DNA of 61,835 nucleotides. Origin: Myxococcota bacterium. GTDB taxonomy: Bacteria; Myxococcota_A; UBA796; GCA-2862545. The stretch lies in assembly GCA_039208735.1 (NCBI GenBank), contig JBCCQY010000046.1, positions 1-61,835 of the forward strand. Reading direction: 5' to 3'. Shown piece after piece: positions 1 to 61,835 of the stretch. The position numbers and the translations under genes are program-made. The notes below the pieces were generated by a model that saw only the letters and a program-made list of their open reading frames with translations, was not told the DNA's origin and did no database searches. How positions within the stretch are numbered: the stretch's first letter is position 1; every line of letters begins with the position of its first letter.

Positions 1-561
1 CACACCGCAGCGGCCCCGACCCAGGCCGAAGGGTCCCCTCCCATCGACGTCGAACGGGTGCTCAACGAAACGCGCGCCTCCATGCCGGTGGCTACCGAAA
101 CGTTGGTGAAGGCCAGCGCCGCCTGGCTGGGGCTCACCTTCTTGATTTGCTACCTGCTGGTGCCCGCCATCTTCATCCCGCTCAACCTGGGTGGGGTGGG
201 CATCTTCAACTTTTGGCCTCAGTTTCCCGCATTCTTGCTCGTGAGTGCGCTCGTGGTGGCGGCGGTCGGCGTGGACCGTCCTCAGATCAAGCTCGGGGGG
301 CTGTCGCGGGACCCCGTGCTGGCCGCAACCCTCGGGAGCTTTGTGGCATGGGGATTTTTGCAGGAAACGCTGTGGTCGTTCTCCCAGATGGGCATGGGCG
401 AGATGCTCGCCCTTGTGGGATTGAACATTGGCCAGAGTGTTCTGTTGGGCTCGATGTTGGCGAGCTTTACGGACCGGGTCGACCGCGCATTTAGCTATGG
501 CGCCGGATTCCAGCTTGCGACCTTCGTGGTTTCGCTGTTCATCCTCGGGATGTCGCTCTAA
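1..561 (+). CDS. Integral membrane hypothetical protein, probably 5'-truncated
   Basis: Frame is open from base 1 with no stop before the GTG at 58; about 5 hydrophobic segments; the stop overlaps the convergent kinase gene. Confidence 0.65.
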   Translation, partial: HTAAAPTQAEGSPPIDVERVLNETRASMPVATETLVKASAAWLGLTFLICYLLVPAIFIPLNLGGVGIFNFWPQFPAFLLVSALVVAAVGVDRPQIKLGGLSRDPVLAATLGSFVAWGFLQETLWSFSQMGMGEMLALVGLNIGQSVLLGSMLASFTDRVDRAFSYGAGFQLATFVVSLFILGMSL

Positions 562-2762
562 ATCCCTGTGACCTGGGTGAGTGCATCCTGTAGCGCACCG
601 CCGTCGAATGGCTTGGTCAGGCGCGGATTGCGGATGGTCTCGAGAAACGACCGCGCATCGGGGGTGAAGGCTCCCCCGGTGACGAACACGATGCGTCGCG
701 CAAGGGCAGGGCGTCGCAGCAAGACCAGCTGGTAAAACTCGACGCCGGTGAGGTCGGGCATCATGAGGTCGCAGATGATCGCGTCGTACTGCACCGGTCC
801 AAACAGCCTCGTCAAGGCACCCGTGGCGCTGGTTTCGATCGTGGTGTGATGGCCCGACAGCATGCGACGCGCCGTACGCGCGAAGTGTTCGTCGTCCTCG
901 ACGATCAGCAACTCGAGTGAGGTGGGCCGTGTGGCATCGGGCGGGGGTGGGGCGTCGGCGACCTTGGGCACCGGTGCCGCCTCGGGGAGTCGGACGGTGA
1001 AGGTGGTGCCCCGACCAAATTCGCTTCGGACCGCGATCGTTCCGCCGAGTCCCTCGATCACGGAACGACAGATGGACAGGCCTAGGCCGATGCCCGATCC
1101 GGCTGGCCGGGTGGTGAAGAACGGATCGAAGACATGGGGGAGGTCGGCGTCCCGAATGCCGTGGCCCGTGTCTTCCACTTCGATCCGGATTGTTCGGTGG
1201 ATGGGCTCGTAGCGCAATCGAATGGTCACGCGATGGTGCGCGGCATCGCCCTCCGGCAAGGCTTCAGAGGCGTTGAGGAGCAGGTTCAGCAAGACCTGAT
1301 TGAGACGCAGCGCGTCGGCGCGAACGGGTGGGGTTTCTTGGGCATCAAAGACCACCCGGGCCCGATGGCGCAGTTGATTGTCGGTGATGCGCAAGCAGGT
1401 CTTCACGATGGGTTCGGGGTCGACCGAGGCGACCCCTTCGGTGGGGGGCCGCGCCGTCGCCATGAGATCGGCCACCACCTGGCGAATCCGATCGGCCCCT
1501 TCCAGGGCATCGGCCAAGGGCTCATCCAGGTCCTGCAGGTCGGGTTGCTTGCGTAGCTGGTCACGGAGGTAGTGCAGGTTGCCAATCACGTAGGCAAGCG
1601 GGTTGTTCACCTCGTGGGCAACGCCGGCTGACAACGTTCCGACCGACGCCAAAAGACTGGCCCGAGCAAGTTGGCGTTCCATGGCCCGGCGCTCCGTCAC
1701 ATCTTTGATGACGATCAGCATGTAATCGACGTCGTGAACGGCTTGTACGGTCGCGGTGATCTCGATGTCTTTAGGTCCGCTTGGGGTCATCAGGGTGTCG
1801 AACTGCGAGACGGGCTCCCGTCCGGCGCTCCGTACCAAGCGCCCCCAGTCGGCAGCTTGGGGCGCGCTCTCGAGTTCAAAGGTGTCGATGAGTCGACGTC
1901 CCAGAATCTCACGCAACGGCCGTCCCGTGAGGGACATGGCGTTCTCGCTGACGTCGATGATGTCAGAGGACCGGGGATCGGCCACCACCGTGACCACACC
2001 TGCGTGATCGAGCAGGATCTGCAGGCGGCCCGACCGCTCGCGACTGCGGCGCCCCAGTTCGCGAGCCAAGGTAGCGTTCAAGAAGCGAAGGCGGGCCGAT
2101 TCCGCGAGGACCCGACCGGTTTGGTGTGCGAGTACGCTCATCGCGACCCCAAACAACAGCCCCGTTGCGGCGAGCAACCATCGCGCCGGCTCATCGCTCA
2201 ACGAGAGCCGCACCACGGCAGGGAGGACCGCGGGAACCGCAAAGGCGTAGTACGCCCGAAGAGAGGTTGACGCGCTGGAGGAGGCGCCCGCGACCATGCC
2301 CCCCACGACGAAGCAAACGGCGACGACGTAGGGGAGTTCGGTCTCGACGAACGCGGCGGCTCCTAGGCCCCACACGATGCCGTTGAGCAGGGAGCCCAAG
2401 GTGAACAGCGACTCCCAGGTGCGGGTGCTCACGGGACCGTTGCCCCGTCGTCGGTAGGCCGCAGCCAGCAGGGCTCGGCCAAGGGTGAGGGAGACGAGTC
2501 CGCCGACCCAGCCCGCCGTCCAGGAGGCGGGAAACGCGTCGTGGAGGAGCGCGGCCAGGAGTATCGAGTTCACGACGACCGTGAGGAGGGCGATGGTCGA
2601 CTTTCGGTAGAGCAGGTCGACCATTTCGTCATGGACGAGCTTGCCCACGGTATCGGTGGAGTTCGTGGCCCCCAAACGCGCCTCCCATGGGATGAACCAG
2701 TTTGCGGCGGCTTGAACGCTGCCGCAATCGCAAATCGTGGGGGCAGGCCGGCTGGGCGCCAT
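558..2762 (-). CDS. Membrane-bound hybrid sensor histidine kinase (multi-TM, PAS, HisKA, HATPase, C-terminal receiver)
   Basis: H-box AHEVNNPL, N-box QVLLNLLLNA, DTGHG, FDPFFTT, GIGLGL; receiver IVEDD...CDLMMP...KPF. Start uncertain (2762, 2675 or 2624); the ORF-track extension to 3155 overlaps the divergent gene. Confidence 0.9.
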   Translation of the reverse strand: MAPSRPAPTICDCGSVQAAANWFIPWEARLGATNSTDTVGKLVHDEMVDLLYRKSTIALLTVVVNSILLAALLHDAFPASWTAGWVGGLVSLTLGRALLAAAYRRRGNGPVSTRTWESLFTLGSLLNGIVWGLGAAAFVETELPYVVAVCFVVGGMVAGASSSASTSLRAYYAFAVPAVLPAVVRLSLSDEPARWLLAATGLLFGVAMSVLAHQTGRVLAESARLRFLNATLARELGRRSRERSGRLQILLDHAGVVTVVADPRSSDIIDVSENAMSLTGRPLREILGRRLIDTFELESAPQAADWGRLVRSAGREPVSQFDTLMTPSGPKDIEITATVQAVHDVDYMLIVIKDVTERRAMERQLARASLLASVGTLSAGVAHEVNNPLAYVIGNLHYLRDQLRKQPDLQDLDEPLADALEGADRIRQVVADLMATARPPTEGVASVDPEPIVKTCLRITDNQLRHRARVVFDAQETPPVRADALRLNQVLLNLLLNASEALPEGDAAHHRVTIRLRYEPIHRTIRIEVEDTGHGIRDADLPHVFDPFFTTRPAGSGIGLGLSICRSVIEGLGGTIAVRSEFGRGTTFTVRLPEAAPVPKVADAPPPPDATRPTSLELLIVEDDEHFARTARRMLSGHHTTIETSATGALTRLFGPVQYDAIICDLMMPDLTGVEFYQLVLLRRPALARRIVFVTGGAFTPDARSFLETIRNPRLTKPFDGGALQDALTQVTGI

Positions 2763-2839
2763 GGTGCAGCGTCTTCGCCATTCCGGGATTTCGCTCAAGA
2801 CGGGGATCGCGTCACCGATCGGCGTGACGGAGGCGGCAA

Positions 2840-4417
2840 ATGGCACCGTCCACGATCGAAAAGTCGCAACGGCGAGGGGACCCGGCGGCGGCGCTGGGTC
2901 TGGTAACGGCGCACTTGTCGCGCAATCCCCACGATGATGCCGCCTGGGCGGTCGCCGCAGAGGCCCTGGTACGCCTCGAGCGACCCGAGGAAGCCGTAGA
3001 GGCGGCTCGTCGGGCGCAGCGTCCGGGGGCTCCCGAGCGACAGGCGTTGCTGGCCTGGGCATTGGCCTCGGCGGGCGCGGCCGCGGAGGCCCGGGGGTGG
3101 TTGGCGAGGCTCGGTCCCGAAGCCAGGGTGCCGGGAGCCTGGGAACGGGCGGCACGGGCGCATGACCGTCTGGGGGAACCCGAAGCGGCCGTGGCGGCTC
3201 ACGGGCGAGCCGTGCAGCTGGCCCCCACCGACCTTGGCTGTGCGCTCCGCTTTGCCGAACGCTTGGAGCGTGCGGGCGACCCTCGCCGAGCTTCGATGGT
3301 CATCGCCGATGTACTGGACCAACGACCCTCATGGGAGCCTGCGCGACGCGTGCGGGTGAGGCTTCTGGCGCGAACTGGCGATCTGGATGGTGCTGCGTCC
3401 GAGGCCCGGGTCCTGCTGGACGGCAACGAGCTATCGCCCGCCGTCACCACCGGCCTCATGCTGGAGCTGGCGCGTATCGAAGCCCGTCGGGGAGCGGTCG
3501 AGTCGACCGTCGAGTGGGCGGAACTGGGAAATCGACGGGCGCTTGAGGTGTGGCGAGCCGAGGGGGGCGATCCGGATCGGTTGTGGCAAGAACTCGATGC
3601 GTTGGCGAACGCCACGTTGCGCGACCCCCCGCGCCACGTGCCCCCTTCAAGACCGCTGCCCAATGGTCAGCGGCCAGCCTTTATCGTGGGCTTTCCTCGG
3701 TCGGGTACCACGTTGGTGCAACGCATGATCGAAGCGCACTCCTCGGTGGTGACCTTCGATGAAGCGCCGCTGCTCGACCGCGCCTTGGCCGAAGTCTTGC
3801 CCGGGCTTGGGTGGGTCGACATCGCGCGCCGGGCGGCCGAGCCCGACATCGCACAGCGCATTCGCCAAGCGTGGTGGTCGGGGGCGGCGCGTCGCATCGG
3901 CGGAGTCCCCAAACGCCCGGGTCTGGTGGTCGACAAGTTGCCCCTGAACCTGTTGCGCCTCGATGTGATCGTCCGGGCCTTTCCCGATGCGCCTATCGTG
4001 CTCGTGGTTCGAGACCCTCGAGATGCTGTGTTGTCAGCCTGGCTCCAGGATTTTCGTCTCAATCTGGCCATGGCGCAGTTCACTTCGCTGGAGCGGACGG
4101 CGCGCTTGTTTGATCGGGCGCTTGCGACCTGGTTCCGGGTGACGCCCACCCGAGGCATTGCGCTTCGCTACGAGGCGCTGCTGGACGATCCGGAGTCGGT
4201 GTGGCGACCCATCGTCGATGCGATGGGTCTACCTTGGGATCCGGCGATTTTGGGCGCCCGAGATCAGTCCTTGGGGAAGGTGCACACGCCGAGCTACGCA
4301 GCGATTCGTCAGCCCCTCAACCGCGGCAGTGTGGGCCGGTGGAGGCCGTTTGCCGCTACCCTACGGCCCGTTCACCACATCCTGGCACCTTGGCTGGAAC
4401 GCTTCGGCTACGGTTAG
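2840..4417 (+). CDS. TPR-repeat PAPS-dependent sulfotransferase
   Basis: Ala/Arg-rich TPR-like N-terminus; 5'-PSB motif FIVGFPRSGTT, DKLPLN, 3'-PB motif RDPRDAVLS, LRYEAL, TPSY. Confidence 0.88.
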   Translation: MAPSTIEKSQRRGDPAAALGLVTAHLSRNPHDDAAWAVAAEALVRLERPEEAVEAARRAQRPGAPERQALLAWALASAGAAAEARGWLARLGPEARVPGAWERAARAHDRLGEPEAAVAAHGRAVQLAPTDLGCALRFAERLERAGDPRRASMVIADVLDQRPSWEPARRVRVRLLARTGDLDGAASEARVLLDGNELSPAVTTGLMLELARIEARRGAVESTVEWAELGNRRALEVWRAEGGDPDRLWQELDALANATLRDPPRHVPPSRPLPNGQRPAFIVGFPRSGTTLVQRMIEAHSSVVTFDEAPLLDRALAEVLPGLGWVDIARRAAEPDIAQRIRQAWWSGAARRIGGVPKRPGLVVDKLPLNLLRLDVIVRAFPDAPIVLVVRDPRDAVLSAWLQDFRLNLAMAQFTSLERTARLFDRALATWFRVTPTRGIALRYEALLDDPESVWRPIVDAMGLPWDPAILGARDQSLGKVHTPSYAAIRQPLNRGSVGRWRPFAATLRPVHHILAPWLERFGYG

Positions 4418-5418
4418 TAGCCCATCGCCCCACGGACCCGCGCAATCACGGCTCGGGTACGTTCTCGTGCTCGTGCCGCTCCCGTGGCCAAAATAGCGTC
4501 TAAGGCGGACTTGTCGTCCATCAGCGCGTGGTAGTGCTCGCGGGGGCCGGCCAGGTGCCCATCCAGGGTCTCAAAGAGGGCCTGCTTCGCTCCGCCCCAG
4601 CTGATGCCGGCTCGGTACTGGTCCGCCAGCGCGGCCTGCTCGGCCTCGTTGAGGAAGCATGCATGGATTGCGTAGACGAGCGAGGACTCTGGGTCTTTCG
4701 GAGCTTCGGGAGGTGTGCTGTCCGTCTGGATGCCCATCACAAGCTTGCGCAGCTTCTTTTGGGTGAGGAAGCACTGGATGGTGTTGCCCCGGCTCTTCGA
4801 CATCTTTTCGCCGTCGAGCCCGAGAACGAGGTTGCCGTGGGACCGCAATTCGGCCTTCGGGGGTTTCAGCACCACGTCATCGCCCTTGGCGAAGAGGCGG
4901 TTCACCCGATCGGCCATGTCGCGAGCGATTTCGACGTGTTGCACTTGGTCCTTGCCCACCGGCACCACGTCGGCGTCGACGATCATGATGTCCGCCGCCA
5001 TGAGGATTGGGTAGGTGTAGAGGCCCATGTTGACACCGTCGTCGGGGTCTTTGCTCTCGGCAAGGTTCCGGTCGCGAATGGCCTTGTAGGCATGGGCCTT
5101 GTTCATCCAGCCCTTCGACGTCATGCACGCGAGCAGCCACGACAGTTCGTAGACTTCGGGCACGTCGGACTGGCGATAGAGCGTCGACCGTTCGGGATCG
5201 AGCCCAAATGCCAGCCAGGCCGCGGTCACGCTGTAGGTGAGTTCGCGGAGTTCGGCGGCACTGTGGATGGTGGTCAGCGCGTGGCCATCGGCGATGAAGT
5301 AGAACGCTTCAACGTCGTCATGGTCGGCCAAGGTGAGTGCGGGCTGGATCGCCCCCCACCAGTTGCCCACGTGGACGATGCTTGTGGGTTTGATGCCGGT
5401 CAGCGAGACCTGGCCCAT
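4414..5418 (-). CDS. trpS: Tryptophanyl-tRNA synthetase
   Basis: TGIKPT, HIGH-type HVGN, YPILMAADI, VPVGKDQVQH, KMSKS; ATG at 5418 preceded by GGAGG. Confidence 0.96.
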   Translation of the reverse strand: MGQVSLTGIKPTSIVHVGNWWGAIQPALTLADHDDVEAFYFIADGHALTTIHSAAELRELTYSVTAAWLAFGLDPERSTLYRQSDVPEVYELSWLLACMTSKGWMNKAHAYKAIRDRNLAESKDPDDGVNMGLYTYPILMAADIMIVDADVVPVGKDQVQHVEIARDMADRVNRLFAKGDDVVLKPPKAELRSHGNLVLGLDGEKMSKSRGNTIQCFLTQKKLRKLVMGIQTDSTPPEAPKDPESSLVYAIHACFLNEAEQAALADQYRAGISWGGAKQALFETLDGHLAGPREHYHALMDDKSALDAILATGAARARERTRAVIARVRGAMGY

Positions 5419-5519
5419 GATTCCTCCCGTGGGGTGATGGGTTCGCCCCTCCCGTAGCCCTCCGGCCCCCAAGCTGCCGCTGCCATCGACCGGGGTAGAG
5501 TGACCGGCGGAGAAAGACC

Positions 5520-7691
5520 ATGCTCGTACCGGTGACGTTGCTCTTGTCCGCCTGTTCCATGTTCGGCCCGTCCGTCGACGAACCGATGGGGCCCCAGCCT
5601 CCGGCTCCGGCCCGGGTCGAGGTGGTCACGGACACCTTCCACGGTCAGGCGGTCGAGGACCCCTACCGCTGGCTCGAAGCGGCTGACACGGAAGAGACCC
5701 AAGCCTTTGTCGCCGCACAAAATGCCTACACTGAGGCCACGCTCCGCACCTATCCGGTCCGGGAGGCGCTGAAAACGGAGCTTTCGACTATTCTTGGGGC
5801 TCGACGAACCACCCATGGTGGTCTGGCCTTCGGGGGCTCCCGCATCTTTGCCCTGCGACGGGAGCCGCCCAAGCGTCAGCGTTTCCTCGTCGAACTGGAT
5901 GATCTGTCACGAGAGGCGCCGGCGCGCACGCTGCTGGACCCGGAAACGATGGATGCCGAGGGCCTCACCACCATCGACTGGTTCGTGCCGTCGCCCGATG
6001 GCCGCAAGGTTGCGGTGTCGCTTTCACGGGCGGGGACGGAGTCAGGCGATGTGTACGTTCTCGATGTTGAAACAGGTGAATTCACCGAACCGCCGCTGCC
6101 CCGGGTCCATGGGGGCACGGCCGGCGGGGCCCTGACCTGGGATCCCGACGGACAGGGCTTTCTCTACACCCGCTACCCAAGACCTGGTGAACGCCCTGCG
6201 GAGGACGAAGCCTTCTACGTCCAGCTGTACCACCATGCCTTGGGCGATTCGGCGTCTGACGACCGGTATGAGATGGGGAAGGATTTCCCTCGCATCGCGG
6301 AAATCGATGTGGAGAGTCACTACGGGACGGGCCGTGTGATCGTGACCGTGCAGGACGGCGACGGGGGACGATTTGCCCACTGGTTGCGGGACGCCGATGG
6401 CGACTATCGCCAGCTCTCGGACTTTGGCGATCGCACCGTGATGATCACCTTCTCCGAAGACGGCACGAGCCTGCTCGCCGTCTCGTTGGCGGGGACGCCG
6501 ACCGGCCGCATCGTGCGGTTCGGGGTCGACGAGACCTTCGTCCAGAGCCAGGTCGTGGTCGACGCCAAGCCCGACGAGACGATCGTGACGAGTTTCTGGT
6601 CAGAGCCGAGCATCGTCGAACTCGGCGGTCGCGTGGTCTACGAGGTTCAGCGGGGAGGCCCGAGCGCGCTTCGAGTGGTCGAGCCGCCGGGGGTTCCGTC
6701 TCCTGGGCCATCGCCCTTCGACGTGGGTGCGGTCTGGGGACTCCGGCGCACCCCCGACGGACGTCTGCTGTTCGCCATGGGGTCGTACACCGAGCCATGG
6801 ACGTGGTTCCGGTTCGACCCCACCACCCGCGACACCGATCGGCTGACCCTTGATGATCCGCCTGCCGTCAAGTTCTCGGGGGTGACGGTGGAGCGCGAGT
6901 TCGCCACGAGCAAGGACGGCACCAAGGTCCCGTTGAATGTGTTGTTGCCCCCAGGGGTGGAGCGCAACGGCGACAACCCCTGTGTGGTGACCGGCTACGG
7001 CGGCTTTGGGATTAGTGAAACGCCGAGCTTTCGGGCCTCGTACGAACCATTGTTGCGTCGGGGGGTGATCGTCGTATTCACCAACCTGCGTGGCGGGGGC
7101 GAGTTCGGTGAGACTTGGCACGCCCAGGGCATGCTCGAGAACAAGCAAAACGTGTTCGACGACTTTGCCGCGGTGCTCGATCACCTCGTCGAACGCGACT
7201 ACACGAAGCCCGAACGCATCGGCATCATCGGAGGAAGCAACGGCGGGTTGCTCATGGGCGCGGTGCTCACGCAACGGCCCGATGCGATGGCGGCCGTGAT
7301 GGCCTCGGTAGGCATCTTCGACATGATTCGGGTCGAGACCTCGGCCAATGGTGCGTTCAACGTCACCGAGTTTGGCACGGTGCAAGATGAATCGCAGTTC
7401 AAGGCGCTGTTTGGGTACTCGCCCTACCATCACGTCAACGATGGGCAGCGCTACCCCCCGGTCCTCTTTGCGACCGGAGCGAACGATCCGCGCGTCGATC
7501 CTATGCAGTCCCGCAAGATGACGGCGCGCCTGCAGGCGGCCCAAACAGGCCCCGGACCCATCTTGCTACGCACGAACGCCGATGCCGGACATGGCAGTGG
7601 CACGCCGCTCGACGCGCGCATTGGTCTTCGGGCCGATCAATTCGCCTTCTTGCTGCACCACATCGGAGCGCCGATGGATGCGCGACCGTGA
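5520..7691 (+). CDS. Prolyl oligopeptidase (S9A), predicted lipoprotein
   Basis: Lipobox-like LLSAC; DPYRWLE, GYGGF, NLRGGGEFG, catalytic GGSNGG, DPRV, GHG. Confidence 0.93.
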   Translation: MLVPVTLLLSACSMFGPSVDEPMGPQPPAPARVEVVTDTFHGQAVEDPYRWLEAADTEETQAFVAAQNAYTEATLRTYPVREALKTELSTILGARRTTHGGLAFGGSRIFALRREPPKRQRFLVELDDLSREAPARTLLDPETMDAEGLTTIDWFVPSPDGRKVAVSLSRAGTESGDVYVLDVETGEFTEPPLPRVHGGTAGGALTWDPDGQGFLYTRYPRPGERPAEDEAFYVQLYHHALGDSASDDRYEMGKDFPRIAEIDVESHYGTGRVIVTVQDGDGGRFAHWLRDADGDYRQLSDFGDRTVMITFSEDGTSLLAVSLAGTPTGRIVRFGVDETFVQSQVVVDAKPDETIVTSFWSEPSIVELGGRVVYEVQRGGPSALRVVEPPGVPSPGPSPFDVGAVWGLRRTPDGRLLFAMGSYTEPWTWFRFDPTTRDTDRLTLDDPPAVKFSGVTVEREFATSKDGTKVPLNVLLPPGVERNGDNPCVVTGYGGFGISETPSFRASYEPLLRRGVIVVFTNLRGGGEFGETWHAQGMLENKQNVFDDFAAVLDHLVERDYTKPERIGIIGGSNGGLLMGAVLTQRPDAMAAVMASVGIFDMIRVETSANGAFNVTEFGTVQDESQFKALFGYSPYHHVNDGQRYPPVLFATGANDPRVDPMQSRKMTARLQAAQTGPGPILLRTNADAGHGSGTPLDARIGLRADQFAFLLHHIGAPMDARP

Positions 7692-8170
7692 GTGAGGTGG
7701 GCGCGCGCATTTTGCAGCAGTTTGGCGACCGCGGGTTCGACGTTGAAGTGCGGGAGCACCCCCCGGCGAATAGTGCGGTGCAAGCCGCGACCTTGCGAGG
7801 TACCGACCTGCGGGACGGCTGCAAGGCCATCGTCATGAAGGTCGGCAAGGTCTTCGCGGTGCTTGCGTTCGCTGCGGATCGAACGATCGACAATCGAAAG
7901 CTGCGTCAGCGGCTGCACGTGCGACGCTACCGCTTTGCGACGGGCGAAGAACTCGCTGACCTGACGGGAGGGCTGGTTCCAGGTGGGGTGCCGCCATTTG
8001 GGCGACCCATCTTTGATCTGCCGCTGTACGTCGATGTTGAGCGGGCATCTCGGGATCCGTTCTGGTTCACCAATGGGGCCCGCACCCAGTCGGTCCGTGT
8101 GGCCGTTGCAGACTGGCTTGCGGTGGCTCAACCCGATGACGTGTTCGACTTCACCCGACCTGCGGCCTGA
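7688..8170 (+). CDS. YbaK/ProX-family aminoacyl-tRNA deacylase
   Basis: Conserved Lys in CKAIVMK and the GGVPPFG motif; GTGA overlap with the upstream stop. Confidence 0.85.
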   Translation: MSEVGARILQQFGDRGFDVEVREHPPANSAVQAATLRGTDLRDGCKAIVMKVGKVFAVLAFAADRTIDNRKLRQRLHVRRYRFATGEELADLTGGLVPGGVPPFGRPIFDLPLYVDVERASRDPFWFTNGARTQSVRVAVADWLAVAQPDDVFDFTRPAA

Positions 8171-8172
8171 CA

Positions 8173-8424
8173 TCAGCCAACCGTGCACACCAGCGTTTCC
8201 CGGATGCTGCCGTAGGACAGCGCGAGTTCCAGGGCATCGGGGTGGTCGTGCAGCACGACCTCCACCACCTGCCCCGGTGCGAGTGCGGTCTGCGCGAGCA
8301 TTGCCCGCAGGGCGTGCGTGATGGACGCCTCGAGTTCAGGGTCAGCGACACGCTTTCGAATGGCGGTTTGCAGGTCAGGAGGGAGCGGGCCCTCTACCGG
8401 GCAACGGTAGACCTCGGTCACCAC
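8173..8424 (-). CDS. Small hypothetical protein (83 aa)
   Basis: Fills the gap between two + strand genes with protein-like composition; no motif recognised. Confidence 0.45.
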   Translation of the reverse strand: MVTEVYRCPVEGPLPPDLQTAIRKRVADPELEASITHALRAMLAQTALAPGQVVEVVLHDHPDALELALSYGSIRETLVCTVG

Positions 8425-8468
8425 GGACCACCGGGTTCGGATACCTGGGGCCTGCAGCCGGAGGCGAC

Positions 8469-9593
8469 GTGACGACGACCGTTCGACCCATCGAGCTTCC
8501 CCGCGATGCGGGGGCGTTCCTGAAGGCCTGGTGGCCCATTTATGAGGGCGATGACCACTGGGTTCCGCCGCTCATCATGGAGCGGAAGCGGTTCTTCGAT
8601 CCAGGGACGAACCCGTACTTCAATCACGCGACCATCCAGTGTTTCATGGCCTACCAGGGCAACCGCCCGGTGGGAACCATCGCCGCTACCGTCGACCATC
8701 GGCAGATCGAGCACGAGCCGGGGCTCGCCAACATTGGCTTCTTCGAATTTATCGAGGATGAGGACGTTGCCGGGAAGCTTCTCGACGCAGCGTGCACCTG
8801 GTTGAAGGGCCAGGGCATGAAAAAGGTCCAAGGGCCGTTCAACTTCAATAGCAACCACGAGTTTGGCTTGCTCGTCGATGGGTTCGACACCGACCCCATG
8901 ATCGCCAACCCGCACAACCGCGAGTACTACGGCCGGATCTACGAGGCGCTTGGCATGGAGAAATCCATGGACTGGTACGCCTACTGGCTGACCAACGATG
9001 GCCCTGCTCCACCGCGGCTCTTGCGGGTCAATGACGGCATCATGCGCCGGTATCCGGGCATTCGGCTTCGCAAGGTTGATCTGGCCAATATCGACCAGGA
9101 AGCGGAACTCCTCTGGGAGATCTACAACGACGCGTGGTCGGAGAACTGGGGCCATGTGCACTTCAACCGGGACGAGTTCGACTTTACGGTGGCCGGCCTC
9201 AAGCAGGTCATCAACCCAGATCTGTGTTTCTTTGTCTATTACGAGGATGAGGTAGCCGGGGTCTCGGTGACCCTTCCGGACTTCAACCAGGTCGCCAAGA
9301 AGATGAACGGCAGCATCTTTCCCTTTGGGTGGTGGCATTTCCTGATGGGCCGGTCGCGCATCGATGCGATTCGCGTGTTCGTGTTGGGCATCAAGAACAA
9401 GTTCCAGCACTTGCCGCTCGGCTCGCCGCTCTACATCAAGACCTGGGAAGAAGCTCGCAAGCTCAAGCCCACCGTTCGCGGGGCGGAGGCGTCGCTGGTG
9501 CTCGAAACCAACCACCGGATGCGAAGCCCGCTCGAGAAGATGGGTGGCAAGATCTACAAGACGTACCGGGTCTATTCGAAGTCGCTCGAGTAG
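8469..9593 (+). CDS. GNAT-fold N-acetyltransferase (YghO-like)
   Basis: WVPPL, NPYF, GTIAA, GFFE, GPFNF, GLLVDGF, YNDAWSENWG, LETNHRM, YKTYRVY; GGAGG RBS upstream. Confidence 0.85.
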   Translation: MTTTVRPIELPRDAGAFLKAWWPIYEGDDHWVPPLIMERKRFFDPGTNPYFNHATIQCFMAYQGNRPVGTIAATVDHRQIEHEPGLANIGFFEFIEDEDVAGKLLDAACTWLKGQGMKKVQGPFNFNSNHEFGLLVDGFDTDPMIANPHNREYYGRIYEALGMEKSMDWYAYWLTNDGPAPPRLLRVNDGIMRRYPGIRLRKVDLANIDQEAELLWEIYNDAWSENWGHVHFNRDEFDFTVAGLKQVINPDLCFFVYYEDEVAGVSVTLPDFNQVAKKMNGSIFPFGWWHFLMGRSRIDAIRVFVLGIKNKFQHLPLGSPLYIKTWEEARKLKPTVRGAEASLVLETNHRMRSPLEKMGGKIYKTYRVYSKSLE

Positions 9594-9605
9594 CCCCAAC
9601 GCAGA

Positions 9606-9635
9606 GCGCCCCCGACCCGCGAGGGTCAGGGGCGC
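9606..9635. terminator. GC-rich hairpin between convergent genes; candidate terminator or 3' stabilising stem
   Basis: gcgcccc-c-gaccc GCGA gggtc-a-ggggcgc; the C/A mismatch becomes a U-G pair on the minus-strand RNA; no long U-tract. Confidence 0.55.
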
Positions 9636-9655
9636 AGGGTCACGATGCGTTCGAA

Positions 9656-12600
9656 TCAGTCGAGCACGGACTCGCGAACCGTCGTCTGGCCGCTTGAACT
9701 CAAGCCCCAGCAGGTCACATCACTCTGGCCGCGAACTTGACCGCAGATGGTCCGGAAGTTCCCGGAGATGCTCTCAAGCTGGACGGCGGGCGTATCGCGC
9801 TGGCCGTAGGAGTTGGAGCCCCAGCAGACGGCCAGGTTCGTGGACGCGTCGATGCCGCAGGAATGGGTGTAGCCGGCGAGAACGTCGCTGAACGTGACGC
9901 CCTCGGGCACATCGAGGCGGCTGGACAGGTCGTGGCCCCAGCACTGGGCCGTGCCGTCGGTGCGCAGTCCACAGGTGTGCAGCGTACCGGCCGCGATGTC
10001 CGAGAAGCTCACCCCAGCGGGTACGTCGGACTGGCCCTTGTCGTTGCGGCCCCAGCAGGTCGTGGTGCCGTCCGTCTCGATGCCACAGGTGTGCCACTGG
10101 CCCGCCTCGATGAAGCGGAAGGTGCCATCGGGCGGCGTGGACTGTCCGTAGGAGTCATTGCCCCAGCAGACCACGCTCCCGCCGGACTGGAGGACGCAGG
10201 TGTGTTCACCGCCTGCGCTCACCGAGGTCACCGAGGCCAGCCCTTCTGGAACCGTGGCCTGGCCCTTGATGTCGGAGCCGTAGCAAATCACCGTGCCGTC
10301 TGACTTCACCGCGCAGGTGTGGTCGGAGCCCGCGTCCACCTGGCTGAACGGTCCGGCCTCGGGGGATTCGGACTGGCCGTAGCCGTTGGCGCCGAAGTGA
10401 TGGATCTCGCCTTCGATGCCCGACAGCGCGACCGAGTGGTTTCCACCCGCTGACACCTGGATGAGGTTGTTGGTGCAGTCGATGTCGCAGCCGATGCCGC
10501 CGTCACACTCTTCGACCGTTTGATTGAGCCCGTCGCCGCACTCTTCAAGGCCACAGTACTCGCTGCAGCCGTCGTTGTTGATGAGGTTTCCGTCGTCGCA
10601 GGTCTCTCCGAGGGACTCGTGGACGATGCCGTCGCCGCACAGCTCATTGAGGCAGTCCGCCGAGCAGCCATCCCCATCGATGTTGTTCCCGTCGTCGCAG
10701 GTCTCTCCGGCCGTGGTCTGAGTCGTGCCGTCGCCGCAGAACTCGATGAGGCAGGTCTTGCCGCAGCCATCGCCATTTCGCCGGTTGCCGTCTTCGCATT
10801 CCTCGCCCATCTCGGGCTGGAAGACGCCGTCGCCGCAGCGCTCGAGGTCACATTCGGGCGTACAGCCGTCGAGGAGTTCATCGTTGCCGTCGTCGCACTG
10901 CTCGCCGGGCTGGATCACGCCGTCGCCGCAGAACTCGACCGTACACTCGCTCGAGCAGCCGTCCGAGTTGGTCCGGTTGCCGTCTTCGCAGTCTTCACCG
11001 GGCTGAAGGACGCCGTCCCCGCAGCGCTCCCACTTGCAGACACTCGAGCACCCGTCGAAGTCGTCGAGGTTCCCGTCGTCGCACTGCTCGCCGGAGGCGT
11101 AGGCGATGAGGCCGTCACCACAGACTTCGGGGATGCATTCCTCGGAGCAGCCATCACCGTTGTCGATGTTCCCATCTTCACACAGCTCACCCAGCTCCGG
11201 CTGGAAGACCCCATCCCCGCAGACTTCGGCGCGGCAGGAGATCGAACAGCCATCCTGGTTGAACTCGTTTCCGTCGTCGCACATCTCGCCGACGTCCTGA
11301 ACTCCATTTCCGCAAGCTTCGAGCTGGCAGAGTGAGGAGCATCCGTCGCCGTCGATGAGGTTGGCATCGTCGCACTGTTCATCGCCGTCCACATCGCCGT
11401 TGCCGCACAGCTCGGGCAGGCAGCTTGCGCTGCAACCGTCGAAGTCGATGGTGTTTCCGTCGTCGCACAGCTCGTCGGTCTGGGTGTGGACCACGCCGTC
11501 ACCGCAGCGGTAGCGCAGCTCTTCGTCGTTGGACTTGTAGGCGCCAGGTCCATCCGGCACCAGGGCCTGGATGATGTCGCCCTCGACCGGAGCCCGCGGG
11601 TCGTCGCCCGGCAGGGTCAGCAGGAGCGTGCCATCGGGGCCGACCACGCCGGTGCCGATGACGCGGCTGTTTTCTTGGTCGACGTAGTTTCCGACGTTTT
11701 GCCAGGGACAAGCACCTTCTTCGCGATCGTCGCCACGGAGGAAGATGACCGTGTCGCCAGGCACCGCATCGGTGATACGGAGGATGACGCTATCACCGGG
11801 CGCACCAGGGAGAATGCCTTCGAGGACCATGTCTTCGGGGGTACCGGGGAGGTCGGTCGAACACTCGACCGGCGCTTCATCGAGTTCGGTTTCCAGGGCC
11901 AGGCCACAGTCGAGGTCGACACAGGCGCTGACCGTGTCTTCGATCACCTGGACCGGGAGGAGGTCTGAGCGGTAGGGCTCTTCGACCGCCATGACCGCCG
12001 CCTGGAGGAACCAGGCATCGGCGCCTTCGGGGAGGACCGCATCGATTTGGACCTGACCGTCGATGTTCGCTTCGCCGTAGCCGAGCAGCGTCGGCACGGG
12101 CACTTCGAGGCAGGCATCAATGAAGAGGAAGGAGCAGGTGCCGGGCGTCTTATCCGTCGAGCCGTAGAGCCACACGAGGTCGCCAGGCAGGGCGCCGTAG
12201 GCGGTCACGGACACGCTGCGCGACTCCTCACCCGACGCCGTGACCATGCTTAGGTGCACCGGCGTGGTGGGAAGGGTTGCTTCGTAGTTGGGGTCGCCCG
12301 GTCCGCAGAACTCGAGTTCGCAGGTCGCCGTGCATCCGTCGCCATCGATGACGTTTCCATCGTCGCAGTCTTCTTCGACCGTCGCGATGCCGTCTCCGCA
12401 GACCACTTCTTCGATCACAGGTCCGGTGTCGCCACCGCCATTGCCGGTGTCGTCGGTACCGCCGTCGCCGCCAGTCCCGTTGTCGCCACCGTTGCCGGTG
12501 TCATCGGAGCCGCCGTTGTCGCCGTTGTCGCCACCGTTTCCGTTGTCGCCACCGTTGCCGGTGTCATCGGAGCCGCCGTTGTCGCCACCGTCGCCGTTGT

Positions 12601-15600
12601 CATTGCCGCCGTTGTCGCCGCCATCGTTGCCACCGTTGTCGCCGCCACCGTTGCCGTTGTCGCCGCCATCGTTGCCACCGTTGTCGCCGCCACCGTTGCC
12701 GTTGTCGCCGCCATCGTTGCCGCCGTTGTCGCCGCCACCGTTGCCGTTGTCGCCGCCACCGTTGCCGTTGTCGCCGCCACCGTTGCCGTTGTCGCCGCTA
12801 CCGTTGCCGTTGTCGCCGCTACCGTTGCCGGTGTCGTCGGGGTCGGTGCCGTTGTCGCCACCGTTGCCGGTGTCGTTGGGGTTGCCGGTGTCGATCGAAC
12901 TGCCGGTGTCCGAACCTCCGGTGCCGTTGTCGCCGCTGGTACCGTTGTCGCTTTGGTCGCTGTTGTCCTCGATCTCCGTGGTGCAGTCGATGGCGCAACC
13001 ATCGCCTTCGACCGCGTTGCCATCGTCACAGGACTCATCGACCTGCACTACGCCATCGCCGCAGTACTCGAGTTCGCAGTTGAAGCGGCATCCGTCGTTG
13101 GAGAGGATGTTGCCATCGTCGCATTCCTCACCCTCGTCCACGATGCCGTCGCCGCACTCGGGTCCGGGCTGGAGCTGGGTGAGATCGCAGTACTGATACG
13201 CCTCGTTGAAGTACGCGACGGCGCGCGTCAGGTCGTCGGTGGCCCGTACGGGATGGGTTTCTTCGGCGATTTCGAGGATTTCCGAGGCCGTCAGACCCTG
13301 GTAGGGCCCTGCAGGCATGACTTCGTCTTCGATCGAGATGGCGCTGCCAAACTTCCCGGCGCGAGCGAACTCGATGTTCATCTTCAGCGCGATGACCTGG
13401 CCGTAGTAGGCGCTGCTAAGCCCCGCGGTGAGCGGGCCTTCGAGGGGCAGCATCTCGGCCACCTCCGCGGAGTCGCCCACCGTCACGTGGCAGACTTCGA
13501 GGCCGTCGGGGAAGACATCGTCGAAGTGACCGTCCCGGAAGCAGGCCGCGTTGTCGTTGACGCAGTCGTCTTCGCCCCAACTGTCCTGCGACAGGCCGCA
13601 GGGAAGCTCGGTGTCGGGAGCGCCCGTATCGATGGTCCCGGTGTCACCACCGGTGTCCGTGTCGGCGTCGGCGTCGGCGTCAGCATCGCTATCGGCGTCG
13701 GCGTCGGCGTCCGCATCGGCATCGCTATCCGCGTCGGAGTCGGCATCCGCGTCCGCGTCGCTATCCGCGTCGGAGTCGGCATCCGTGTCGGAGTCGGTGT
13801 CGGCATCCGTGTCGGAGTCGGTGTCGGTATCCGTGTCGGAGTCGGTGTCGGCGTCCGTGTCGGCGTCCGCATCAGGTGCCCCGGTATCGGTGGAGCCCGT
13901 GTCGCCGGGCTCCTCGGGTTCCTCCGTGAGGACGCATTCAAGAAGCGCGTCGAGGTCGACGTCGGCCGCGAGGCCTTCCTGGCCGGGAAGGCCAAGATGC
14001 CACTGCTGGCCGTTGGGCGATGCGCCGCCGATGCCACCCGTGACGTCCGTTTCCGCGTTTGCGATGCCGGACAGGTAGATGGCACCGCCGCCACCGCCGC
14101 CACCGCCGCCGTCCTTGTTCTGGAGCGACACGTTGCCGTCGCCGCCTCGGGCCTCAATCACAAGGTCCGTGGCGTCCGCGTCTTCGGAGACGACCACGAT
14201 CGTGCCGCCGGCACCTGCGCCACCGCCACCCTCGGCGCGGGCCGAAAGGCCGCCGGCTCCGTTGGCGCGGATGGCGCCTTCCGAGATGACGTCGATGTCG
14301 ACCGCACGGACGAAGACCACACCTCCGCCAGACTGACCGGAGCCGGCCACTCGGTTCGGAATGGGGTCGTCGCCGGCCGCGCCGCCACCGCCGCCGCCGA
14401 ACACCAGGTGATGGGGTCCGAGGTCGTCACCGACGAGCCTGCCGCCGCCTTTGCCCGCGTTGTTGCGGTCGGGGCGCGTGAACCAGCCTGAACCACCGGT
14501 TCCGCCGTTGCCTGCGTTGGCCCCGCCGCCGCCGGCTGCGTCGTTGCTTTCCCGTGCGTTTCCGCCGGCGTTACCAGGGGCTCCCGAGCCTTCGCCGTCC
14601 GGAATGACGATGCCCGCTTCCGCGTAGTCGATCATCTCGTCCAGCCAGCTCGAGTACAGCCGCTTGCTCGGTCCCGCGATGCCCTCGCCCTTGTGACCAG
14701 GAGCACCCAGCTGACCTGCGCCGTTGCGATTGAGGGTGACCGTCTGGCCCCCGCGGAAGCCCGCGCCACTCGCATCGAGCGAGCCGCCATCGAACGTCAG
14801 CGTGCCCAAGACGTCGACGGCGACCACACCGCCCGTCGCGCCGTCCCAGGGCTCCGGATAGACCGCGCCGCCTTCTTCGAGCGTCAGGTCGGCAAGCTGG
14901 GGCACTCGCACCACCTGCCAAGTGGCCCAGCCGCCTTCGCCTGCGACCTCGTGGGTCCCGCGGAAGTCGTGGAGCAGTCCACCATCGACCCCTTCGCCGA
15001 CGATCGGCACGTAGCCATCTTCGTCTGCGGGGCCGGCGGCGACCACGAACTCCCAGGTACCGGCCTCGAGCGTCCCGGGCAGGTACCCGGCGCGGTCGAA
15101 GCCGCCCTCACCATCCCCGTAGGGCTCGTCCGTCTCCACATCGGAGCCTTCGTCGATGCCCACGCCTTGGACCTGGACGATGAGCAAGCGGTCGCCCGCC
15201 TCGATGTCGATGTCGGCCCCACGGCGTTCCCCGAGGGGAATCGCCCGGTCACCGGCCACCAGATCGGCTTCGGCGCTTGCGGGAGCGAAATAGGTGTTGA
15301 GCACCACTTCGCTGTCGACCGTCGCGCTGCCATCCGTATCGATCACGCAGGCAATCGCATCGTCGAACTCCGGATCGCGCGTCTGGTCGCCGGGCTCTCC
15401 GTCGTCTTCGTCATCATCGGGGGCGCCCGTGTCCTCGGTGCCGCTGTCGGGCTCGTCGTCACCCGGTTCGTCATCGCCGGGCTCTTCCTCGGGCTCCTCG
15501 GGCTCGTCTTCATCCAGAATGCAGGAGAAGTGGTTGTCGAGCGGGACGTCCTTGAGGAAGACCCCCTCGGTTCCCGCCAGTCCGTTGTAATCGCCCGACG

Positions 15601-17845
15601 AGACGCTGATGCCGCCCTCGCCGCCTTCGACGTTGACGTCGGCTCCGCCAGCTCCGGTAAGAATGACGACGCCGCCGCCGCCTCCACCGCCGCCGCCGTC
15701 CTTGTTCATCGTGCTTGCGTTGCCAATCCCGCCGCGGGCTTCGATCTCAAGCCCCGAGGTATCCGCGTTGGCCGACACCACGAGTACGGTGCCGCCAGCG
15801 CCACCACCGCCTCCGCCTTCAGCTGGGGAGGTCAGGCCGCCCCCACCGTTGGCGAGGATGGCCCCGCCGAGCGTCGCATCGATCTCGAGGGCGCGGAAGA
15901 GCACGATGCCGCCGCCGCTTGCTCCCGATCCCGCCGCGTAGTTCTTGATGGGGTCGTCGCCTGACGCGCCGCCGCCGCCACCGCCAAATCGGAGGCCTTG
16001 TGGGCCGACCTGGGAGGGGTTGAAGGCCGCGCCGCCCTTGCCCGCGTTGTTGCGGTCACGGTGCGCGCCGTAGCCGGCGATTCCACCGTCGCCACCGTTC
16101 GCGCCTCCGCCGCCCCCGGCGTCATTGGTGAGGCGTGCGTTTCCGCCTGCGTTGGCCGGAGCCCCGCTTCCTTCCCCGGGGGGAATCGACACGCCCGCTT
16201 CGTCGTACTCGTAGAACGCATCTTCGTAGCTCGAGTACAGGACTTGGCTGGGTCCGGCGACTCCCTCACCCTTGTGACCTGGTGCGCCGAGCTGACCTGC
16301 GCCATTGCGGCGTAGCGTCGCCGCCTTGCCCCCGCGGAAGCCCGCCTCGGAAACGTCGATGATGCCGCCTTCGAACGTGGCCCGACCGGCTACGTCGATG
16401 GCGACGACACCGCCGGAGCGGCCGTCCCACGGCTCCGCAAGGACTTCCCCGCCTTCGACGAGGCGCAACGAACGGTATTGGGGCACCCGGACGGCTTGGA
16501 ACGTGCGATAGCCAAGCCCGTCCTCCACGGCTTCTTCCTGATAGTACCGATGGACCAGTCCACCGTCTTCGCCTCGGCCGGAGAAGGTGACCACCAGGCC
16601 GCCATCCGTCGAGAAGACCTCTTCGATCACCACCATTTCCCAGGTGCCCGCGGTGAGCGAGTTGGGCAGGTAGCCCGAGCGGTCTCGGCCGCCATTGCCG
16701 TCGCCGTACGAACCGTCCGGCTCGACGTCGTCCCCGGGGTCGACGTGCGCGCCTTGCATCTGCATGACCAGCAGCCGGTCGCCCGGCATCAGGTCCTGGG
16801 GTGCGCCGCGCCCGAAGTCAAGCACGAACTCCCGGTCTCCGGGGGCCAGCTGCTGTCCGTCGTAGCCCGAGGCGAAGTACGTGTTCAGGACTTCGGGGTT
16901 GTTGATGACCGCATCGCCCGCCTCATCCGACACGCAGTCGTTGAGGCCAATGGGGCTTTGGGGAGGCAAGGGAGGAACCGGGAGGAGGTCGGCGAGCGAG
17001 CATTCGAAAGAGCGGTTCGCCCACTTGACCATACGGCCGAGCTTGCGATTCTCCTTGAGCGCACGTAATTCCTCGTCGGGGAAGACCTCGTGGACCCGGT
17101 CCGCGAGTTTCGGAAACGTTCGACCTTCGAAAGGGCCGAACGGTACGGCAAAGTCGAGCAGACCGTCCTTGTCCCCAAACGCGCCCGCAGCGGCGAGTCC
17201 GAGGTTGAGTTCGAGGGCGAGGAGCTGGGGTCTCCACCCGCCGAGTCGTCCGTCATCGCCGATGCGGCGTTGCAGGAAGCGGGCGAGGTCGTCCGACGAG
17301 TCGAATGTCCACTTGTCGGAGGGGTGCTCGATGGACAACCCATCGGGGAAGGCGATGTCCCACCAGTCGTCACGAAAGCATCCAAGGGGGTCGCCCGCGT
17401 CGCATAGCCCCGCCCATTCTTCGGGCTCGAAACTACAGACCGGCAGGTCAGGGACTTCACGGAATTCGACTTCCGAGATGGCGGGATCTTCGCAGGAGCG
17501 CGTCACCGCCTGGACCTTCAGGTCCTTGAGCATCAGGCGTTGGTTGAGGTTGACGGTGATCGTCGCCACACCTGATTCGTCGGCGCGGGCTCGGCCCAAC
17601 TGCCGGAAGCCGTCCAGATCGAGACAGACCGCGAGCTGCTCAGGGCAGGCATCGCGGCCGTTGTCGGCTTCGTAAAGGAAGTGGACCTTGTCGCCGGGCT
17701 GCGCCCCGATCGCTTCGAGAACGAGCGTGCGCTTCTCCGGGAGGTCCTCCACGATCGACAGAACCAGAGGATCTGGCTCGAGATCGACCGCGTCACACTG
17801 TCCGGCCCAGGCCTGGGTCGGCAGGAACAGGTACACGAGGTTCAT
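9656..17845 (-). CDS. Giant secreted/surface modular protein (2729 aa): two Gly-rich modules, acidic linkers, Myxococcus Cys-rich (DUF4215-type) repeats, C-terminal RCC1-like propeller
   Basis: Uninterrupted 8.2-kb ORF with GGAG RBS; short signal-like N-terminus ending AWA; 14 CG[DN]G..E.C[DE] repeats; 7 RCC1-like blades (e.g. AGGEHTC). Confidence 0.92.
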   Translation of the reverse strand: MNLVYLFLPTQAWAGQCDAVDLEPDPLVLSIVEDLPEKRTLVLEAIGAQPGDKVHFLYEADNGRDACPEQLAVCLDLDGFRQLGRARADESGVATITVNLNQRLMLKDLKVQAVTRSCEDPAISEVEFREVPDLPVCSFEPEEWAGLCDAGDPLGCFRDDWWDIAFPDGLSIEHPSDKWTFDSSDDLARFLQRRIGDDGRLGGWRPQLLALELNLGLAAAGAFGDKDGLLDFAVPFGPFEGRTFPKLADRVHEVFPDEELRALKENRKLGRMVKWANRSFECSLADLLPVPPLPPQSPIGLNDCVSDEAGDAVINNPEVLNTYFASGYDGQQLAPGDREFVLDFGRGAPQDLMPGDRLLVMQMQGAHVDPGDDVEPDGSYGDGNGGRDRSGYLPNSLTAGTWEMVVIEEVFSTDGGLVVTFSGRGEDGGLVHRYYQEEAVEDGLGYRTFQAVRVPQYRSLRLVEGGEVLAEPWDGRSGGVVAIDVAGRATFEGGIIDVSEAGFRGGKAATLRRNGAGQLGAPGHKGEGVAGPSQVLYSSYEDAFYEYDEAGVSIPPGEGSGAPANAGGNARLTNDAGGGGGANGGDGGIAGYGAHRDRNNAGKGGAAFNPSQVGPQGLRFGGGGGGASGDDPIKNYAAGSGASGGGIVLFRALEIDATLGGAILANGGGGLTSPAEGGGGGGAGGTVLVVSANADTSGLEIEARGGIGNASTMNKDGGGGGGGGGVVILTGAGGADVNVEGGEGGISVSSGDYNGLAGTEGVFLKDVPLDNHFSCILDEDEPEEPEEEPGDDEPGDDEPDSGTEDTGAPDDDEDDGEPGDQTRDPEFDDAIACVIDTDGSATVDSEVVLNTYFAPASAEADLVAGDRAIPLGERRGADIDIEAGDRLLIVQVQGVGIDEGSDVETDEPYGDGEGGFDRAGYLPGTLEAGTWEFVVAAGPADEDGYVPIVGEGVDGGLLHDFRGTHEVAGEGGWATWQVVRVPQLADLTLEEGGAVYPEPWDGATGGVVAVDVLGTLTFDGGSLDASGAGFRGGQTVTLNRNGAGQLGAPGHKGEGIAGPSKRLYSSWLDEMIDYAEAGIVIPDGEGSGAPGNAGGNARESNDAAGGGGANAGNGGTGGSGWFTRPDRNNAGKGGGRLVGDDLGPHHLVFGGGGGGAAGDDPIPNRVAGSGQSGGGVVFVRAVDIDVISEGAIRANGAGGLSARAEGGGGAGAGGTIVVVSEDADATDLVIEARGGDGNVSLQNKDGGGGGGGGGAIYLSGIANAETDVTGGIGGASPNGQQWHLGLPGQEGLAADVDLDALLECVLTEEPEEPGDTGSTDTGAPDADADTDADTDSDTDTDTDSDTDADTDSDTDADSDADSDADADADSDADSDADADADADADSDADADADADTDTGGDTGTIDTGAPDTELPCGLSQDSWGEDDCVNDNAACFRDGHFDDVFPDGLEVCHVTVGDSAEVAEMLPLEGPLTAGLSSAYYGQVIALKMNIEFARAGKFGSAISIEDEVMPAGPYQGLTASEILEIAEETHPVRATDDLTRAVAYFNEAYQYCDLTQLQPGPECGDGIVDEGEECDDGNILSNDGCRFNCELEYCGDGVVQVDESCDDGNAVEGDGCAIDCTTEIEDNSDQSDNGTSGDNGTGGSDTGSSIDTGNPNDTGNGGDNGTDPDDTGNGSGDNGNGSGDNGNGGGDNGNGGGDNGNGGGDNGGNDGGDNGNGGGDNGGNDGGDNGNGGGDNGGNDGGDNGGNDNGDGGDNGGSDDTGNGGDNGNGGDNGDNGGSDDTGNGGDNGTGGDGGTDDTGNGGGDTGPVIEEVVCGDGIATVEEDCDDGNVIDGDGCTATCELEFCGPGDPNYEATLPTTPVHLSMVTASGEESRSVSVTAYGALPGDLVWLYGSTDKTPGTCSFLFIDACLEVPVPTLLGYGEANIDGQVQIDAVLPEGADAWFLQAAVMAVEEPYRSDLLPVQVIEDTVSACVDLDCGLALETELDEAPVECSTDLPGTPEDMVLEGILPGAPGDSVILRITDAVPGDTVIFLRGDDREEGACPWQNVGNYVDQENSRVIGTGVVGPDGTLLLTLPGDDPRAPVEGDIIQALVPDGPGAYKSNDEELRYRCGDGVVHTQTDELCDDGNTIDFDGCSASCLPELCGNGDVDGDEQCDDANLIDGDGCSSLCQLEACGNGVQDVGEMCDDGNEFNQDGCSISCRAEVCGDGVFQPELGELCEDGNIDNGDGCSEECIPEVCGDGLIAYASGEQCDDGNLDDFDGCSSVCKWERCGDGVLQPGEDCEDGNRTNSDGCSSECTVEFCGDGVIQPGEQCDDGNDELLDGCTPECDLERCGDGVFQPEMGEECEDGNRRNGDGCGKTCLIEFCGDGTTQTTAGETCDDGNNIDGDGCSADCLNELCGDGIVHESLGETCDDGNLINNDGCSEYCGLEECGDGLNQTVEECDGGIGCDIDCTNNLIQVSAGGNHSVALSGIEGEIHHFGANGYGQSESPEAGPFSQVDAGSDHTCAVKSDGTVICYGSDIKGQATVPEGLASVTSVSAGGEHTCVLQSGGSVVCWGNDSYGQSTPPDGTFRFIEAGQWHTCGIETDGTTTCWGRNDKGQSDVPAGVSFSDIAAGTLHTCGLRTDGTAQCWGHDLSSRLDVPEGVTFSDVLAGYTHSCGIDASTNLAVCWGSNSYGQRDTPAVQLESISGNFRTICGQVRGQSDVTCWGLSSSGQTTVRESVLD
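10474..11506 (-). repeat. Eleven tandem Myxococcus Cys-rich repeats inside the giant protein
   Basis: Unit CG[DN]G-x(6-8)-E-x-C[DE]DGN-x4-DGC-x3-C of ~31-33 aa, counted in the translation; the last unit is shortened. Confidence 0.9.
12428..12960 (-). repeat. Coding tandem repeat (GGDNGNG / GGDNGGND)n
   Basis: Near-perfect 21-nt units ccgttgccgttgtcgccgcca plus 24-nt variants. Confidence 0.9.
13655..13873 (-). repeat. Coding hexanucleotide repeat encoding (D-A/S/T)n
   Basis: gtcggc/gtcgga/atccgt units translating to DADADTDADTDSD... Confidence 0.92.
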
Positions 17846-18013
17846 GTTGACTCCATTTGAGGGTCAACTCGTCCAACGGATCGAAATCCCCGGGGTTCAA
17901 CGACAATCCGTTGATGGTGGGGTCGAATTGCGACCCCTTTTCGAAACCCGCAAGAGTTGCACCGAGGTCGATGAAGCCGGACAATGCGCCCCGCCTACAG
18001 CTTCCGAGGGTGC

Positions 18014-18724
18014 ATGTGGATCTGGCTTGTCGCCATCGACGTTTCGGTCGCCGACCCGTTCAATACGTGGCCCGAACGCACGCCACCTGGTGACGTCGCG
18101 TTCAATCCCTACGTTGGCGTAGGGCCCGCATTTGCCTCTACGTTCCTGTTCGTTGGGATGGGGGACGCCATCGACTTCATCGGAGGCTACTCGGCGGGCA
18201 TCGAAGGCGGAGAAGGCTTTCTCGGCCCGGCCGACGCCTACATTCGCGTATTTCCATGGCCTAATGCGGAAATTGCCCTAGTGGCGCACGGCCAATACAC
18301 CGACGCCGAAAACTGGTTCATCGGTCCTGAGATCCACGCCATGACGCGTCCTACGGACTGGTTTGGGCTCTGGCTCGATGCCGGTTGGCGCGGTCGCGAC
18401 GCCGGACTGGACCCGGGCTTTCTCTGGGTGGGCACCGAACTTGCCGCTGAAAGGCCATTTTTAGCCTTTGAGGCGGACTTCGAGTTTGCGCTAGACGGAA
18501 CCACCACCACGACCCTCATCCCTTCGGTCGGCGTTTGGCTTGGGGCTGAGGGGGCTACCGGCCTCTCCGCCGGCGTCTTCGTGCCCATCGGAGAGGACGC
18601 GCCTCTCGGCGTTGGGGCTTGGCTGTGGCGCAGCGTCTCACTGAAACGCAACCGAACCCAAGACCCTATCGAGGAGTTACCTCCGCGCCCCTACTACGTG
18701 GAAGAGGGCTGTTCGCTGGACTGA
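18014..18724 (+). CDS. Hypothetical secreted protein, possibly an outer-membrane beta-barrel
   Basis: Short hydrophobic N-terminus; aromatic/Gly-rich alternating beta-strand pattern. Confidence 0.6.
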   Translation: MWIWLVAIDVSVADPFNTWPERTPPGDVAFNPYVGVGPAFASTFLFVGMGDAIDFIGGYSAGIEGGEGFLGPADAYIRVFPWPNAEIALVAHGQYTDAENWFIGPEIHAMTRPTDWFGLWLDAGWRGRDAGLDPGFLWVGTELAAERPFLAFEADFEFALDGTTTTTLIPSVGVWLGAEGATGLSAGVFVPIGEDAPLGVGAWLWRSVSLKRNRTQDPIEELPPRPYYVEEGCSLD

Positions 18725-20124
18725 TCCTCGGGATGCCGACACATGCGCCAGCTCCCTTCGACAAAGGCCATACCGATGTAGACGATGGCGGCGAGCAGGA
18801 GCGCAGTCAGGGCCGGGGGAATGTCGAGAAACGGCAGCGTTCGACCGGTGATGGTGAGGTAGAGCCAGGTGGCACCGCCAAGGCCAATGCTCGCGAGGGC
18901 GGTGGCTTCGCTGGCTGGCCGCCACAACCCAATGACCACGGGCACAACGGTGGCGACGAGCCCTACTTCGTAGGACATCGCGAGCAATCGAAAGGGACGT
19001 ACGCCAGACAGCGCGAGGCCTACGGTGACCGCCGCCACCAACGCCAAGGTCATGCGATGCAGGCCGACCGATTCGTCGAGGCCGAGCATGCGGGTACCTA
19101 CGTTGCGCGCGAGCACGGTGGATGGCGACATGAGATTGCTGTCGATCGTCGACAGCATTGTCGCGACCATCGCCACCATGACCGGAGCGGCGAACCAGGG
19201 ATCCAGCAGGAGTCCCGCGAGTGCGGGCATGACCGACCCCTGGTGCGAGGGCATGACGAGGGACGCGGTCAGTCCCGCAATGACCGGGGCAATGCCAACC
19301 GCGAGGTAGGCCATTCCTGCGGCGAAGCAGGCGAGCGTAGCAATGCGTGGAGTTCGAGCGGCACTCACCCGCTGGATCAAGGTTTGGTCCGAGGCATTTC
19401 CGAAGCTCGCCGCCAACCATAAGGCCAGCCAAGCCGGGGCTTCGTCGAGTCCAGGAAAGAAGCGCAGGCGCTCTTCGCCCAGCTGTTGCAGGGTCTGTAG
19501 TCCTTCAAGGGGCCAGCCGTTGCCGAGCTTCACCAAGCAAGCGAGTCCAACCAGCAGCACGCTGAAAACCGTGACCCCAACCTGGACCACATCGGTCATG
19601 GCGATGGAGTGCAACCCTCCCAGAAGGGTTTTGAGGAGTCCGATGGCCGCAATCGCGGGAACCGCGTACTCGAGGGAAACGCCAAGATACAGCTCGATGA
19701 CGGCACCCAGCGCGTAGTACTGGACCGCCAACCATGTCATGTCGGCCGGGATGGTGACCGCCGCTAAGAGGCCCTCCGCCCGGGGGCCGTACATCTTCCG
19801 GTACAGGTCGGGCAAGGTGACGACGCGGTACGAGCGGATTCGCGCCGCCATCACCCCGCCGATGATCAATGCACAACCCGACCCAATCGGCTCGAGCGCG
19901 ATGCCTGAAAGTCCCACCGCAGCGATTTCGTCGGCGGCCACGAGGAGCGTTCCTGCTCCGATCCAAGTGGCAAGCAGGCTCGACGAGATGACCCGGATGC
20001 CCAAGGTGCGACCCGCGAGCACGAACTCTTCGACGTTGGTCACCCGCCCACGCGCCCACAAAGCGATGGCGACCATGCCCACGAGGTACACGACAATGGC
20101 CAGGCCAATGGGGTGAAGGTTCAC
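18694..20124 (-). CDS. Sodium:solute symporter (SSS/SLC5, CHT/DUR3-like branch)
   Basis: About 13 TM segments; EFVLAGR, LATWIGAG, TLPDLYRKMYG, GGLHSIAMTDVVQ, QRVSAA, LSTIDS. Confidence 0.9.
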   Translation of the reverse strand: MNLHPIGLAIVVYLVGMVAIALWARGRVTNVEEFVLAGRTLGIRVISSSLLATWIGAGTLLVAADEIAAVGLSGIALEPIGSGCALIIGGVMAARIRSYRVVTLPDLYRKMYGPRAEGLLAAVTIPADMTWLAVQYYALGAVIELYLGVSLEYAVPAIAAIGLLKTLLGGLHSIAMTDVVQVGVTVFSVLLVGLACLVKLGNGWPLEGLQTLQQLGEERLRFFPGLDEAPAWLALWLAASFGNASDQTLIQRVSAARTPRIATLACFAAGMAYLAVGIAPVIAGLTASLVMPSHQGSVMPALAGLLLDPWFAAPVMVAMVATMLSTIDSNLMSPSTVLARNVGTRMLGLDESVGLHRMTLALVAAVTVGLALSGVRPFRLLAMSYEVGLVATVVPVVIGLWRPASEATALASIGLGGATWLYLTITGRTLPFLDIPPALTALLLAAIVYIGMAFVEGSWRMCRHPEDQSSEQPSST

Positions 20125-20160
20125 GGCACCTTCCCCCTCGCAAGGTGCGGCTGGCCAGCG

Positions 20161-21615
20161 TCAGACAAGGACGGTCACTTGCCGAAGCTCGCGGTCGTGG
20201 GCCATGACGTAGTGCGCGTGCTCCCGAAGGCTCTCCATCTCGCGAATCGCGCTAGCGGTGATGCGTTCACCGGGCAAGAGAAGCGGAATGCCAGGGGGAT
20301 ACGCTGTGATTCGTTCACCGCTGATCCGGCCTTCAGCCCGCTGTCGGGCCACGTTCTCCTTTGGGGCGTAGACCGCTGCGCAGGGGTCCGTGACCATGGG
20401 AGGAGACTCAAAGCAGTCGCGACGGGGAGGAGAGACTGGCACATGGGTCGCGGGGGCAAGCCGGCTGATGCCCTCGACCAATGCGTCGTAGGCGGCTTCG
20501 TCATCGGAAGGGCCCAGGGCGAACGCCAGAGTGCGCGTCGTTGCAAACTCCCCCAGCACGCGAGCGTGGTGCTCGATCGCTTGTTCGAGGTCAAAGCCAC
20601 TCATGCCCGTGCCTGCGACGTCGACAATGAGCTTCAAGGGGTCGAGGCCGCAGCCTTCGGGGGTGCGGTCGCGATGAAGGACCTGCAGCCCCGGTATGGC
20701 TGCCATGCGCCGTCGCAGCCGCTCGGCGCGAGACGCGGCTTGGGCAAACCGGGCCGCCCCACGAAGCGCGACATCCCGACGCGCCAGGTCGAGTGAGGCG
20801 AGTACGAGGTAGCTGGGGCTCGTCGTGCGCAGCAGATTGAGCCGCTGACGTAGCACCGGTGCAAGCGGAGCCGCCTCGTGGCCCACGTGTACGTACGCGC
20901 CTCCGTTGAGGGCCGTCAACGTCTTATGGGCGCTTTGAACCACCAGATCGGCCCCCAAATCAAGGGCGCTTCGGGGATGATGGTCCGGCAAGAAGGACAG
21001 GTGGGCGCCGTGGGCCTCGTCGACGATGAGCCAACGGCCGTGCCGGTGAACCACTTCGGCGATGGCCCGAATATCGGCGGTAAGGCCGTGGTAGGTCGGG
21101 CTTGTCACGAGCACCGCGCGCACGTCGGGATGTTCGATGAGTCCCGCCTCGACCTGGGCGGCGGTGGTTGGCAGCGGGCCCACCACTTCGTCACAGGTCG
21201 TGGGCATGAAGCGTGGGCGCACGTTCGCCAGGACCAGGGCCGAAAACACTGACATGTGGGCGGCCCGGTTGAGCAGCAGCCCTTCACCAGGCGACAGCGC
21301 GGTCATCATCGAAGCCTGGACCCCGATCGTCGAGCCATGCACGAGCATTTCCGTTGCGAACGCGCCGAACGCATCGGCCGCGAGTCGCTGAGCCTCCAAG
21401 ATGCACCCGGCGGGCGCGAAGGGGCTGTCCGTGGCTTCCATCGACGGAAGGTCGAGGGCCAGGATCTCGGGAGGAAGGAGTTCGCGGATGGCGCCATCGT
21501 CACGCCCCCGGTGCCCCGGCATGAACAGTCGGTGCACACCCTGATCTCGCCACGCCTTCATCGCATCGAACAGGGGGGCAACCGTTTGGTCAAGCGCGGC
21601 GGGGGTTTGGGTCAC
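20161..21615 (-). CDS. PLP-dependent Orn/Lys/Arg decarboxylase (wing-less YaaO/SpeA-type)
   Basis: MPGHRG, HGST, HMSV, DEAHGAH, PLP-lysine motif QSAHKTL, TTSPSY, C-terminal YPPGIPLLLPGE. Confidence 0.92.
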   Translation of the reverse strand: MTQTPAALDQTVAPLFDAMKAWRDQGVHRLFMPGHRGRDDGAIRELLPPEILALDLPSMEATDSPFAPAGCILEAQRLAADAFGAFATEMLVHGSTIGVQASMMTALSPGEGLLLNRAAHMSVFSALVLANVRPRFMPTTCDEVVGPLPTTAAQVEAGLIEHPDVRAVLVTSPTYHGLTADIRAIAEVVHRHGRWLIVDEAHGAHLSFLPDHHPRSALDLGADLVVQSAHKTLTALNGGAYVHVGHEAAPLAPVLRQRLNLLRTTSPSYLVLASLDLARRDVALRGAARFAQAASRAERLRRRMAAIPGLQVLHRDRTPEGCGLDPLKLIVDVAGTGMSGFDLEQAIEHHARVLGEFATTRTLAFALGPSDDEAAYDALVEGISRLAPATHVPVSPPRRDCFESPPMVTDPCAAVYAPKENVARQRAEGRISGERITAYPPGIPLLLPGERITASAIREMESLREHAHYVMAHDRELRQVTVLV

Positions 21616-22925
21616 AGTCGGTGGACCTTGGTCGCGACGAGGGGACGACGCAACGCATCGACGTGAATGCCACTCTTGAGGGCCGCAATCACTCCCGCGG
21701 CTTCGAGGTAGCTCTCAACAACGTGGAGCTGGCCAGAGGCGAATGGAAGCCGACTCAGCGTGTTCTTCATGCGATTGGTGTTCTCGCGGACCGCGATCAC
21801 AGGGATGCCTTGCCACAGGGCCGCCAACGTCGGCAAACCGATGCAGCCATCGGGCACGACCAAGCAGCTGATGTCTTCGGCACTCAAACACGAAGGATCG
21901 TAGGCGCCATTCGGGTGCTCGACGATGGCGGGGCTCTGGTGCAACCCCTTCATCAAGCAGAACGAGTAGGCCATGGAAATGGCTTCGGCGGCCTTTCGGG
22001 GGTCCGTCGGTCCGAAGTGGTGGGTGCGTAGCGCCAGGTCTTCAAGCGTGGGGGCGTGAGCTGACGGAACGCGGAGCACGTTCGAGATGCTGTGGGTGAT
22101 GGCGGCTTCAACCCCGCCCCAAGGGTTCGGACCCTCGCCCTCGAAGTACTGCTGAAAGAGGTCTTCGATGTTGCCGGCTGGCGCGATCATGGTCGAAATC
22201 GCGACCGCATCGTACGTTGCTCGCCGTTCTTGTAGGACGGTGAGCAACTCCTCGAGGCCCGAGACCTCCCCGACGGCTCGCCCGGCGGGGCTTTGTTCCA
22301 TGAGCATCGAGACCTGGCCGTTCAACACCAGCAATTCGGGGCAATCGACGCCCAACGTGGCGCGGGCCGCGCCGACCGTGTTCGTCAGCTGGTCAATGAC
22401 CCAATCTCCGTCATCGCGGGGCTCTGTGACGAAGAGGATTCGGTTCTTTCTGACCTTACGCAGTGCAACGGAACCCATCAGCAGCCGACTGATGATGCTG
22501 CCTTCGACATACAGGGCGTTGGCGGGCTGTTCGTTGATGTCGCTCGCGTTCACGACATTCGGGTGAACCACGACTTGATCTGACACGGTCGCAAGCAGCC
22601 TTGCCGCCGCCGTCGCATCTCCCGCATGACCGCCGATGGCACAGTCGATGCCGGTCGGCACCACCATGACGGTATTGAATTCGTGAGTTCGTTCCCCCTG
22701 ACGCGCTCGGAACTCCAGCATCGACGACAGGTTGGGCATTCCGCCATCGTCCGCCGTGAGGACTTCCGCTTCGACGGACCACCCATCCGCTTGTTCGGCC
22801 ACAACGGCAAGTCGCAACATCGACTGGGTTGGTGTGTCGCCGAACGTTCGTTGAAGCGATTCTTTACCTGACTCGGGGTCGTCAAAGTACGGAAGCTTGC
22901 CAGTTACAGTGCGAACGCGAATCAT
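21612..22925 (-). CDS. DUF3326-family protein with an N-terminal extension
   Basis: VPTGIDCAIGGHAGDA, HPNVVNASDINE, ALYVEGS, GGVEAAITH, PSAHAP, DPRKAAEA, SYLEAAG; GTGA overlap with the decarboxylase start; start 22925 inferred. Confidence 0.8.
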   Translation of the reverse strand: MIRVRTVTGKLPYFDDPESGKESLQRTFGDTPTQSMLRLAVVAEQADGWSVEAEVLTADDGGMPNLSSMLEFRARQGERTHEFNTVMVVPTGIDCAIGGHAGDATAAARLLATVSDQVVVHPNVVNASDINEQPANALYVEGSIISRLLMGSVALRKVRKNRILFVTEPRDDGDWVIDQLTNTVGAARATLGVDCPELLVLNGQVSMLMEQSPAGRAVGEVSGLEELLTVLQERRATYDAVAISTMIAPAGNIEDLFQQYFEGEGPNPWGGVEAAITHSISNVLRVPSAHAPTLEDLALRTHHFGPTDPRKAAEAISMAYSFCLMKGLHQSPAIVEHPNGAYDPSCLSAEDISCLVVPDGCIGLPTLAALWQGIPVIAVRENTNRMKNTLSRLPFASGQLHVVESYLEAAGVIAALKSGIHVDALRRPLVATKVHRL

Positions 22926-23412
22926 TGAGACAGGCTCTCTAAGAGGAACGTGGGGGTACCGGGCGTGGGTCGATCCATCAAAAGGGAAAACGCACCGGAC
23001 TCCGTGTGCCATGAAGGCAATCCAATCCGGCCGTCTTTTCATTGTCGCACAACGAGCCGCTATTGGGCGCGTTCTCAAATGCGCACGCAATTGGCTTGTT
23101 CCATGGCCAAAAGTCCCGAGTCGAGATTCACGTTTTGTGAAGCCTGACGCAGGACCCCGCGGGCGCGGGCCTTCGCGGAGGTCAGCCGAGGCAACCGAAA
23201 TTCGCCTCTACGTCACTGTGACTTGCCACCCACGCGAGTTTCCTTCGGCGAAGGTTTGGCGAGTTCGGCGAGCAGGTACACGTTGACGAGGGCCGCTTTG
23301 CGGAAAATGCCCCCATGGCATCCACTCGTTGGGCCGTGCGCGGTCGTCAAGGGGGCCATCACACGGTTCGCGATGCTACCGAATTGGCGCGGGAATCGAC
23401 TGGAGGTGTCTC

Positions 23413-24051
23413 ATGTCCTCGTCACCCATCGCCATCCTGGGCGCGGGTAAGATCGGCCGAAACTTGGCCCAGCTCCTGGTCGATGCGGGCTACTCGGTGG
23501 TCCTGGCGAACTCGCGTGGCCCCGAGACACTGCACGACACCATCGCGGCCCTCGGACCGCTGGCCACCGCGGTCTCGGCCACAGAGGCGGTGGCGGCAGC
23601 TGAATTGGTGATCGAAGCGGTGCCTTTCAAGGTGGTTCCCAACTTACCGAGCCTGGACCAACGGATTCTGGTGACCGCCGCAAACTATTACCCCGACCGT
23701 GACGGAACGATCGATCTTGCGGGACGCAGCCAAGCTCGCTGGGTCGCCGATCACCATCCTGGAGCCCAGGTCGTCAAGGCCTTCAACACGATCTGGTTTC
23801 AGCACCTCGCGTCGCAGGGCGATGCCACGCGGCCTGTTGAGGCTCGTCGCGCGTTGCCGGTGGCAAGCGACGACGAGTCGGCTCTGCAACAGGTCTGCGC
23901 ATTGATCGAGGCCCTCGGGTTTGCACCGCTTCGCGTGGGCGGACTCGACGATCACGCGGACCTGATTCAGCCTGGAGGCGCCCTGTACAATCGCGATCTC
24001 ACGCTGGCGGAGGCGCGCGAACGGTTCGCGGAGTTCAGTCGCGCTCGGTGA
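23413..24051 (+). CDS. NADP oxidoreductase, F420_oxidored family (Rossmann fold)
   Basis: ILGAGKIG, NSRGPETL, NYYPDRDG, VVKAFNTI; GGAGG RBS at 23402. Confidence 0.88.
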   Translation: MSSSPIAILGAGKIGRNLAQLLVDAGYSVVLANSRGPETLHDTIAALGPLATAVSATEAVAAAELVIEAVPFKVVPNLPSLDQRILVTAANYYPDRDGTIDLAGRSQARWVADHHPGAQVVKAFNTIWFQHLASQGDATRPVEARRALPVASDDESALQQVCALIEALGFAPLRVGGLDDHADLIQPGGALYNRDLTLAEARERFAEFSRAR

Positions 24052-24985
24052 ACACGCGATTGCGGCCCGCACGTTTGGCGGCATACATCGCCTGGTCCGC
24101 TCGCCGCAGGAGTTCCGCAGCGGTGTCGTTCGGCCGAGCTTCTGCCACACCCGCGGACACCGTCACGCGGGGGAGGGCGCGACCGTCGGGCATCACGAGG
24201 CCGGTGAACGCGAGAGAGGCTCGAAAACGATCCGCGGCTTGTCGTGCGCCTTCCAAGTTCGCTTTGGGCAAGATGACAATCAGCTCCTCGCCGCCATACC
24301 GACACAGGTGATCGTTGGGGCGAAAGCGCCGCCGCATCTCGAGCGCGACCTGCACCAGCACGTGATCTCCTGCGTCGTGGCCGTGCTTGTCGTTGACCCG
24401 CTTGAAGTGGTCAACGTCGATCAACACCACCGACAGCGGCTCGCCATCGGTTTGGGCACGCTGGAGCTGCCGAGGCAACATCTGGTCGATCCAGCGGCGA
24501 TTCTGCAGGTTCGTGAGGGGATCCACAACGGCGTTGCGCTGGATGCGATCCCGTTCTTGGGTGGTGGTGAGGAGGGCCGCGCTGCTTTGGCGGACGCGGC
24601 TGGCCTGCATCATGAGCAGGTTGAGAGCTGCCTGATGCGAACCTCGAATCAAGGTGAGGAAGGCAACCGAAGGAATCTCCTCGACTTCCACCAGCCCCTT
24701 TGCCACGATCCAGGCGGACCGGGGAACTTCATGGAGGGCGGCCAAGTCCCCCGCACACTGCCCTTCGGTGAGTTCCGCCACCGGCGTGCCATCGGGTTGC
24801 TCGAGGTAGATTGCCAAGGTCCCGCGGATGACCCAGAACACCGACGTGCCCCCGTCGCCAGGGTAGCCGAGGACCGTCCCATCGGCCTCCGTGCGACGCA
24901 TGGACTCCGCGAGCATGCGTTCGACAGCCCCGTTTTCAACCTCGAGGGCGAGGCCCGCGGAAGGCCAGCGTCGACGTCGCGTCAT
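24035..24985 (-). CDS. cNMP-binding domain + GGDEF diguanylate cyclase
   Basis: cNMP-like GDLAAL...PRSA; DPLTNLQNRR, DVDHFKRVND, I-site RPND, RYGGEEL, ADQAMYAAK. Confidence 0.92.
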   Translation of the reverse strand: MTRRRRWPSAGLALEVENGAVERMLAESMRRTEADGTVLGYPGDGGTSVFWVIRGTLAIYLEQPDGTPVAELTEGQCAGDLAALHEVPRSAWIVAKGLVEVEEIPSVAFLTLIRGSHQAALNLLMMQASRVRQSSAALLTTTQERDRIQRNAVVDPLTNLQNRRWIDQMLPRQLQRAQTDGEPLSVVLIDVDHFKRVNDKHGHDAGDHVLVQVALEMRRRFRPNDHLCRYGGEELIVILPKANLEGARQAADRFRASLAFTGLVMPDGRALPRVTVSAGVAEARPNDTAAELLRRADQAMYAAKRAGRNRVFTERD

Positions 24986-24989
24986 GGCT

Positions 24990-26168
24990 TCATCCGTCGA
25001 AGGCGCGGCGCATCCAAAGCGTGGGCAAGCGCACGATGGCCCAACCAAAAGCTACCCCGGCCATCGGTAGGGCCGAAAGCCAGTGATAGCGGAACAGCCA
25101 CTGGACCGCGGTTGCCCCATCGACGCCCGATGGCGTTTCCCCGCTGAGTTCGGCGATGCGCGGATTGATGATCAGCAATTCGGCAAACACGAGCGGGCCT
25201 ATCGTGAGTATGCCCAAGCCAACGACAAACACGCCGATCAACACGGACTCGACGAGCAGGTCGGTTACGGTTCGCCGCTCTGGATCGAGCACGGCATCGG
25301 TTCGTGCAGCGAGGAACATCGTTACCGTCGACGCGAGGAGCGCCACGGCGATGCCCCCCCAAAGAACCGGCGATTCGAGCAAAGCGTCGTGGTACGCAAG
25401 CGGCGTGAGGGTGAGCAAGGCCAGCGCGATGGCGCCCATGGCCCAAGCTGCCCCCCGCATCCGCTTGTCGCCGCGGAAGTACAGGATGGCGTCGCGGAGA
25501 GCCCAACAAAGGAAGATGGTGGTCCACAGACCCAATATCGCCGGAGCCGCCGACTGCTTGATGGTGTCGATCGCGCCACCCAGGGGTTCCAGCTGGGCAT
25601 TGACGCTGACTTGGAAGTAGGCCAACGCACCACCCCAGATGGCGGCGGCCAAAAGGCCAACAAAGGGCACCGGCGAGGGCCGGACCACCCGAACGGGGCG
25701 GTTGGGCGCTGCGTACCAAAGGTCGAAGGCGATGCCGCCGAGCGCGCCAAGTGCGGGGCCCGCCGCGAGTAGTCCAAGCGCCGCGGTGGGCGGGTACCAC
25801 AGGACCTGGGCCAACGATGTCGCGATGGCCTCGCTAAGCTCCCCCAGGGCATCGAGGCGAAGCAGCTCCCTTAGCGCTTCGACGGCCATGCCGGGGCTCA
25901 GCATCCAGGCGGCCCCCAAAAAGGCCGACAACCCCGCGGCGTAGGTGCCACTGCGCACGGGCTCCGTAGGCGAGAGCGCTCCAGAGAGGAATCCCGTGCC
26001 CATCAGCACGAGGCCGGCGAGGAACACCCCGGCGAGGCCCCCTCCGGGCGTCATGTACATCCAGTTGGTCAAGTAGTTCGACGGCAGCCCAACATAGAGC
26101 GGAGCCACCAGCGCGAGCGCCAAGCCCACGCCGCCCATCAGGCCCATCACAGTCGTGGAGGTGCGCAT
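24990..26168 (-). CDS. Polytopic membrane protein of unknown function
   Basis: About 10 hydrophobic segments; ends 4 nt upstream of the diguanylate cyclase start. Confidence 0.75.
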   Translation of the reverse strand: MRTSTTVMGLMGGVGLALALVAPLYVGLPSNYLTNWMYMTPGGGLAGVFLAGLVLMGTGFLSGALSPTEPVRSGTYAAGLSAFLGAAWMLSPGMAVEALRELLRLDALGELSEAIATSLAQVLWYPPTAALGLLAAGPALGALGGIAFDLWYAAPNRPVRVVRPSPVPFVGLLAAAIWGGALAYFQVSVNAQLEPLGGAIDTIKQSAAPAILGLWTTIFLCWALRDAILYFRGDKRMRGAAWAMGAIALALLTLTPLAYHDALLESPVLWGGIAVALLASTVTMFLAARTDAVLDPERRTVTDLLVESVLIGVFVVGLGILTIGPLVFAELLIINPRIAELSGETPSGVDGATAVQWLFRYHWLSALPMAGVAFGWAIVRLPTLWMRRAFDG

Positions 26169-26239
26169 CGTTACTGCATTTACGACATCCGCGGGCGCTC
26201 GGCCAGCAGGATCGCCAGGAAGCCGGATAAGGAGTGCGC

Positions 26240-27634
26240 ATGTCGCGTTCGATGCGCCGGATGGACCTCGCCCGTCGTCTCCCGGTCACCTTGGGCATTG
26301 CCCTTGCTACCCTTCTGATGTTCGTACTGCAGCGCGTTCTCGCGATTTCTGCGGTCGACGTCCAGGGCTTTGTGGGGGAGTTTCTCCTCGGTGACACCTT
26401 CGATAGTTGGCGAGTGATGTTGCGCCTGGGGGCTCTGCGGTCTGACCGCATCGTGGAGCATGGGGAATACTTCAGGCTGCTCACCCCCGTGCTGCTGCAC
26501 GGAGGGTGGCTGCACGTCGGTCTCAACCTGCTCGCGTTGGTGCAGCTGTCGGCGTTGGTCGAGATGCTCTGGGGCGGCCGTAGATTGGTCTTCATCTACG
26601 TGCTGTGTGGTTTGGCGGGCTCGCTGTGCTCCGCCACTCTCAATGATCCGACGCCGCCCTTGGCGGTGGGTGCGAGTGGGGCCATCCTCGGCTTAGCCGG
26701 GGTGTTGATGGGCACAATGTGGTTCGGTCCCTCGGCCACTGCGCAGTGGCTCACCGACTTGCTTGGTCGACGGCTCTTGACGGCGGTCTTGCTCACCTTT
26801 GGGTTGGGCATTGCCTTGCTCTTCTTCGTGGGACCGCTCCTCGACAACTGGGCGCACTTTGGGGGCTTCGCCTGTGGCATGCTGATCGCGGCTACGCTGC
26901 CGAGTCCTACCGAGCCCGAGGATCTCGCGTTCACACTGCCCACCGCGGGATTGGCGGGGCTCGTGTTGGTGGGTGCGGTAGGCTGGATGGCGATCGACGG
27001 CGATAACGCGCTTCAAACCGCGGAAGTAGATTTTGCTCGGCTGCATGCCGAGTCGGCGAGCCGTCAGCCGGAGAGCAACCAGGCCACATTGGTGCGGATG
27101 CTGCAGTGGTTTGCCAAGGCCGACGCCCTGGACGAGGGTCTAGAGACCTTCGAGCGTCAGGTGGAGCGGTATGAGATGCCGGCATCGACTCGGCTGTTGG
27201 TCGGGGCGATGTACCAGACGGGCCTTGAGGCCGAGGTGACCGATCCCGCGCTGATTGTGGTCGCCGAGCGGTGGGTCGAACTCGCGCCCAACGATCCCGA
27301 AGCCCTCAACACGCTGGCGTGGTTCCTAGTCACTCCCGAAACCACGTCCCTTCGAGATCCCGACCGCGCGGAGCCCCTGTCCCGCCGTAGTTTGCGTGAA
27401 CTTACTCCCGATGATGCGCTGCAGGAGGCGACGTACCTCGACACCCTCGGAGAGGTGCTCTACCAGAAGGGCGCCTACGTCGAGGCGTATGAAGTTCAAC
27501 AACGGGCCTTGTCCCGACTGGACGCAGCCGGAGAGGCCCAGTCGACCCTGATGGGGTGGCTCGCACCGTTGCCCCGCGACCTGTTTACCGAGCGACTCGA
27601 CAAGATCGAAGAGGCTCAGCGCGACGCTGGCTAA
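26240..27634 (+). CDS. Rhomboid intramembrane serine protease with C-terminal TPR region
   Basis: FRLLT..LHGG.LH...N, catalytic GASG and NWAHFGG; TPR-like NTLAW / YLDTLGEV; GGAG RBS before ATG 26240. Confidence 0.9.
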   Translation: MSRSMRRMDLARRLPVTLGIALATLLMFVLQRVLAISAVDVQGFVGEFLLGDTFDSWRVMLRLGALRSDRIVEHGEYFRLLTPVLLHGGWLHVGLNLLALVQLSALVEMLWGGRRLVFIYVLCGLAGSLCSATLNDPTPPLAVGASGAILGLAGVLMGTMWFGPSATAQWLTDLLGRRLLTAVLLTFGLGIALLFFVGPLLDNWAHFGGFACGMLIAATLPSPTEPEDLAFTLPTAGLAGLVLVGAVGWMAIDGDNALQTAEVDFARLHAESASRQPESNQATLVRMLQWFAKADALDEGLETFERQVERYEMPASTRLLVGAMYQTGLEAEVTDPALIVVAERWVELAPNDPEALNTLAWFLVTPETTSLRDPDRAEPLSRRSLRELTPDDALQEATYLDTLGEVLYQKGAYVEAYEVQQRALSRLDAAGEAQSTLMGWLAPLPRDLFTERLDKIEEAQRDAG

Positions 27635-29088
27635 GGAATCGGACGGTAGTCTCGGTCCAGCGGGACAATCCGTGGGAAGAGCGCGATGTTTCGGCCCTCG
27701 GAGCAATCCACCTGCGTTTCGCGTAGTGGCGTTTCGTCAGGTGCAAAGACGTACATGCGGGCCGTGGACTGACACAACAGCAGCATCGATCCGTCCGACA
27801 GCGTGTAGGCGCTGCTCTGGATGGGACAAAAGCTGTTGATTTCAAAGGATTGGTCGATGGTGGCGATGCGCCGCTCATCATCGAGGTCGACGGTGATGGC
27901 CCGAGATCGATTGGCGGCCTCTCCTTGGGCAGGGGGGCGCCCGTTATCGAACAGCGAGATGCGATGTTCGCCGAGCCACCTGGCGTGATGCGGAAACTCG
28001 AATCCGCCTGCGGTCTGTCCATCGGCTTCGACCAACGCGTAGTCGCCACCGTCGAGGCCCCGTGCTCCGCCGACGAGGCTGAAGAGCAAGGCCCCGCGGG
28101 TGGGACTGTCGGGCCCTCCGTCGAAGGCCATGACCGCATCGAGGTGCTTGAACGAGATGAGCCAACGTCCGTCCGCGTCGATGTCGATCGAGTTGGCGTG
28201 CCCAAAATCGATGCCTTTGATTTGGCGATTGCCGCCGAATCCCCAGTAGCCACCAAGTTCGCTACCGGTGAGGCGCGGCACCAGCGCATCGCTCACGGTG
28301 AACACGACCTCCGCTTCGCCTTCGTCGAGGGCGGTTAGGCCGTCGACGATGTAGTCCGTCCCGTTGATCGTCTCGGTACGAGCATGCAGAAGCACGGTCT
28401 GCCCGAACCGAGAAGTGATGTCGTGGTGCCCGTGGTGGGGGAACCCGCTCGGTTGCCCCAACTCGGTGAGTGGCGTGCCGTCGAAGCGCACTTGGTAGAC
28501 GTTGCGGCGATCGATCATCATCCAGGCCGAGTCATCGAGTCCCACGTCGAAGGCGCGGATCGTCCCTCGGGCGGGAGGGACCTCGTACCACCGCACCACC
28601 CCCTCGCCATCGGTGATGACGAGGGTGGCCGGGGGCCTCATGAGGCTGCCATCGTCGGTGCGTACCGGACAGGCCACGGGGAACATCAGGCGTTCGATCG
28701 CCGTAGGACTTGGCGTGCCGCGGTCTTCGAGGACAATGTCGATCGCTTCGGGAACCTGGCCCGTGGTCACGACCCCCGTGGCGCTCTGCGTGCGCTTGCC
28801 TTCTTCGGTCCACTCGATCGACCAGGTCACATCGGTTTCTGGGGGCAAGTCCCAGAGGCCGAACCGGAGGTTTTCGCCTTGGTAGGTGGCCTGTCGAGCA
28901 GGTTCTCCTGCGATCTCCCAGGTCACGGTGGCCTCGGTCGGTCCCCTCGTCTCCACAACGCAAACCGGCCGCAGAGCGTTGTCTTCAAGTTCGCACGCCA
29001 CCATCGGTGAGACCGCTTCCGGGCCACATCCAACGACCAACAAACCAGTCAATAAGCGCTTCACCCTGACAGAGTACCCGCTGCCCAC
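27631..29088 (-). CDS. Aryl-sulfate sulfotransferase (ASST-like), predicted lipoprotein
   Basis: HHDI, HANSID, PHHARW, LFDNG motifs; lipobox LVVGC (true start may be a downstream GTG). Confidence 0.8.
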   Translation of the reverse strand: MGSGYSVRVKRLLTGLLVVGCGPEAVSPMVACELEDNALRPVCVVETRGPTEATVTWEIAGEPARQATYQGENLRFGLWDLPPETDVTWSIEWTEEGKRTQSATGVVTTGQVPEAIDIVLEDRGTPSPTAIERLMFPVACPVRTDDGSLMRPPATLVITDGEGVVRWYEVPPARGTIRAFDVGLDDSAWMMIDRRNVYQVRFDGTPLTELGQPSGFPHHGHHDITSRFGQTVLLHARTETINGTDYIVDGLTALDEGEAEVVFTVSDALVPRLTGSELGGYWGFGGNRQIKGIDFGHANSIDIDADGRWLISFKHLDAVMAFDGGPDSPTRGALLFSLVGGARGLDGGDYALVEADGQTAGGFEFPHHARWLGEHRISLFDNGRPPAQGEAANRSRAITVDLDDERRIATIDQSFEINSFCPIQSSAYTLSDGSMLLLCQSTARMYVFAPDETPLRETQVDCSEGRNIALFPRIVPLDRDYRPIP

Positions 29089-29115
29089 GCCCTTCGGCGA
29101 GGGTTAATCAGCTGC

Positions 29116-30450
29116 ATGGCGCGGGCATTGGAACCACTGGCCGGATGGGGGCGACACCCGGTCGTCGAAGCACACACGGTGCACACCGAGCGACTCGATC
29201 GGCAGGCTCCGGGGGCATTGCTCTCGCGGGGGTTGGGGCGGGCGTACGGCGATGCGGCGTTGCCTCCGGTAGGGGCGGATCGTCCGGTCCTCGTGACGCC
29301 GGCGGCGGACCGCATTCTGTCGTTTGACGAGAGTGCCGGCCTGTTGCGGGCCGAGGCGGGCCTTTCGCTCTCAGAACTGGCAAGGATCTACTTACCTCGC
29401 GGGTTCTTTGCGCCGGTGAGCACCGGCACCCAGTACGTCACGCTCGGTGGCATGGTTGCCTCCGACATCCATGGGAAGAACCACCACTCCTTTGGCACGA
29501 TCAGCAAGGCCATTCGTTCGCTCAAGATGCTGGTGCCCGATGGTCGCGTCGTCACGACGTCTCCCACCGAACATCCCGACCTGTTCTTCGCCACGACCGG
29601 GGGCATGGGCCTGACGGGTCACATCCTGGAAGTCGAGCTGCAGCTCGCCCGCATTCCGACCCCGTGGATCTACGAAGAGAGTTGGCCGGCGCCCAACCTC
29701 GATGCCCTATTCAACGGACTCTCCGAGTCGAGCGACTGGCCGATGACCGCGGCGTGGGTCGACACCTCCATCCGAGGCCGAGGCTTTGGACGCGGCCTCG
29801 TGATTCGGGGCCGATGGGCCCAGCCCGACGAGGCGCCGGCCGAACCTCCGGGGACCCGGCCAAGTGTCGAAGTGCCTCCCGTTTTCCCGTCCGGCGTGAT
29901 GAATCCGCTGACCATCCGCATGATGTCGCAGGTGTGGTTTCATCGACACGGAAGGAAAAAGAAGGTCCATGTTACGCATCCGGCCAACCACTTCTGGCAG
30001 CTCGACATGGCCACGAATTGGTACCGCGGCTACGGTCGCCGCGGATTCACGCAGTACCAGTGCGTGCTGCCGCGCAATGTCGAGGTCCACAAACAGTTTC
30101 TTGAGCGCTTCCAAGCCCTAGGTGGCTGTTCGTTCATCAACGTCTACAAGGATTGCGGAGAGGCTGGTCCGGGGCTGCTTTCCTTTCCTCAATACGGCAC
30201 CTCCCTCGCCCTCGACATCCCCATCACCACCGTCGAACGCATTCAGACGCTGATCGATGGGCTCAATGCCTTCGTCATTGAACATGGCGGGCGCGTGTAC
30301 CTGGCCAAGGATGCGTTTACCCGGGCCGAGGACTTTGCGAAGATGTACCCTCGGCTTCCGGAGTTTCAGTCGGTCCGGGACCGTTGGGATCCGGATCGAA
30401 CCCTCGTTTCGGCCCAGAGCGTCCGCCTGATGGGCGATCGCGCCAATTAG
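29116..30450 (+). CDS. FAD-binding oxidoreductase, DprE1-like
   Basis: RGLGRAYGD, VTLGGMVASDIHGKNHH, GGMGLTG, YGRRGFTQYQ, GGRVYLAKD. Confidence 0.9.
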   Translation: MARALEPLAGWGRHPVVEAHTVHTERLDRQAPGALLSRGLGRAYGDAALPPVGADRPVLVTPAADRILSFDESAGLLRAEAGLSLSELARIYLPRGFFAPVSTGTQYVTLGGMVASDIHGKNHHSFGTISKAIRSLKMLVPDGRVVTTSPTEHPDLFFATTGGMGLTGHILEVELQLARIPTPWIYEESWPAPNLDALFNGLSESSDWPMTAAWVDTSIRGRGFGRGLVIRGRWAQPDEAPAEPPGTRPSVEVPPVFPSGVMNPLTIRMMSQVWFHRHGRKKKVHVTHPANHFWQLDMATNWYRGYGRRGFTQYQCVLPRNVEVHKQFLERFQALGGCSFINVYKDCGEAGPGLLSFPQYGTSLALDIPITTVERIQTLIDGLNAFVIEHGGRVYLAKDAFTRAEDFAKMYPRLPEFQSVRDRWDPDRTLVSAQSVRLMGDRAN

Positions 30451-31463
30451 TCCAGTTCGCAAGCCGCAAGGGCTCGGTACGTGGGCGCGGCGCACGGGGC
30501 CGCGCAGGCGTCGTCGTAGGCGCATGCGCTCCACGCGCAGTACGCCTCGAGTCCGTCGGCATGCGTCGTTCGGCAGGCATCGAAACAGGCGGGAGCGTCG
30601 TCGGGGGGCGGGGCCAAGCCCGTCCGGCTTCGCAGGTCGAGGCACCCATCGAAGCACGCCAGCAGGTCTCGACAACCGGCGTCCTCATCGCAATCGTGGT
30701 GAAGCGATGCGCACGGGTGGGGCTCGGCGGCCACGCAGCTTACGCATGACGCACAGATCACGTGCTGGTCGCAGACCTCGGCGGCGACCTCGGGCTGATT
30801 GAAGCCCACCAACACCCCGATGCTCGCCACCAACAGCAAGGTCGCGACGACGAACATGACGGTGCTTGCGATGCTGGACCGCACGCTTTTGGGAGGAGGT
30901 TCCGCGTGTGGAGTGCGCCGGGTCGCCCACAGGGCGGACCGCTTGCGCGTGAGCACGCCCTGCGGATCGACGCCCCACGCTCGAGCGAAGTGCAGCACGT
31001 CGGCCGAGGTCAGCCCGAGTTCCGCGGCGTCCGACTCTTCGTCGAGCCAGTTGACCCGTGGCTCCGACGTCGAAGGGGGGCCGTGGCTCACGTACTCGTG
31101 GTCGCGCCGACTTGCGTAGACCCGACGCTCAGACTGGCCCCGAATCGCCCGCTCGGCCAGGTGCGTGTCGCTGTCGTCGTCCGCATGAAAGGCCAGGGCC
31201 TCGCCGAACTCAGTCGAGAGCCGGCGCGCTCCTTTGAGGCCCATGGCATTGCCGAAAACCCACGTCCATTCACCGTCAGACACAATCAGGCACGGCATCG
31301 TCGCCGGATCGACGTCCCGAAGATCTTCGGGAGTTGCCGCCGGTTCGAGATGGGGCAGGTCGAGCGCGGCGGCTACGGCCTTCATGTCGGTCGTCCGCGC
31401 GCATTGCCACGAGGCCCGACGAAAGAAGGCTTCGACGGGAATCGCGGGCAGATCGGTGGCCAT
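30447..31463 (-). CDS. Single-pass membrane protein with a 16-Cys extracytoplasmic C-terminus
   Basis: AGGAGAGG-type purine-rich RBS before ATG 31463; TM segment VMFVVATLLLVASIGVLVGF; Cys-rich tail. Confidence 0.7.
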   Translation of the reverse strand: MATDLPAIPVEAFFRRASWQCARTTDMKAVAAALDLPHLEPAATPEDLRDVDPATMPCLIVSDGEWTWVFGNAMGLKGARRLSTEFGEALAFHADDDSDTHLAERAIRGQSERRVYASRRDHEYVSHGPPSTSEPRVNWLDEESDAAELGLTSADVLHFARAWGVDPQGVLTRKRSALWATRRTPHAEPPPKSVRSSIASTVMFVVATLLLVASIGVLVGFNQPEVAAEVCDQHVICASCVSCVAAEPHPCASLHHDCDEDAGCRDLLACFDGCLDLRSRTGLAPPPDDAPACFDACRTTHADGLEAYCAWSACAYDDACAAPCAAPTYRALAACELD

Positions 31464-31512
31464 GCCCCTCCTCCGGGTGGCGAACGCTACCACACGCCTA
31501 CCCCGTCCCGAG

Positions 31513-32505
31513 TCAGGCGACCGGTGCGTGGCCCAAAAGGAAGCGGGTAACGGGTTCGAACACCCGGGTAGGGGCGATGTCAGAAATGAACAGGTCGGCG
31601 TGGCCGACGGGCTCTCCATCGGGGTGGGTGACCTCGAAGACCTCGGTGGGTCCCCGGGTGGCGCCCACGACCGACAAGGCGGCTTCACGGGGGACGATGC
31701 CATCGCCCGAGCCGTACAACACGAGCAACGGGCGCTCGAATCGCTGCAAGGCCGGTCCCAGGGCCCGTCCTTCGATGCGGAGTTCGGACCGCATCCACTT
31801 GCCCATGGCGATATTGATGGCGGGCAGGGGATCCTCGACCGTACGCGTCAGCTGTGAGGCCTGCCGCACATTCGTGATGCGAGGGTTGAGGTAGATCGAC
31901 AGCGCGCTTGGAATGAGCCGACTCACGATGGGGAGCGCCACCGCGGTCCACGCCCGGGTCCCCCGCATGGGCACCGCGCCAGCGGTTTGCATGAGCAAGC
32001 CGAGCACGCGTGTACGGAGGTCGCGGGGCCAGTGCAGGGGAGTGCCGATGGTCGCGACGCGGTCGAGCCCGGGTGACGGGGAAAAGGCGGCGTGGGCCAA
32101 CAACATGGCTCCACCCAAGCTGCAGCCGATGGCGTGCACGCGCTCCGCACTGCGGAAGTTGCGAATGTAGTCGATGGTGGCGGGCAGATCGTGGGTGGCC
32201 TGGGCCTCGAGGCCAGGCCGCGAGGGCCCCTTCGACGAAGAGCTGCCACGTAGGTCGATGCCCCATGGGTCGAACCCGCTCTCGAGCAGCACATCGGCGA
32301 AGCTTCGTCCACGTGGGTGGTACTGGACAATCCAGGAGTTCATGCCGTAGCCCGGGATGAACAGCACAGGTTGGCCTGCCGTTACCCCAGGACGGACCAC
32401 CCGGGTGAGCTGGAGCGACCACCCGTCGGTGGTCCGGACCGTGTGGTGCTCGAGCTGACGTTCGGTGCCGAAGGCACCCTCCGAGCGTTCGGCGGCCTTC
32501 GACAT
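31513..32505 (-). CDS. Alpha/beta hydrolase (lipase/PhaC-like)
   Basis: PGYGMN, IDLRG, nucleophile elbow GCSLGG, DGIVP, GHADL. Confidence 0.85.
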   Translation of the reverse strand: MSKAAERSEGAFGTERQLEHHTVRTTDGWSLQLTRVVRPGVTAGQPVLFIPGYGMNSWIVQYHPRGRSFADVLLESGFDPWGIDLRGSSSSKGPSRPGLEAQATHDLPATIDYIRNFRSAERVHAIGCSLGGAMLLAHAAFSPSPGLDRVATIGTPLHWPRDLRTRVLGLLMQTAGAVPMRGTRAWTAVALPIVSRLIPSALSIYLNPRITNVRQASQLTRTVEDPLPAINIAMGKWMRSELRIEGRALGPALQRFERPLLVLYGSGDGIVPREAALSVVGATRGPTEVFEVTHPDGEPVGHADLFISDIAPTRVFEPVTRFLLGHAPVA

Positions 32506-32563
32506 CGGCGCGTCTCCTTCACGGTGGCCACGTAATCCGACGGGACGCCGCGTCCGGTCGCAT

Positions 32564-33361
32564 TCACGGCGTATAGATCGCACGCGTGTTCGAACTCATG
32601 AAGCGAATTGCGGCTCTTCGTCCGAGCACCCGCTGCATCACAAAGAAGACGGCCGCATTCAGACGCCCCGGCACCGTGACCGGACCCTGGGCGAGCCGGG
32701 CTAACGAATGTTCAGCCACATCGGCGGCGGTCAACGGGAAGGCCTGTTCCCACTTGTGTTCCGGCGTGACGGCTTCCCAATTGGGGGTCCGGGTCGCGCC
32801 CGGTGCGCTCACGAGTACGTCGATGCCGTGGGGGCCTAGCTCCTCCCACAACCCTTCGCCGAGGATTTGGGTGTAGGCCTTGGTCGCCGCATAGGTCGAC
32901 ACCATCGCCGTCCCCACCACGCCAGACAACGACGACATGAGCAACACGCCACCCCGACCGCGGGCGACCAACCCGTCTTGCACCAGGGCGAGCAGCTGCA
33001 GCGGGCCCGCGCAATTCACCTGAACCGAAGCCAGCTTGCTCGCGAGGGACGTCTCGAGAAAGGGCCCCACCGTCGAGGCGCAGGCGTTGTAGATGAGCAG
33101 TCCGATGTCGAGCCCTTCGAGGTGGGGCCCAAGCGCCTCACCAACTTGGGGCGAACCGAGGTCGGCGGAAACGGGTCGGATCTCGACCCCGTACGCGGTT
33201 CGAAGCCGGTCGGCTGCGGCTTCCAGGGGGGCTACGCGGCGCGCGATCATCACGAGGTTGACGCCGTGGCCTGCGATGGCGTCACAGAACGCAGCTCCGA
33301 TGCCCTCTGACGCACCGGCCACGATGGCCCAAGGGCCGTAGCGCGTGGCAAAGTCCTTCAC
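32564..33361 (-). CDS. Short-chain dehydrogenase/reductase (17beta-HSD/ketoacyl-CoA reductase-like)
   Basis: YGPWAIVAGASEGIG, YNA, MSS, catalytic YAATK, PGATRT. Confidence 0.92.
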   Translation of the reverse strand: MKDFATRYGPWAIVAGASEGIGAAFCDAIAGHGVNLVMIARRVAPLEAAADRLRTAYGVEIRPVSADLGSPQVGEALGPHLEGLDIGLLIYNACASTVGPFLETSLASKLASVQVNCAGPLQLLALVQDGLVARGRGGVLLMSSLSGVVGTAMVSTYAATKAYTQILGEGLWEELGPHGIDVLVSAPGATRTPNWEAVTPEHKWEQAFPLTAADVAEHSLARLAQGPVTVPGRLNAAVFFVMQRVLGRRAAIRFMSSNTRAIYTP

Positions 33362-33364
33362 CGG

Positions 33365-34447
33365 TCACCACACAAAGGGAATGATGCGCCAGCGAACGTG
33401 CGCCACGTACTCATCCCATAGCGGACCGTACTTTTCGGCGCATCGAGCGTCGTCGTCGATCTGACGGGGGAACAGCAACAGCACGTAGTACAGCGGGTAC
33501 AGCCAGGGCCAAGGTTCGCCGCCCCAACTCACCGACAGTGCAATGCCCGACCCCATCAACACCTCGCCAAGGTAGTTGACGTGGCGGCTCACGCCCCAGA
33601 ACCCACTTGCGAGCAGGTGCTTCTTTCCATCCGAGACCGCGACGGGTCGCATGCCCAAGAAGGAGGCCTCGGGGTCCCGCTTGAAGGTGAACTTCTGCAT
33701 GTTCGCCCCGCGGGCGAGCGTCCATCCCGTAAAGAACGTGAGTCCGGCCAGCACGAGCAGCCAAGTCGGCGTGCCTGGGTTGGGATGGTCGGCCGTGAAC
33801 CAGAGGGCGACGGTATAGAAGTAGGGGTAGAACGTTAGGCATCCCCACCCGAGCTTGAAACCGACCCGTTCCGCGAAGATGTCGTAGGTGTAGAGGTGGA
33901 CCCGCTCGAACCAGAGGTAGTCACAGACGAAATAGGAGATCAGCCCCGCGCACAAGAAGATGCCGGGGTTGGGGTTGTCGGGGAACGTCAACGCGTGGGC
34001 CGTGGCAAAATCAAGCGTGTTGATCTCGAGAATCACTGCGCCAACGAGGTACAGCCACATCTTCGCGTCGAGACGGCCGCCCCAAAGTTGGGGGTTTTCG
34101 AGCCGGCCGAGGAAGGTGTCCACGACGAAGTTCCGACCCGTTGAGGGATTGGGCAACACGATGGCGAAGGTGAAGATCAGGCCGAAGGTGCAGGCACCGG
34201 CGAGGCTGTACCAGCGGTGTTCGAAGAGCCATCCAAAGGGCACGATGTCGCTCGTCCCGAGCCAGGCCCACAGGCCCACGCTCGCGAGCAGCACGATCAG
34301 GCCATTGAGGCGATACGAGAGCTTTTCGCCGGTGGCGTGGTGGTTGACGTAGCCGACGTACCAACGACCGGGCAGCACGAAGTGCAGGACCGTGATGCCG
34401 AGGGTGAGTACCCACGGCGCGAAGAAGCCGGCGAGCGGATCGATCAA
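33365..34447 (-). CDS. ERG4/ERG24-family sterol reductase (C14- or C7-reductase-like)
   Basis: GRLENP, TYDIFAERVGFKLGWG, ANMQKFTF, LLASGFWGVSRHVNYLGE, DDARCAEKYG.LWDEY...V.WRIIP. Confidence 0.9.
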   Translation of the reverse strand: MIDPLAGFFAPWVLTLGITVLHFVLPGRWYVGYVNHHATGEKLSYRLNGLIVLLASVGLWAWLGTSDIVPFGWLFEHRWYSLAGACTFGLIFTFAIVLPNPSTGRNFVVDTFLGRLENPQLWGGRLDAKMWLYLVGAVILEINTLDFATAHALTFPDNPNPGIFLCAGLISYFVCDYLWFERVHLYTYDIFAERVGFKLGWGCLTFYPYFYTVALWFTADHPNPGTPTWLLVLAGLTFFTGWTLARGANMQKFTFKRDPEASFLGMRPVAVSDGKKHLLASGFWGVSRHVNYLGEVLMGSGIALSVSWGGEPWPWLYPLYYVLLLFPRQIDDDARCAEKYGPLWDEYVAHVRWRIIPFVW

Positions 34448-34482
34448 GACTCCCTCCGGGAAGCGTGCAGCTTACGCCATGG

Positions 34483-36195
34483 TCACTCGCAGGTGTAGCG
34501 ACCTTCGGGATCGGTGGGCTCGACGCCCTCCCGATAAAGCTCGGTCGAAGGGTCTCCGTAGAAGACGTAGGCCTGCCAGGTGGGGTCGTCGCGATCCGCG
34601 CCTCGCTTGCGCAGGCATCGCATGATCTCGGTGACCGGGGCCCGGCCGTAGGCCGCGATGCTCGATTCGACGTTCTCGTAAAAGGCTTCTGCAAAAGCCG
34701 CCGCTTCTTCATCTCCCACCGGCCACAACGCGCCGATGTAGCCTGAGGCGCCAGCGTCGAGCATGACGGGGGCCCACCCCTCGACGATGTTGGCTGTGGC
34801 ATCGGCCTGGCCAAGTTCGCAGGCATTGAAGAAGATGAGGGTTTGCCGTTCGCGGAGCCGTTTGTCATCGAGGCCGACGAACGCCGTGGAGTCGAACGCG
34901 CCGTCCTCGAGCCGTAGGGCGTAGCGCGTGGCGCTGCCTTCGGTCGTCTGGGCATCCCCATGCCCGGCGAAGTGGAGCACCCCGTTGGGGGGATCCTTCA
35001 CCACCGCGGCCACCGAAGCCGCCACGCCCGGGAGCCTCCGAAAGCCTTCCATGCGGTTGAGCGCCTCGAGTTCCCGCTTCACCGCGGGCAGGGCATCCCC
35101 ACCTTCGTAAGTGGGCACCATCGCGACGAGTTCTCGGTAGTCGATGCGTGTGGGAGGGACCGTCAGGCCGGACATCCCCATGCGCAGATGCCATCGACCC
35201 AGCTGAAAGCGTGTGCCCAACGGAGCCAACGTCGCCTCTTCGGTCACGGGGCGCAGCAACTCCCAGGGAAATCCAGGTACGTTGGTGTAGATGCGCAACG
35301 CGTTGACCTCAGGGTCCTGGTAGATGCGCAGCAGATGTTCCCGAATGGGGGCCGGGGTGAGCGGCCACAGCTGAGCTCCCAGCCCCTTCACCATGCCCAT
35401 TCCCACTGGGTCTCGGTCCACCCGATCGAGGCCGCGGGCCCGAATGGCGGCGAGTTTGGGGGTGAGAAATGCGGGGAGGGCGGTGCGATCGAAGTTGACC
35501 ACGGAGTGTGCCGTCGTCTTGCCCGGCTCGTTGATGACCACGAGCGCCTTTGTGTCGTCGATGGCGAGCAGATGCAGCTCATGGCTTGGGACCGTGGATC
35601 GGACCGCGGCCCCCTGGTCACCCACCACATCCGTCACCGGTAGCGGGTTGGCCGACGGCGCGTCGACGGCCTGCACCGTGCGGCCGATCTGCCCCATGAA
35701 CGAGCCCTCATGGAAAAGATAGGCTTCGACAGATGCTTTTCCGCTGCTGGGGACCGCGTCGAGGGTCAGCTCGTAGCGGGCGAGCGTGGAGGGGCCTTCC
35801 TGCGGGAGTTGGATGGTCCGAAAGTCATCGCCGTCAATGGTGAAGTCTGGGGCGGATAGCAACACGTTGATCGACCAGGCTTTGATGCCTTCCTTGAGCG
35901 TTGGCAGCTCCAGCTTGAGCGCGCCCTGGGTCTCTTCGTCCTCGCCTGAAATGACCACGGCGGCGGCGTTCCCGGAGGGAGCGGCGTCGGTGAGGCCCAC
36001 GAACAGTGTGAAGGGTTTGGCCTTGACCACCTCGCCCGGCATCACCATTCGGGGATGGCGCTCGAGCACGACGGTGGATTCAGAGAGTGGAGGAGGAGGA
36101 GGATCACCCTCTTCTTTCACCGGACTTCGTTGGAGGGCGCATGCCATGAGCTGGCCCACCAGGGCGATTGGGATGTACTTCGCCAAGAACCTCAC
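34483..36195 (-). CDS. CHAT-domain (caspase-like) protein with a predicted lipoprotein signal
   Basis: PWELL, catalytic LHFAGHG and FFNACE, GALWPV.D, AYVFYGDP; N-terminus MRFLAKYIPIALVGQLMAC. Confidence 0.85.
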   Translation of the reverse strand: MRFLAKYIPIALVGQLMACALQRSPVKEEGDPPPPPLSESTVVLERHPRMVMPGEVVKAKPFTLFVGLTDAAPSGNAAAVVISGEDEETQGALKLELPTLKEGIKAWSINVLLSAPDFTIDGDDFRTIQLPQEGPSTLARYELTLDAVPSSGKASVEAYLFHEGSFMGQIGRTVQAVDAPSANPLPVTDVVGDQGAAVRSTVPSHELHLLAIDDTKALVVINEPGKTTAHSVVNFDRTALPAFLTPKLAAIRARGLDRVDRDPVGMGMVKGLGAQLWPLTPAPIREHLLRIYQDPEVNALRIYTNVPGFPWELLRPVTEEATLAPLGTRFQLGRWHLRMGMSGLTVPPTRIDYRELVAMVPTYEGGDALPAVKRELEALNRMEGFRRLPGVAASVAAVVKDPPNGVLHFAGHGDAQTTEGSATRYALRLEDGAFDSTAFVGLDDKRLRERQTLIFFNACELGQADATANIVEGWAPVMLDAGASGYIGALWPVGDEEAAAFAEAFYENVESSIAAYGRAPVTEIMRCLRKRGADRDDPTWQAYVFYGDPSTELYREGVEPTDPEGRYTCE

Positions 36196-36230
36196 GCTGT
36201 TCTCCTCCGCGGGAAGGGTACCTCAGGCAC

Positions 36231-37961
36231 ATGCACGAACTCGTGACCGCTTGGCAACGAGACTGGCGAATTGCTCAATTGCGAGAGGAATTGGGCGCGG
36301 CCCTGGCCGTGACCGTTGTAGGGGTCCCTCAGGGGGTTGCTTACGCCGTCGTCGCCGGACTCCCACCCATCATGGGCCTCTTTGCGGGGGCATTGCCCGC
36401 CATCGTGGCGTCGGCCTTTCGGAGTTCGCGGCATGTGGTGACGGGACCGACAAATGCGCTGTCGCTGCTCGTCGGCACCACCGTCGCGGTACAAGCCAAC
36501 GACCCGGTCGCCGCGGCGACGACCCTCGCGGTGATGATCGGATTGATTCAGGTGGCCGCAGGTGGGCTACGCCTTGGCAGCATCGTCGACTACGTTTCGG
36601 CCGCCGTGGTCACAGGCTACGTCACCGGCGCCGGGATTCTGATTGCCGTAGGGCAGTTGCCCGCGCTCACGGGCATTCCTCGCGTATCGGGAGACCTGAT
36701 CACCCAACTTTGGGGTTGGGTCAGTGGATTATCAGGGACGCATCTTCCTTCACTTGCCCTGGGGCTCCTCACGGTGGCCGCCCTGTTGCTGGCCCGGCAG
36801 CGATTGGGCAAGTCTGGGGCGGCAATCCTGGCCGTCGTGGGCAGTGGGGTCTTGGTCTGGGCGTTGGGCGCTCGCGCCTCGGACATCGCGTTGGTTGGCG
36901 ATCTGGCCGCCACCGAGTCGGGGTTGCCCTCATTGACGTGGCCCGATTTTTCGTTGGTCGATGACCTTTGGCCCGTCGCGTTTGCAGGGGTCCTGCTCTC
37001 GCTCGTCGAGTCGACCTCGGTGGCTCGTTCGATTGCCTCAAAGACCGGGCAGCGCTTGTCGCTCCAACTCGAATTCATCGGCACGGGCCTTGCGAATCTC
37101 GTTGCGGGGCTTGGGTCGGGGTACCCCGTGAGTGGGAGCTTGGCTCGATCGACCCTCAATGTGCAGTCCGGGGCGCGGACCCGCTTCTCGGGCATGCTCT
37201 CGGGGGCTCTCATGTTGGTGGTCCTGCTGGGGTTGGGTCCGTTGGTGGACCGCTTGCCGATGCCAGCGCTCGCCGGACTGATCGTGGTCATTGCCGCCGA
37301 TCTGGTCGATTTCAGCCGCATTCGACGGTTGCTACGGGCGACCTTTGCCGACCGCCTCGCCTTTCTGGGGACCCTGCTCGGCACCTTCGCCCTGCCCCTC
37401 GACCAAGCGATCGCGGTGGGGGTCGGGATCAACCTGGTCCTGTTCCTTCGTCAGTCGCAATGGATCGTGGTCCGTGAGCTTCGCGTCAATGAGGATGGAC
37501 TGCTGCAGGAAGTGGAGCCAGATGCGGTCGTGCCGGGACTCAGACGGTGCCCGGCCATTCGCATTTTGCACCTTGAAGGACCGCTGTTTTTCGGTGCAGC
37601 CGGGGCCCTCGACGACGCCCTCACCGAGGCGATGGCCGACCCTGCGGTTCGCGTGGTCGTGGTGCGGCTTAAACGCGCCTCGGGACTTGATTTTACGACG
37701 GCAGAGGTGTTCGCGCAGGCGCATCGTCGGATGGTGGCCTCAGATCGACGCCTGATGCTTGTCGGCCTTCGGCCGAAGATGATCGAGACCCTCGCGCGAA
37801 GTGGCGTGGCCGAGGCGTTGGGCGATGCGGTGTATCCCACGCAACCCGGCTGGTTCGTGGCCATGCGAGAGGCGCTTGCCGCGGCCGTTGCGAGTCTGCC
37901 GCCCCATCACCCCGAGGGCATCGAATGCCCCGTGGCGACGGTCACCGATCCGGATGGTTGA
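36231..37961 (+). CDS. SulP/SLC26 anion transporter with C-terminal STAS domain
   Basis: PQGVAYA..AGLPP..GL, GPTNA, SGSLARS..N..SGART, GPLFFGAA. Confidence 0.93.
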   Translation: MHELVTAWQRDWRIAQLREELGAALAVTVVGVPQGVAYAVVAGLPPIMGLFAGALPAIVASAFRSSRHVVTGPTNALSLLVGTTVAVQANDPVAAATTLAVMIGLIQVAAGGLRLGSIVDYVSAAVVTGYVTGAGILIAVGQLPALTGIPRVSGDLITQLWGWVSGLSGTHLPSLALGLLTVAALLLARQRLGKSGAAILAVVGSGVLVWALGARASDIALVGDLAATESGLPSLTWPDFSLVDDLWPVAFAGVLLSLVESTSVARSIASKTGQRLSLQLEFIGTGLANLVAGLGSGYPVSGSLARSTLNVQSGARTRFSGMLSGALMLVVLLGLGPLVDRLPMPALAGLIVVIAADLVDFSRIRRLLRATFADRLAFLGTLLGTFALPLDQAIAVGVGINLVLFLRQSQWIVVRELRVNEDGLLQEVEPDAVVPGLRRCPAIRILHLEGPLFFGAAGALDDALTEAMADPAVRVVVVRLKRASGLDFTTAEVFAQAHRRMVASDRRLMLVGLRPKMIETLARSGVAEALGDAVYPTQPGWFVAMREALAAAVASLPPHHPEGIECPVATVTDPDG

Positions 37962-39321
37962 GCAGGATGCGACATCCCGCTTCCTCCCCTCGCGCCATCA
38001 CCCGAGCCACGGCACCTGGTGAGCCTTGGAAGGTGAGGATCATGCCTTCATCGTCGGCGTCGCTATCGACCACTCGGCACGCGCTGTAGATCAGCGTCGA
38101 GACCTCGGCCGCCGCATAAGGAACGTGCAGGGTGGCGTTCACCAATCGAGCGCCCCGAACCGTCTCGATGAGGGCGTCACGCAGGGCATCGGTATCGGTG
38201 GCGTCGTGGCTGCTCACCACCCGGTAGGGCCCCACGGTGCCCTCGTCCAACTCGGGAAGCACGTCGACCTGGTCCCGCTTGTTGAAGATCGTGAATCGAG
38301 CGATACCGTCTGCGCCGAGGGCGTCCAGCTGCGCTTCGGTGGTCTTGAGGTGCAATGGCCATTCGGGGTCCGACAGATCCACCACGATCGCGAGCAGATC
38401 TGCCTCTTGGGCCTCGGAAAGCGTGGTCGAGAAGCTCGCGAGCAATCGCTTTGGGAGGTCGCGGATGAACCCCACCGTGTCGGTGAGCAACACCTCGCCG
38501 CCATGTCGGGTGAGGCATCGGGTCGTGGTGTCGAGCGTTTCAAAGGGTCGGGACCGCGTGGCCAGTTCGGAGCCTGACAACGCGTTCATCAGCGAGGTCT
38601 TGCCCGCGTTGGTGTAGCCCACCAACGCGATGCGCAAGGTGTCTTCGCGCCGTTTGCGATGTTCGGCGCCGGCTCGTTCGAGCTTGCTGAATGCGCGCCT
38701 TAGGCGCACGAGTCGGTCGTCGATCTGGCGTGCCAGTAGCTCGGAGGCCGTTTCACCGGCCCCCCGACCGTACAGGCCACCCCCGGCCTGTTGATCCATG
38801 TCGAGCCCCAACCCGCGTATCCGGGGTCGGAGGTACTGCAGTCGCGCAATCTCGACCTGGATGCGGGCCGCCTTGGAGCGCGCATGCCGGTGGAACACAC
38901 CCAAGATGACAATCTCACGGTCGCTTACCGAAAGGCCAGCAATGTCTTCGAGATTTCGAGTTTGGGAGGGTGAGAGCGGCGCGTCGAGCACGAGCAGGGA
39001 GGCGCCTGCGGCACGGGCCCGATCGGCCAGGGCTCGCGCGACGCCGGGACCTACATGGGTTCGACGATGCGGATTTTTGAGCACTCGGCTTTCATGGCCG
39101 ACGATCGGATGACCGTTGGCCTCGACAAGGCCGAGGATCTCGGCAAGCTGGGCGTCGCGTTGCACATCTGAGGTCCAATCGCCCAACGACACCACGTAGG
39201 TGGCGGCGGGGGCATCGGGTTCGAGTTCGGGAGGCGCCTCGGAAAGGAGGGCCTCGATTTGGCCGTCTTCTGGCACAGACACGTCACCGTGCTCGGGCAC
39301 GGGGTCAGATCGAAATCGCAT
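37942..39321 (-). CDS. hflX: HflX-family ribosome-splitting GTPase (divergent paralog)
   Basis: LSPSQTRNLE, DREIVILGVF..HA, GAGET, G1 GYTNAGKT, TLDTTTR, DTVGF, NKRD; ATG 39321 preferred over GTG 39345. Confidence 0.9.
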   Translation of the reverse strand: MRFRSDPVPEHGDVSVPEDGQIEALLSEAPPELEPDAPAATYVVSLGDWTSDVQRDAQLAEILGLVEANGHPIVGHESRVLKNPHRRTHVGPGVARALADRARAAGASLLVLDAPLSPSQTRNLEDIAGLSVSDREIVILGVFHRHARSKAARIQVEIARLQYLRPRIRGLGLDMDQQAGGGLYGRGAGETASELLARQIDDRLVRLRRAFSKLERAGAEHRKRREDTLRIALVGYTNAGKTSLMNALSGSELATRSRPFETLDTTTRCLTRHGGEVLLTDTVGFIRDLPKRLLASFSTTLSEAQEADLLAIVVDLSDPEWPLHLKTTEAQLDALGADGIARFTIFNKRDQVDVLPELDEGTVGPYRVVSSHDATDTDALRDALIETVRGARLVNATLHVPYAAAEVSTLIYSACRVVDSDADDEGMILTFQGSPGAVARVMARGEEAGCRILLNHPDR

Positions 39322-39394
39322 GAACAGACACTTCGTGAAAGCCACCGGAGTGGCGAGGGGATTGAAAGGACCGAAACCGCGGAGTTTGGTCGAA

Positions 39395-39418
39395 TCAGAC
39401 GAAGTGCAAAATGCCCAT
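39395..39418 (-). promoter_or_regulatory. Leader uORF MGILHFV* upstream of hflX; putative translational attenuator
   Basis: Minus strand reads GGAGG-N8-ATG GGC ATT TTG CAC TTC GTC TGA; 39399-39406 is the perfect reverse complement of 39329-39336, next to the hflX start. Confidence 0.72.
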
Positions 39419-39492
39419 GGGCCTGGCCTCCAGAGGAGTGGCAGTGAGGGCTGTAGCCGGCCGACGAACCATCGACCAGGTATTCACTCGGT

Positions 39493-40434
39493 ATGTGGAC
39501 CCGACTTCAGGCCACCCTCGGTGGTTGGCTGCTCCAGGCGATGACGGCAACCCAACACCGGAGGCTCGGAGTCACCGTGCACGAGCACGTCGATGCGACG
39601 GGGCGACGCACACCGTGGCTCGACCTTGGACGACCCGAACGCGGCACCGTGGTCTGGCTGCACGGCTTTGCGGACCGCCCCGACACGTTTCTAAGGGTGG
39701 CTCCTGGTTTGTTGCCCGACTACCGCATTCTCGCCCCGGCGATGCCGGGGTTTGGCCATGGGTGGATCGAGCCGACCGAGACCCACGATGTCCATGCCTT
39801 TGGGCGATGGATGGCCGATGTTCTCGACGACATTGTCGACGAACCGGTCCACCTCGTGGGCAACTCGCTCGGTGGCGCCACCGCGCTCGCCATCGCTGCC
39901 CAACGTCCGGCGTGGTTGCGGTCGCTCGTGCCCTTGAACTCGGCGGGCATGCGGGTTCGCGGCGCGCCTTCGGTGCTCGAGGAATTCGAACAAGGCGACA
40001 TCCTCTTCGAGGTCCGGGGCCGACCCGACTACGATCGGCTCATGAAGAGGCTCTTCGCCAAACCCATGGTCGTTCCTGCCGTGGTCAACCATTTCCTTTG
40101 CTCCGAATACGCCCGACAAGCGGATTGGTTTGTCCGGGTGGCTGGCGATCTGGCGAGCAGTCGCGAGACGCTTCATGGGGAGGGGTGGTCCTCCGCGATC
40201 GACCTCACCGCCATCGATGTGCCCACGTTGGTGCTGTGGGGGGACCGCGACTCGCTGTTTCCGGTGTCTCATGCACAGGCGATGGCGCGTCAAATCCCCG
40301 GCGCGCGGCTCGAGCTTATTCCCGGCATCGGACATTGCCCCCATCTCGAGTCACCGGGAAACCTTGCACAAGCGGTACGCAGGTTCGTGCAGACGGTCGG
40401 ACGGGGGAATACGGGGCCTCGCCGAGAAGGGTAG
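39493..40434 (+). CDS. Alpha/beta hydrolase (lipase/esterase)
   Basis: LHGF, PGFG, GNSLGG, LWGDRD, GHCP. Confidence 0.9.
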   Translation: MWTRLQATLGGWLLQAMTATQHRRLGVTVHEHVDATGRRTPWLDLGRPERGTVVWLHGFADRPDTFLRVAPGLLPDYRILAPAMPGFGHGWIEPTETHDVHAFGRWMADVLDDIVDEPVHLVGNSLGGATALAIAAQRPAWLRSLVPLNSAGMRVRGAPSVLEEFEQGDILFEVRGRPDYDRLMKRLFAKPMVVPAVVNHFLCSEYARQADWFVRVAGDLASSRETLHGEGWSSAIDLTAIDVPTLVLWGDRDSLFPVSHAQAMARQIPGARLELIPGIGHCPHLESPGNLAQAVRRFVQTVGRGNTGPRREG

Positions 40435-40447
40435 GAGGGAAGGAACG

Positions 40448-41869
40448 ATGATGTGGGCGTTTGTGTCTCTGGCGATGGCCCAGCAGCTACCCGATCGGTT
40501 CAACGGTCAGGTCATGCGGCCCAGCATCGATGCTCAGAAGACCTTGTGGGCCGAGCAGAGTGCGACCGCACCGGACGGCTACGCGACCTTTCGGGTGTAC
40601 ACGCAGTACGCGAATGGTGTGGTTCGCGATCGTTCGACGGCGGTGACGCAGCGCTTGGTTGACGATCTGCTGGAGTTCGACCTGCTGGGGGCTTGGCACT
40701 GGCGTGGGCTGCGCTTGGGCGCCCACATTCCGATTTACGGTCTGACGACGGGCGATGATGCGACGACGCAGCCGGGATTGGGCGACATCGCGTTTGATGT
40801 CAAGGCCACCGTGCTCGAGGGAGAGACCGACCCTTTTGGGGCTGCGATCATCGCTCGCATGCTGCTGCCCACTACGTCCGTGCAGATTCCTTTGGGGAGT
40901 ACCGGGCTGGGCAGTGAGATCTTTGTGGCGGCGGATCGCGACATTGATCAGTTCACGTTGGTCACCAACCTGGGGGTTCGGATTGGACCCCAAGCCCGGG
41001 TTGGCGACATTGGCTGGGACGATCAGTTCTTTGGTCGGGTCGCGGTGGCGCTGTCGGGCGATCGATTTGGCGGGTCGTTGGAGGGTGGTTTGCAAACCAA
41101 CTTCGCAAGCGCCGAAAACCCGGCGGGGACGGCGGCCGAGCTGTTGCTTGCGGGTCATGCCAAGCTCACCGACCTGTGGACGCTGCGTGGTGGTGCGTCG
41201 ACAGGCTTGTCGACGAGCCCAGGTTCTCCACTGTTCCGAGTGCTTGCGGGAATCTCCTATGAGCCCGATCCGTCGCCAGACAATGATCGCGACGGTCTAG
41301 TGGACCGTGAAGACGGCTGCCCCCGCGATGCTGAGGATCCCGACGGCTACGAGGATTACGACGGCTGCCCCGACGCGTCGTACTCGGTGCAGGTGATGGT
41401 CACCGACCCAGATGGCGATCCTCTGGAAGCTTTGGTGGTGCTCGACGGGGTCGAGAGCCACCACCTCGATCTTGGCGACCGGGTGGCCACGGTCCATCCC
41501 GGGCTCTACCGCCTGATTGCCAAGGTGGACGGCTACGATTCGTATGTGGGCGAGGTCGATATTCCCGCCGTGCAGGGCCATCAGGTCAAGGTCGAGGTTT
41601 CGCCGCGCCAGGGTCAGGTTCGCGTCTGGGCCGTCGATGAAGTGGGCAATCGGGTGGCGGCTCGCTTCACGATCGATGGGTTGGATTCACAGCCTACGGG
41701 TGGCGAGCCTGTCACGGTGCGCACCGGAGAGCACGCGATTGTCGTGACCGCCGATGGATACCGGGCCGCGCCTGTCTCGGTGAACGTGGCACACGGTCAG
41801 ACGAGGGCGTTGTCCGTCGTGCTCGACCGGTTGCCCGCGGCCCCGTCCAGCCGCGACGACGACGAGTAG
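40448..41869 (+). CDS. Outer-membrane beta-barrel protein with TSP3 Ca-binding repeats and C-terminal PEGA/Ig-like domains
   Basis: Signal peptide MMWAFVSLAMA; GLGDIAFDVK barrel motif; DNDRDGLVDREDGCP...DGYEDYDGCPD; purine-rich RBS. Confidence 0.75.
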   Translation: MMWAFVSLAMAQQLPDRFNGQVMRPSIDAQKTLWAEQSATAPDGYATFRVYTQYANGVVRDRSTAVTQRLVDDLLEFDLLGAWHWRGLRLGAHIPIYGLTTGDDATTQPGLGDIAFDVKATVLEGETDPFGAAIIARMLLPTTSVQIPLGSTGLGSEIFVAADRDIDQFTLVTNLGVRIGPQARVGDIGWDDQFFGRVAVALSGDRFGGSLEGGLQTNFASAENPAGTAAELLLAGHAKLTDLWTLRGGASTGLSTSPGSPLFRVLAGISYEPDPSPDNDRDGLVDREDGCPRDAEDPDGYEDYDGCPDASYSVQVMVTDPDGDPLEALVVLDGVESHHLDLGDRVATVHPGLYRLIAKVDGYDSYVGEVDIPAVQGHQVKVEVSPRQGQVRVWAVDEVGNRVAARFTIDGLDSQPTGGEPVTVRTGEHAIVVTADGYRAAPVSVNVAHGQTRALSVVLDRLPAAPSSRDDDE

Positions 41870-41872
41870 CGA

Positions 41873-42553
41873 TCAGCTCGCGTGCTGGCGCATGCGGGCC
41901 ACGAATACCCCGCCGCAGTACTCCGCCATGGCGTCGAAGGCGTCCTGGAGTTCGGCGTCGCTCATCTTCTTGATTTGCTTCGCGTTGTTGACCACGAGCA
42001 GGCCTTGGGCGACCGCGCTCGGGTCTCCGGCGGCGATGTTGCACCGCAACCGGCTCTTGTAGACCTTTCTGCCCGCTTCCGTGAACAGCTTGGCTCGGAC
42101 CTTGTAGGTGAACGATCCCTGCACCCCGAGGCTCGGCACCTGCAGGCCCCACTCCACAAGTTCGAGCTGCAACAGGTTGCCGGAGTCATTGCGGCCCCGC
42201 ACGGCAAACGGTGGGCCGCCTCCCAACGTGCTTGCCAGACTGTTGAGCATGGCATCGTTCGAGCGTCCGATGTCGACCCGACCGATCTTCTCTCGAAGCT
42301 GGGCCTCCTTCACGCCCTGAACGACGTTGAATACGCCCGACGCTACGCTACCGACGACGTTGGCGGCTACTTCGGCGTCGCTATCCGGGGTAGGGTCGCC
42401 CACATAGTAAGAGCGGGGAAGCACCGCGCTGGCTCCCGACGTGGTCAACAGCTGAAGCTGCACATCATCGATCGAGCCAACGTTTCTCTTGAATCGGCCG
42501 TGGCAGCCCACCATCACAAGCAAAGACAAGGTCAGACCAAGCGCTCGGAGCAT
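41873..42553 (-). CDS. Hypothetical lipoprotein
   Basis: Lipobox MVGC after a hydrophobic stretch; GGAGG RBS upstream. Confidence 0.75.
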   Translation of the reverse strand: MLRALGLTLSLLVMVGCHGRFKRNVGSIDDVQLQLLTTSGASAVLPRSYYVGDPTPDSDAEVAANVVGSVASGVFNVVQGVKEAQLREKIGRVDIGRSNDAMLNSLASTLGGGPPFAVRGRNDSGNLLQLELVEWGLQVPSLGVQGSFTYKVRAKLFTEAGRKVYKSRLRCNIAAGDPSAVAQGLLVVNNAKQIKKMSDAELQDAFDAMAEYCGGVFVARMRQHAS

Positions 42554-42626
42554 CTTTCATCACCTCCAACCCATCGACGGTCGCAATCGGTCGGGCATTC
42601 GGCAAAATGTCGTTGCTCGCGTGAGC

Positions 42627-43676
42627 TTAGTCGTCCCAGGGATCCTCGGGCAGCGGGTCGAGGTCCTCGCGACGATCTTCTTCGTCGGTGGGAGGGCGCA
42701 CATGCTCCCACATGGCGTAGGTGAGGGCGGGCAGCTGTGCTCCGCTCACCGCCGACACCGTTCGGGCTTCGATGCCTGCGGTGCGCAACTCCTCGAGCAG
42801 GGCTTGTTGTTCCTCGTTTGAGAGGAGGTCGACCTTCGACAACACCACGATCTCGGGTCGCGTGGCGAGCTCCGGATCGTAGGCCTGAAGTTCCCGCCGC
42901 AATGCCCGCACTCGTTCGGACGGCGGGGTCTCGTCGTCGGCCGCCACGAGATGAAGGATCAACCGACAGCGTTGGAGATGGCGAAGGAAGCGGTGTCCGA
43001 GCCCCGCGCCTTCACTGGCCCCTTCGATGAGCCCCGGCACATCCGCCACCACAAAGGACCGCCCTTCACCCACATCGACCACCCCAAGGTTCGGGGTCAA
43101 CGTGGTGAATGGGTAATCGGCAATCTTTGGCTTAGCCGCCGAGATCCGTGAGATGAGGGTGGACTTTCCTGCGTTGGGAAATCCAAGCAGGCCCACGTCG
43201 GCGAGCAAGCGCAGCTCTAGCCGAAGGTGAAGCTCCACTCCGGGTTCGCCATCCTGGGCCATGCGGGGCGTGCGGTGAGTCGACGTCTTGAAGTGGGCAT
43301 TGCCCTTGCCGCCTCGTCCCCCTTCCATGACGTAGGTGTCGCCTTCGTGAGTGAGATCTGCGAGCTGTTCGTCGGTCTCTTCGTCGAAGATGACGGTACC
43401 GATGGGCACCAGCAGTTCGAGCGTCTTGCCTGACGCGCCGGTCATGTTCTTCTTGCGACCGGGCTCACCGCTCGGTGCACGGTAGGTCTTGCCGTAGCGA
43501 TAGTCGACGAGGGTGTTGCGCTGCGGCGTGGCCCGAAAGACCACGGACCCGCCCTTGCCGCCGTTGCCACCATCCGGGCCGCCGCGGGGCACAAAGCGCT
43601 CGCGCAGAAAGGAAATCGCCCCGGGGCCACCGTGGCCCGACGAGGCGAAGAAACGAATTTCGTCGATGAACTTCAT
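42627..43676 (-). CDS. obgE: GTPase ObgE/CgtA
   Basis: GGPDGGNGGKGG, ADVGLLGFPNAGKST, ADYPFTTL, DVPGLIEGA..G.GLG. Confidence 0.98.
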   Translation of the reverse strand: MKFIDEIRFFASSGHGGPGAISFLRERFVPRGGPDGGNGGKGGSVVFRATPQRNTLVDYRYGKTYRAPSGEPGRKKNMTGASGKTLELLVPIGTVIFDEETDEQLADLTHEGDTYVMEGGRGGKGNAHFKTSTHRTPRMAQDGEPGVELHLRLELRLLADVGLLGFPNAGKSTLISRISAAKPKIADYPFTTLTPNLGVVDVGEGRSFVVADVPGLIEGASEGAGLGHRFLRHLQRCRLILHLVAADDETPPSERVRALRRELQAYDPELATRPEIVVLSKVDLLSNEEQQALLEELRTAGIEARTVSAVSGAQLPALTYAMWEHVRPPTDEEDRREDLDPLPEDPWDD

Positions 43677-43706
43677 GACGGTGCCGTTCGAGCGCCGCCC
43701 GTGGCC

Positions 43707-43985
43707 TTACTTGGCGGCCACGGACTCCGCCGACTCCAGCGGCTCGACCGAAATGAGCTTCCGGTTGTTCTTGACGTGGAACCGGACGCGGCCTTCGATG
43801 GTGGAGTAAAGCGTGTAGTCACGGCCCTGACCGACATTGCGGCCGGGGTGGAACGTCGAGCCGACCTGGCGGACGATGATGCCTCCGCCCTTGACGATCT
43901 CGCCGTCGTACTTCTTCACGCCGCGAAACTGCGGATTGGAATCACGGCCGTTGCGGGTCGAGCCCTGGCCCTTTTTGTGTGCCAT
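43707..43985 (-). CDS. rpmA: 50S ribosomal protein L27
   Basis: [16 protein letters not shown]; canonical rplU-rpmA-obgE gene order. Confidence 0.98.
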
Positions 43986-43997
43986 TGGTGGTTCCTC

Positions 43998-44306
43998 TTA
44001 GGCCTTGATTTCTGCGATCTCGAGTTGCGTGTGGCTGTGCCGGAAGCCAACCCGGCGCCGGTAGCGACGAGTGGGGCGGTACTTGAAGGTGATGACCTTG
44101 TCGCCGCGGGGATGTCCGAGGACCTTGGCGGTCACCGTGGCCCCGTTGACAAGCGGAGTGCCAACCTTGACCTCGCTGTCGTGGACGAGGAGCACCTTGT
44201 CGAGGGTGATGGTGTCGCCGATCTCGGCCGCAAGCTTGTCGACCTCAATGACGTCGCCTTGGGCCACGCGGTACTGCTTACCGCCGCTCTCGATGATTGC
44301 GTACAT
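43998..44306 (-). CDS. rplU: 50S ribosomal protein L21
   Basis: MYAIIESGGKQYRV, VGTPLV.GA.V. Confidence 0.98.
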   Translation of the reverse strand: MYAIIESGGKQYRVAQGDVIEVDKLAAEIGDTITLDKVLLVHDSEVKVGTPLVNGATVTAKVLGHPRGDKVITFKYRPTRRYRRRVGFRHSHTQLEIAEIKA

Positions 44307-44466
44307 GAATGAACTCCGTCCAGGCGCACTGCGGATCGCGGAGGACCGCGTGTCTTGGATGCCTGCACCCGCCTAAAGACGGCGGATGGGTCGTATGGAG
44401 TGGCGCCGAGCCCTTCGCCCCACGCGCACGGGGTGCTGTAGTCCGGCGCGCCATGGGGGGCAACCG

Positions 44467-46245
44467 TCATTTGGACTCCTGCACGCAAGAGCGGTGGGGG
44501 GAGATGGCCTGGGCGACGCGGTTTGGAACGGGCCACGGTAAACCGAGCCATTGGGCCTCGATCAGCGCCGCGGCAATGGGCGCCGTCACGCTGCCCTTGG
44601 AGCCATGGGCCACGGACACGGCGCCGGTTGGGGTCTGGCCTACGATGGGCGCATGGTCAGCGGCCTTGAAGCGCACGCCGGACCACCGTTCGTTCGGGGG
44701 TCCGACGTCGACGCCAAAGCGCTCGCGGGCTTTCGCCACCAGCTCCGGCCCCTCCTCGGTTGGGACCTCTTCACCGCGATGGCGCGACGCACCGACGACC
44801 GTGCCGTCCGGCGTGTCGAAGAGGTAGACCCCACCCGCCACCGCGATCCGGGCCCGCAGGGGGCGCCCCGCTGCGCGTACCACGGTTCCGGCAACCGGCG
44901 CGGCCGTAAGACCGGGTGGGGGGCGCCCTGTGCAGTGGACGACCCAGCCCTTAGGGATCTCGGTGGTCGACCATCGCACGTCGATCCCTTCGAGCAGGTG
45001 AGCGACTGCACGAGGGCCGTCAAGCCAGCCCGCTGCGGACTGGGCGTAGCCTTCCCGTTCGGTCGTTCCCGAAGGATGGGGGAACGCCCCAAGCCAAGGA
45101 GACCCTCGCCAGCGGTCAGGAATCTTGACGTGGTGCTCGGCGAGTTTTCCCGTGCGTCGTGCCATCGCGAAGGTCTCGAAGGGCACGAGGGCACTGCCGT
45201 AGACCCAACGCAATGCCCAGCCGGCCTGGGTGAGCTGCGACACGGGGTCGGGACCGGCGGCCAGATGAGGCCGACACAACAGCCACGGATTCGAGGCTCC
45301 CGCCCCTCGGTCGACGACGGTCACCGTACAACCTTGATCGTGGAGGAACCGGGCCACACACGCCCCCGCAAGCCCTGCCCCGATCACCGTGATGGCTCCG
45401 CCGCGGGACACGGCGGCGGAGCGAGCGCCCGTGTAGTGCCCGACGAGGCGATGGCGTTTGCCGGCGAATCCTGGCTTGCGCTCCACCGTAAACCCTGCGT
45501 CTTGCAACCCTCGCCGTACGGCGCTTGCCGCGGTGTAGGTGGTCACCGGAGCCCCCGCGACACAGTGCTTGCCGATGGCGGCGAGCACTTCGGGGGTCCA
45601 CATCGCGGGGTTCCGAGCGGGGGCGAAGCCATCGAGAAACACCGCATCGATCGAGGCCACTAGCCCATCGAGGGCGGTTTGTACGTCGTCTTGGAGCAGG
45701 AGGAGGTGGACGCGACCGGGCACCACCCGAATCAAGAAACTCCCGCGGTGGGGCGGGGGCATGGCTTCGTGCCACGAGCGGTCAAAGCCAGATGGCAACT
45801 CGGTAATGGGGGAACGCTGGAGGGCCTGCGTTCGAGCTTCAGGCGTGAGCGGATGCGCTTCGATCGACACGAAGGTCAGGCACCCGCGTTGGGTATGGGC
45901 GAGCCAGGCCGCGGCCGCCAGCCGGAAGTTGAGGCCCGTACCAAAGCCGGTCTCGAGAATGGCAAAGGGTTGACCCTGGGCATTGGCGAACCGCCGTGGA
46001 AGGTCAATGCCGTCGATGAAAAGCGCCTCGGACTCGGCCCGCGCCCCCGCACGGGAGGCATAGCGGTCGTCGTAGTCGAGGCTCTGAAGCCCGCCGTCGT
46101 CGGTCGGGACGACGCGGGCCGGGGAAAGAACAGGGCGAAACCGGTCAGAGATCGACGCGAACCGAGGCGAACACGGTGCGGCCCCGCTGGGGCAACTGGT
46201 CGATGATGAGATCGTCGCCGCCGGGGTGGACCACGGGGAAGTCAA
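44467..46245 (-). CDS. mnmC: Bifunctional tRNA mnm5s2U biosynthesis protein MnmC (methyltransferase + FAD oxidoreductase)
   Basis: ETGFGTGLNF, FVSIEAHP, FLDGFAPARNPAMW, TYTAAS.VRRGL, KPGFAGKR, GAGLAG, HGSKG; start uncertain. Confidence 0.88.
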   Translation of the reverse strand: MTSPWSTPAATISSSTSCPSGAAPCSPRFASISDRFRPVLSPARVVPTDDGGLQSLDYDDRYASRAGARAESEALFIDGIDLPRRFANAQGQPFAILETGFGTGLNFRLAAAAWLAHTQRGCLTFVSIEAHPLTPEARTQALQRSPITELPSGFDRSWHEAMPPPHRGSFLIRVVPGRVHLLLLQDDVQTALDGLVASIDAVFLDGFAPARNPAMWTPEVLAAIGKHCVAGAPVTTYTAASAVRRGLQDAGFTVERKPGFAGKRHRLVGHYTGARSAAVSRGGAITVIGAGLAGACVARFLHDQGCTVTVVDRGAGASNPWLLCRPHLAAGPDPVSQLTQAGWALRWVYGSALVPFETFAMARRTGKLAEHHVKIPDRWRGSPWLGAFPHPSGTTEREGYAQSAAGWLDGPRAVAHLLEGIDVRWSTTEIPKGWVVHCTGRPPPGLTAAPVAGTVVRAAGRPLRARIAVAGGVYLFDTPDGTVVGASRHRGEEVPTEEGPELVAKARERFGVDVGPPNERWSGVRFKAADHAPIVGQTPTGAVSVAHGSKGSVTAPIAAALIEAQWLGLPWPVPNRVAQAISPHRSCVQESK

Positions 46246-49060
46246 GTAGGTTGCGGACTCCGAGTCCGTACCGCACGTTCGGCTTGGCCACTCGGCCGAT
46301 GAGCGTCACGTCCCAGATGACCGCGCCCTGCGTGGTGTCGCCCGCGTTGGTGAGGCGATTCGTTTCGGCACGGACCTTGTGCGACATCTGCAGCTGGCTC
46401 GACAGAGGGATCGACCCGATGATGGAGGCCATCCATTCCGGCGAGTTGGTGATGGGCTGGGGCCGCTCGGAGGGAGGCGTGTCGTCCCCTTCGAAGAGCG
46501 TGTTCAGGCGCGTCCGCTGGTACGACAGCTGGGCCGCGACCATCCAACCCGACCGCCACCAACGCCGGATTTCAGCTTCGGCCCCGAGCGTCACGATGGG
46601 CTGCTGTGACGAGGTGTAGCGGAAGACCCCTGCATCGGGGTCGGCCTTGGTGCCGAGCTTGTCCTTCAGCTCGCCAAGCGGCACATCTTCGGTTTCCACC
46701 AGGTCGTCGATGCGGTTGTAGTACGCATTGACGGTGGAGGTGAGCACCTGGTCGAAGCGGTGGGTCCATTCGAACTCGGCCGTCTGAATCGTCTCTGGCA
46801 CGAGGTCGATGGCTGGCAAGCTCGAGATACCCGAGTCGTTGAAGAAGAACTCGAAGGGCGAAGGCGCGCGGAAGGCGGTGCCCCCAATCACCTTGATGAC
46901 CTCATTGCCTGGGCTTAGGATGAGCGAAGCACGGGGGTTGATCGTCGAGAAGTCCCGGTCGACGATGCGATAGGAGTCCACGCGACCGCCAACGTTCAAC
47001 CGAAAGATTTTTCCGGGGTGGAAGTCGGCCAGCGCGTATCCCGAGTAAATCTGGGTGGGGATCGGGATGTCCACGGCTTGCGCGAAAGGCTCCTCGTCGA
47101 GCGCTTCCCGTTCGAAGCTGCGCAGCTCAGCCAGGAAGAACTGGCGAGTTTCGGCGCCGATGGTGACGTCGAAGATGTCGCCGAACCGCTGGTTGACCTG
47201 CGCGAGCGCCCCGAGGCCGTTCTCGTAGTGGTCATCCTGGAAGATGTAGCGCGGTTCGTAGGGGAAGTTCGTGCGGTTGCCGAAGTGATCGTAGAACACG
47301 CGCAGGTTCAGGCGAGTGTTGTTGATCTCGCCCACGTAGCGGCCTTCGAGGAAGGCCCGACGGTCCAGTGCGATGGTGCGAGGATCGCCGAGACGGGTGC
47401 CGAAAAAGCCGTTGGGCACGAAGCGCTCGCGCTCCGAAAGGTAGCCCTGAACCACGAAGTCCCCGCTCCATGCCTTGCCCATGAGGTGACGGGCGTAGGT
47501 GTCGTCCTGGTCCGAGAAACCACCCGAGAACCGGTCCTCTGCGTACTCGTCGAAGAAGAACATGCGGCGGTGGTTGTACAGCCCGTTGGCCGAAATGTAG
47601 AAACCGCGGTCATCCTTGCTGGCTCCTACGGAAACCCTCGCACGAACACCGTTATTGGCAGCCGAAAGTACCGCATGATTGGTGATCTCGTCGCCGCGGC
47701 CCTTCGTGACCACGTTGATGACGCCAAACACCGCATTCGAACCATATAGCGCCGAACCCGGGCCCCGCACGAACTCGATTCGCGTCACATCTTCAAGGTC
47801 ACCCAAAAAGTCGTTCCCCGCCTGGGAAGAACCGATGAAGTTGTCGTTCGTCCGGTGCCCATCGAGGGTCACGAGAACCCGGTTACCGTAATCCCCGAGG
47901 CGGTTGAACCCGCGAATTCCGAGCGACTCGTAGGCGAGGTCGTCGGTGGAGTAGACGCCACGTAGGCCCTGCAAGGCTTCGATGACGGTCTGATAGCCAA
48001 ACGCCTGGAGTTCTTCTTTGGGAATCAGGTTGACGCTGGCTGGTGCCTCGGCCACGTCCTGGGCGTAGCGGCTGGCCGCCGTAACCGTGAAGATCGGGTC
48101 CAGCGAAACGCGGCCCAGATCCGTCGATTCGCCTTCCTGGATGTCGACAACGGTTTGGTAGGGCGCATAGCCGCGAGCCGAAAGCCGAACCTCGTGCTTT
48201 CCGATCGTGACGTCGGGGATGACGAGGGGGGTGTAGCCGGCGGGTTGTCCGTCGATCTCGACCAAGGCGGCCCGAAGGTCAGCGTCGACCACCAGGGCTC
48301 CGGTGATGGCCGCCAGATCGGCGGTGACCGGGACTTCCTGCCCTTCCACCACGTCAACGACTTTGGGCAGCGTGCGGTAGCCGGGCTTGTCGAAGAAGAG
48401 GAACTGACGTCCTTCGGGAAGGTCGAGCATGCAGGGCACTTGGCACTGAGGCTCGGCATCTTCTCGACCAATGCGAATGTTGGCCCCGTCGACCCCCGCG
48501 ACGTCCACCTGGCCGACGATCGGCACCAAATCGACCTCGATGGCTTCGGCCTTCATGCCGGCCTGGAGCATCGTGGGGTCGGTCGAGACCTCCTCGTAGC
48601 CTTCGCGCTCGAAAATGAAGGTGTACCGACCCGGGCGAACCGGAATCTCGAGGGGGGTCGTCCCTACCGCGCCGAGGTTCTTCCGCTGCAGGTAGACCGT
48701 TGCCCCCGGCGGATCGGAGTCAACCTTCACGATCGCGACATTGCGTCGGAGCTGAACGAGGGTCTTCTCGATGCGTTTGTTGGTTTCGTCGTCGGGCAAC
48801 GCGTCGTCGTACGCATCCTGATACCAGCGATACGCTTCGGGATACCGACGCAATTGCTCGTAGGTGAGCCCGATGTTGAACATGACGTTGCGGTTTTCGG
48901 ACAGCCGGTTGCTGACCATGAAGTGAAACAGGGCCTTCTCGAAGTCCCCTGCCGCATACGACTTGCGTGCGATCTGGAAGTTGACCTCGGCCTCGTCCGC
49001 GGTGTTTCCCGCCCATGCGGGCTGGAACATCACGAACAATGCCCAAAAGATGGCAGTCAT
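46145..49060 (-). CDS. TonB-dependent receptor with N-terminal TPR and tandem PEGA domains
   Basis: Signal peptide; TPR (FNIGLTYEQL..Y.EA); PEGA (SDPPGATV...GTTPL); plug VTAASR..Q...EAPASV, IRGF, IEFVRGPGSALYGSNA.FGVIN; GVRNLLD near the C-terminus. Confidence 0.92.
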   Translation of the reverse strand: MTAIFWALFVMFQPAWAGNTADEAEVNFQIARKSYAAGDFEKALFHFMVSNRLSENRNVMFNIGLTYEQLRRYPEAYRWYQDAYDDALPDDETNKRIEKTLVQLRRNVAIVKVDSDPPGATVYLQRKNLGAVGTTPLEIPVRPGRYTFIFEREGYEEVSTDPTMLQAGMKAEAIEVDLVPIVGQVDVAGVDGANIRIGREDAEPQCQVPCMLDLPEGRQFLFFDKPGYRTLPKVVDVVEGQEVPVTADLAAITGALVVDADLRAALVEIDGQPAGYTPLVIPDVTIGKHEVRLSARGYAPYQTVVDIQEGESTDLGRVSLDPIFTVTAASRYAQDVAEAPASVNLIPKEELQAFGYQTVIEALQGLRGVYSTDDLAYESLGIRGFNRLGDYGNRVLVTLDGHRTNDNFIGSSQAGNDFLGDLEDVTRIEFVRGPGSALYGSNAVFGVINVVTKGRGDEITNHAVLSAANNGVRARVSVGASKDDRGFYISANGLYNHRRMFFFDEYAEDRFSGGFSDQDDTYARHLMGKAWSGDFVVQGYLSERERFVPNGFFGTRLGDPRTIALDRRAFLEGRYVGEINNTRLNLRVFYDHFGNRTNFPYEPRYIFQDDHYENGLGALAQVNQRFGDIFDVTIGAETRQFFLAELRSFEREALDEEPFAQAVDIPIPTQIYSGYALADFHPGKIFRLNVGGRVDSYRIVDRDFSTINPRASLILSPGNEVIKVIGGTAFRAPSPFEFFFNDSGISSLPAIDLVPETIQTAEFEWTHRFDQVLTSTVNAYYNRIDDLVETEDVPLGELKDKLGTKADPDAGVFRYTSSQQPIVTLGAEAEIRRWWRSGWMVAAQLSYQRTRLNTLFEGDDTPPSERPQPITNSPEWMASIIGSIPLSSQLQMSHKVRAETNRLTNAGDTTQGAVIWDVTLIGRVAKPNVRYGLGVRNLLDFPVVHPGGDDLIIDQLPQRGRTVFASVRVDL

Positions 49061-49178
49061 CGGGCCTCCGACCGCGCCTTGGGGGCGGCGCGCGGAAAAA
49101 ATGGAGGTTGGCCCAGGTGAAATCGTCAGTGGGGCGATCGGTCCTGGTGCGCGAATGTCTCACGCCGGACGATCGCTG

Positions 49179-50216
49179 TCAACCGATGTCGATCACCAAA
49201 ACGGTTACGTCGTCGCGAGGCCGCAGCGGGCGGTTGTGATCGCTGACCAACTGCCGGAGTCGGTCGCGAAGGGTCGCTCCGCTAGGATCGTCTGTGGATT
49301 GCTCACAGAGTGTCCGGATGGCGCGTTCGCCCAATTGTTGACCCTGCGCGTTCTCGGCCTCAGGAACCCCGTCGGTAAACAACACCAACCGATCTCCGGG
49401 GGTCACTGCGATGCTGAGTTTGGCGTACGACACCGCCGGCTGGGACCCCAACGGGGGTTCGCGATCGCTTTGGACGAGCTTCCACTCGCCCTCGGAAAGC
49501 AGCAACGGGGCTCGGTGTCCCGCGTTGGCGAGTTGCAGCTCGCCCTTCCCCTTCGCCGTCGTGATGGCGATGCTCGTCGACATGAAGTCGTGCTTGGCGG
49601 CTTCCACAACCACGCGATTGAGCATGCGTAGAAGCTGGTTGGGCTGCAACTGGGCCCTCATCCCCATTCGCGCAAGATCACATGCGCCTCGAATCACGGC
49701 CGTGATCAACGCGGCGGGGGCGCCATGGCCCGTCACGTCGCCCATGACGATCAGTCCGCGGTCGTCGTCGAGGGAGTGAGCACTCCACCAGTCGCCACCG
49801 CACGCTGCGGCGGGTTGGTACCACGAATGAACGACGGCCCCTGGCACGGGGGTCTCGGCGGGGGGCACCAGCTGACGTTGCACAGTTCCCGCACGCTGGA
49901 GTTCGGCGTGGCTCGTCCAGATGGGAACGGTGAGTCGGGTGAGGCTTTCGATCGACAGGGCAAGGTTTCCGACTTGCGTCCAGAGGTCACCAAGCGAGCG
50001 GGGGACCTGGGTGGCCGTATCGGCCAGGGTAGGACGGTCGGGCCAACCGAAGGCGGGTCCGGCGAGGGCCACGGCATTGACAACGGCCTGTTCGTCTTGC
50101 CGTTGGGCTGCCAAATCGATCGCGCCGATCGTCCGGGTCAGCTCTTCGATGGCGGCCCGCAGCGCTTCGGTCTCCGCCCGAAAACGCTCTTCCTCGTTCC
50201 CGTCCTCCTCACTCAC
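49179..50216 (-). CDS. SpoIIE/RsbU-type PP2C serine phosphatase
   Basis: GGDWW, GDVTGHG, NAGH, FTDG, DDVT; helical N-terminus with no recognisable sensor. Confidence 0.93.
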   Translation of the reverse strand: MSEEDGNEEERFRAETEALRAAIEELTRTIGAIDLAAQRQDEQAVVNAVALAGPAFGWPDRPTLADTATQVPRSLGDLWTQVGNLALSIESLTRLTVPIWTSHAELQRAGTVQRQLVPPAETPVPGAVVHSWYQPAAACGGDWWSAHSLDDDRGLIVMGDVTGHGAPAALITAVIRGACDLARMGMRAQLQPNQLLRMLNRVVVEAAKHDFMSTSIAITTAKGKGELQLANAGHRAPLLLSEGEWKLVQSDREPPLGSQPAVSYAKLSIAVTPGDRLVLFTDGVPEAENAQGQQLGERAIRTLCEQSTDDPSGATLRDRLRQLVSDHNRPLRPRDDVTVLVIDIG

Positions 50217-51160
50217 CGCGGACTCCCCTCGACGTAGTAAAGCGAGCGAGGGAGCCCCCGCTGCTCACGCTGGACCACCGTACGGTCGAGCGTCCATGAC
50301 ACCAGCGTCAAATGGTGAGGTACCACCTCGACGCGAAACACGGCAGCGGTGTTGAAGAGGTTGAAGAGTCCGAGGCCAGCGCCGCCCTGCGAAATGTCAA
50401 GGACGGAACTTGAATGACTGCTGCGGCCCGAGCGGGCCCGCAAGATGCCTCCGAAGACCCGGCCTCGAGGAAGTCGGCCGAACGGATCCGCAGCATCGAG
50501 CGAAAGGTGTGAGCTATCGACGGTCAGCCGCAGGGTGGGCACCTCGTCGGGTTGCAGTTCGATGTTGGCTCGTCGGTCGGCGGCGTACTTGGGTCGTCCG
50601 AGGGAGTCGACGGGTGCGTCGTACATCGCGTTCATAAGCAGTTCATGCGCCGCATCGGCCGCCGCGGCAGCGAGCCGCGTGTTGATGCCAAATCGCATGG
50701 CCACGACTTCGACCGCCCGAACGGCTTGGTCCCGCTCGGCGGAGGTCCGAGGGTGCCAGGTCACGGTGCTTGCGCCCCACAGCAGCAGGTCTGCAGAGGT
50801 CGGTGGGGACTCACTTGGCGCCATGGCTCGGCGAGTGATGTAGGACAGCTCCCAGGGACGCACCCCGACCTTCCGCCACGCCAAAAACCCCATCACCTGG
50901 GGAAATCGTATTGCGGCGGTAAGCAAGGGCTCCTCAATCCTCTGGCTTAGGACGAGCACCTTGGCTTCGGGGTAGCGGGGCAGCCACTCCAGGGCTTCCG
51001 CCAGGCGCGTTTGGTCGGTCACGAAGAGCCGAAGCGGACCCCGCAGTTGGTCGAGGACGTGCGGAACGGATGTACCCGTCGCCAGGGGAGCGCCGGAGGC
51101 TGCGCTGGTCATGCAACGTCCGACCCCCGAGATGGCCCCTTCATCGATGGCCAAGGCCAT
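50213..51160 (-). CDS. RsbW/SpoIIAB-like HATPase (putative serine kinase) with a degenerate receiver-like N-terminus
   Basis: N-box AHELLMNAMYDA, DPFG, G2 GGAGLGL; no H-box; start 51160 or 51112. Confidence 0.7.
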   Translation of the reverse strand: MALAIDEGAISGVGRCMTSAASGAPLATGTSVPHVLDQLRGPLRLFVTDQTRLAEALEWLPRYPEAKVLVLSQRIEEPLLTAAIRFPQVMGFLAWRKVGVRPWELSYITRRAMAPSESPPTSADLLLWGASTVTWHPRTSAERDQAVRAVEVVAMRFGINTRLAAAAADAAHELLMNAMYDAPVDSLGRPKYAADRRANIELQPDEVPTLRLTVDSSHLSLDAADPFGRLPRGRVFGGILRARSGRSSHSSSVLDISQGGAGLGLFNLFNTAAVFRVEVVPHHLTLVSWTLDRTVVQREQRGLPRSLYYVEGSPR

Positions 51161-51173
51161 TTGGGGGGGGCCC

Positions 51174-53339
51174 TCAACCACGTCGCGGTCCGGGGAAGAA
51201 GGCAGCAAGGCAGCCGCGTCGTTCGGCAGGCCCCGGGTCGCTCGCGTGATGCGAATGATCCGGCATCGACAGTGACATCAGCTCGAAGCCCGACAGGTCG
51301 GACTCGATGACGAGGTCCCCACCGCACCGCGTGCAGCCGGCCCGAAAAATGACGGGAGACCGACCCCGGAGGCTGCCAAGGTCGACGATCTGCTGCCGGG
51401 ACAATCCACAGGACTTGCAGGTTGCGGCCACCTGCAGCGAGACCACCCGCAGGACCCCTCGAAGACTGGGCCGCTGACTCAACGCGTCGCATACCGCGAT
51501 GGGGGTGCCCACCAGCTCGAGCGCCACGATCTCGGGTGAGATGCGATCAAAGGCGTCAACGAAGGCGGCGATACCGGACTTGGTCGTCGTGGCGCATTCG
51601 GACAGATCGAGTTTCACGACCCCTTCGAGTCCACGAACCACGCGACCCCACCGTGCGTCGCTGCGCAAGGGACGGCGAATGTAGAGGGTCGAGACGTGGC
51701 CATCGACCGTCAATTCCACATCGAGCTTGCGCGCCCGGGCCTCGACCTGGCTCAGCACCGTCCGGATGTGTTCGGGCGGTACGGGCAAGAAGTCTTCGGC
51801 GAAGTGGAAGTACAGGCGCGGGTCGTCGTCAAACTCCGCGGCCCGACTGGGGTCGGAGGGGGACGGCACCACCGGCAGTTCGTGATGCAGCACAGCACGC
51901 TCGGCCGTCTCGCCCGAGAGCACCTCGGTAAACGCAGAACCCGTGATGGGGTCGATGAAAGGGGCTTGGAACGACAAGATTTTGCCGCCACCCAGCAGCC
52001 CGCGAATCATCGTGACCTGGTTTACGAACGGCACCGAGCAACGAACGAAGTACAGGTTTTGAACGTTGGCCCTGGCCTGGCCAAGCAGGCCGATCAGCGA
52101 TCGGATGCCGTAGCTCGTGATGCGGGACACATCATGGGTATCGATCACGACCTCGCCCCGAATGGCATCGATGAGCGGAGCGGGGTCGAAACGTTCGTCG
52201 AGCACGCCGTGAAGCGTCACGACCGCCACCCCAGATTCGCGGCGAAGGGTCGCGTGTTCGGTATCGATCGGGGCCAGCACGACCGGCGGGGTGGGCACGG
52301 GGACTTCCGTGAGCTCCCGGACCGGAGTTTCGACCTCGATGGCTTGAGGCATGCTGGGGTCGGACGCGGCAAGCTCGGCTGCATCGAGTCGCGGACGGGG
52401 GCCAAGCACGGCTTCGACGAGGTTTGAGAACCCGACCGTCGACACAAAGAGGCTGTGGTCCTGAGCGAACTTCTCGATGTCTTCCAGCATTGCCCGAGCC
52501 GTGGGGTAGCGATCCTGGGGGCGCTTTTGCAACGCGCGCAGGACGATGCGCTCCAGTTCGGGCGACAGTCGCGGGTTGATGCGGCGCGGGTCAGGAACCG
52601 GGTCGTCGATGATGCTGCGCATCGTGTCGTAGGCGTTCTTCCCACGGTGCGGCACGGTCCCCGTGAGCAACTGGTAGAACACCACGCCCAGGGCATAGAT
52701 GTCGGTGCGACGGTCGATCGAACCGCCCCCACACTGCTCGGGCGCCATGTAGAGGACTTTGCCCTTGAGCACGCCCGAATCGGTCGGCGCATTCATCTGA
52801 GTGGACTTGGCAATGCCGAAGTCCAACAACTTCACGCCGCCGTCGTAGGTGAGATAGACGTTTTGCGGCGACACATCGCGGTGGACGATGCCTTGGAGGT
52901 TGCGTCCGTCGGGTCTCGCGCGGTCGTGGGCATAGTGAAGGCCCGAAAGCACACCGCGCACCACATACAAGACTTGGTCGAGGGTGAGCACTTCACCCTT
53001 GGCGTGGGCTTGGCGCCGGAACTGTTGAAGATCGGCTCCTTCGAGGAACTCCATCACCATCACGAGTTCGGACCCGCTCTGGATGACGTCGTAGGTCTGG
53101 ACGATGTTGGGGTGCTGCAACGTGCTCGCAAGACGGGCCTCGTCGAGGAACATCGCCATGAACTCTTGGTCGCCCGCGTGAGCCGGGAGCATGCGCTTGA
53201 GGGCAACCCGCTTGGTGACGTCGCCAACCCCGATGGACTCGCCCAGGTACAGTTCCGCCATGCCTCCCGTCGCGATGCGACGGAGGAAGCGGTATTGCGA
53301 ACGTCCCGACATGCTGGTCTCCGACCCGGTCGACGTCAT
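51174..53339 (-). CDS. Hanks-type Ser/Thr kinase fused to two STAS-like domains and a C-terminal Zn ribbon
   Basis: GGMAELY, VALK, HRDVSPQN, DFGIAK, YMAPE; VTLHGVLDE...DVSRITSYGI; CKSC...CTRC. Confidence 0.9.
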   Translation of the reverse strand: MTSTGSETSMSGRSQYRFLRRIATGGMAELYLGESIGVGDVTKRVALKRMLPAHAGDQEFMAMFLDEARLASTLQHPNIVQTYDVIQSGSELVMVMEFLEGADLQQFRRQAHAKGEVLTLDQVLYVVRGVLSGLHYAHDRARPDGRNLQGIVHRDVSPQNVYLTYDGGVKLLDFGIAKSTQMNAPTDSGVLKGKVLYMAPEQCGGGSIDRRTDIYALGVVFYQLLTGTVPHRGKNAYDTMRSIIDDPVPDPRRINPRLSPELERIVLRALQKRPQDRYPTARAMLEDIEKFAQDHSLFVSTVGFSNLVEAVLGPRPRLDAAELAASDPSMPQAIEVETPVRELTEVPVPTPPVVLAPIDTEHATLRRESGVAVVTLHGVLDERFDPAPLIDAIRGEVVIDTHDVSRITSYGIRSLIGLLGQARANVQNLYFVRCSVPFVNQVTMIRGLLGGGKILSFQAPFIDPITGSAFTEVLSGETAERAVLHHELPVVPSPSDPSRAAEFDDDPRLYFHFAEDFLPVPPEHIRTVLSQVEARARKLDVELTVDGHVSTLYIRRPLRSDARWGRVVRGLEGVVKLDLSECATTTKSGIAAFVDAFDRISPEIVALELVGTPIAVCDALSQRPSLRGVLRVVSLQVAATCKSCGLSRQQIVDLGSLRGRSPVIFRAGCTRCGGDLVIESDLSGFELMSLSMPDHSHHASDPGPAERRGCLAAFFPGPRRG

Positions 53340-55552
53340 TGACGGCCCTCGTAGGGAAGCAGGCCGTCTGACGGTGTCGACGGATTCGTGTTGGGAGCGG
53401 GAGTGGGCGGAAGCAGCTCAGCCTCTCGATCGAAGCCCACCGACACGAAGCGCCCCTTGTGGAACAGCTGCATCTCGAGGCGTCCTCCGTCGACCATGCG
53501 GTCCCAGCGCTGCTGAGCTACACGCTTGAACTCTCCGGGCGTGCTGACGGTCTCTTCGTCTACGCTGACGAACCCGTCCCGCACCTTGGCGGATTTGAAC
53601 CACGATGCGGCCTTGGTCACGACCAGTGGCGTGCGCTCGTGCAGTTCTAGGCCGTAGTCCGTGGGGAAGCGGCGACCCACGGCCAAGCCGCGGAAGCTCA
53701 CGCTATCGCCGTAGTGTGAAATCAGGCGGTTCCACACGTCCAGGGGGAGCCGATGCTGGGTGGCCACCGTGTAGGTGGGTCCAACACGCTTGAGAGCGGA
53801 GTTGGAGCGAACCGGGTCGGCCCAGGTGCCGACGTCCTCGAGGAACTGCCGGACCACGGCTTCGGGCTCCGAGAGTCGAGGTTCGGCAAGTAGGGCGCGG
53901 CCTGCACGCCGGCTTGCGACCTCGGTGCGGAGTTGACCGATGAGTCGGGCCACCGCATCCACGCGCGCACGCTCGCTCGTGGGCTCGACATCGGTGCCGT
54001 CTGCCAGCCCCACCACGAGCACCGACTCCTCGTCGACCACAAAGCGCTCATCGACCCACGGGGGAGGCACCGGCGCTCCACCATTCCACCCGTCGACGGG
54101 GCCTTCAATGACGGTTGGATCAGGCTCGCTGCTCGGGCTCTTTGTGACGAAGAGGTAGGCCACGATGATGAGGGCGATCGTGGCCACCACGAACATCACC
54201 GTCGAGAACAGAATGGCGAAGTTGCGGAAGTGCTGGTTGGGTCCTGCGGGCCGAATCACCGGCGGAGGAACTTGCCCGTTGGCCTGAGGAGCGCGGGGCA
54301 ACGTGTCGAGAGGACGCGACCGGCGAAGATCGGCCGGTGGAGCCAAGCGATCCGCTGCGGCGAAGAGGACATCGGTGTCGGAGAGGTCGACGTTGCCCAT
54401 GGCCCAGTTGGCCTCGACCGGCGGCAGCTGCTGCTTGCGGAGCAGGTCGCGGCGCCGGTCGACGTCGACGAGAACAGGCCGCTCGATGCCGTTAGCGAGG
54501 CAACGCGCCCGCACAAACATGCTCGACAGGTACACCCGATCGATGGGGTTCGTCAGCAGGTTCCGAGCCAGGCCCACGCTTGCACCATCGATCCACAGTT
54601 CGAGGACCTCGGGTCCCAGGTCCCGGAGGGCATCGACGAGGTGTGCGACGCCTTCGTCATCGGAGCGCGGCACGACCGAGAGGTCCAGGGTGACACGACC
54701 TTCCAACCCCGCGAAGGCCCGACGCAGCCGAAGCCGAGCATCGAGTGGTGCATTGAAGCGCACCCGGGTCTCTTGTTCCGAGATGAACTTCTCGATGGGG
54801 TCGATGCGCGCGGAACTTGTGAGGTGATCCACCACCTGCTGGAGTTCGAACGGCACAGCGTCGAGGAGATGTTCATCGATCGCGAAATAGCTCCACGGAT
54901 CGTCGTCCATCTCGGCGGCCTGATGGCAGTTCGGGCACTCCACTTGAGCGGGACTGCGGTTCAGGATGAGTTCGCGGTCCGCCACGGCTTCGTACAGAGC
55001 GCCGAACTCCTCTCCACAGTGGTTGCACGTGTAGGGCACCATCAAGGAGTGAATGCGGCCCGGCCCGCAGAAATTACGCATCATCGTGATTTGGTTGACG
55101 ATGGCTTCGCTGCAGCGCAGGAACGTGCAGCTCGTCACCCGAGCGGACTCGAGCATTTGTAGCCAGCCCTTCACCCCAAACGAGCTGACCCGATCCACCT
55201 CGGCCAAGTCGAAGACTACGTCGCCTGAAAGGGTTTGACCAAGCTCCGCCCCCCGGAACGACTCATTGATGCGTCCCCGCAACGTCACCACCGTCATTTG
55301 GCCAATGGGTCGGGTATCGACGACCACGTCGGTGGGGGGAAGGTAGCTGCGGCGCATGATCTTGCGTTGCTCGGGAAGCACCGCTGGACGTCGGGCGTGG
55401 CGTTCAGCCTCGACTTTGGCGCGCTCGATCGCATCGGCTTCGCTCTTCGCGAAATTCGAGAAGTCGAAGCCAAGCGCGGTCTGGGGGACCTCACGATCGT
55501 CGAAGGACGGGATGCTCGGCGAATCGTCGGATTGGGGGTTCTTGCCCGACAT
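53336..55552 (-). CDS. Membrane-anchored tandem STAS-like / Zn-ribbon protein with a periplasmic C-terminal region
   Basis: VTLRGRINE...FDLAEVDRVSSFGV; CNHC...CPNC; second STAS-like LDLSVV...DDEGV; one TM segment (FAILFSTVMFVVATIALIIVAYLFV). Confidence 0.78.
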   Translation of the reverse strand: MSGKNPQSDDSPSIPSFDDREVPQTALGFDFSNFAKSEADAIERAKVEAERHARRPAVLPEQRKIMRRSYLPPTDVVVDTRPIGQMTVVTLRGRINESFRGAELGQTLSGDVVFDLAEVDRVSSFGVKGWLQMLESARVTSCTFLRCSEAIVNQITMMRNFCGPGRIHSLMVPYTCNHCGEEFGALYEAVADRELILNRSPAQVECPNCHQAAEMDDDPWSYFAIDEHLLDAVPFELQQVVDHLTSSARIDPIEKFISEQETRVRFNAPLDARLRLRRAFAGLEGRVTLDLSVVPRSDDEGVAHLVDALRDLGPEVLELWIDGASVGLARNLLTNPIDRVYLSSMFVRARCLANGIERPVLVDVDRRRDLLRKQQLPPVEANWAMGNVDLSDTDVLFAAADRLAPPADLRRSRPLDTLPRAPQANGQVPPPVIRPAGPNQHFRNFAILFSTVMFVVATIALIIVAYLFVTKSPSSEPDPTVIEGPVDGWNGGAPVPPPWVDERFVVDEESVLVVGLADGTDVEPTSERARVDAVARLIGQLRTEVASRRAGRALLAEPRLSEPEAVVRQFLEDVGTWADPVRSNSALKRVGPTYTVATQHRLPLDVWNRLISHYGDSVSFRGLAVGRRFPTDYGLELHERTPLVVTKAASWFKSAKVRDGFVSVDEETVSTPGEFKRVAQQRWDRMVDGGRLEMQLFHKGRFVSVGFDREAELLPPTPAPNTNPSTPSDGLLPYEGRQ

Positions 55553-55632
55553 GGGGGCTCCTTCGGACCGCGAATCCGGGTGGGTGGGGGCGGGACGCCG
55601 GACTTTATACCGTGAGCCTGTGACGTGCCGGA

Positions 55633-56250
55633 TCAGCGCGCCTGAATCAAGCCCGGGTCCGCGGTTCCTTCGGGTTCAGGAACGGGCGTGGGAGGTGCAC
55701 GAAAGGGCGGGGGCTTGGGGCTCGAGCGGGTTCGCATGCTCACCCGAACGCCAGGGGCGGTTTTCTCGAGGGTGGCGTCGGTGGGCGCGTATCCGCCCAT
55801 TTCGAGCCGCAGGAGTCGGCGGGCTGGTGCGTGGTCGGGCTGGTCGATCGTGCATGGGGTGTGCGAACACAGCTCGGTGTTGCCCTCCCACACCGAGGCA
55901 CCCTCGGGAATCGACACGACCGTGACCTGGCGTACGGCACCTTCCTGGGTGGTCACAGGCACGGGCAGGTCAGGCACGGGTGCTGCGACAAGAGGATCCT
56001 CGGGCGCGTTTTGGATCGTCGTGGGGCCCGTAAACCAAACCACGCCTGCGACGACCAGAGGAGTCGCAACCACAAAGGCGAGACCGATCAGGACGAGGGG
56101 CAACGCCCGGGAGCGTTGGGGTTGGATGGCCGGAGGAGGAATCAGCGGTGTGGTGGCGGATGTGCGCAGCTGGGACAGCTCGGTACCATCGACGAAGCAG
56201 TATTCGACGTGGTTGTCGTACTCCGCACCGCACTGGGGACATCGCTTCAT
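55633..56250 (-). CDS. Zn-ribbon + TM + PEGA domain protein
   Basis: MKRCPQCG...YCFVDGTEL; TM segment; VVSIPEGASV...HTPC. Confidence 0.8.
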   Translation of the reverse strand: MKRCPQCGAEYDNHVEYCFVDGTELSQLRTSATTPLIPPPAIQPQRSRALPLVLIGLAFVVATPLVVAGVVWFTGPTTIQNAPEDPLVAAPVPDLPVPVTTQEGAVRQVTVVSIPEGASVWEGNTELCSHTPCTIDQPDHAPARRLLRLEMGGYAPTDATLEKTAPGVRVSMRTRSSPKPPPFRAPPTPVPEPEGTADPGLIQAR

Positions 56251-56333
56251 AGCGGCCTCAGGGGAAAGCCCTTCGTGGGGGCCATGTGTACGCCAATCCC
56301 CGACGATTCGTCAAGGGAGGACGACGTTGCGAT

Positions 56334-57713
56334 TCACAAGACTAGCGAACGCCACCAACGCGCTCGCCAGGCGCGGGCGAAGATAGCCGCTTGCGCGGCG
56401 CGCTGAAGGGCTTGGATCAACCAGATCCCTGTCAAGCCGAACCCCGCTACCGGTCCGACGAGGTAGGCCAGAGGGAGGAAACCGAGCCATTGAAGCCCCA
56501 CCGACCAGGTGGCAACGAATCGGGACGCTCCCGCGGCGAGTAACGCCTGCATCAGCACCATTCCAACAGCGTCGAAGGCCAGCGAAACCCCTACGATACG
56601 GAGGGCGGGTGCGGCAAGGGCGACCGTTTCGGGACGACCCGGAAGGAAAGGGGCGAGCAGCCACTCAGGAATGAAGATCATGGGGAGCCCCAACGCGCCC
56701 AAGATTACGAGGCCGACCTTGACGACGTCCCAGCCCCATCGTTCCGCATCATCCAGATCGCCCTGGCCGATCGCCTGCCCCACCAAGGTCGCCGCGGTCA
56801 TGCCCAGCGCCAGTCCTGGCAAGATGGCCACCAACGTGAGGTTCACAAGCACACCCGCTGCGGCCACCGGTTCCTGCGTGCCGATCTGCGCGATGATCAC
56901 GAACAGCACGTTGTAGCCGAGCGCAAACAGCGTTTGTTGCAGCGATTGGGGCAGCCCCAGCGAAACGAGCGATCGCATGGACTCGAGCGAAGGTCCAACG
57001 CGCAAAAATCCGTCGGGTCGGCTGTAGAGCACGCCCAGGATCAGGTACAGCACGGTGCCGAAGAACGTGGCGATCGAGGTTCCAACGCCGGCCCCCAGCG
57101 CGCCAAGCGCCTCGATGCCCAAGGCGGGAACGCCGAAGATCAAGGCGTAGGACAAGATCACGTTGGACACATGCATCGCGATGAGGGTGCTCATGTAGAT
57201 GCCCGAACGTGAAACGCCGTTCCAATAGCCGCGAAAGGCGAAATTGATGCCCACCGCCGACATCGCCACCAGGCGCGCCCGCAGGTAGGGGACGGCTTGC
57301 GCAGCGACGTCGGGATCGTCGTTGGGGTAGATCGCCGGCGCGATCCAGACCAAGAGCGCAGAGGCTGGGATGCCGATCACGAGGGCGATGAGGATCCCTT
57401 CGTGAAGAGGCCGTGCTCGCTCGTCGAGCCGATTTTCGCCGGTCAGCCGGGCCGCGAGCACTTGGACGGCAGCGGACAGCCCGGCCAGTCCTGCGATGCA
57501 TGCGAAGTTGACGAAGCTTGCCGTGCTCACGGCGGCGAGGGCAGCATCACCCAGGCTGCCGACCATGGCCGTGTCGACCAGGTTCAGCACGTTCTGGGAG
57601 ACCATCCCGCCAATGATGGGAAGCGCCAAGGCGGCAATGGCGCGCCACCGAGGCCCGTCGGGGGTGGCAGACCCCGTTTGCGTGGCCGAGGTCGGATGAT
57701 GAGGCACGTTCAC
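56334..57713 (-). CDS. MATE-family efflux transporter
   Basis: LALPI..GM.SQ...NLVDTAMVGSLG..ALAA, LVGQAIG, GLTGIW; about 12 TM; GTG start inferred. Confidence 0.92.
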   Translation of the reverse strand: MNVPHHPTSATQTGSATPDGPRWRAIAALALPIIGGMVSQNVLNLVDTAMVGSLGDAALAAVSTASFVNFACIAGLAGLSAAVQVLAARLTGENRLDERARPLHEGILIALVIGIPASALLVWIAPAIYPNDDPDVAAQAVPYLRARLVAMSAVGINFAFRGYWNGVSRSGIYMSTLIAMHVSNVILSYALIFGVPALGIEALGALGAGVGTSIATFFGTVLYLILGVLYSRPDGFLRVGPSLESMRSLVSLGLPQSLQQTLFALGYNVLFVIIAQIGTQEPVAAAGVLVNLTLVAILPGLALGMTAATLVGQAIGQGDLDDAERWGWDVVKVGLVILGALGLPMIFIPEWLLAPFLPGRPETVALAAPALRIVGVSLAFDAVGMVLMQALLAAGASRFVATWSVGLQWLGFLPLAYLVGPVAGFGLTGIWLIQALQRAAQAAIFARAWRARWWRSLVL

Positions 57714-57763
57714 AAGGGCTCCGGAGCGACCAACGACGTTAGCGGACCCGAGGAGTCGCCAAG

Positions 57764-58819
57764 ATGGACGCCCACGTATTCGATCGCGCCGCGTTTCACC
57801 GCGATACCGTCGCCGGTCATGGCTTGCCGGAGAGCCAGGCGTGGGTCCACAGCGGGATCTTGTTCGGATGGGCGGTGGAGCGAGGCCTCGTGGCTTCGTG
57901 GCTTCGTGATCGAACGCCCGATGCGTTTCGAGCATTTGCCGATCGCACGCTGACGGGGCCAGGCCTGCTGGCCGCGTGGGACGGCAACCTTCTGGACGAC
58001 ATGTTCAACGACGAAGGGCTGGCGTTCCTTGCCGCGTACTGGACGTCATCCGGCGACCCCGAATTCGGTAGCTACATCGAAGACTATCGGTCGGTGCTCG
58101 TCGATGGGCTAGCTTCCGACTACCACGTCGAGGATACGTGGCAGAACTACCGACGAATGGTCGACGTTCTCGATGCCCGCCACGCTCGTTTTCGGGCGAC
58201 GTTCGACCCGACGGCGCCAAGGGTGGATCTTCGCCAGGGGCCGGCTGCGGTGAATTGGCTTGGTCCTGGCTGGCTTCCTACCATTTTGGTGCCTCATGCC
58301 GTGGCGCTGCCCCAGGCGACGATCGGTCTGGTGGCTGCCCAACCCGAGACCGTAGCCGCTCTCGACTACGCAACGACGCACGCCCCTGGCTGGGTCGTGC
58401 TGCGCATGCCCGACCTGTCGGTGGGGGTGGCTGCCACGGTCGAACGTTGGGAAGGGGACCGTGCATTGTTGAATCTGTTCACGCGTGTACACAGTGCGGG
58501 TTCACCCCATGAAACGGCGCCCATCAGCCCATCCTGGTGGGTGGAGCGCCGCCGTGAACCCGCATGGAATGCGAACTGTGTGGGGTGGGTGAACGAGCTT
58601 CGTACGCGGGTGGGGCAGTTGGTGACCCGACGTCGAGAGGCGGGGAAATCTCCGGGAGCCTTGGCTTTGGCCCTTGCTCATTCCGAGTTGGCGCTCGTGG
58701 ATGCGGTGGCCGCGGATCTGCTGGAGGACGGGGAGGCCCGACGCGAAGTATTGTGCGCGTCACGGGCGGACGATCGCGTGCGCATCGTCGTCGAAGCGCT
58801 GCGACGAGCCACGGCTTGA
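57764..58819 (+). CDS. Two-domain hypothetical protein: unknown N-terminal domain + degenerate Lon N-terminal (substrate-binding)-like domain
   Basis: N-terminal HSGILFGW...YIEDY...YHVEDTWQNY; C-terminal LPTILV..VALP, VGVAATV, LVDAVAA..RREVL..DRV pattern. Confidence 0.65.
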   Translation: MDAHVFDRAAFHRDTVAGHGLPESQAWVHSGILFGWAVERGLVASWLRDRTPDAFRAFADRTLTGPGLLAAWDGNLLDDMFNDEGLAFLAAYWTSSGDPEFGSYIEDYRSVLVDGLASDYHVEDTWQNYRRMVDVLDARHARFRATFDPTAPRVDLRQGPAAVNWLGPGWLPTILVPHAVALPQATIGLVAAQPETVAALDYATTHAPGWVVLRMPDLSVGVAATVERWEGDRALLNLFTRVHSAGSPHETAPISPSWWVERRREPAWNANCVGWVNELRTRVGQLVTRRREAGKSPGALALALAHSELALVDAVAADLLEDGEARREVLCASRADDRVRIVVEALRRATA

Positions 58820-59037
58820 CCGGGGCGGGTTATGCGAGGTCAGGCCCGACGGGGTCTTCGGTCAGTTACGGATCTCGCAATGGCCGGTTGCTCGAGCCCT
58901 CGGGCAGCGGCTGCCGCAGGAGTCGATCGTGACGAAGCGCCCAACCCCCAAGGACCCAGGGTCCCACGAGTCGTCGAACGACGGCGACGTTCCCCTAGCC
59001 CCGGCGCATTCCGTCGGGGCCCGGACCTTGCGGTGAG

Positions 59038-60156
59038 GTGCCGATGCTCTTCCCTGGAACGTCCACCGGCAGCTGGTTGATCGACGATCTCGTCGGTCTA
59101 GGCATGCCCCGGACCTACAAGGCGCGGCACCTCGACATGGGCTCGGAATGCCGTCTCAAGGTGCTTCCCAAGACCGCGACGACGTTGGCCGCACAAGAGC
59201 GTGAGACCAACGCGCTCGACCACCTTCGGCACGAGGCGTTGGCCGAAGTCGTCGACTACGGCTCCGACAACGATCAAGACCTGGTCTGGACCGCGTTTGC
59301 ATGGTTCGAAGCGGATGAACTTGAGGATGGTCTGCTCGTTGGCCCGATGCCATGGGCCGACGCCTGCCATCTCTTTCGGATCCTGGCGGATGCGTTAGCG
59401 TACGTGCACGGTGAAGGCATCGTTCACCGCGACATTCGCCCGAAGAACATCTTGGTGGCGCCGGAAGGCCCCCGAGCGTTCGGAGGGGCTTGGCTCACCG
59501 GGTTCGACTACGCCATGACCCAGCAGCAGTTGGAGCGGCTGTCGCAGGCGCCGGTGGGGAATCTCGCCTACCTCGCTCCCGAGGTGTTGCGCGATCCGAC
59601 GCACCATGGAGCGAAGGCCGATGTTTACTCCTTCGGCTGCGTGATGTACGAGGTGCTTTCCGCCGAGCCCCCCTTCCCGGCGGCGGCGTTCGGTGGCGAG
59701 CGCAATGATCAAGCCCGGGCCATGTTCGACTGGAAAACCCGGGCAGACGCCCTCGACCCGGGTGAGGGCTGCCCGGATTGGCTGCGTGACCTCGTTCGTC
59801 GCTGCACCCATCCCGATCCGTCAGAACGCATCCAGGACGTTGAGACGGTGGTGCGTGAACTCGATGCCCACAAAGCAGAATGGGGCCTCGCGGACGTGCA
59901 GCCTCCAGCCGAACTCGGCGCCCCCCCGCCGCTTCGCATGCCCACTGAGCCCACGCTGCGGCCGGTGTTGGGTGCAGCGCGGCTCCCGCCCCTCAAACCC
60001 ACGTCGGCCAAGACGGCCCCGTCCTACGATGGCCGAAGTGAACCGCAGCCCGGAACTTCGCTGGCTCAAACCGTGTTCTGGGCGCTGGTTGGCGTCGTGA
60101 TCGGGCTTGTCGTAGCCGGATTCGTGATCGCGACGCTCGAATCGTCAGGATTCTAA
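59038..60156 (+). CDS. Membrane-anchored Ser/Thr kinase-like protein (atypical)
   Basis: [20 protein letters not shown]-terminal TM; the DFG position reads GFD. Confidence 0.85.
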
Positions 60157-60157
60157 T

Positions 60158-60958
60158 CTACTTCTTCGAGAGCTTCTTCTCGTCGAGTTCCTGCTGGCCG
60201 TCGCGGCTATAGCCGCACGAAAGCGAGGGGTCGTCCATCAGCATGCGGATGTGGCGCTGGTCGATGCGAACGACCTCGCCCTTCTGAGGGAGCGCGAGCG
60301 CTTTCTTGCCCACCGCCATGGCCTCTTCGAGCAGCGCGGGGTCTTTGGTCTTCTGCGCCAGACACATCTGGCTGACCATCAACTCCTTGTGGTTCTGCAC
60401 CGAATGCGGCTTGCACTTGGTGGACAGGGCGTTGTAGTGAACGGACTTTTCGAGATCGCCGCGCGTTCCCGACAGCACCTTCACGACCCACCAATCCGGC
60501 ACCAGTCGGTAGAAGATGCCCAAGCCGTGAAACGCGTCGCAGGGCAACTGCTCGAAGCCTCCGAGGCTTGCGTACGCGAAGGTGGGGTGCTCCGCGGGTA
60601 CGAGAAAGCCGCGTTCCACGTCATCGGCCAGAAAGAGGCTCGCCAAGACCCCCCGGGTCGTCCCGAGTCGGCCCGCACTCACGGCTAGGGCAAAGTGCAG
60701 GTGGGGATCGTTCGGGGCCACCTTGAGCCCCGCTTCGGCGGCGGCCTTCATCTTCTTGTAGTGGCCGATCTTATCGATGCTGGGGTCATCGGCGTCGAAC
60801 CTTTCGCCGATCTCATACATGAACCGCGTCTTGTGCCAGTAGAGCGCTGCGTCGTTGGGGGTCTGGGCGATCCGCGTCTCCTCCTCGTGCCGCTCGGCCG
60901 CCGCACGCCGCAGGTCGCGCATCAGCTCGATCTGGCGTTGGGTCGAGAGCAGCGACAA
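60158..60958 (-). CDS. TPR-like helical protein; the N-terminal ~30 aa may be of different origin (possible chimeric ORF)
   Basis: PNDAALYW and PNDPHLHF TPR-like units, GIFYRLVP; charged coiled-coil N-terminus with no signal peptide. Confidence 0.6.
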   Translation of the reverse strand: MSLLSTQRQIELMRDLRRAAAERHEEETRIAQTPNDAALYWHKTRFMYEIGERFDADDPSIDKIGHYKKMKAAAEAGLKVAPNDPHLHFALAVSAGRLGTTRGVLASLFLADDVERGFLVPAEHPTFAYASLGGFEQLPCDAFHGLGIFYRLVPDWWVVKVLSGTRGDLEKSVHYNALSTKCKPHSVQNHKELMVSQMCLAQKTKDPALLEEAMAVGKKALALPQKGEVVRIDQRHIRMLMDDPSLSCGYSRDGQQELDEKKLSKK

Positions 60959-61023
60959 GGGGCGGCCTGCGGGGTCGGGAGATTCGCTCGGGGCGTCTTA
61001 CCAGTCTAACAAACGCCGGCGGA

Positions 61024-61248
61024 TCACCCCTCCAAGTCGCGTTGCGCTTGGTGCAAGAGCGTCCGCATCCGGCCGACCGCGTCGAGCGTCGTCTTCACAA
61101 CCGGCGCCATCGGTTCAATGTGATCTTTGAACACCGCCTCGGAGACGCTGTCGTTCCATTCGTCGGACACTTCTTCCCACGCGCCGAGGAGGTCTTGCAG
61201 GGCCCGGCCTATGCGGGCGCCGCCCGTGTCCAGGTCGCACGGCTTCAT
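61024..61248 (-). CDS. Small helical-hairpin protein, WXG100/ESAT-6-like (W-N-D turn)
   Basis: 74 aa; two amphipathic helices around WEEVSDEWND; ATGA overlap with the upstream gene. Confidence 0.6.
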   Translation of the reverse strand: MKPCDLDTGGARIGRALQDLLGAWEEVSDEWNDSVSEAVFKDHIEPMAPVVKTTLDAVGRMRTLLHQAQRDLEG

Positions 61249-61811
61249 GCGTCGGCCCCCGGATCGGGGTCGGGCGTCGGCCCAGCCTCGGCGGGCCGGG
61301 CCGTGCTATCGGAGCCGAGGGCGGAGCCGGCCGCGGCCGAGCCGCCGGCGTACCGCTCCAACGCCGCGAGGGTCCGCTCGAGCAACGCGATCGCCTTGGG
61401 GTTGTCGATCTCGACCAGCGACTGCATGCGGGCCGTCCGGCCCTCGTACTCGTGCAGCTCGTGCCGAAGCTTCCGCGCCCACTCGCGTACGAGTTCTTGC
61501 TTCTCTTGGCAGTAAACGAGGTACGCCTGGGCCTTCTTCAACGCGGCGCGTTCCTCGGCGCACGACGGGGTTTCGTCGTTGATCGGGTACATCAGGCAGC
61601 GCGACAGGTTGGCCTTCGCCTCGGTCACGCCGTCGTAAGCCTTCGCGACCCGCATCTTCCAGTAGGCCGGCCGGTCGTGCTCGACCCAATCGATGACGCG
61701 GCGGATCTCGCCCCGCAGCTCGTCGAGCCCGTCGTTCGCCCGATGGCCGAAGCGGGCGAGCTCGTCGCGCACCCGCTCGACCGCCTCGAAAGATCGGACC
61801 TGGGCGGGCAT
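61245..61811 (-). CDS. Coiled-coil hypothetical protein resembling those in WXG100/FtsK (type VII-like) clusters
   Basis: All-helical pattern; AQVRSFEAV, DWVEHDRPAYW, PSCAEE; strongly G/C-ending codons. Confidence 0.7.
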   Translation of the reverse strand: MPAQVRSFEAVERVRDELARFGHRANDGLDELRGEIRRVIDWVEHDRPAYWKMRVAKAYDGVTEAKANLSRCLMYPINDETPSCAEERAALKKAQAYLVYCQEKQELVREWARKLRHELHEYEGRTARMQSLVEIDNPKAIALLERTLAALERYAGGSAAAGSALGSDSTARPAEAGPTPDPDPGADA

Positions 61812-61835
61812 AGGAGGCTGGAGGCGGCAGACCTG

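Follow-up and report, generated by a model that had tools for sequence, protein, structure and literature searches.

A conserved six- to seven-codon upstream ORF predicted to mask the ribosome-binding site of an hflX paralogue in a Myxococcota bacterium

The hflX paralogue, its neighbours and its clade

The window (the whole stretch of 61,835 nt analysed here, contig JBCCQY010000046.1 of assembly GCA_039208735.1) carries on its minus strand an hflX paralogue preceded by a leader in which a very short upstream ORF (uORF) is predicted to pair with the ribosome-binding site (RBS) of hflX. The features considered are the following, in window coordinates:

37942..39321, minus strand: hflX paralogue, 459 aa from the ATG at 39321 (TIGR03156, Pfam and clade alignment)
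39317..39326, minus strand: region of the hflX start codon, UGUUCAUGCG, which pairs with that of the uORF start in the minimum-free-energy (MFE) fold
39328..39336, minus strand: weak hflX Shine-Dalgarno (SD) region, ACGAAGUGU, masked by the uORF in the predicted fold
39341..39354, minus strand: spacer hairpin 2, GCCAC-UCCG-GUGGC, predicted fold
39369..39391, minus strand: spacer hairpin 1, GACCAAACU...GGUUUCGGUC, predicted fold, with no U-tract after it and not scored as a terminator
39395..39418, minus strand: seven-codon uORF, MGILHFV followed by TGA, predicted from sequence
39399..39407, minus strand: anti-SD strand within the uORF, GCACUUCGU, running from the third base of codon 4 to the second base of codon 7 (MFE fold)
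39412..39420, minus strand: second pairing strand, CCAUGGGCA, which holds the uORF AUG (MFE fold)
39427..39431, minus strand: GGAGG, the uORF's SD sequence, which precedes the ATG by 8 nt

The product of the hflX paralogue scored 290.8 bits against TIGR03156, above the curated cut-off of 216.75, and contains the Pfam domains GTP-bdg_N (PF13167), GTP-bdg_M (PF16360) and MMR_HSR1 (PF01926), an N-terminal extension of about 45 aa that is conserved in the clade alignment, and a DMDQQAGG loop. The start at ATG 39321, on which the original prediction depended, was borne out by the orthologues, whose N-termini align from residue 1, and in two loci (L131 and L132) a stop codon immediately precedes the corresponding ATG; the in-frame GTG at 39345 was rejected as a start, being absent from the orthologues. 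The closest solved relative is Listeria HflXr (8a57_D, 201 bits), followed by mycobacterial HflX (175) and E. coli HflX (168). The 8A57 structure is that of Listeria HflXr, whose NTD2 loop has been described as two residues longer than the loop in E. coli HflX (PMC9638945). The DMDQQ motif of the loop that reaches the peptidyl transferase centre is common to our paralogue and HflXr, but the loop is one residue longer than in E. coli HflX and one residue shorter than in Listeria HflXr, and so does not have the HflXr loop length. The same genome also encodes a separate housekeeping-type hflX.

Together with its orthologues (26 loci: the window, five from genomes and 20 from metagenomes), this paralogue forms a monophyletic clade with a support of 100, within which the proteins of the 24 loci compared for uORF conservation are 48-74% identical. 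Its distribution is patchy, members being found in 5 of 182 genomes from the class and in none of four from the same genus, and searches at order and class level added a single genome (G081). In the tree, the clade is grouped with the second hflX paralogues found in Myxococcota, Bdellovibrionota and Pseudomonadota, apart from Firmicutes HflXr, a placement that is indirect because the tree contains no Listeria sequence. Paralogues encoded in genomes of this family and order group with named Myxococcota MAGs, which lends indirect support to the myxobacterial lineage assumed in the original prediction. Given that the clade branches apart from Firmicutes HflXr and that the loop is shorter, a resistance function could be attributed to this HflX by analogy only. 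A whole-protein pattern scan returned, among the matches listed, only distant hflX genes (30-45% identity), which were used as controls.

A gene encoding an antibiotic-resistance (ARE)-like ABC-F protein follows hflX in 23 of the 26 clade loci, mostly with an ATGA overlap, and is absent from both the window and the window's own genome. The ABC-F protein has two ABC_tran domains, and its best family is NF000355, 'ribosomal protection-like ABC-F', with scores of 245 and 220 bits against an NCBIfam cut-off of 380. Among solved structures it comes closest to VgaL/Lmo0919, VmlR and a Vga-type protein. With the VgaL, VmlR and VgaA-type chains it aligns colinearly from end to end, and the matches to EttA and Uup are fragmentary. 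In the full-text literature searched we found no description of an hflX gene followed by an ABC-F gene with overlapping stop and start codons. As the upstream neighbours differ among the clade loci, the divergent alpha/beta hydrolase gene of the window was rejected as a conserved partner. The plus-strand ORF at 39411-40451 was also discarded, because it overlaps, in another frame, the Pfam-supported hydrolase ORF (39493-40434).

The upstream ORF and its pairing with the hflX ribosome-binding site

On the minus strand the uORF reads ATG GGC ATT TTG CAC TTC GTC TGA, from its ATG at 39418 to its end at 39395, and its translation is predicted. Both the GGAGG and the MGILHFV ORF lie where the original prediction had placed them, and the complementarity that it had reported is exact: CACTTCGT (39406-39399) is the reverse complement of ACGAAGTG (39336-39329), which occupies the SD position, 8-15 nt before the hflX ATG at 39321. 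Across the entire 9.4-Mb genome there are 18 ORFs that combine an SD sequence, a length of six to seven codons and a penultimate Phe, that of the window included, and none of the 17 others precedes a recognisable resistance gene, as judged from translations (eight have a downstream ORF). Fragments from close strains cover parts of the locus and differ from the leader region at one position, 39449 (G>A), which lies upstream of the uORF SD. A contig from a sequencing run, which may be the window's own source, spans 37300-39700 with zero differences.

The proposed pairing is present in the MFE fold, where it extends to 9 bp (39407-39399 with 39336-39328) and covers the weak SD sequence of hflX, GAAG. 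A second helix of nine pairs (39420-39412 with 39326-39319 plus 39317) links the CAUG start regions of the two ORFs, and the two nested hairpins that had been proposed are predicted between the two helices, at 39391-39369 and 39354-39341. The uORF-RBS duplex has an energy of -20.5 kcal/mol (z = -3.6, p = 0.004, 500 uORF shuffles), and 17 of the 19 RBS nucleotides pair with the uORF, compared to a mean of 3.4 with shuffled uORFs, 17 being reached in none of 20 shuffles. The fold energy of the whole leader is only modestly unusual (z = -1.9). When a ribosome was placed on the uORF in the folding, the predicted accessibility of the RBS in the window rose from 0.25 to 0.53, a moderate gain that agrees with the unmasking originally proposed.

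Neither a terminator-like site nor a consensus promoter was recognised in the region 39250-39650. Rfam searches gave no match at the window leader at E values up to 10, and no match at the gathering score in 20 orthologous loci.

Conservation of the uORF was surveyed in the 24 orthologous loci with at least 286 nt of upstream DNA, by searching 320 nt upstream for ORFs starting with ATG or GTG. All 24 contain a single upstream ORF of six to seven codons, 22 of them clear and two atypical (L118 and L124, with quite different, Arg-rich peptides), in line with the conservation expected of a functional leader ORF. In a comparison with 200 dinucleotide shuffles, 23 of 23 loci had such an ORF, whereas the shuffled sets averaged 4.9 loci with one. 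The penultimate codon specifies Phe in 19 of the 24 uORFs and another residue in five; in the shuffle comparison this residue occurred in 18 of 23 loci versus a mean of 0.095, and in 0 of 23 on the reverse strand. Among 104 other hflX loci taken as controls, an ORF of this kind with Phe occurs in two, and in none is it combined with an SD. Of 23 orthologous loci, 18 have an SD-like sequence ahead of the uORF; where it is missing, a -10-like box is situated 9-17 nt upstream of the uORF ATG.

Even in loci where Phe lies outside the helix (L116, which uses UUU, and L117), it keeps its frame and its spacing to start and stop, and the Val, Ser or Leu residues at the positions beside it are encoded by synonymous or unrelated codons. 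Since the UUC codon belongs to the CUUC anti-SD, part of the apparent Phe conservation may nonetheless be exerted at the RNA level. In most peptides, between one and three of the six non-Met residues are Phe, and the stops used in the clade are TGA, TAG and TAA. No known drug-arrest motif is recognisable in the window peptide and RLR occurs in 0 of the 24 peptides, so that no inducer can be named.

The pairing between uORF and RBS is likewise conserved and co-varying. In 22 of 24 predicted folds the uORF pairs with at least 9 of the 19 RBS nucleotides, and the average is 12.3 of the 19 nucleotides around SD and AUG, versus 3.8 with shuffled uORFs. Duplexes between cognate uORFs and RBSs average -18.4 kcal/mol against -13.7 kcal/mol for non-cognate ones (permutation p = 1e-4), and five of 23 loci (L118, L119, L122, L125 and L131, all p > 0.25) pair no better than shuffles. 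Both register and sequence of the helix vary by locus, as in L113, where it comprises 11 bp (CUGUUCUUCCA with UGGAAGAACAG), and in L117, where CUACCGC pairs with GCGGUAG; the orthologues have GGAAG-type sequences at the hflX SD position. This long-range helix closes a variable spacer of 71-256 nt, and terminator-like sites, consisting of a hairpin and then a U-rich tail, were found in only two of 23 orthologous spacers (L113 and L130).

Constraint folding of 23 loci gave a mean unpaired probability of the RBS of 0.29 for the free leader, which rose to 0.46 when the ribosome occupied the uORF stop and to 0.48 when it occupied the start; a control block of equal size in the spacer gave 0.30. The locus thus resembles an attenuator in having a short leader ORF with its own predicted RBS upstream of the regulated gene and in that, computationally, the sequestering structure is disrupted once a ribosome occupies that ORF. 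As the uORF-RBS pairing is conserved and terminator-like sites are so few, the conserved feature is, according to these folds, RBS masking, i.e. translation attenuation of the ermC/cat/cmlA kind and not transcription attenuation as in Listeria rli80.

Comparison with known leader systems

In the ermC, cat and cmlA systems, a leader peptide is combined with a stem-loop that masks the regulated gene's SD and start codon (PMC8876359). The present leader shares with the systems described there the short leader ORF with its own RBS, the lack of requirement for a terminator and the predicted consequence that a ribosome held on the leader would unmask SD and start codon. It differs from ermC and cmlA in that the uORF is one strand of the masking helix, with the spacer looped out, and alternative stem pairs of the type described for them, which in ermC involve four segments, are not found here; the architecture is therefore simpler than that of ermC, the uORF itself being the anti-SD strand. 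The leader has seven codons here and nine in cmlA, and the regulated gene encodes a ribosome-rescue GTPase (and an ABC-F protein in relatives) instead of a methyltransferase, an acetyltransferase or an exporter. The likeness to ErmCL does not extend to the peptide, as had been suggested, for the Met-Gly-Ile N-terminus is not conserved and what has been kept is the length of six to seven codons and the penultimate Phe.

The rli80 leader of Listeria monocytogenes hflXr (lmo0762) codes for 14 residues that include an RLR motif and exerts its effect by way of a terminator/antiterminator, and the hflX duplications of delta-proteobacteria are regarded as independent (PMC6310831). Both systems have a leader ORF ahead of a second, specialised hflX copy with the DMDQQ loop motif in common, but the peptide here has seven residues and no RLR, no terminator was found in the window, and the protein falls in a clade distinct from the Firmicutes one; the Listeria precedent invoked in the original prediction consequently fails on both transcription attenuation and the leader peptide. 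Upstream of Bacillales hflX, uORFC-6-1 was reported as a Firmicutes uORF with an Arg-Leu-Arg peptide and a proposed transcriptional action (PMC8632094). It resembles our candidate as a conserved uORF within a conserved RNA structure upstream of hflX, whereas no similarity to it in sequence or structure was detected, and the Rfam search, whose families may or may not include that motif, gave no match.

Leaders of genes for ABC-F proteins offer further parallels. MsrDL (MYLIFM), the six-codon leader of msrD, prefers a UAA stop and controls an intrinsic terminator (PMC10314930). It shares with the present uORF a very short, hydrophobic peptide whose length matters, the penultimate Phe and the control of a ribosome-protection factor, but here the control would be exerted on the RBS instead of an intrinsic terminator and all three stop codons are used; by analogy, an arrest at the stop codon may also apply to the present peptide. 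The cplR, vmlR, vmlR2 and lsaA genes, which encode ARE-ABCF proteins conferring resistance to pleuromutilins, lincosamides and streptogramin A (PLSA), have terminator-coupled leaders with uORFs of three to four codons (MRI, MIN, MK[L/Q] and MAGN) (PMC10201436). These share with our proposal the uORF-dependent induction of an ABC-F gene, and the anti-SD element of cplR also sequesters the SD, although here the uORF is seven codons long, its C-terminal motif is conserved, and hflX comes first among the regulated genes.

Proposed mechanism and alternative explanations

In our judgement it is rather probable that the uORF is an RBS-masking switch in which an arrested ribosome would free the hflX RBS, most probably in response to ribosome-targeting antibiotics, so that the interpretation first given to this locus is partly supported. 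In the resting state, the helix would keep hflX translation low. A single ribosome would cover essentially the whole 24-nt uORF, and hence a stall at the start, last sense or stop codon would hold the helix open and let a second ribosome load on hflX. We propose by analogy that the stall would be drug-dependent and hflX drug-induced. The leader's control would in most relatives extend to the ARE-like ABC-F gene overlapping the stop codon of hflX, a partner that the window would have lost, and HflX, together with ABC-F where present, would clear the stalled ribosome and so produce a negative feedback, as for msrD. Coupling by reinitiation was rejected, because the spacer is too long.

The same masking switch might instead sense general translation stress, such as a shortage of charged tRNA-Phe, slow termination or heat. 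It would fit the Phe-rich peptides and their lack of a known drug-arrest motif, the role of HflX as a general stress and ribosome-splitting factor (PMC9638945), and the reported response of a uORF of another resistance regulon to amino-acid starvation (bioRxiv 10.1101/2023.06.02.543512), but we consider it unlikely, given that the genome retains a housekeeping-type hflX, that this clade is accessory and patchy, that linkage to an ARE-like ABC-F gene is a signature of drug-responsive operons (PMC10201436), and that most peptides have one Phe codon, unlike classical Phe attenuators. It is less likely still that the uORF is a constitutive translational opener, routine translation melting the helix and setting a fixed low level of hflX without stalling. 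The uORF start codon does lie within the helix, its SD is strong, every ribosome passage must open the RBS and the peptide sequence is variable; such an opener, however, leaves the length of six to seven codons, the Phe-x-stop ending and the ABC-F link unexplained.

That the leader acts mainly on transcription, through a Rho-dependent or intrinsic terminator in the spacer, with RBS masking secondary, seems to us quite improbable. All characterised hflXr and ARE-ABCF leaders in the reports considered terminate prematurely (PMC6310831, PMC10201436, PMC10314930), L113 and L130 do have candidate terminators and Rho-dependent sites are invisible to the scan used; yet no terminator-like site was seen in the window or in 21 of 23 spacers, and the element that is conserved and co-varies is the uORF-RBS helix. 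Chance, i.e. a functionless short ORF with fortuitous complementarity in a GC-rich intergenic region, would be compatible with the modest z of the whole-leader fold and the lack of an Rfam match, but is hardly credible in view of the conservation across 24 loci with such divergent proteins, far above shuffles, and of the comparisons with non-cognate duplexes and with the 104 control loci.

Returning to the drug-responsive RBS-masking switch, a bolder and decidedly tentative proposal is that M-x3-[H/R/S]-F-[V/L/S]-stop represents a new class of drug-dependent arrest peptides, which would jam the ribosome at their own last sense or stop codon and unmask the start of an operon for an HflXr-like GTPase and an ARE-type ABC-F protein, native to marine and soil Gram-negative predators (likely Myxococcota). 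If this is true, it would constitute an inducible target-protection system outside Gram-positives, possibly tuned to a class of inhibitors without a known sensor peptide. Leader-peptide switches are a means by which bacteria sense ribosome-targeting antibiotics, and new arrest peptides have each informed the interplay of drug and nascent chain in the exit tunnel; the present candidate is very short, conserved in length and matches none of the known motifs. Its architecture is minimal, and because the sensor ORF is itself the anti-SD strand the leader should be easy to transplant into reporters. The pairing of hflX with the ABC-F gene would place splitting and target-protection factors under one sensor, and inducible systems of the hflX type would be extended beyond Firmicutes, to an environmental lineage of Gram-negative bacteria noted for chemical warfare, which would bear on the origin of such resistance functions.

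The leader of the window hflX and its predicted fold

The 459-codon ORF starting at ATG 39321 encodes an HflX GTPase (TIGR03156, 290.8 bits, cut-off 216.75; Pfam GTP-bdg_N, GTP-bdg_M and MMR_HSR1). A seven-codon upstream ORF (uORF) precedes it, within which CACTTCGT (39406-39399, minus strand) is exactly complementary to ACGAAGTG (39336-39329), located 8-15 nt ahead of the hflX ATG.

Features of the hflX leader and its surroundings
36168-37961, plus strand: SulP/STAS transporter gene, convergent with hflX (Pfam)
39187-39321, minus strand: N-terminal extension of the window HflX, outside every family model (TIGR03156 match from ORF residue 60)
39431-39427, minus strand: uORF Shine-Dalgarno (SD) sequence GGAGG, 8 bases before ATG 39418 (read from sequence)
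39418-39395, minus strand: uORF, ATG GGC ATT TTG CAC TTC GTC TGA, MGILHFV-stop (read from sequence)
39407-39399 with 39336-39328, minus strand: helix 1, the originally predicted pairing lengthened to 9 bp (predicted fold)
39420-39412 with 39326-39319 plus 39317, minus strand: helix 2, 9 pairs between the uORF and hflX start regions (predicted fold)
39391-39369 and 39354-39341, minus strand: two hairpins, between helices 1 and 2 (predicted fold)
39493-40434, plus strand: alpha/beta hydrolase gene, divergent from hflX (Pfam support)

The SD, uORF, complementarity and hairpins of the original prediction, which saw here an ErmCL-like leader masking the hflX SD, were all correct as written. The duplex between the uORF and the hflX SD/AUG region (RBS) has a predicted energy of -20.5 kcal/mol (z = -3.6, p = 0.004, 500 uORF shuffles), and in the minimum free energy (MFE) fold the uORF engages 17 of the 19 RBS nucleotides, a value reached by none of 20 shuffled uORFs (mean 3.4). 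Taken as a whole, the 146-nt leader has a fold energy that stands out only slightly (z = -1.9; equally good in 8 of 200 shuffles). ORFs combining an SD, 6-7 codons and a penultimate Phe number 18 in the whole 9.4 Mb genome, the window uORF among them. A 346-codon Arg-rich ORF overlapping the leader in antisense (39411-40451, plus strand) was rejected as an off-frame shadow of the Pfam-supported hydrolase gene at 39493-40434.

Conservation of the uORF and its pairing in a clade of hflX paralogues

A second, ordinary-looking hflX, 37% identical to that of the window, lies on another contig of the same genome. Among 61 related genomes, close orthologues of the window gene were found in G035, G030 and G013 (57-70% identity), plus a split copy in G011; the four congeneric genomes had none. 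In the order (154 genomes) and the class (182 genomes), searches at E <= 1e-80 placed the clade in five genomes, the window's own included. Querying metagenomes with a stretch of the protein peculiar to the clade (alignment A2, motif DMDQQAG) added 20 loci, with whole-protein identities to the window of 48-74%. In an unrooted FastTree analysis of 119 hflX segments, with no Listeria sequence among the rows, the 23 clade rows formed one branch (support 100), adjacent to a group (support 99) of second hflX paralogues of Myxococcota, Bdellovibrionota and Pseudomonadota, not Firmicutes. All members share an N-terminal extension of about 45 residues with the conserved motif S-x-P-[V/I]-E-E-H-x-E-V-P-L-A-D-[D/E]-G.

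A uORF opening with ATG or GTG and running for 6-7 sense codons, no more than 320 nt upstream of hflX, was present, usually singly, in all 24 loci with at least 286 nt of upstream DNA (locus L129 has only 108 nt, L133 is cut off, and L120 and L121 are identical). The uORF has seven codons in 21 loci and six in three, starts with ATG in 19 and GTG in five, and encodes a penultimate Phe in 19 of the 24, following the pattern M-x3-[H/R/S/N/P]-F-[V/L/S/R/Q]-stop (for example MWKYRFV, MDFNHFS, MFTLSFV, MVFTHFL and MWFFSFV). Off this pattern are MVFFHHT, MDNFRDV, MWTAHLV and the Arg-rich VLIRRR[R/G] of L118 and L124. Apart from these elements the leaders have diverged too far to be aligned. Conservation of the uORF in orthologues, proposed as a check of the original prediction, was borne out far above shuffled sequences. 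Of the 104 hflX loci outside the clade, two were preceded by a 6-7-codon ORF with Phe and none by one with both Phe and an SD.

Short ORFs in the 23 clade loci with at least 300 nt upstream, against 200 dinucleotide shuffles and the reverse strand (the loci are related, and counts are not independent trials)
6-7-codon ORF: observed 23/23; shuffles mean 4.9 (maximum 10); reverse strand 6
Phe penultimate: observed 18/23; shuffles mean 0.095 (maximum 2); reverse strand 0
SD plus Phe: observed 13/23; shuffles 0; reverse strand 0

In 22 of 24 leaders the MFE fold is closed by a helix that joins the uORF to the hflX SD/AUG (at least 9 of 19 RBS nucleotides paired with the uORF), the weakest pairing being that of L119 (7 of 19) and L131 (5 of 19); the average is 12.3 of 19 nucleotides paired, versus 3.8 with shuffled uORFs. 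Spacers range from 71 to 256 nt with differing hairpins, and helix sequence and register vary by locus: GCACUUCGU with ACGAAGUGU in the window, AUGGUCUUCUUCCA with UGGAAGAAACCAU in L004, CUACCGC with GCGGUAG in L117, and 11 perfect pairs in L113. Each uORF prefers its own RBS (cognate mean -18.4 versus -13.7 kcal/mol with the RBSs of other loci; 0 of 10,000 permutations as low), although pairing was no better than shuffles in five of 23 loci (L118, L119, L122, L125 and L131). The expected conservation and covariation of the pairing were thus recovered.

The conservation of Phe is partly a matter of RNA, because its UUC codon belongs to the CUUC anti-SD. Where present, Phe is always in frame and at a fixed distance from start and stop, and it is kept where other codons form the helix (L116, with UUU, pairs via codons 2-4, and L117 via codons 4-5), while neighbouring residues are kept by differing codons (Val GUC/GUG/GUU; Ser UCC/UCG/AGC). 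These patterns point to a constraint on the peptide besides that on the RNA, the two being not fully separable.

Several loci depart from the common arrangement. L118 and L124 carry variant leaders with GTG-started VLIRRRR and VLIRRRG and weak pairing, their hflX starts with TTG, and their downstream ABC-F has a long extra N-terminal region; these leaders may sense a different signal or use another, missed uORF. In L113 (G011:C237) hflX, at about 1554-2802, is split between two frames (query residues 1-204 and 205-439), as a pseudogene or through an error of assembly, and its leader (MDLFFQ, with the 11-bp pairing) and downstream ABC-F gene are still present. In the window's own genome, a six-codon MFEIFS-stop frame (G000:C31, about 38842-38862, plus strand), whose SD surroundings (CGGAG..GTCATC-ATG) closely resemble those of the L113 and L115 leaders, is followed 76 nt later by a trypsin-like (HtrA-type) protease gene (ORF 38918-39862).

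A scan of the window leader region found no consensus promoter. Anchoring orthologues at the uORF start revealed, by eye, a recurrent cTTGnnn ... GCTAnnnT box pair, and before the SD-less uORFs (L119, L120, L127, L128, L130-L132) a -10-like box (TAnnnT) ends 9-17 nt from the ATG. With the box so close, ribosomes may read these uORFs as leaderless frames, or as frames with a very short leader.

Predicted unmasking of the hflX RBS

The effect of a ribosome was simulated by forcing a footprint of about 29 nt to be unpaired.

Mean unpaired probability of the RBS (-15..+4) in 23 loci
Free leader: mean 0.29; window 0.25
Ribosome with the last uORF sense codon in the P site: mean 0.46; window 0.53
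Ribosome at the uORF start: mean 0.48; window 0.52
Same-size block in the spacer (control): mean 0.30; window 0.30

Holding the uORF single-stranded therefore raised predicted RBS accessibility, as the original prediction anticipated. A hairpin resembling a terminator with a U-rich tail was found in two of 23 spacers (L113 and L130), and a scan of the window leader found none. Since such terminators are rare and a ribosome on the uORF is predicted to free the RBS, the conserved device appears to be a leader ORF that itself masks the RBS, likely a minimal form of translation attenuation as known from ermC, cat and cmlA (PMC8876359). At 24 nt the uORF is so short that a ribosome at any position within it would cover the whole anti-SD strand, and the arrest of that ribosome would unmask the hflX RBS; the fixed length and Phe-x-stop ending suggest that arrest would occur at the end of the frame.

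The ABC-F partner and comparison with known systems

The best solved relative of the window HflX is Listeria HflXr (8a57_D, 201 bits; from the HflXr-50S complex 8A57, PMC9638945), followed by mycobacterial (175) and E. coli HflX (168). The loop that extends to the peptidyl-transferase centre reads GLGLDMDQQAGG..RG.GE in the clade versus GQGEDMDQQSGKGG..RGSGE in Listeria HflXr, is one residue longer than in E. coli HflX and one shorter than in HflXr, and its motif is clade-specific among 130 hflX loci.

The most telling functional context is the ABC-F neighbour. In 23 of 26 clade loci hflX is directly followed by a co-oriented gene for a two-domain ABC ATPase, whose start overlaps the hflX stop as ATGA in 14.

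Location of the ABC-F gene
L003:2835-4223, plus strand: ARE-like ABC-F; equivalent position in L004, L005, L112, L113, L115-L121 and L123-L133

Among NCBIfam families the ABC ATPase scores best with 'ribosomal protection-like ABC-F' (245 and 220 bits, below the cut-off of 380 and above Uup and EttA), and its best solved relatives, all full-length colinear with it, are Lmo0919/VgaL (130.8 bits), VmlR (128) and a lincosamide-streptogramin A resistance protein (126.9). No such neighbour was found at the non-clade hflX loci. In L131 a virginiamycin B lyase-family gene (3-656, minus strand; PF24684, 57.7 bits) lies just upstream of the leader-hflX-ABC-F unit and divergent from it.

No downstream ABC-F is seen in the window, L114 (contig end) or L122. 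In the window the hflX 3' end abuts the convergent SulP gene, no ABC-F remnant was detected (the sole tblastn match with E < 1 is inside hflX, in the P-loop region), and the genome, 92.7% complete, holds no close copy elsewhere (best match 36% identical). The hflX/SulP junction is spanned by a contig of one sequencing run, a run that may itself be the source.

Lincomycin and erythromycin induce Listeria hflXr via rli80, which acts by transcription attenuation and encodes a 14-aa RLR peptide, and the authors of that study regard the hflX duplications in delta-proteobacteria as independent (PMC6310831); the Bacillales uORF motif before hflX also bears RLR (PMC8632094); and PLSA-type ARE-ABCF leaders have 3-4-codon uORFs and terminators (PMC10201436). 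The clade leader differs from all of these in peptide, length, mechanism and lineage and, unlike them, precedes hflX first and, in the relatives, ABC-F second. We found no description of this leader or of an hflX-ABC-F operon in full-text searches of the literature; the supplements of PMC6310831 and PMC9638945 may hold clade members.

We consider it very probable that the leader is a real, conserved cis-regulatory element and, from its architecture and gene context, we lean towards its being a stalling-dependent translational switch that would be induced by ribosome-targeting antibiotics. The clade leader is a variant of an already known kind of regulator.

Follow-up and report, generated by a model that had tools for sequence, protein, structure and literature searches.

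The Bacillus partner switches RsbU-RsbV-RsbW-sigmaB and SpoIIE-SpoIIAA-SpoIIAB-sigmaF (in the available portion of PMC8256260) are a natural starting point for the probably myxobacterial locus considered here. Like them, the locus encodes a Bergerat serine kinase, a SpoIIE-type phosphatase and STAS domains with a conserved loop serine. Unlike theirs, its STAS domains come as tandem pairs that carry zinc ribbons and form part of a membrane protein and of a Hanks kinase; there is no free STAS antagonist and no linked sigma factor, and the serine kinase, g4, carries a receiver-like domain. In SiaABCD of Pseudomonas aeruginosa it is an enzyme, not a sigma factor, that responds to whether a STAS-like protein is phosphorylated, and BgrV, HsbA and SypE-SypA are other sigma-independent switches (PMC8457831, accessible text). 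The likeness to SiaABCD is one of fold, with Z 9.4 for g4 against SiaB and Z 7.0 for the g2 STAS against SiaC at about 6-11% identity; SiaB-family and SiaC (DUF1987) profiles of Pfam and NCBIfam match nothing at the locus. The locus differs in having a fused Ser/Thr kinase, in place of a diguanylate cyclase, as its predicted output (Pfam finds no GGDEF domain among the six genes), and in that STAS is fused, not free. LvrC of Leptospira (PDB 9qih) has a canonical receiver that is phosphorylated by a histidine kinase (PMC13269768, available part). Like LvrC, g4 has a receiver followed by a Bergerat domain, and LvrC is its top Foldseek match (E 3e-7), ahead of SpoIIAB, RsbW and SiaB; unlike LvrC, g4 has its receiver Asp in 66 of 121 homologs and no conserved beta-5 Lys, and there is no histidine kinase among the six genes.

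The receptor end of the locus calls for a different comparison. In FecA-FecR-FecI signaling a TonB receptor with a periplasmic STN extension is paired with a single-pass inner-membrane partner, FecR, and an ECF sigma factor. Like FecA, the g6 product is a plug-and-barrel TonB receptor extended at its N-terminus by periplasmic domains, and it too has a single-pass partner. Here, unlike in the Fec system, the extension consists of TPR and three PEGA domains and the partner is a kinase or a kinase-less PEGA protein; Pfam finds neither STN nor FecR among the six genes, and no ECF sigma gene is linked on the contig.

The sce8427 locus of Sorangium cellulosum So ce56 resembles ours in having a g4 homolog, the sce8427 phosphatase, STAS-STAS-TM-periplasmic proteins and a kinase-STAS fusion; unlike ours, it has fused FIST sensors, a kinase with an ectodomain, and no g1 or receptor. 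STAS domains fused to ELKs in So ce56 have been reported in PMC2887360, whose accessible portion lists the sce8427 phosphatase only, without a mechanism. The preliminary description of our locus had called its architecture uncharacterised, and literature searches turned up no description of the system, though subscription papers and preprint supplements could contain one.

Layout of the locus

The window, a stretch of 61,835 nucleotides (contig JBCCQY010000046.1, assembly GCA_039208735.1), contains six co-oriented genes, here g1 to g6 (Table 1). ATGA and GTGA overlaps join g2 to g3 (53336-53339) and g4 to g5 (50213-50216), and the other junctions are gaps of 80 nt (g1-g2), 13 nt (g3-g4) and 118 nt (g5-g6); the open reading frames thus reproduce the order, overlaps and short gaps first reported. 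Because g2-g3-g4-g5 are syntenic in relatives (four of four same-genus genomes and another genus), the arrangement is not due to chance. A promoter and terminator scan of the region gave no promoter-like sequence and six terminator-like ones, against 6.8 expected by chance, with none of either in the g5-g6 gap. Among the viral contigs searched, no relative of the locus was seen.

Pfam identifies Pkinase in g3 (E 1.5e-39), SpoIIE in g5 (E 2.2e-36, 126 bits against a cut-off of 25) and, in g6, Plug (E 5e-20), three PEGA domains and TPR_2. The matches to STAS_2 in g2 and g3, and to PEGA and Zn_Ribbon_1 in g1, are weak, and g4 has none. The domain list first given had missed the receiver-like domain of g4 and the PDZ domain of g2.

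Table 1. Genes and protein features of the locus (nucleotide positions in the window; res, residues)
Feature	Position	Strand	Details
g1	55633..56250	-	205 aa
g1 zinc ribbon	res 1-25		N-terminal; Pfam Zn_Ribbon_1 E 0.026
g1 TM helix	res 53-71		single; hydropathy 2.65
g1 PEGA	about res 104-170		predicted periplasmic; Pfam E 8e-4
g1 tail GLIQAR	55636-55653	-	C-terminal, after Pro-rich linker
g2	53336..55552	-	738 aa
g2 STAS1	S124 at 55181-55183	-	predicted phospho-acceptor; intact zinc ribbon
g2 STAS2	D299		Asp replaces Ser; degenerate zinc ribbon
g2 TM	res 447-469		inner-membrane protein
g2 Lpp20-like domain	about res 495-617		predicted periplasmic
g2 HtrA-type PDZ	about res 618-711		then Pro-rich tail
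g3	51174..53339	-	721 aa
g3 Hanks Ser/Thr kinase	res 15-295		VALKR, HRD, DFG, APE intact
g3 STAS1	S409 at 52113-52115	-	ribbon without cysteines
g3 STAS2	K587		intact zinc ribbon
g4	50213..51160	-	315 aa; likely start ATG 51160, 13 nt past g3
g4 receiver-fold domain	res 1-117		atypical; predicted fold
g4 SpoIIAB/RsbW-type Bergerat domain	res 129-296		predicted fold
g5	49179..50216	-	345 aa
g5 SpoIIE/PP2C phosphatase			short N-terminal region; motifs GGDW, GDVTGHG, FTDG, RDDVT
g6	46145..49060	-	971 aa
g6 N-terminus; TPR	TPR res 18-100		signal-peptide-like, then TPR
g6 PEGA x3	res 104-322		
g6 FTVTAAS	res 324		TonB-box-like
g6 plug	res 326-460		then barrel region

The STAS proteins and their predicted kinase and phosphatase

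The products of g2 and g3 share a module of two STAS-zinc ribbon units (32% identity); the second ribbon of g2 and the first of g3 no longer have their cysteines. The phospho-acceptor serine is almost universal among first STAS domains (100 of 101) and uncommon among second ones (10 of 101), and the conserved STAS1 serine aligns to the serine of the TM1442 D-S-x-G motif (D-S-A-G). The fold was modelled on g2 (AF2, pLDDT 89.8), where fold comparison (VIA) scored STAS1 at Z 10.8 against 4hyl and 10.2 against RsbV, and STAS2 at Z 7.6; the g3 STAS domains are assigned the fold because they are homologous to the modelled g2 module. As had been proposed, the STAS domains belong to larger proteins, one a membrane protein and the other a eukaryote-like kinase. 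All four STAS domains at the locus are fused in this way, and a free-standing STAS is seen only in minimal relatives.

The g4 protein is a predicted serine kinase acting on STAS1. Its AF2 model (pLDDT 94.9) matches SpoIIAB (VIA; Z 11.8, rmsd 2.6, 137 aligned) and RsbW (Z 10.0), so that predicted structures agree with the STAS and GHKL folds claimed earlier. It is a Bergerat kinase without an H-box in which the N, G1 and G2 boxes are present. E173, N177, D225 and G264 are each conserved in 120 of 121 homologs and G228 in all 121; with the glycines G260 and G262 included the range is 115-121, the ATP-lid residues being almost invariant. Sequence searches of PDB, Pfam and NCBIfam gave nothing usable for g4, and HATPase_c_2 matched just three of the 121 homologs. 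The receiver is not canonical, its Asp, Thr/Ser and Lys set being incomplete: besides the variable Asp (D49), Lys does not figure among the commonest residues of positions 93-97, these positions having been set by strand order in the model and not by residue superposition.

The catalytic motifs of g3 and g5 are intact, which bears out their identification as kinase and phosphatase. Orthologs of g5, Sorangium sce8427 included, have a longer N-terminal domain. The Myxococcus xanthus HAMP phosphatase mxan4562, as described in the accessible part of PMC2887360, resembles minimal type E loci. The g3 protein has no ectodomain, and the TM tail of several orthologs is reduced here to a short stub. Its kinase domain has kinase-STAS-STAS-periplasmic proteins as nearest relatives. 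Could it be the displaced kinase of a receptor pair? We rejected this idea, since the median score is 254 bits against switch-lineage kinases versus 128.5 bits against the tail-bearing receptor kinases; by sequence the g3 kinase derives from the switch lineage.

Is the output a sigma factor after all? The g4 protein might be an LvrC-like anti-sigma factor for a sigma factor encoded elsewhere, with the STAS1 domains as antagonists and the g3 kinase as a modulator rather than the output. LvrC, the best whole-protein fold match of g4, is a proposed anti-sigma factor (PMC13269768, available part), the genome has 67 sigma-70 region 2 matches, and in one Haliangium locus (L084) a sigma gene lies immediately upstream of g4. 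None of the 67 is on the window's contig, in keeping with the reported lack of a sigma factor. Against such a role, sigma genes occur in only seven of 80 g4-family loci, near the roughly 10% that we estimate from their density in genome G000, a kinase-STAS fusion occurs in 38 of the 80, and minimal loci pair STAS with GGDEF (L028, L029, L124, L134) or kinase genes. We regard the sigma-directed switch as improbable.

The ectodomain of g2 raises another question. Its Lpp20-like part is a moderate match to 5ok8 (VIA; Z 6.1, rmsd 3.2, 99 aligned). Its PDZ domain (VIA; Z 8.9) has a profile match to the DegP-like PDZ of DegP/DegQ/AlgW (E 3e-12), and the binding-loop glycine G622 is conserved in 52 of 61 rows. 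As in DegS, the PDZ domain might bind C-termini left exposed when outer-membrane or periplasmic proteins, g6 and g1 included, fail to assemble, and the receptor would then be a client in an envelope stress response. Consistent with this, FIST-type loci without any receptor still carry the Lpp20-PDZ ectodomain, and outer-membrane genes are abundant in type B operons. An envelope stress sensor would leave the receptor-specific tail on g1 unexplained, and in one locus (L227) the STAS-TM protein, judged by eye, seems to stop after the Lpp20-like part. Of the readings considered here, this one strikes us as the least probable.

The receptor and its predicted partner

PDB sequence matches of g6 are CirA and BtuB (the latter over 323-605); the barrel was read from sequence, and FTVTAAS resembles a TonB box. 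The family is present in 45 of 301 phylum genomes. In 24 of the best 30 phylum loci a Hanks kinase lies directly ahead of the receptor, and 28 of 29 upstream partners end in [ILMV]xxxR-COOH, compared with four of 165 background G000 kinases, the motif having been defined post hoc, after the sequences were inspected. Within the window's receptor family, most copies have neither a kinase nor g1 upstream. Five receptors in Kofleriaceae/Haliangiales-type loci were rejected as g6 orthologs; they belong to an unrelated subfamily (46-66 versus 650-1050 bits).

The g1 protein and its orthologs carry the same tail: eight of 10 end in it, and the remaining two have the motif followed by five further residues. 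Its PEGA domain is 36% identical (E 7e-8) to that of a receptor-adjacent kinase, and g1 is a kinase-less counterpart of the membrane kinases found ahead of g6-type receptors; in G329 such a g1 is the gene immediately ahead of the receptor. An origin of its zinc ribbon from those kinases was rejected, as the pattern matched no kinase in G000 or the scanned loci. The proposal that the receptor is the input finds partial support: the C-terminal tail ties the receptor family to g1; there is no obvious tie to g2.

Two modules and their probable history

Among 80 g4-family loci, 68 have a STAS-zinc-ribbon gene and 41 a PP2C gene; 18 of the 80 are from Sorangium, and because related genomes are included these counts overstate independence. 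Some g4 paralogs have no STAS neighbors (C207). FIST sensors are present in most other switch loci, without a receptor: a TonB receptor is found in none of 37 FIST loci and in nine of 30 FIST-less membrane-STAS loci, and 26 of the latter 30 have a TPR/PEGA gene. The switch is a Myxococcota-wide, unannotated module, and the receptor pair is a second module joined to it here. The preliminary description had missed this meeting of two separately widespread modules.

How firm is the junction? The g2-g5 order is conserved, and in that respect the expected gene neighborhood holds; the receptor follows right after the phosphatase in only four of seven assessable loci (G000, G002, G004, G030), and in G328 a receptor paralog is 1.5 kb upstream of g1. 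One may ask, then, whether the two modules are independent and merely share a promoter region, g2-g5 forming a switch alone and g1 only tethering g6 or serving it in transport. The closest relative (G001) has its receptor ortholog (72%) unlinked, on another contig; no receptor was found in G003; and G329 has a kinase-less g1 immediately upstream of the receptor, apart from the switch, and two switch loci without g1. The switch occurs phylum-wide without a g6-type receptor, and switch linkage appears in two separate receptor clades, the receptors linked to a switch falling within the kinase-adjacent group. Yet g1 lies immediately upstream of g2 in nine loci, also when the receptor is located elsewhere. 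Zinc-ribbon-TM genes without a kinase recur next to switch genes where the TPR partner is a different one (G000 C145, L227), two of the three such proteins in G000 adjoining g4-family genes, and g1 and g3 have lost complementary parts. We consider independence unlikely, if less so than the sigma and stress readings. A scenario for the history is that a FIST-sensor switch probably lost FIST and then landed between the genes of a kinase-receptor pair, the kinase domain of which was lost.

A model for the pathway

Our preferred reading is that g4, g5 and the STAS domains make up a switch that likely governs g3 kinase activity, with input probably from g6 via g1; we put the probability of this reading as a whole at about 0.5. 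We are most confident of the first step, in which g4 very likely phosphorylates g2 at S124 and g3 at S409, with g5 removing the phosphate again. The state of STAS1 on g3 would then plausibly gate its kinase, g2 serving as membrane scaffold or as a sink for g4, in the manner of SiaC-SiaD, without a sigma factor. At the other end, the periplasmic TPR-PEGA arm of g6 probably binds the [ILMV]xxxR tail of g1. More tentatively, at somewhat under even odds, g1, which has an ectodomain and no kinase, may relay receptor occupancy to g2 and g3, the latter having a kinase and no ectodomain. The boldest version is a new trans-envelope route, in which capture of the g1 IxxxR tail by the g6 TPR-PEGA arm acts through the membrane-tethered switch on the STAS-gated kinase, a cytoplasmic FIST input having been swapped for an outer-membrane one; this version we think rather unlikely.

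Implications

Myxobacteria have hundreds of Ser/Thr kinases, whose inputs are almost all obscure. The locus offers an input in the TonB receptor and the six-residue tail, a control point in S409 on the kinase's STAS, and a writer-eraser pair. Because the switch core is present, unannotated, in Sorangium So ce56 (the sce8427 locus), it is accessible in a cultured strain. If our reading is true, Hanks kinases join sigma factors and cyclases as targets of partner switching, and TonB cell-surface signaling extends past FecR/ECF. The combination of receptor, g1, switch and kinase would be an undescribed route by which surface signals reach a kinase, not a sigma factor.

The six-gene locus

The preliminary description's six minus-strand genes are present in the order proposed, with the ATGA and GTGA overlaps and remaining gaps of 80, 13 and 118 nt. 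The 61.8-kb contig, taken whole as the window, belongs to a 9.4-Mb assembly. A MatE gene lies in the upstream flank of the locus and an MnmC-like gene in the downstream flank, together with genes that we take to be rplU and obg.

What kind of protein is g4? Pfam and NCBIfam searches of g4 gave no match, and among 120 listed homologs every name shown is hypothetical or uncharacterised; the closest named ones are labelled Myxococcota or Deltaproteobacteria, which suggests that the contig is myxobacterial. In structure comparisons of the AlphaFold model (121 sequences; pLDDT 94.9), residues 129-296 resemble SpoIIAB (Z 11.8, rmsd 2.6, 137 aligned), UsfX, RsbW and SiaB, which bears out the RsbW-like GHKL fold claimed earlier, and residues 1-117 resemble receiver domains (Z up to 9.7). 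N-box E173/N177, G1 D225/G228 and the G2 glycines are conserved in 115-121 of 121 rows. Since the receiver Asp is present in 66 of those 121 rows and no conserved receiver Lys was seen across them, the N-terminal domain is read as a putative pseudo-receiver.

The tandem STAS-zinc-ribbon modules of g2 (86-368) and g3 (371-658) are 32% identical. The g2 model (residues 66-720, pLDDT 89.8) confirms for that protein the STAS fold previously claimed, the first domain scoring Z 10.8 to 4hyl and 10.2 to RsbV and the second Z 7.6; beyond them the chain continues with a TM helix, a domain moderately similar to Lpp20 (Z 6.1) and a PDZ domain (Z 8.9). An invariant STAS1 serine falls, in alignment, on the serine of D-S-x-G in TM1442. 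Seven partial or unclassified domains excluded, it occurs in first STAS domains that are FIST-fused (33/33), kinase-fused (37/38) or membrane-only (30/30), in second domains of the same classes (5/33, 3/38 and 2/30), and in all five stand-alone domains. The predicted sites in the window are g2 S124 and g3 S409; the STAS2 positions hold D299 and K587, respectively. Ribbon cysteines are lost in g3-type domain 1 (10/38) and g2-type domain 2 (8/30), losses limited to the window's clade and one close FIST locus. Catalytic motifs are intact in the kinase g3 and the phosphatase g5.

It is likely that g4 would phosphorylate STAS1 in both g2 and g3, with g5 removing the phosphate. The g3 kinase would probably be gated by the state of its own STAS1, and g2 would serve as an anchor or a sink for g4.

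Spread of the switch

Nine of 61 relatives carry a member of the g4 family, as do 48 of 301 phylum genomes. The best 80 of 114 matches in named genomes, whose counts are not independent because Sorangium supplies 18, include a STAS-zinc-ribbon gene at 68 loci, PP2C at 41, a kinase-STAS fusion at 38, a FIST domain at 37 and a sigma gene at 7; where the locus spans 18 kb or more, a STAS gene accompanies g4 in 40 of 42 cases. Could g4 be an anti-sigma factor, acting in trans on a sigma factor among the genome's 67 sigma matches? The top whole-chain Foldseek match (E 3e-7) is Leptospira LvrC, a receiver-Bergerat protein proposed, in the accessible text of PMC13269768, to be an anti-sigma factor. 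Given the company that g4 keeps, we consider this role quite improbable.

Several architectures recur. Type A (Sorangium, Chondromyces and others) has g4, PP2C, a FIST-STAS-STAS-TM-periplasmic protein and a kinase-STAS-STAS-TM-periplasmic protein. Type B (Kofleriaceae, Haliangiales) has g4, a STAS-STAS-TM-periplasmic protein, and TPR-PEGA and outer-membrane genes, without PP2C. Type C is that of the window; types D and E combine a single STAS with GGDEF and kinase-AAA-GAF-PP2C, or with HAMP-PP2C. The type A phosphatase of So ce56 (locus L051) is sce8427, its N-terminus agreeing with the accessible supplement of PMC2887360; this copy is in a cultured strain. In its accessible part, that paper mentions Sorangium ELKs with fused STAS domains and gives no mechanism. 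A g4 tree built quickly with FastTree and rooted at the midpoint places the window clade (support 99) inside a group with all FIST loci (98), a nesting which suggests, without proving, that FIST was lost in the window's lineage.

The receptor and its proposed adaptor

Relatives of the g6 N-terminal half occur in 45 of 301 phylum genomes. Immediately upstream, 24 of the 30 best loci carry a Hanks kinase and two (the window and G030, another phylum genome) a PP2C; one has a PEGA protein cut by the contig end, and in three the gene was left unassigned. Of 29 kinase or PEGA partners upstream of the receptor in phylum and family loci, 28 have [ILMV]xxxR at the C-terminus; the background in the window's genome is 4/165 kinases and 267/7586 long reading frames. 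The C-terminus of g1 is GLIQAR; among ten g1 sequences the motif is terminal in eight and followed by five residues in two. The g1 PEGA shares 36% identity with the PEGA of a receptor-adjacent kinase, and in G329 a kinase-less g1 immediately precedes the receptor without an intervening switch. When 53 receptor arms are placed in a tree, the window receptor groups with one that adjoins a kinase (100/97), and each of the two switch-linked clades lies within kinase-adjacent sequences. The g3 kinase scores a median 254 bits to type A kinase-STAS proteins (n=26) versus 128.5 to tail-bearing kinases (n=24). Receptor and g1 belong to a second module, distinct from the switch: g1 has an ectodomain but no kinase, the reverse holds for g3, and g2-g5 sit inside a receptor pair, with one of its two genes on either side. 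Kinase-less zinc-ribbon-TM genes with an LKDPF-like tail, also neighbours of switch genes, make up a second type of adaptor.

Selected features (G000, the window's genome; L, compared loci; C, contigs)
Location	Feature	Context
Window 46145-56250, minus	g1-g6	
Window 57764-60156	DUF7832 gene, second Hanks kinase	Upstream of locus; DUF7832 also adjoins in G001, G002, G004, the kinase in G001, G002
Window 36168-37961	Ordinary SulP-STAS transporter	8 kb from g6; no sign of belonging to switch
Window 558-3155	Hybrid histidine kinase	43 kb away; no sign of belonging to switch
Window 9656-17845	2729-aa protein, DUF4215 and RCC1 repeats	
Window 33365-34447	ERG4/ERG24 sterol-reductase family	E 2.5e-43
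Window 60158-60958, 61245-61811, 40130-42553	Open frames	No Pfam match at thresholds used
Window 24035-33361	Block resembled by L116 (G001:C90), where a g6 ortholog follows GGDEF, rhomboid-like, SDR-like genes	13-22 kb downstream of g6; one profile match and by eye
L051:9776-19399; L026:11675-19885	1 to 5 FIST sensor domains fused to tandem STAS membrane protein	Type A
L121:258-19901	g4, STAS-STAS-TM-periplasmic (DDPTQ end), TPR-PEGA, FadL-type porin, unknown protein, OmpA/TSP3, unrelated TonB receptor, second g4, kinase-PEGA	Type B operon; no phosphatase; also L104, L122, L123
L130:9406-12546	STAS-STAS-kinase	Reversed fusion order
L084:9125-9769	Sigma gene	Haliangium; directly upstream of g4
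G000 C207:10157-11143	Solo g4 paralog, 59% identical	Neighbours without STAS or phosphatase
G000 C145:21292-23657	Kinase-less zinc-ribbon-TM, LKDPF-like tail, then TPR gene	Divergent from g4 paralog
L227:7651-10940	Same gene pair	Divergent from STAS-TM and PP2C pair
G000 C236:661-4689	Second kinase and TPR-TonB receptor pair	
G000 C136:11736-14710	Kinase-PEGA and TPR-PEGA pair	Weak-scoring

Possible coupling of receptor and switch

Are the two modules coupled? In favor, g1 immediately precedes g2 at nine loci, 9 of 14 TPR-type genes in the window's genome have a kinase or g1-like gene immediately before them, and two of its three zinc-ribbon-TM proteins adjoin g4-family genes. Many loci being incomplete, a TonB receptor is found in 0/37 FIST loci versus 9/30 FIST-less ones (4 g6-type, 5 unrelated), and a TPR/PEGA gene in 26/30 of the latter. 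A long linker and conserved tail end most FIST-less membrane-STAS proteins and are mostly absent from FIST-fused ones. The expected linkage of the receptor in other genomes stood in part: it directly follows the phosphatase in four of seven loci with DNA beyond it (G000, G002, G004, G030) but not in G328, where the receptor is an upstream paralog, G001, where it is on another contig, or G003 (95% complete, 830 contigs), where a search did not find it. Likeness of the G001 receptor's surroundings to the window suggests a local move. Most family-level receptor copies have neither kinase nor g1 upstream, g1 is absent from two G329 switch loci, and solo g4 paralogs exist. That switch and receptor are independent modules is unlikely. 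Envelope stress sensed by the g2 PDZ, which has a profile match to DegP-like PDZ (E 3e-12), is a very improbable input beside the receptor.

Receptor occupancy would probably be passed through the TPR-PEGA arm to the g1 tail; relay from g1 onward to g2 and g3 is more tentative. The whole reading, from receptor through g1 to a STAS switch gating the g3 kinase, is the most likely, at a probability of about 0.5.

FecA-FecR-FecI cell-surface signalling employs STN, FecR and ECF; the receptor side here is similar, but lacks all three. RsbUVW works similarly to the switch, which differs in having no linked sigma and no free STAS. The sigma-independent switches SiaABCD and SypE-SypA, as given in the accessible text of PMC8457831 and PMC8256260, are closer in working, although the cyclase output of SiaABCD is absent at the window locus. 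A literature search, covering journals other than subscription ones, found no description of this architecture, in keeping with the preliminary description. Trans-envelope input to the switch is plausible, if unproven, and the locus is a real, uncharacterised variant of partner switching.
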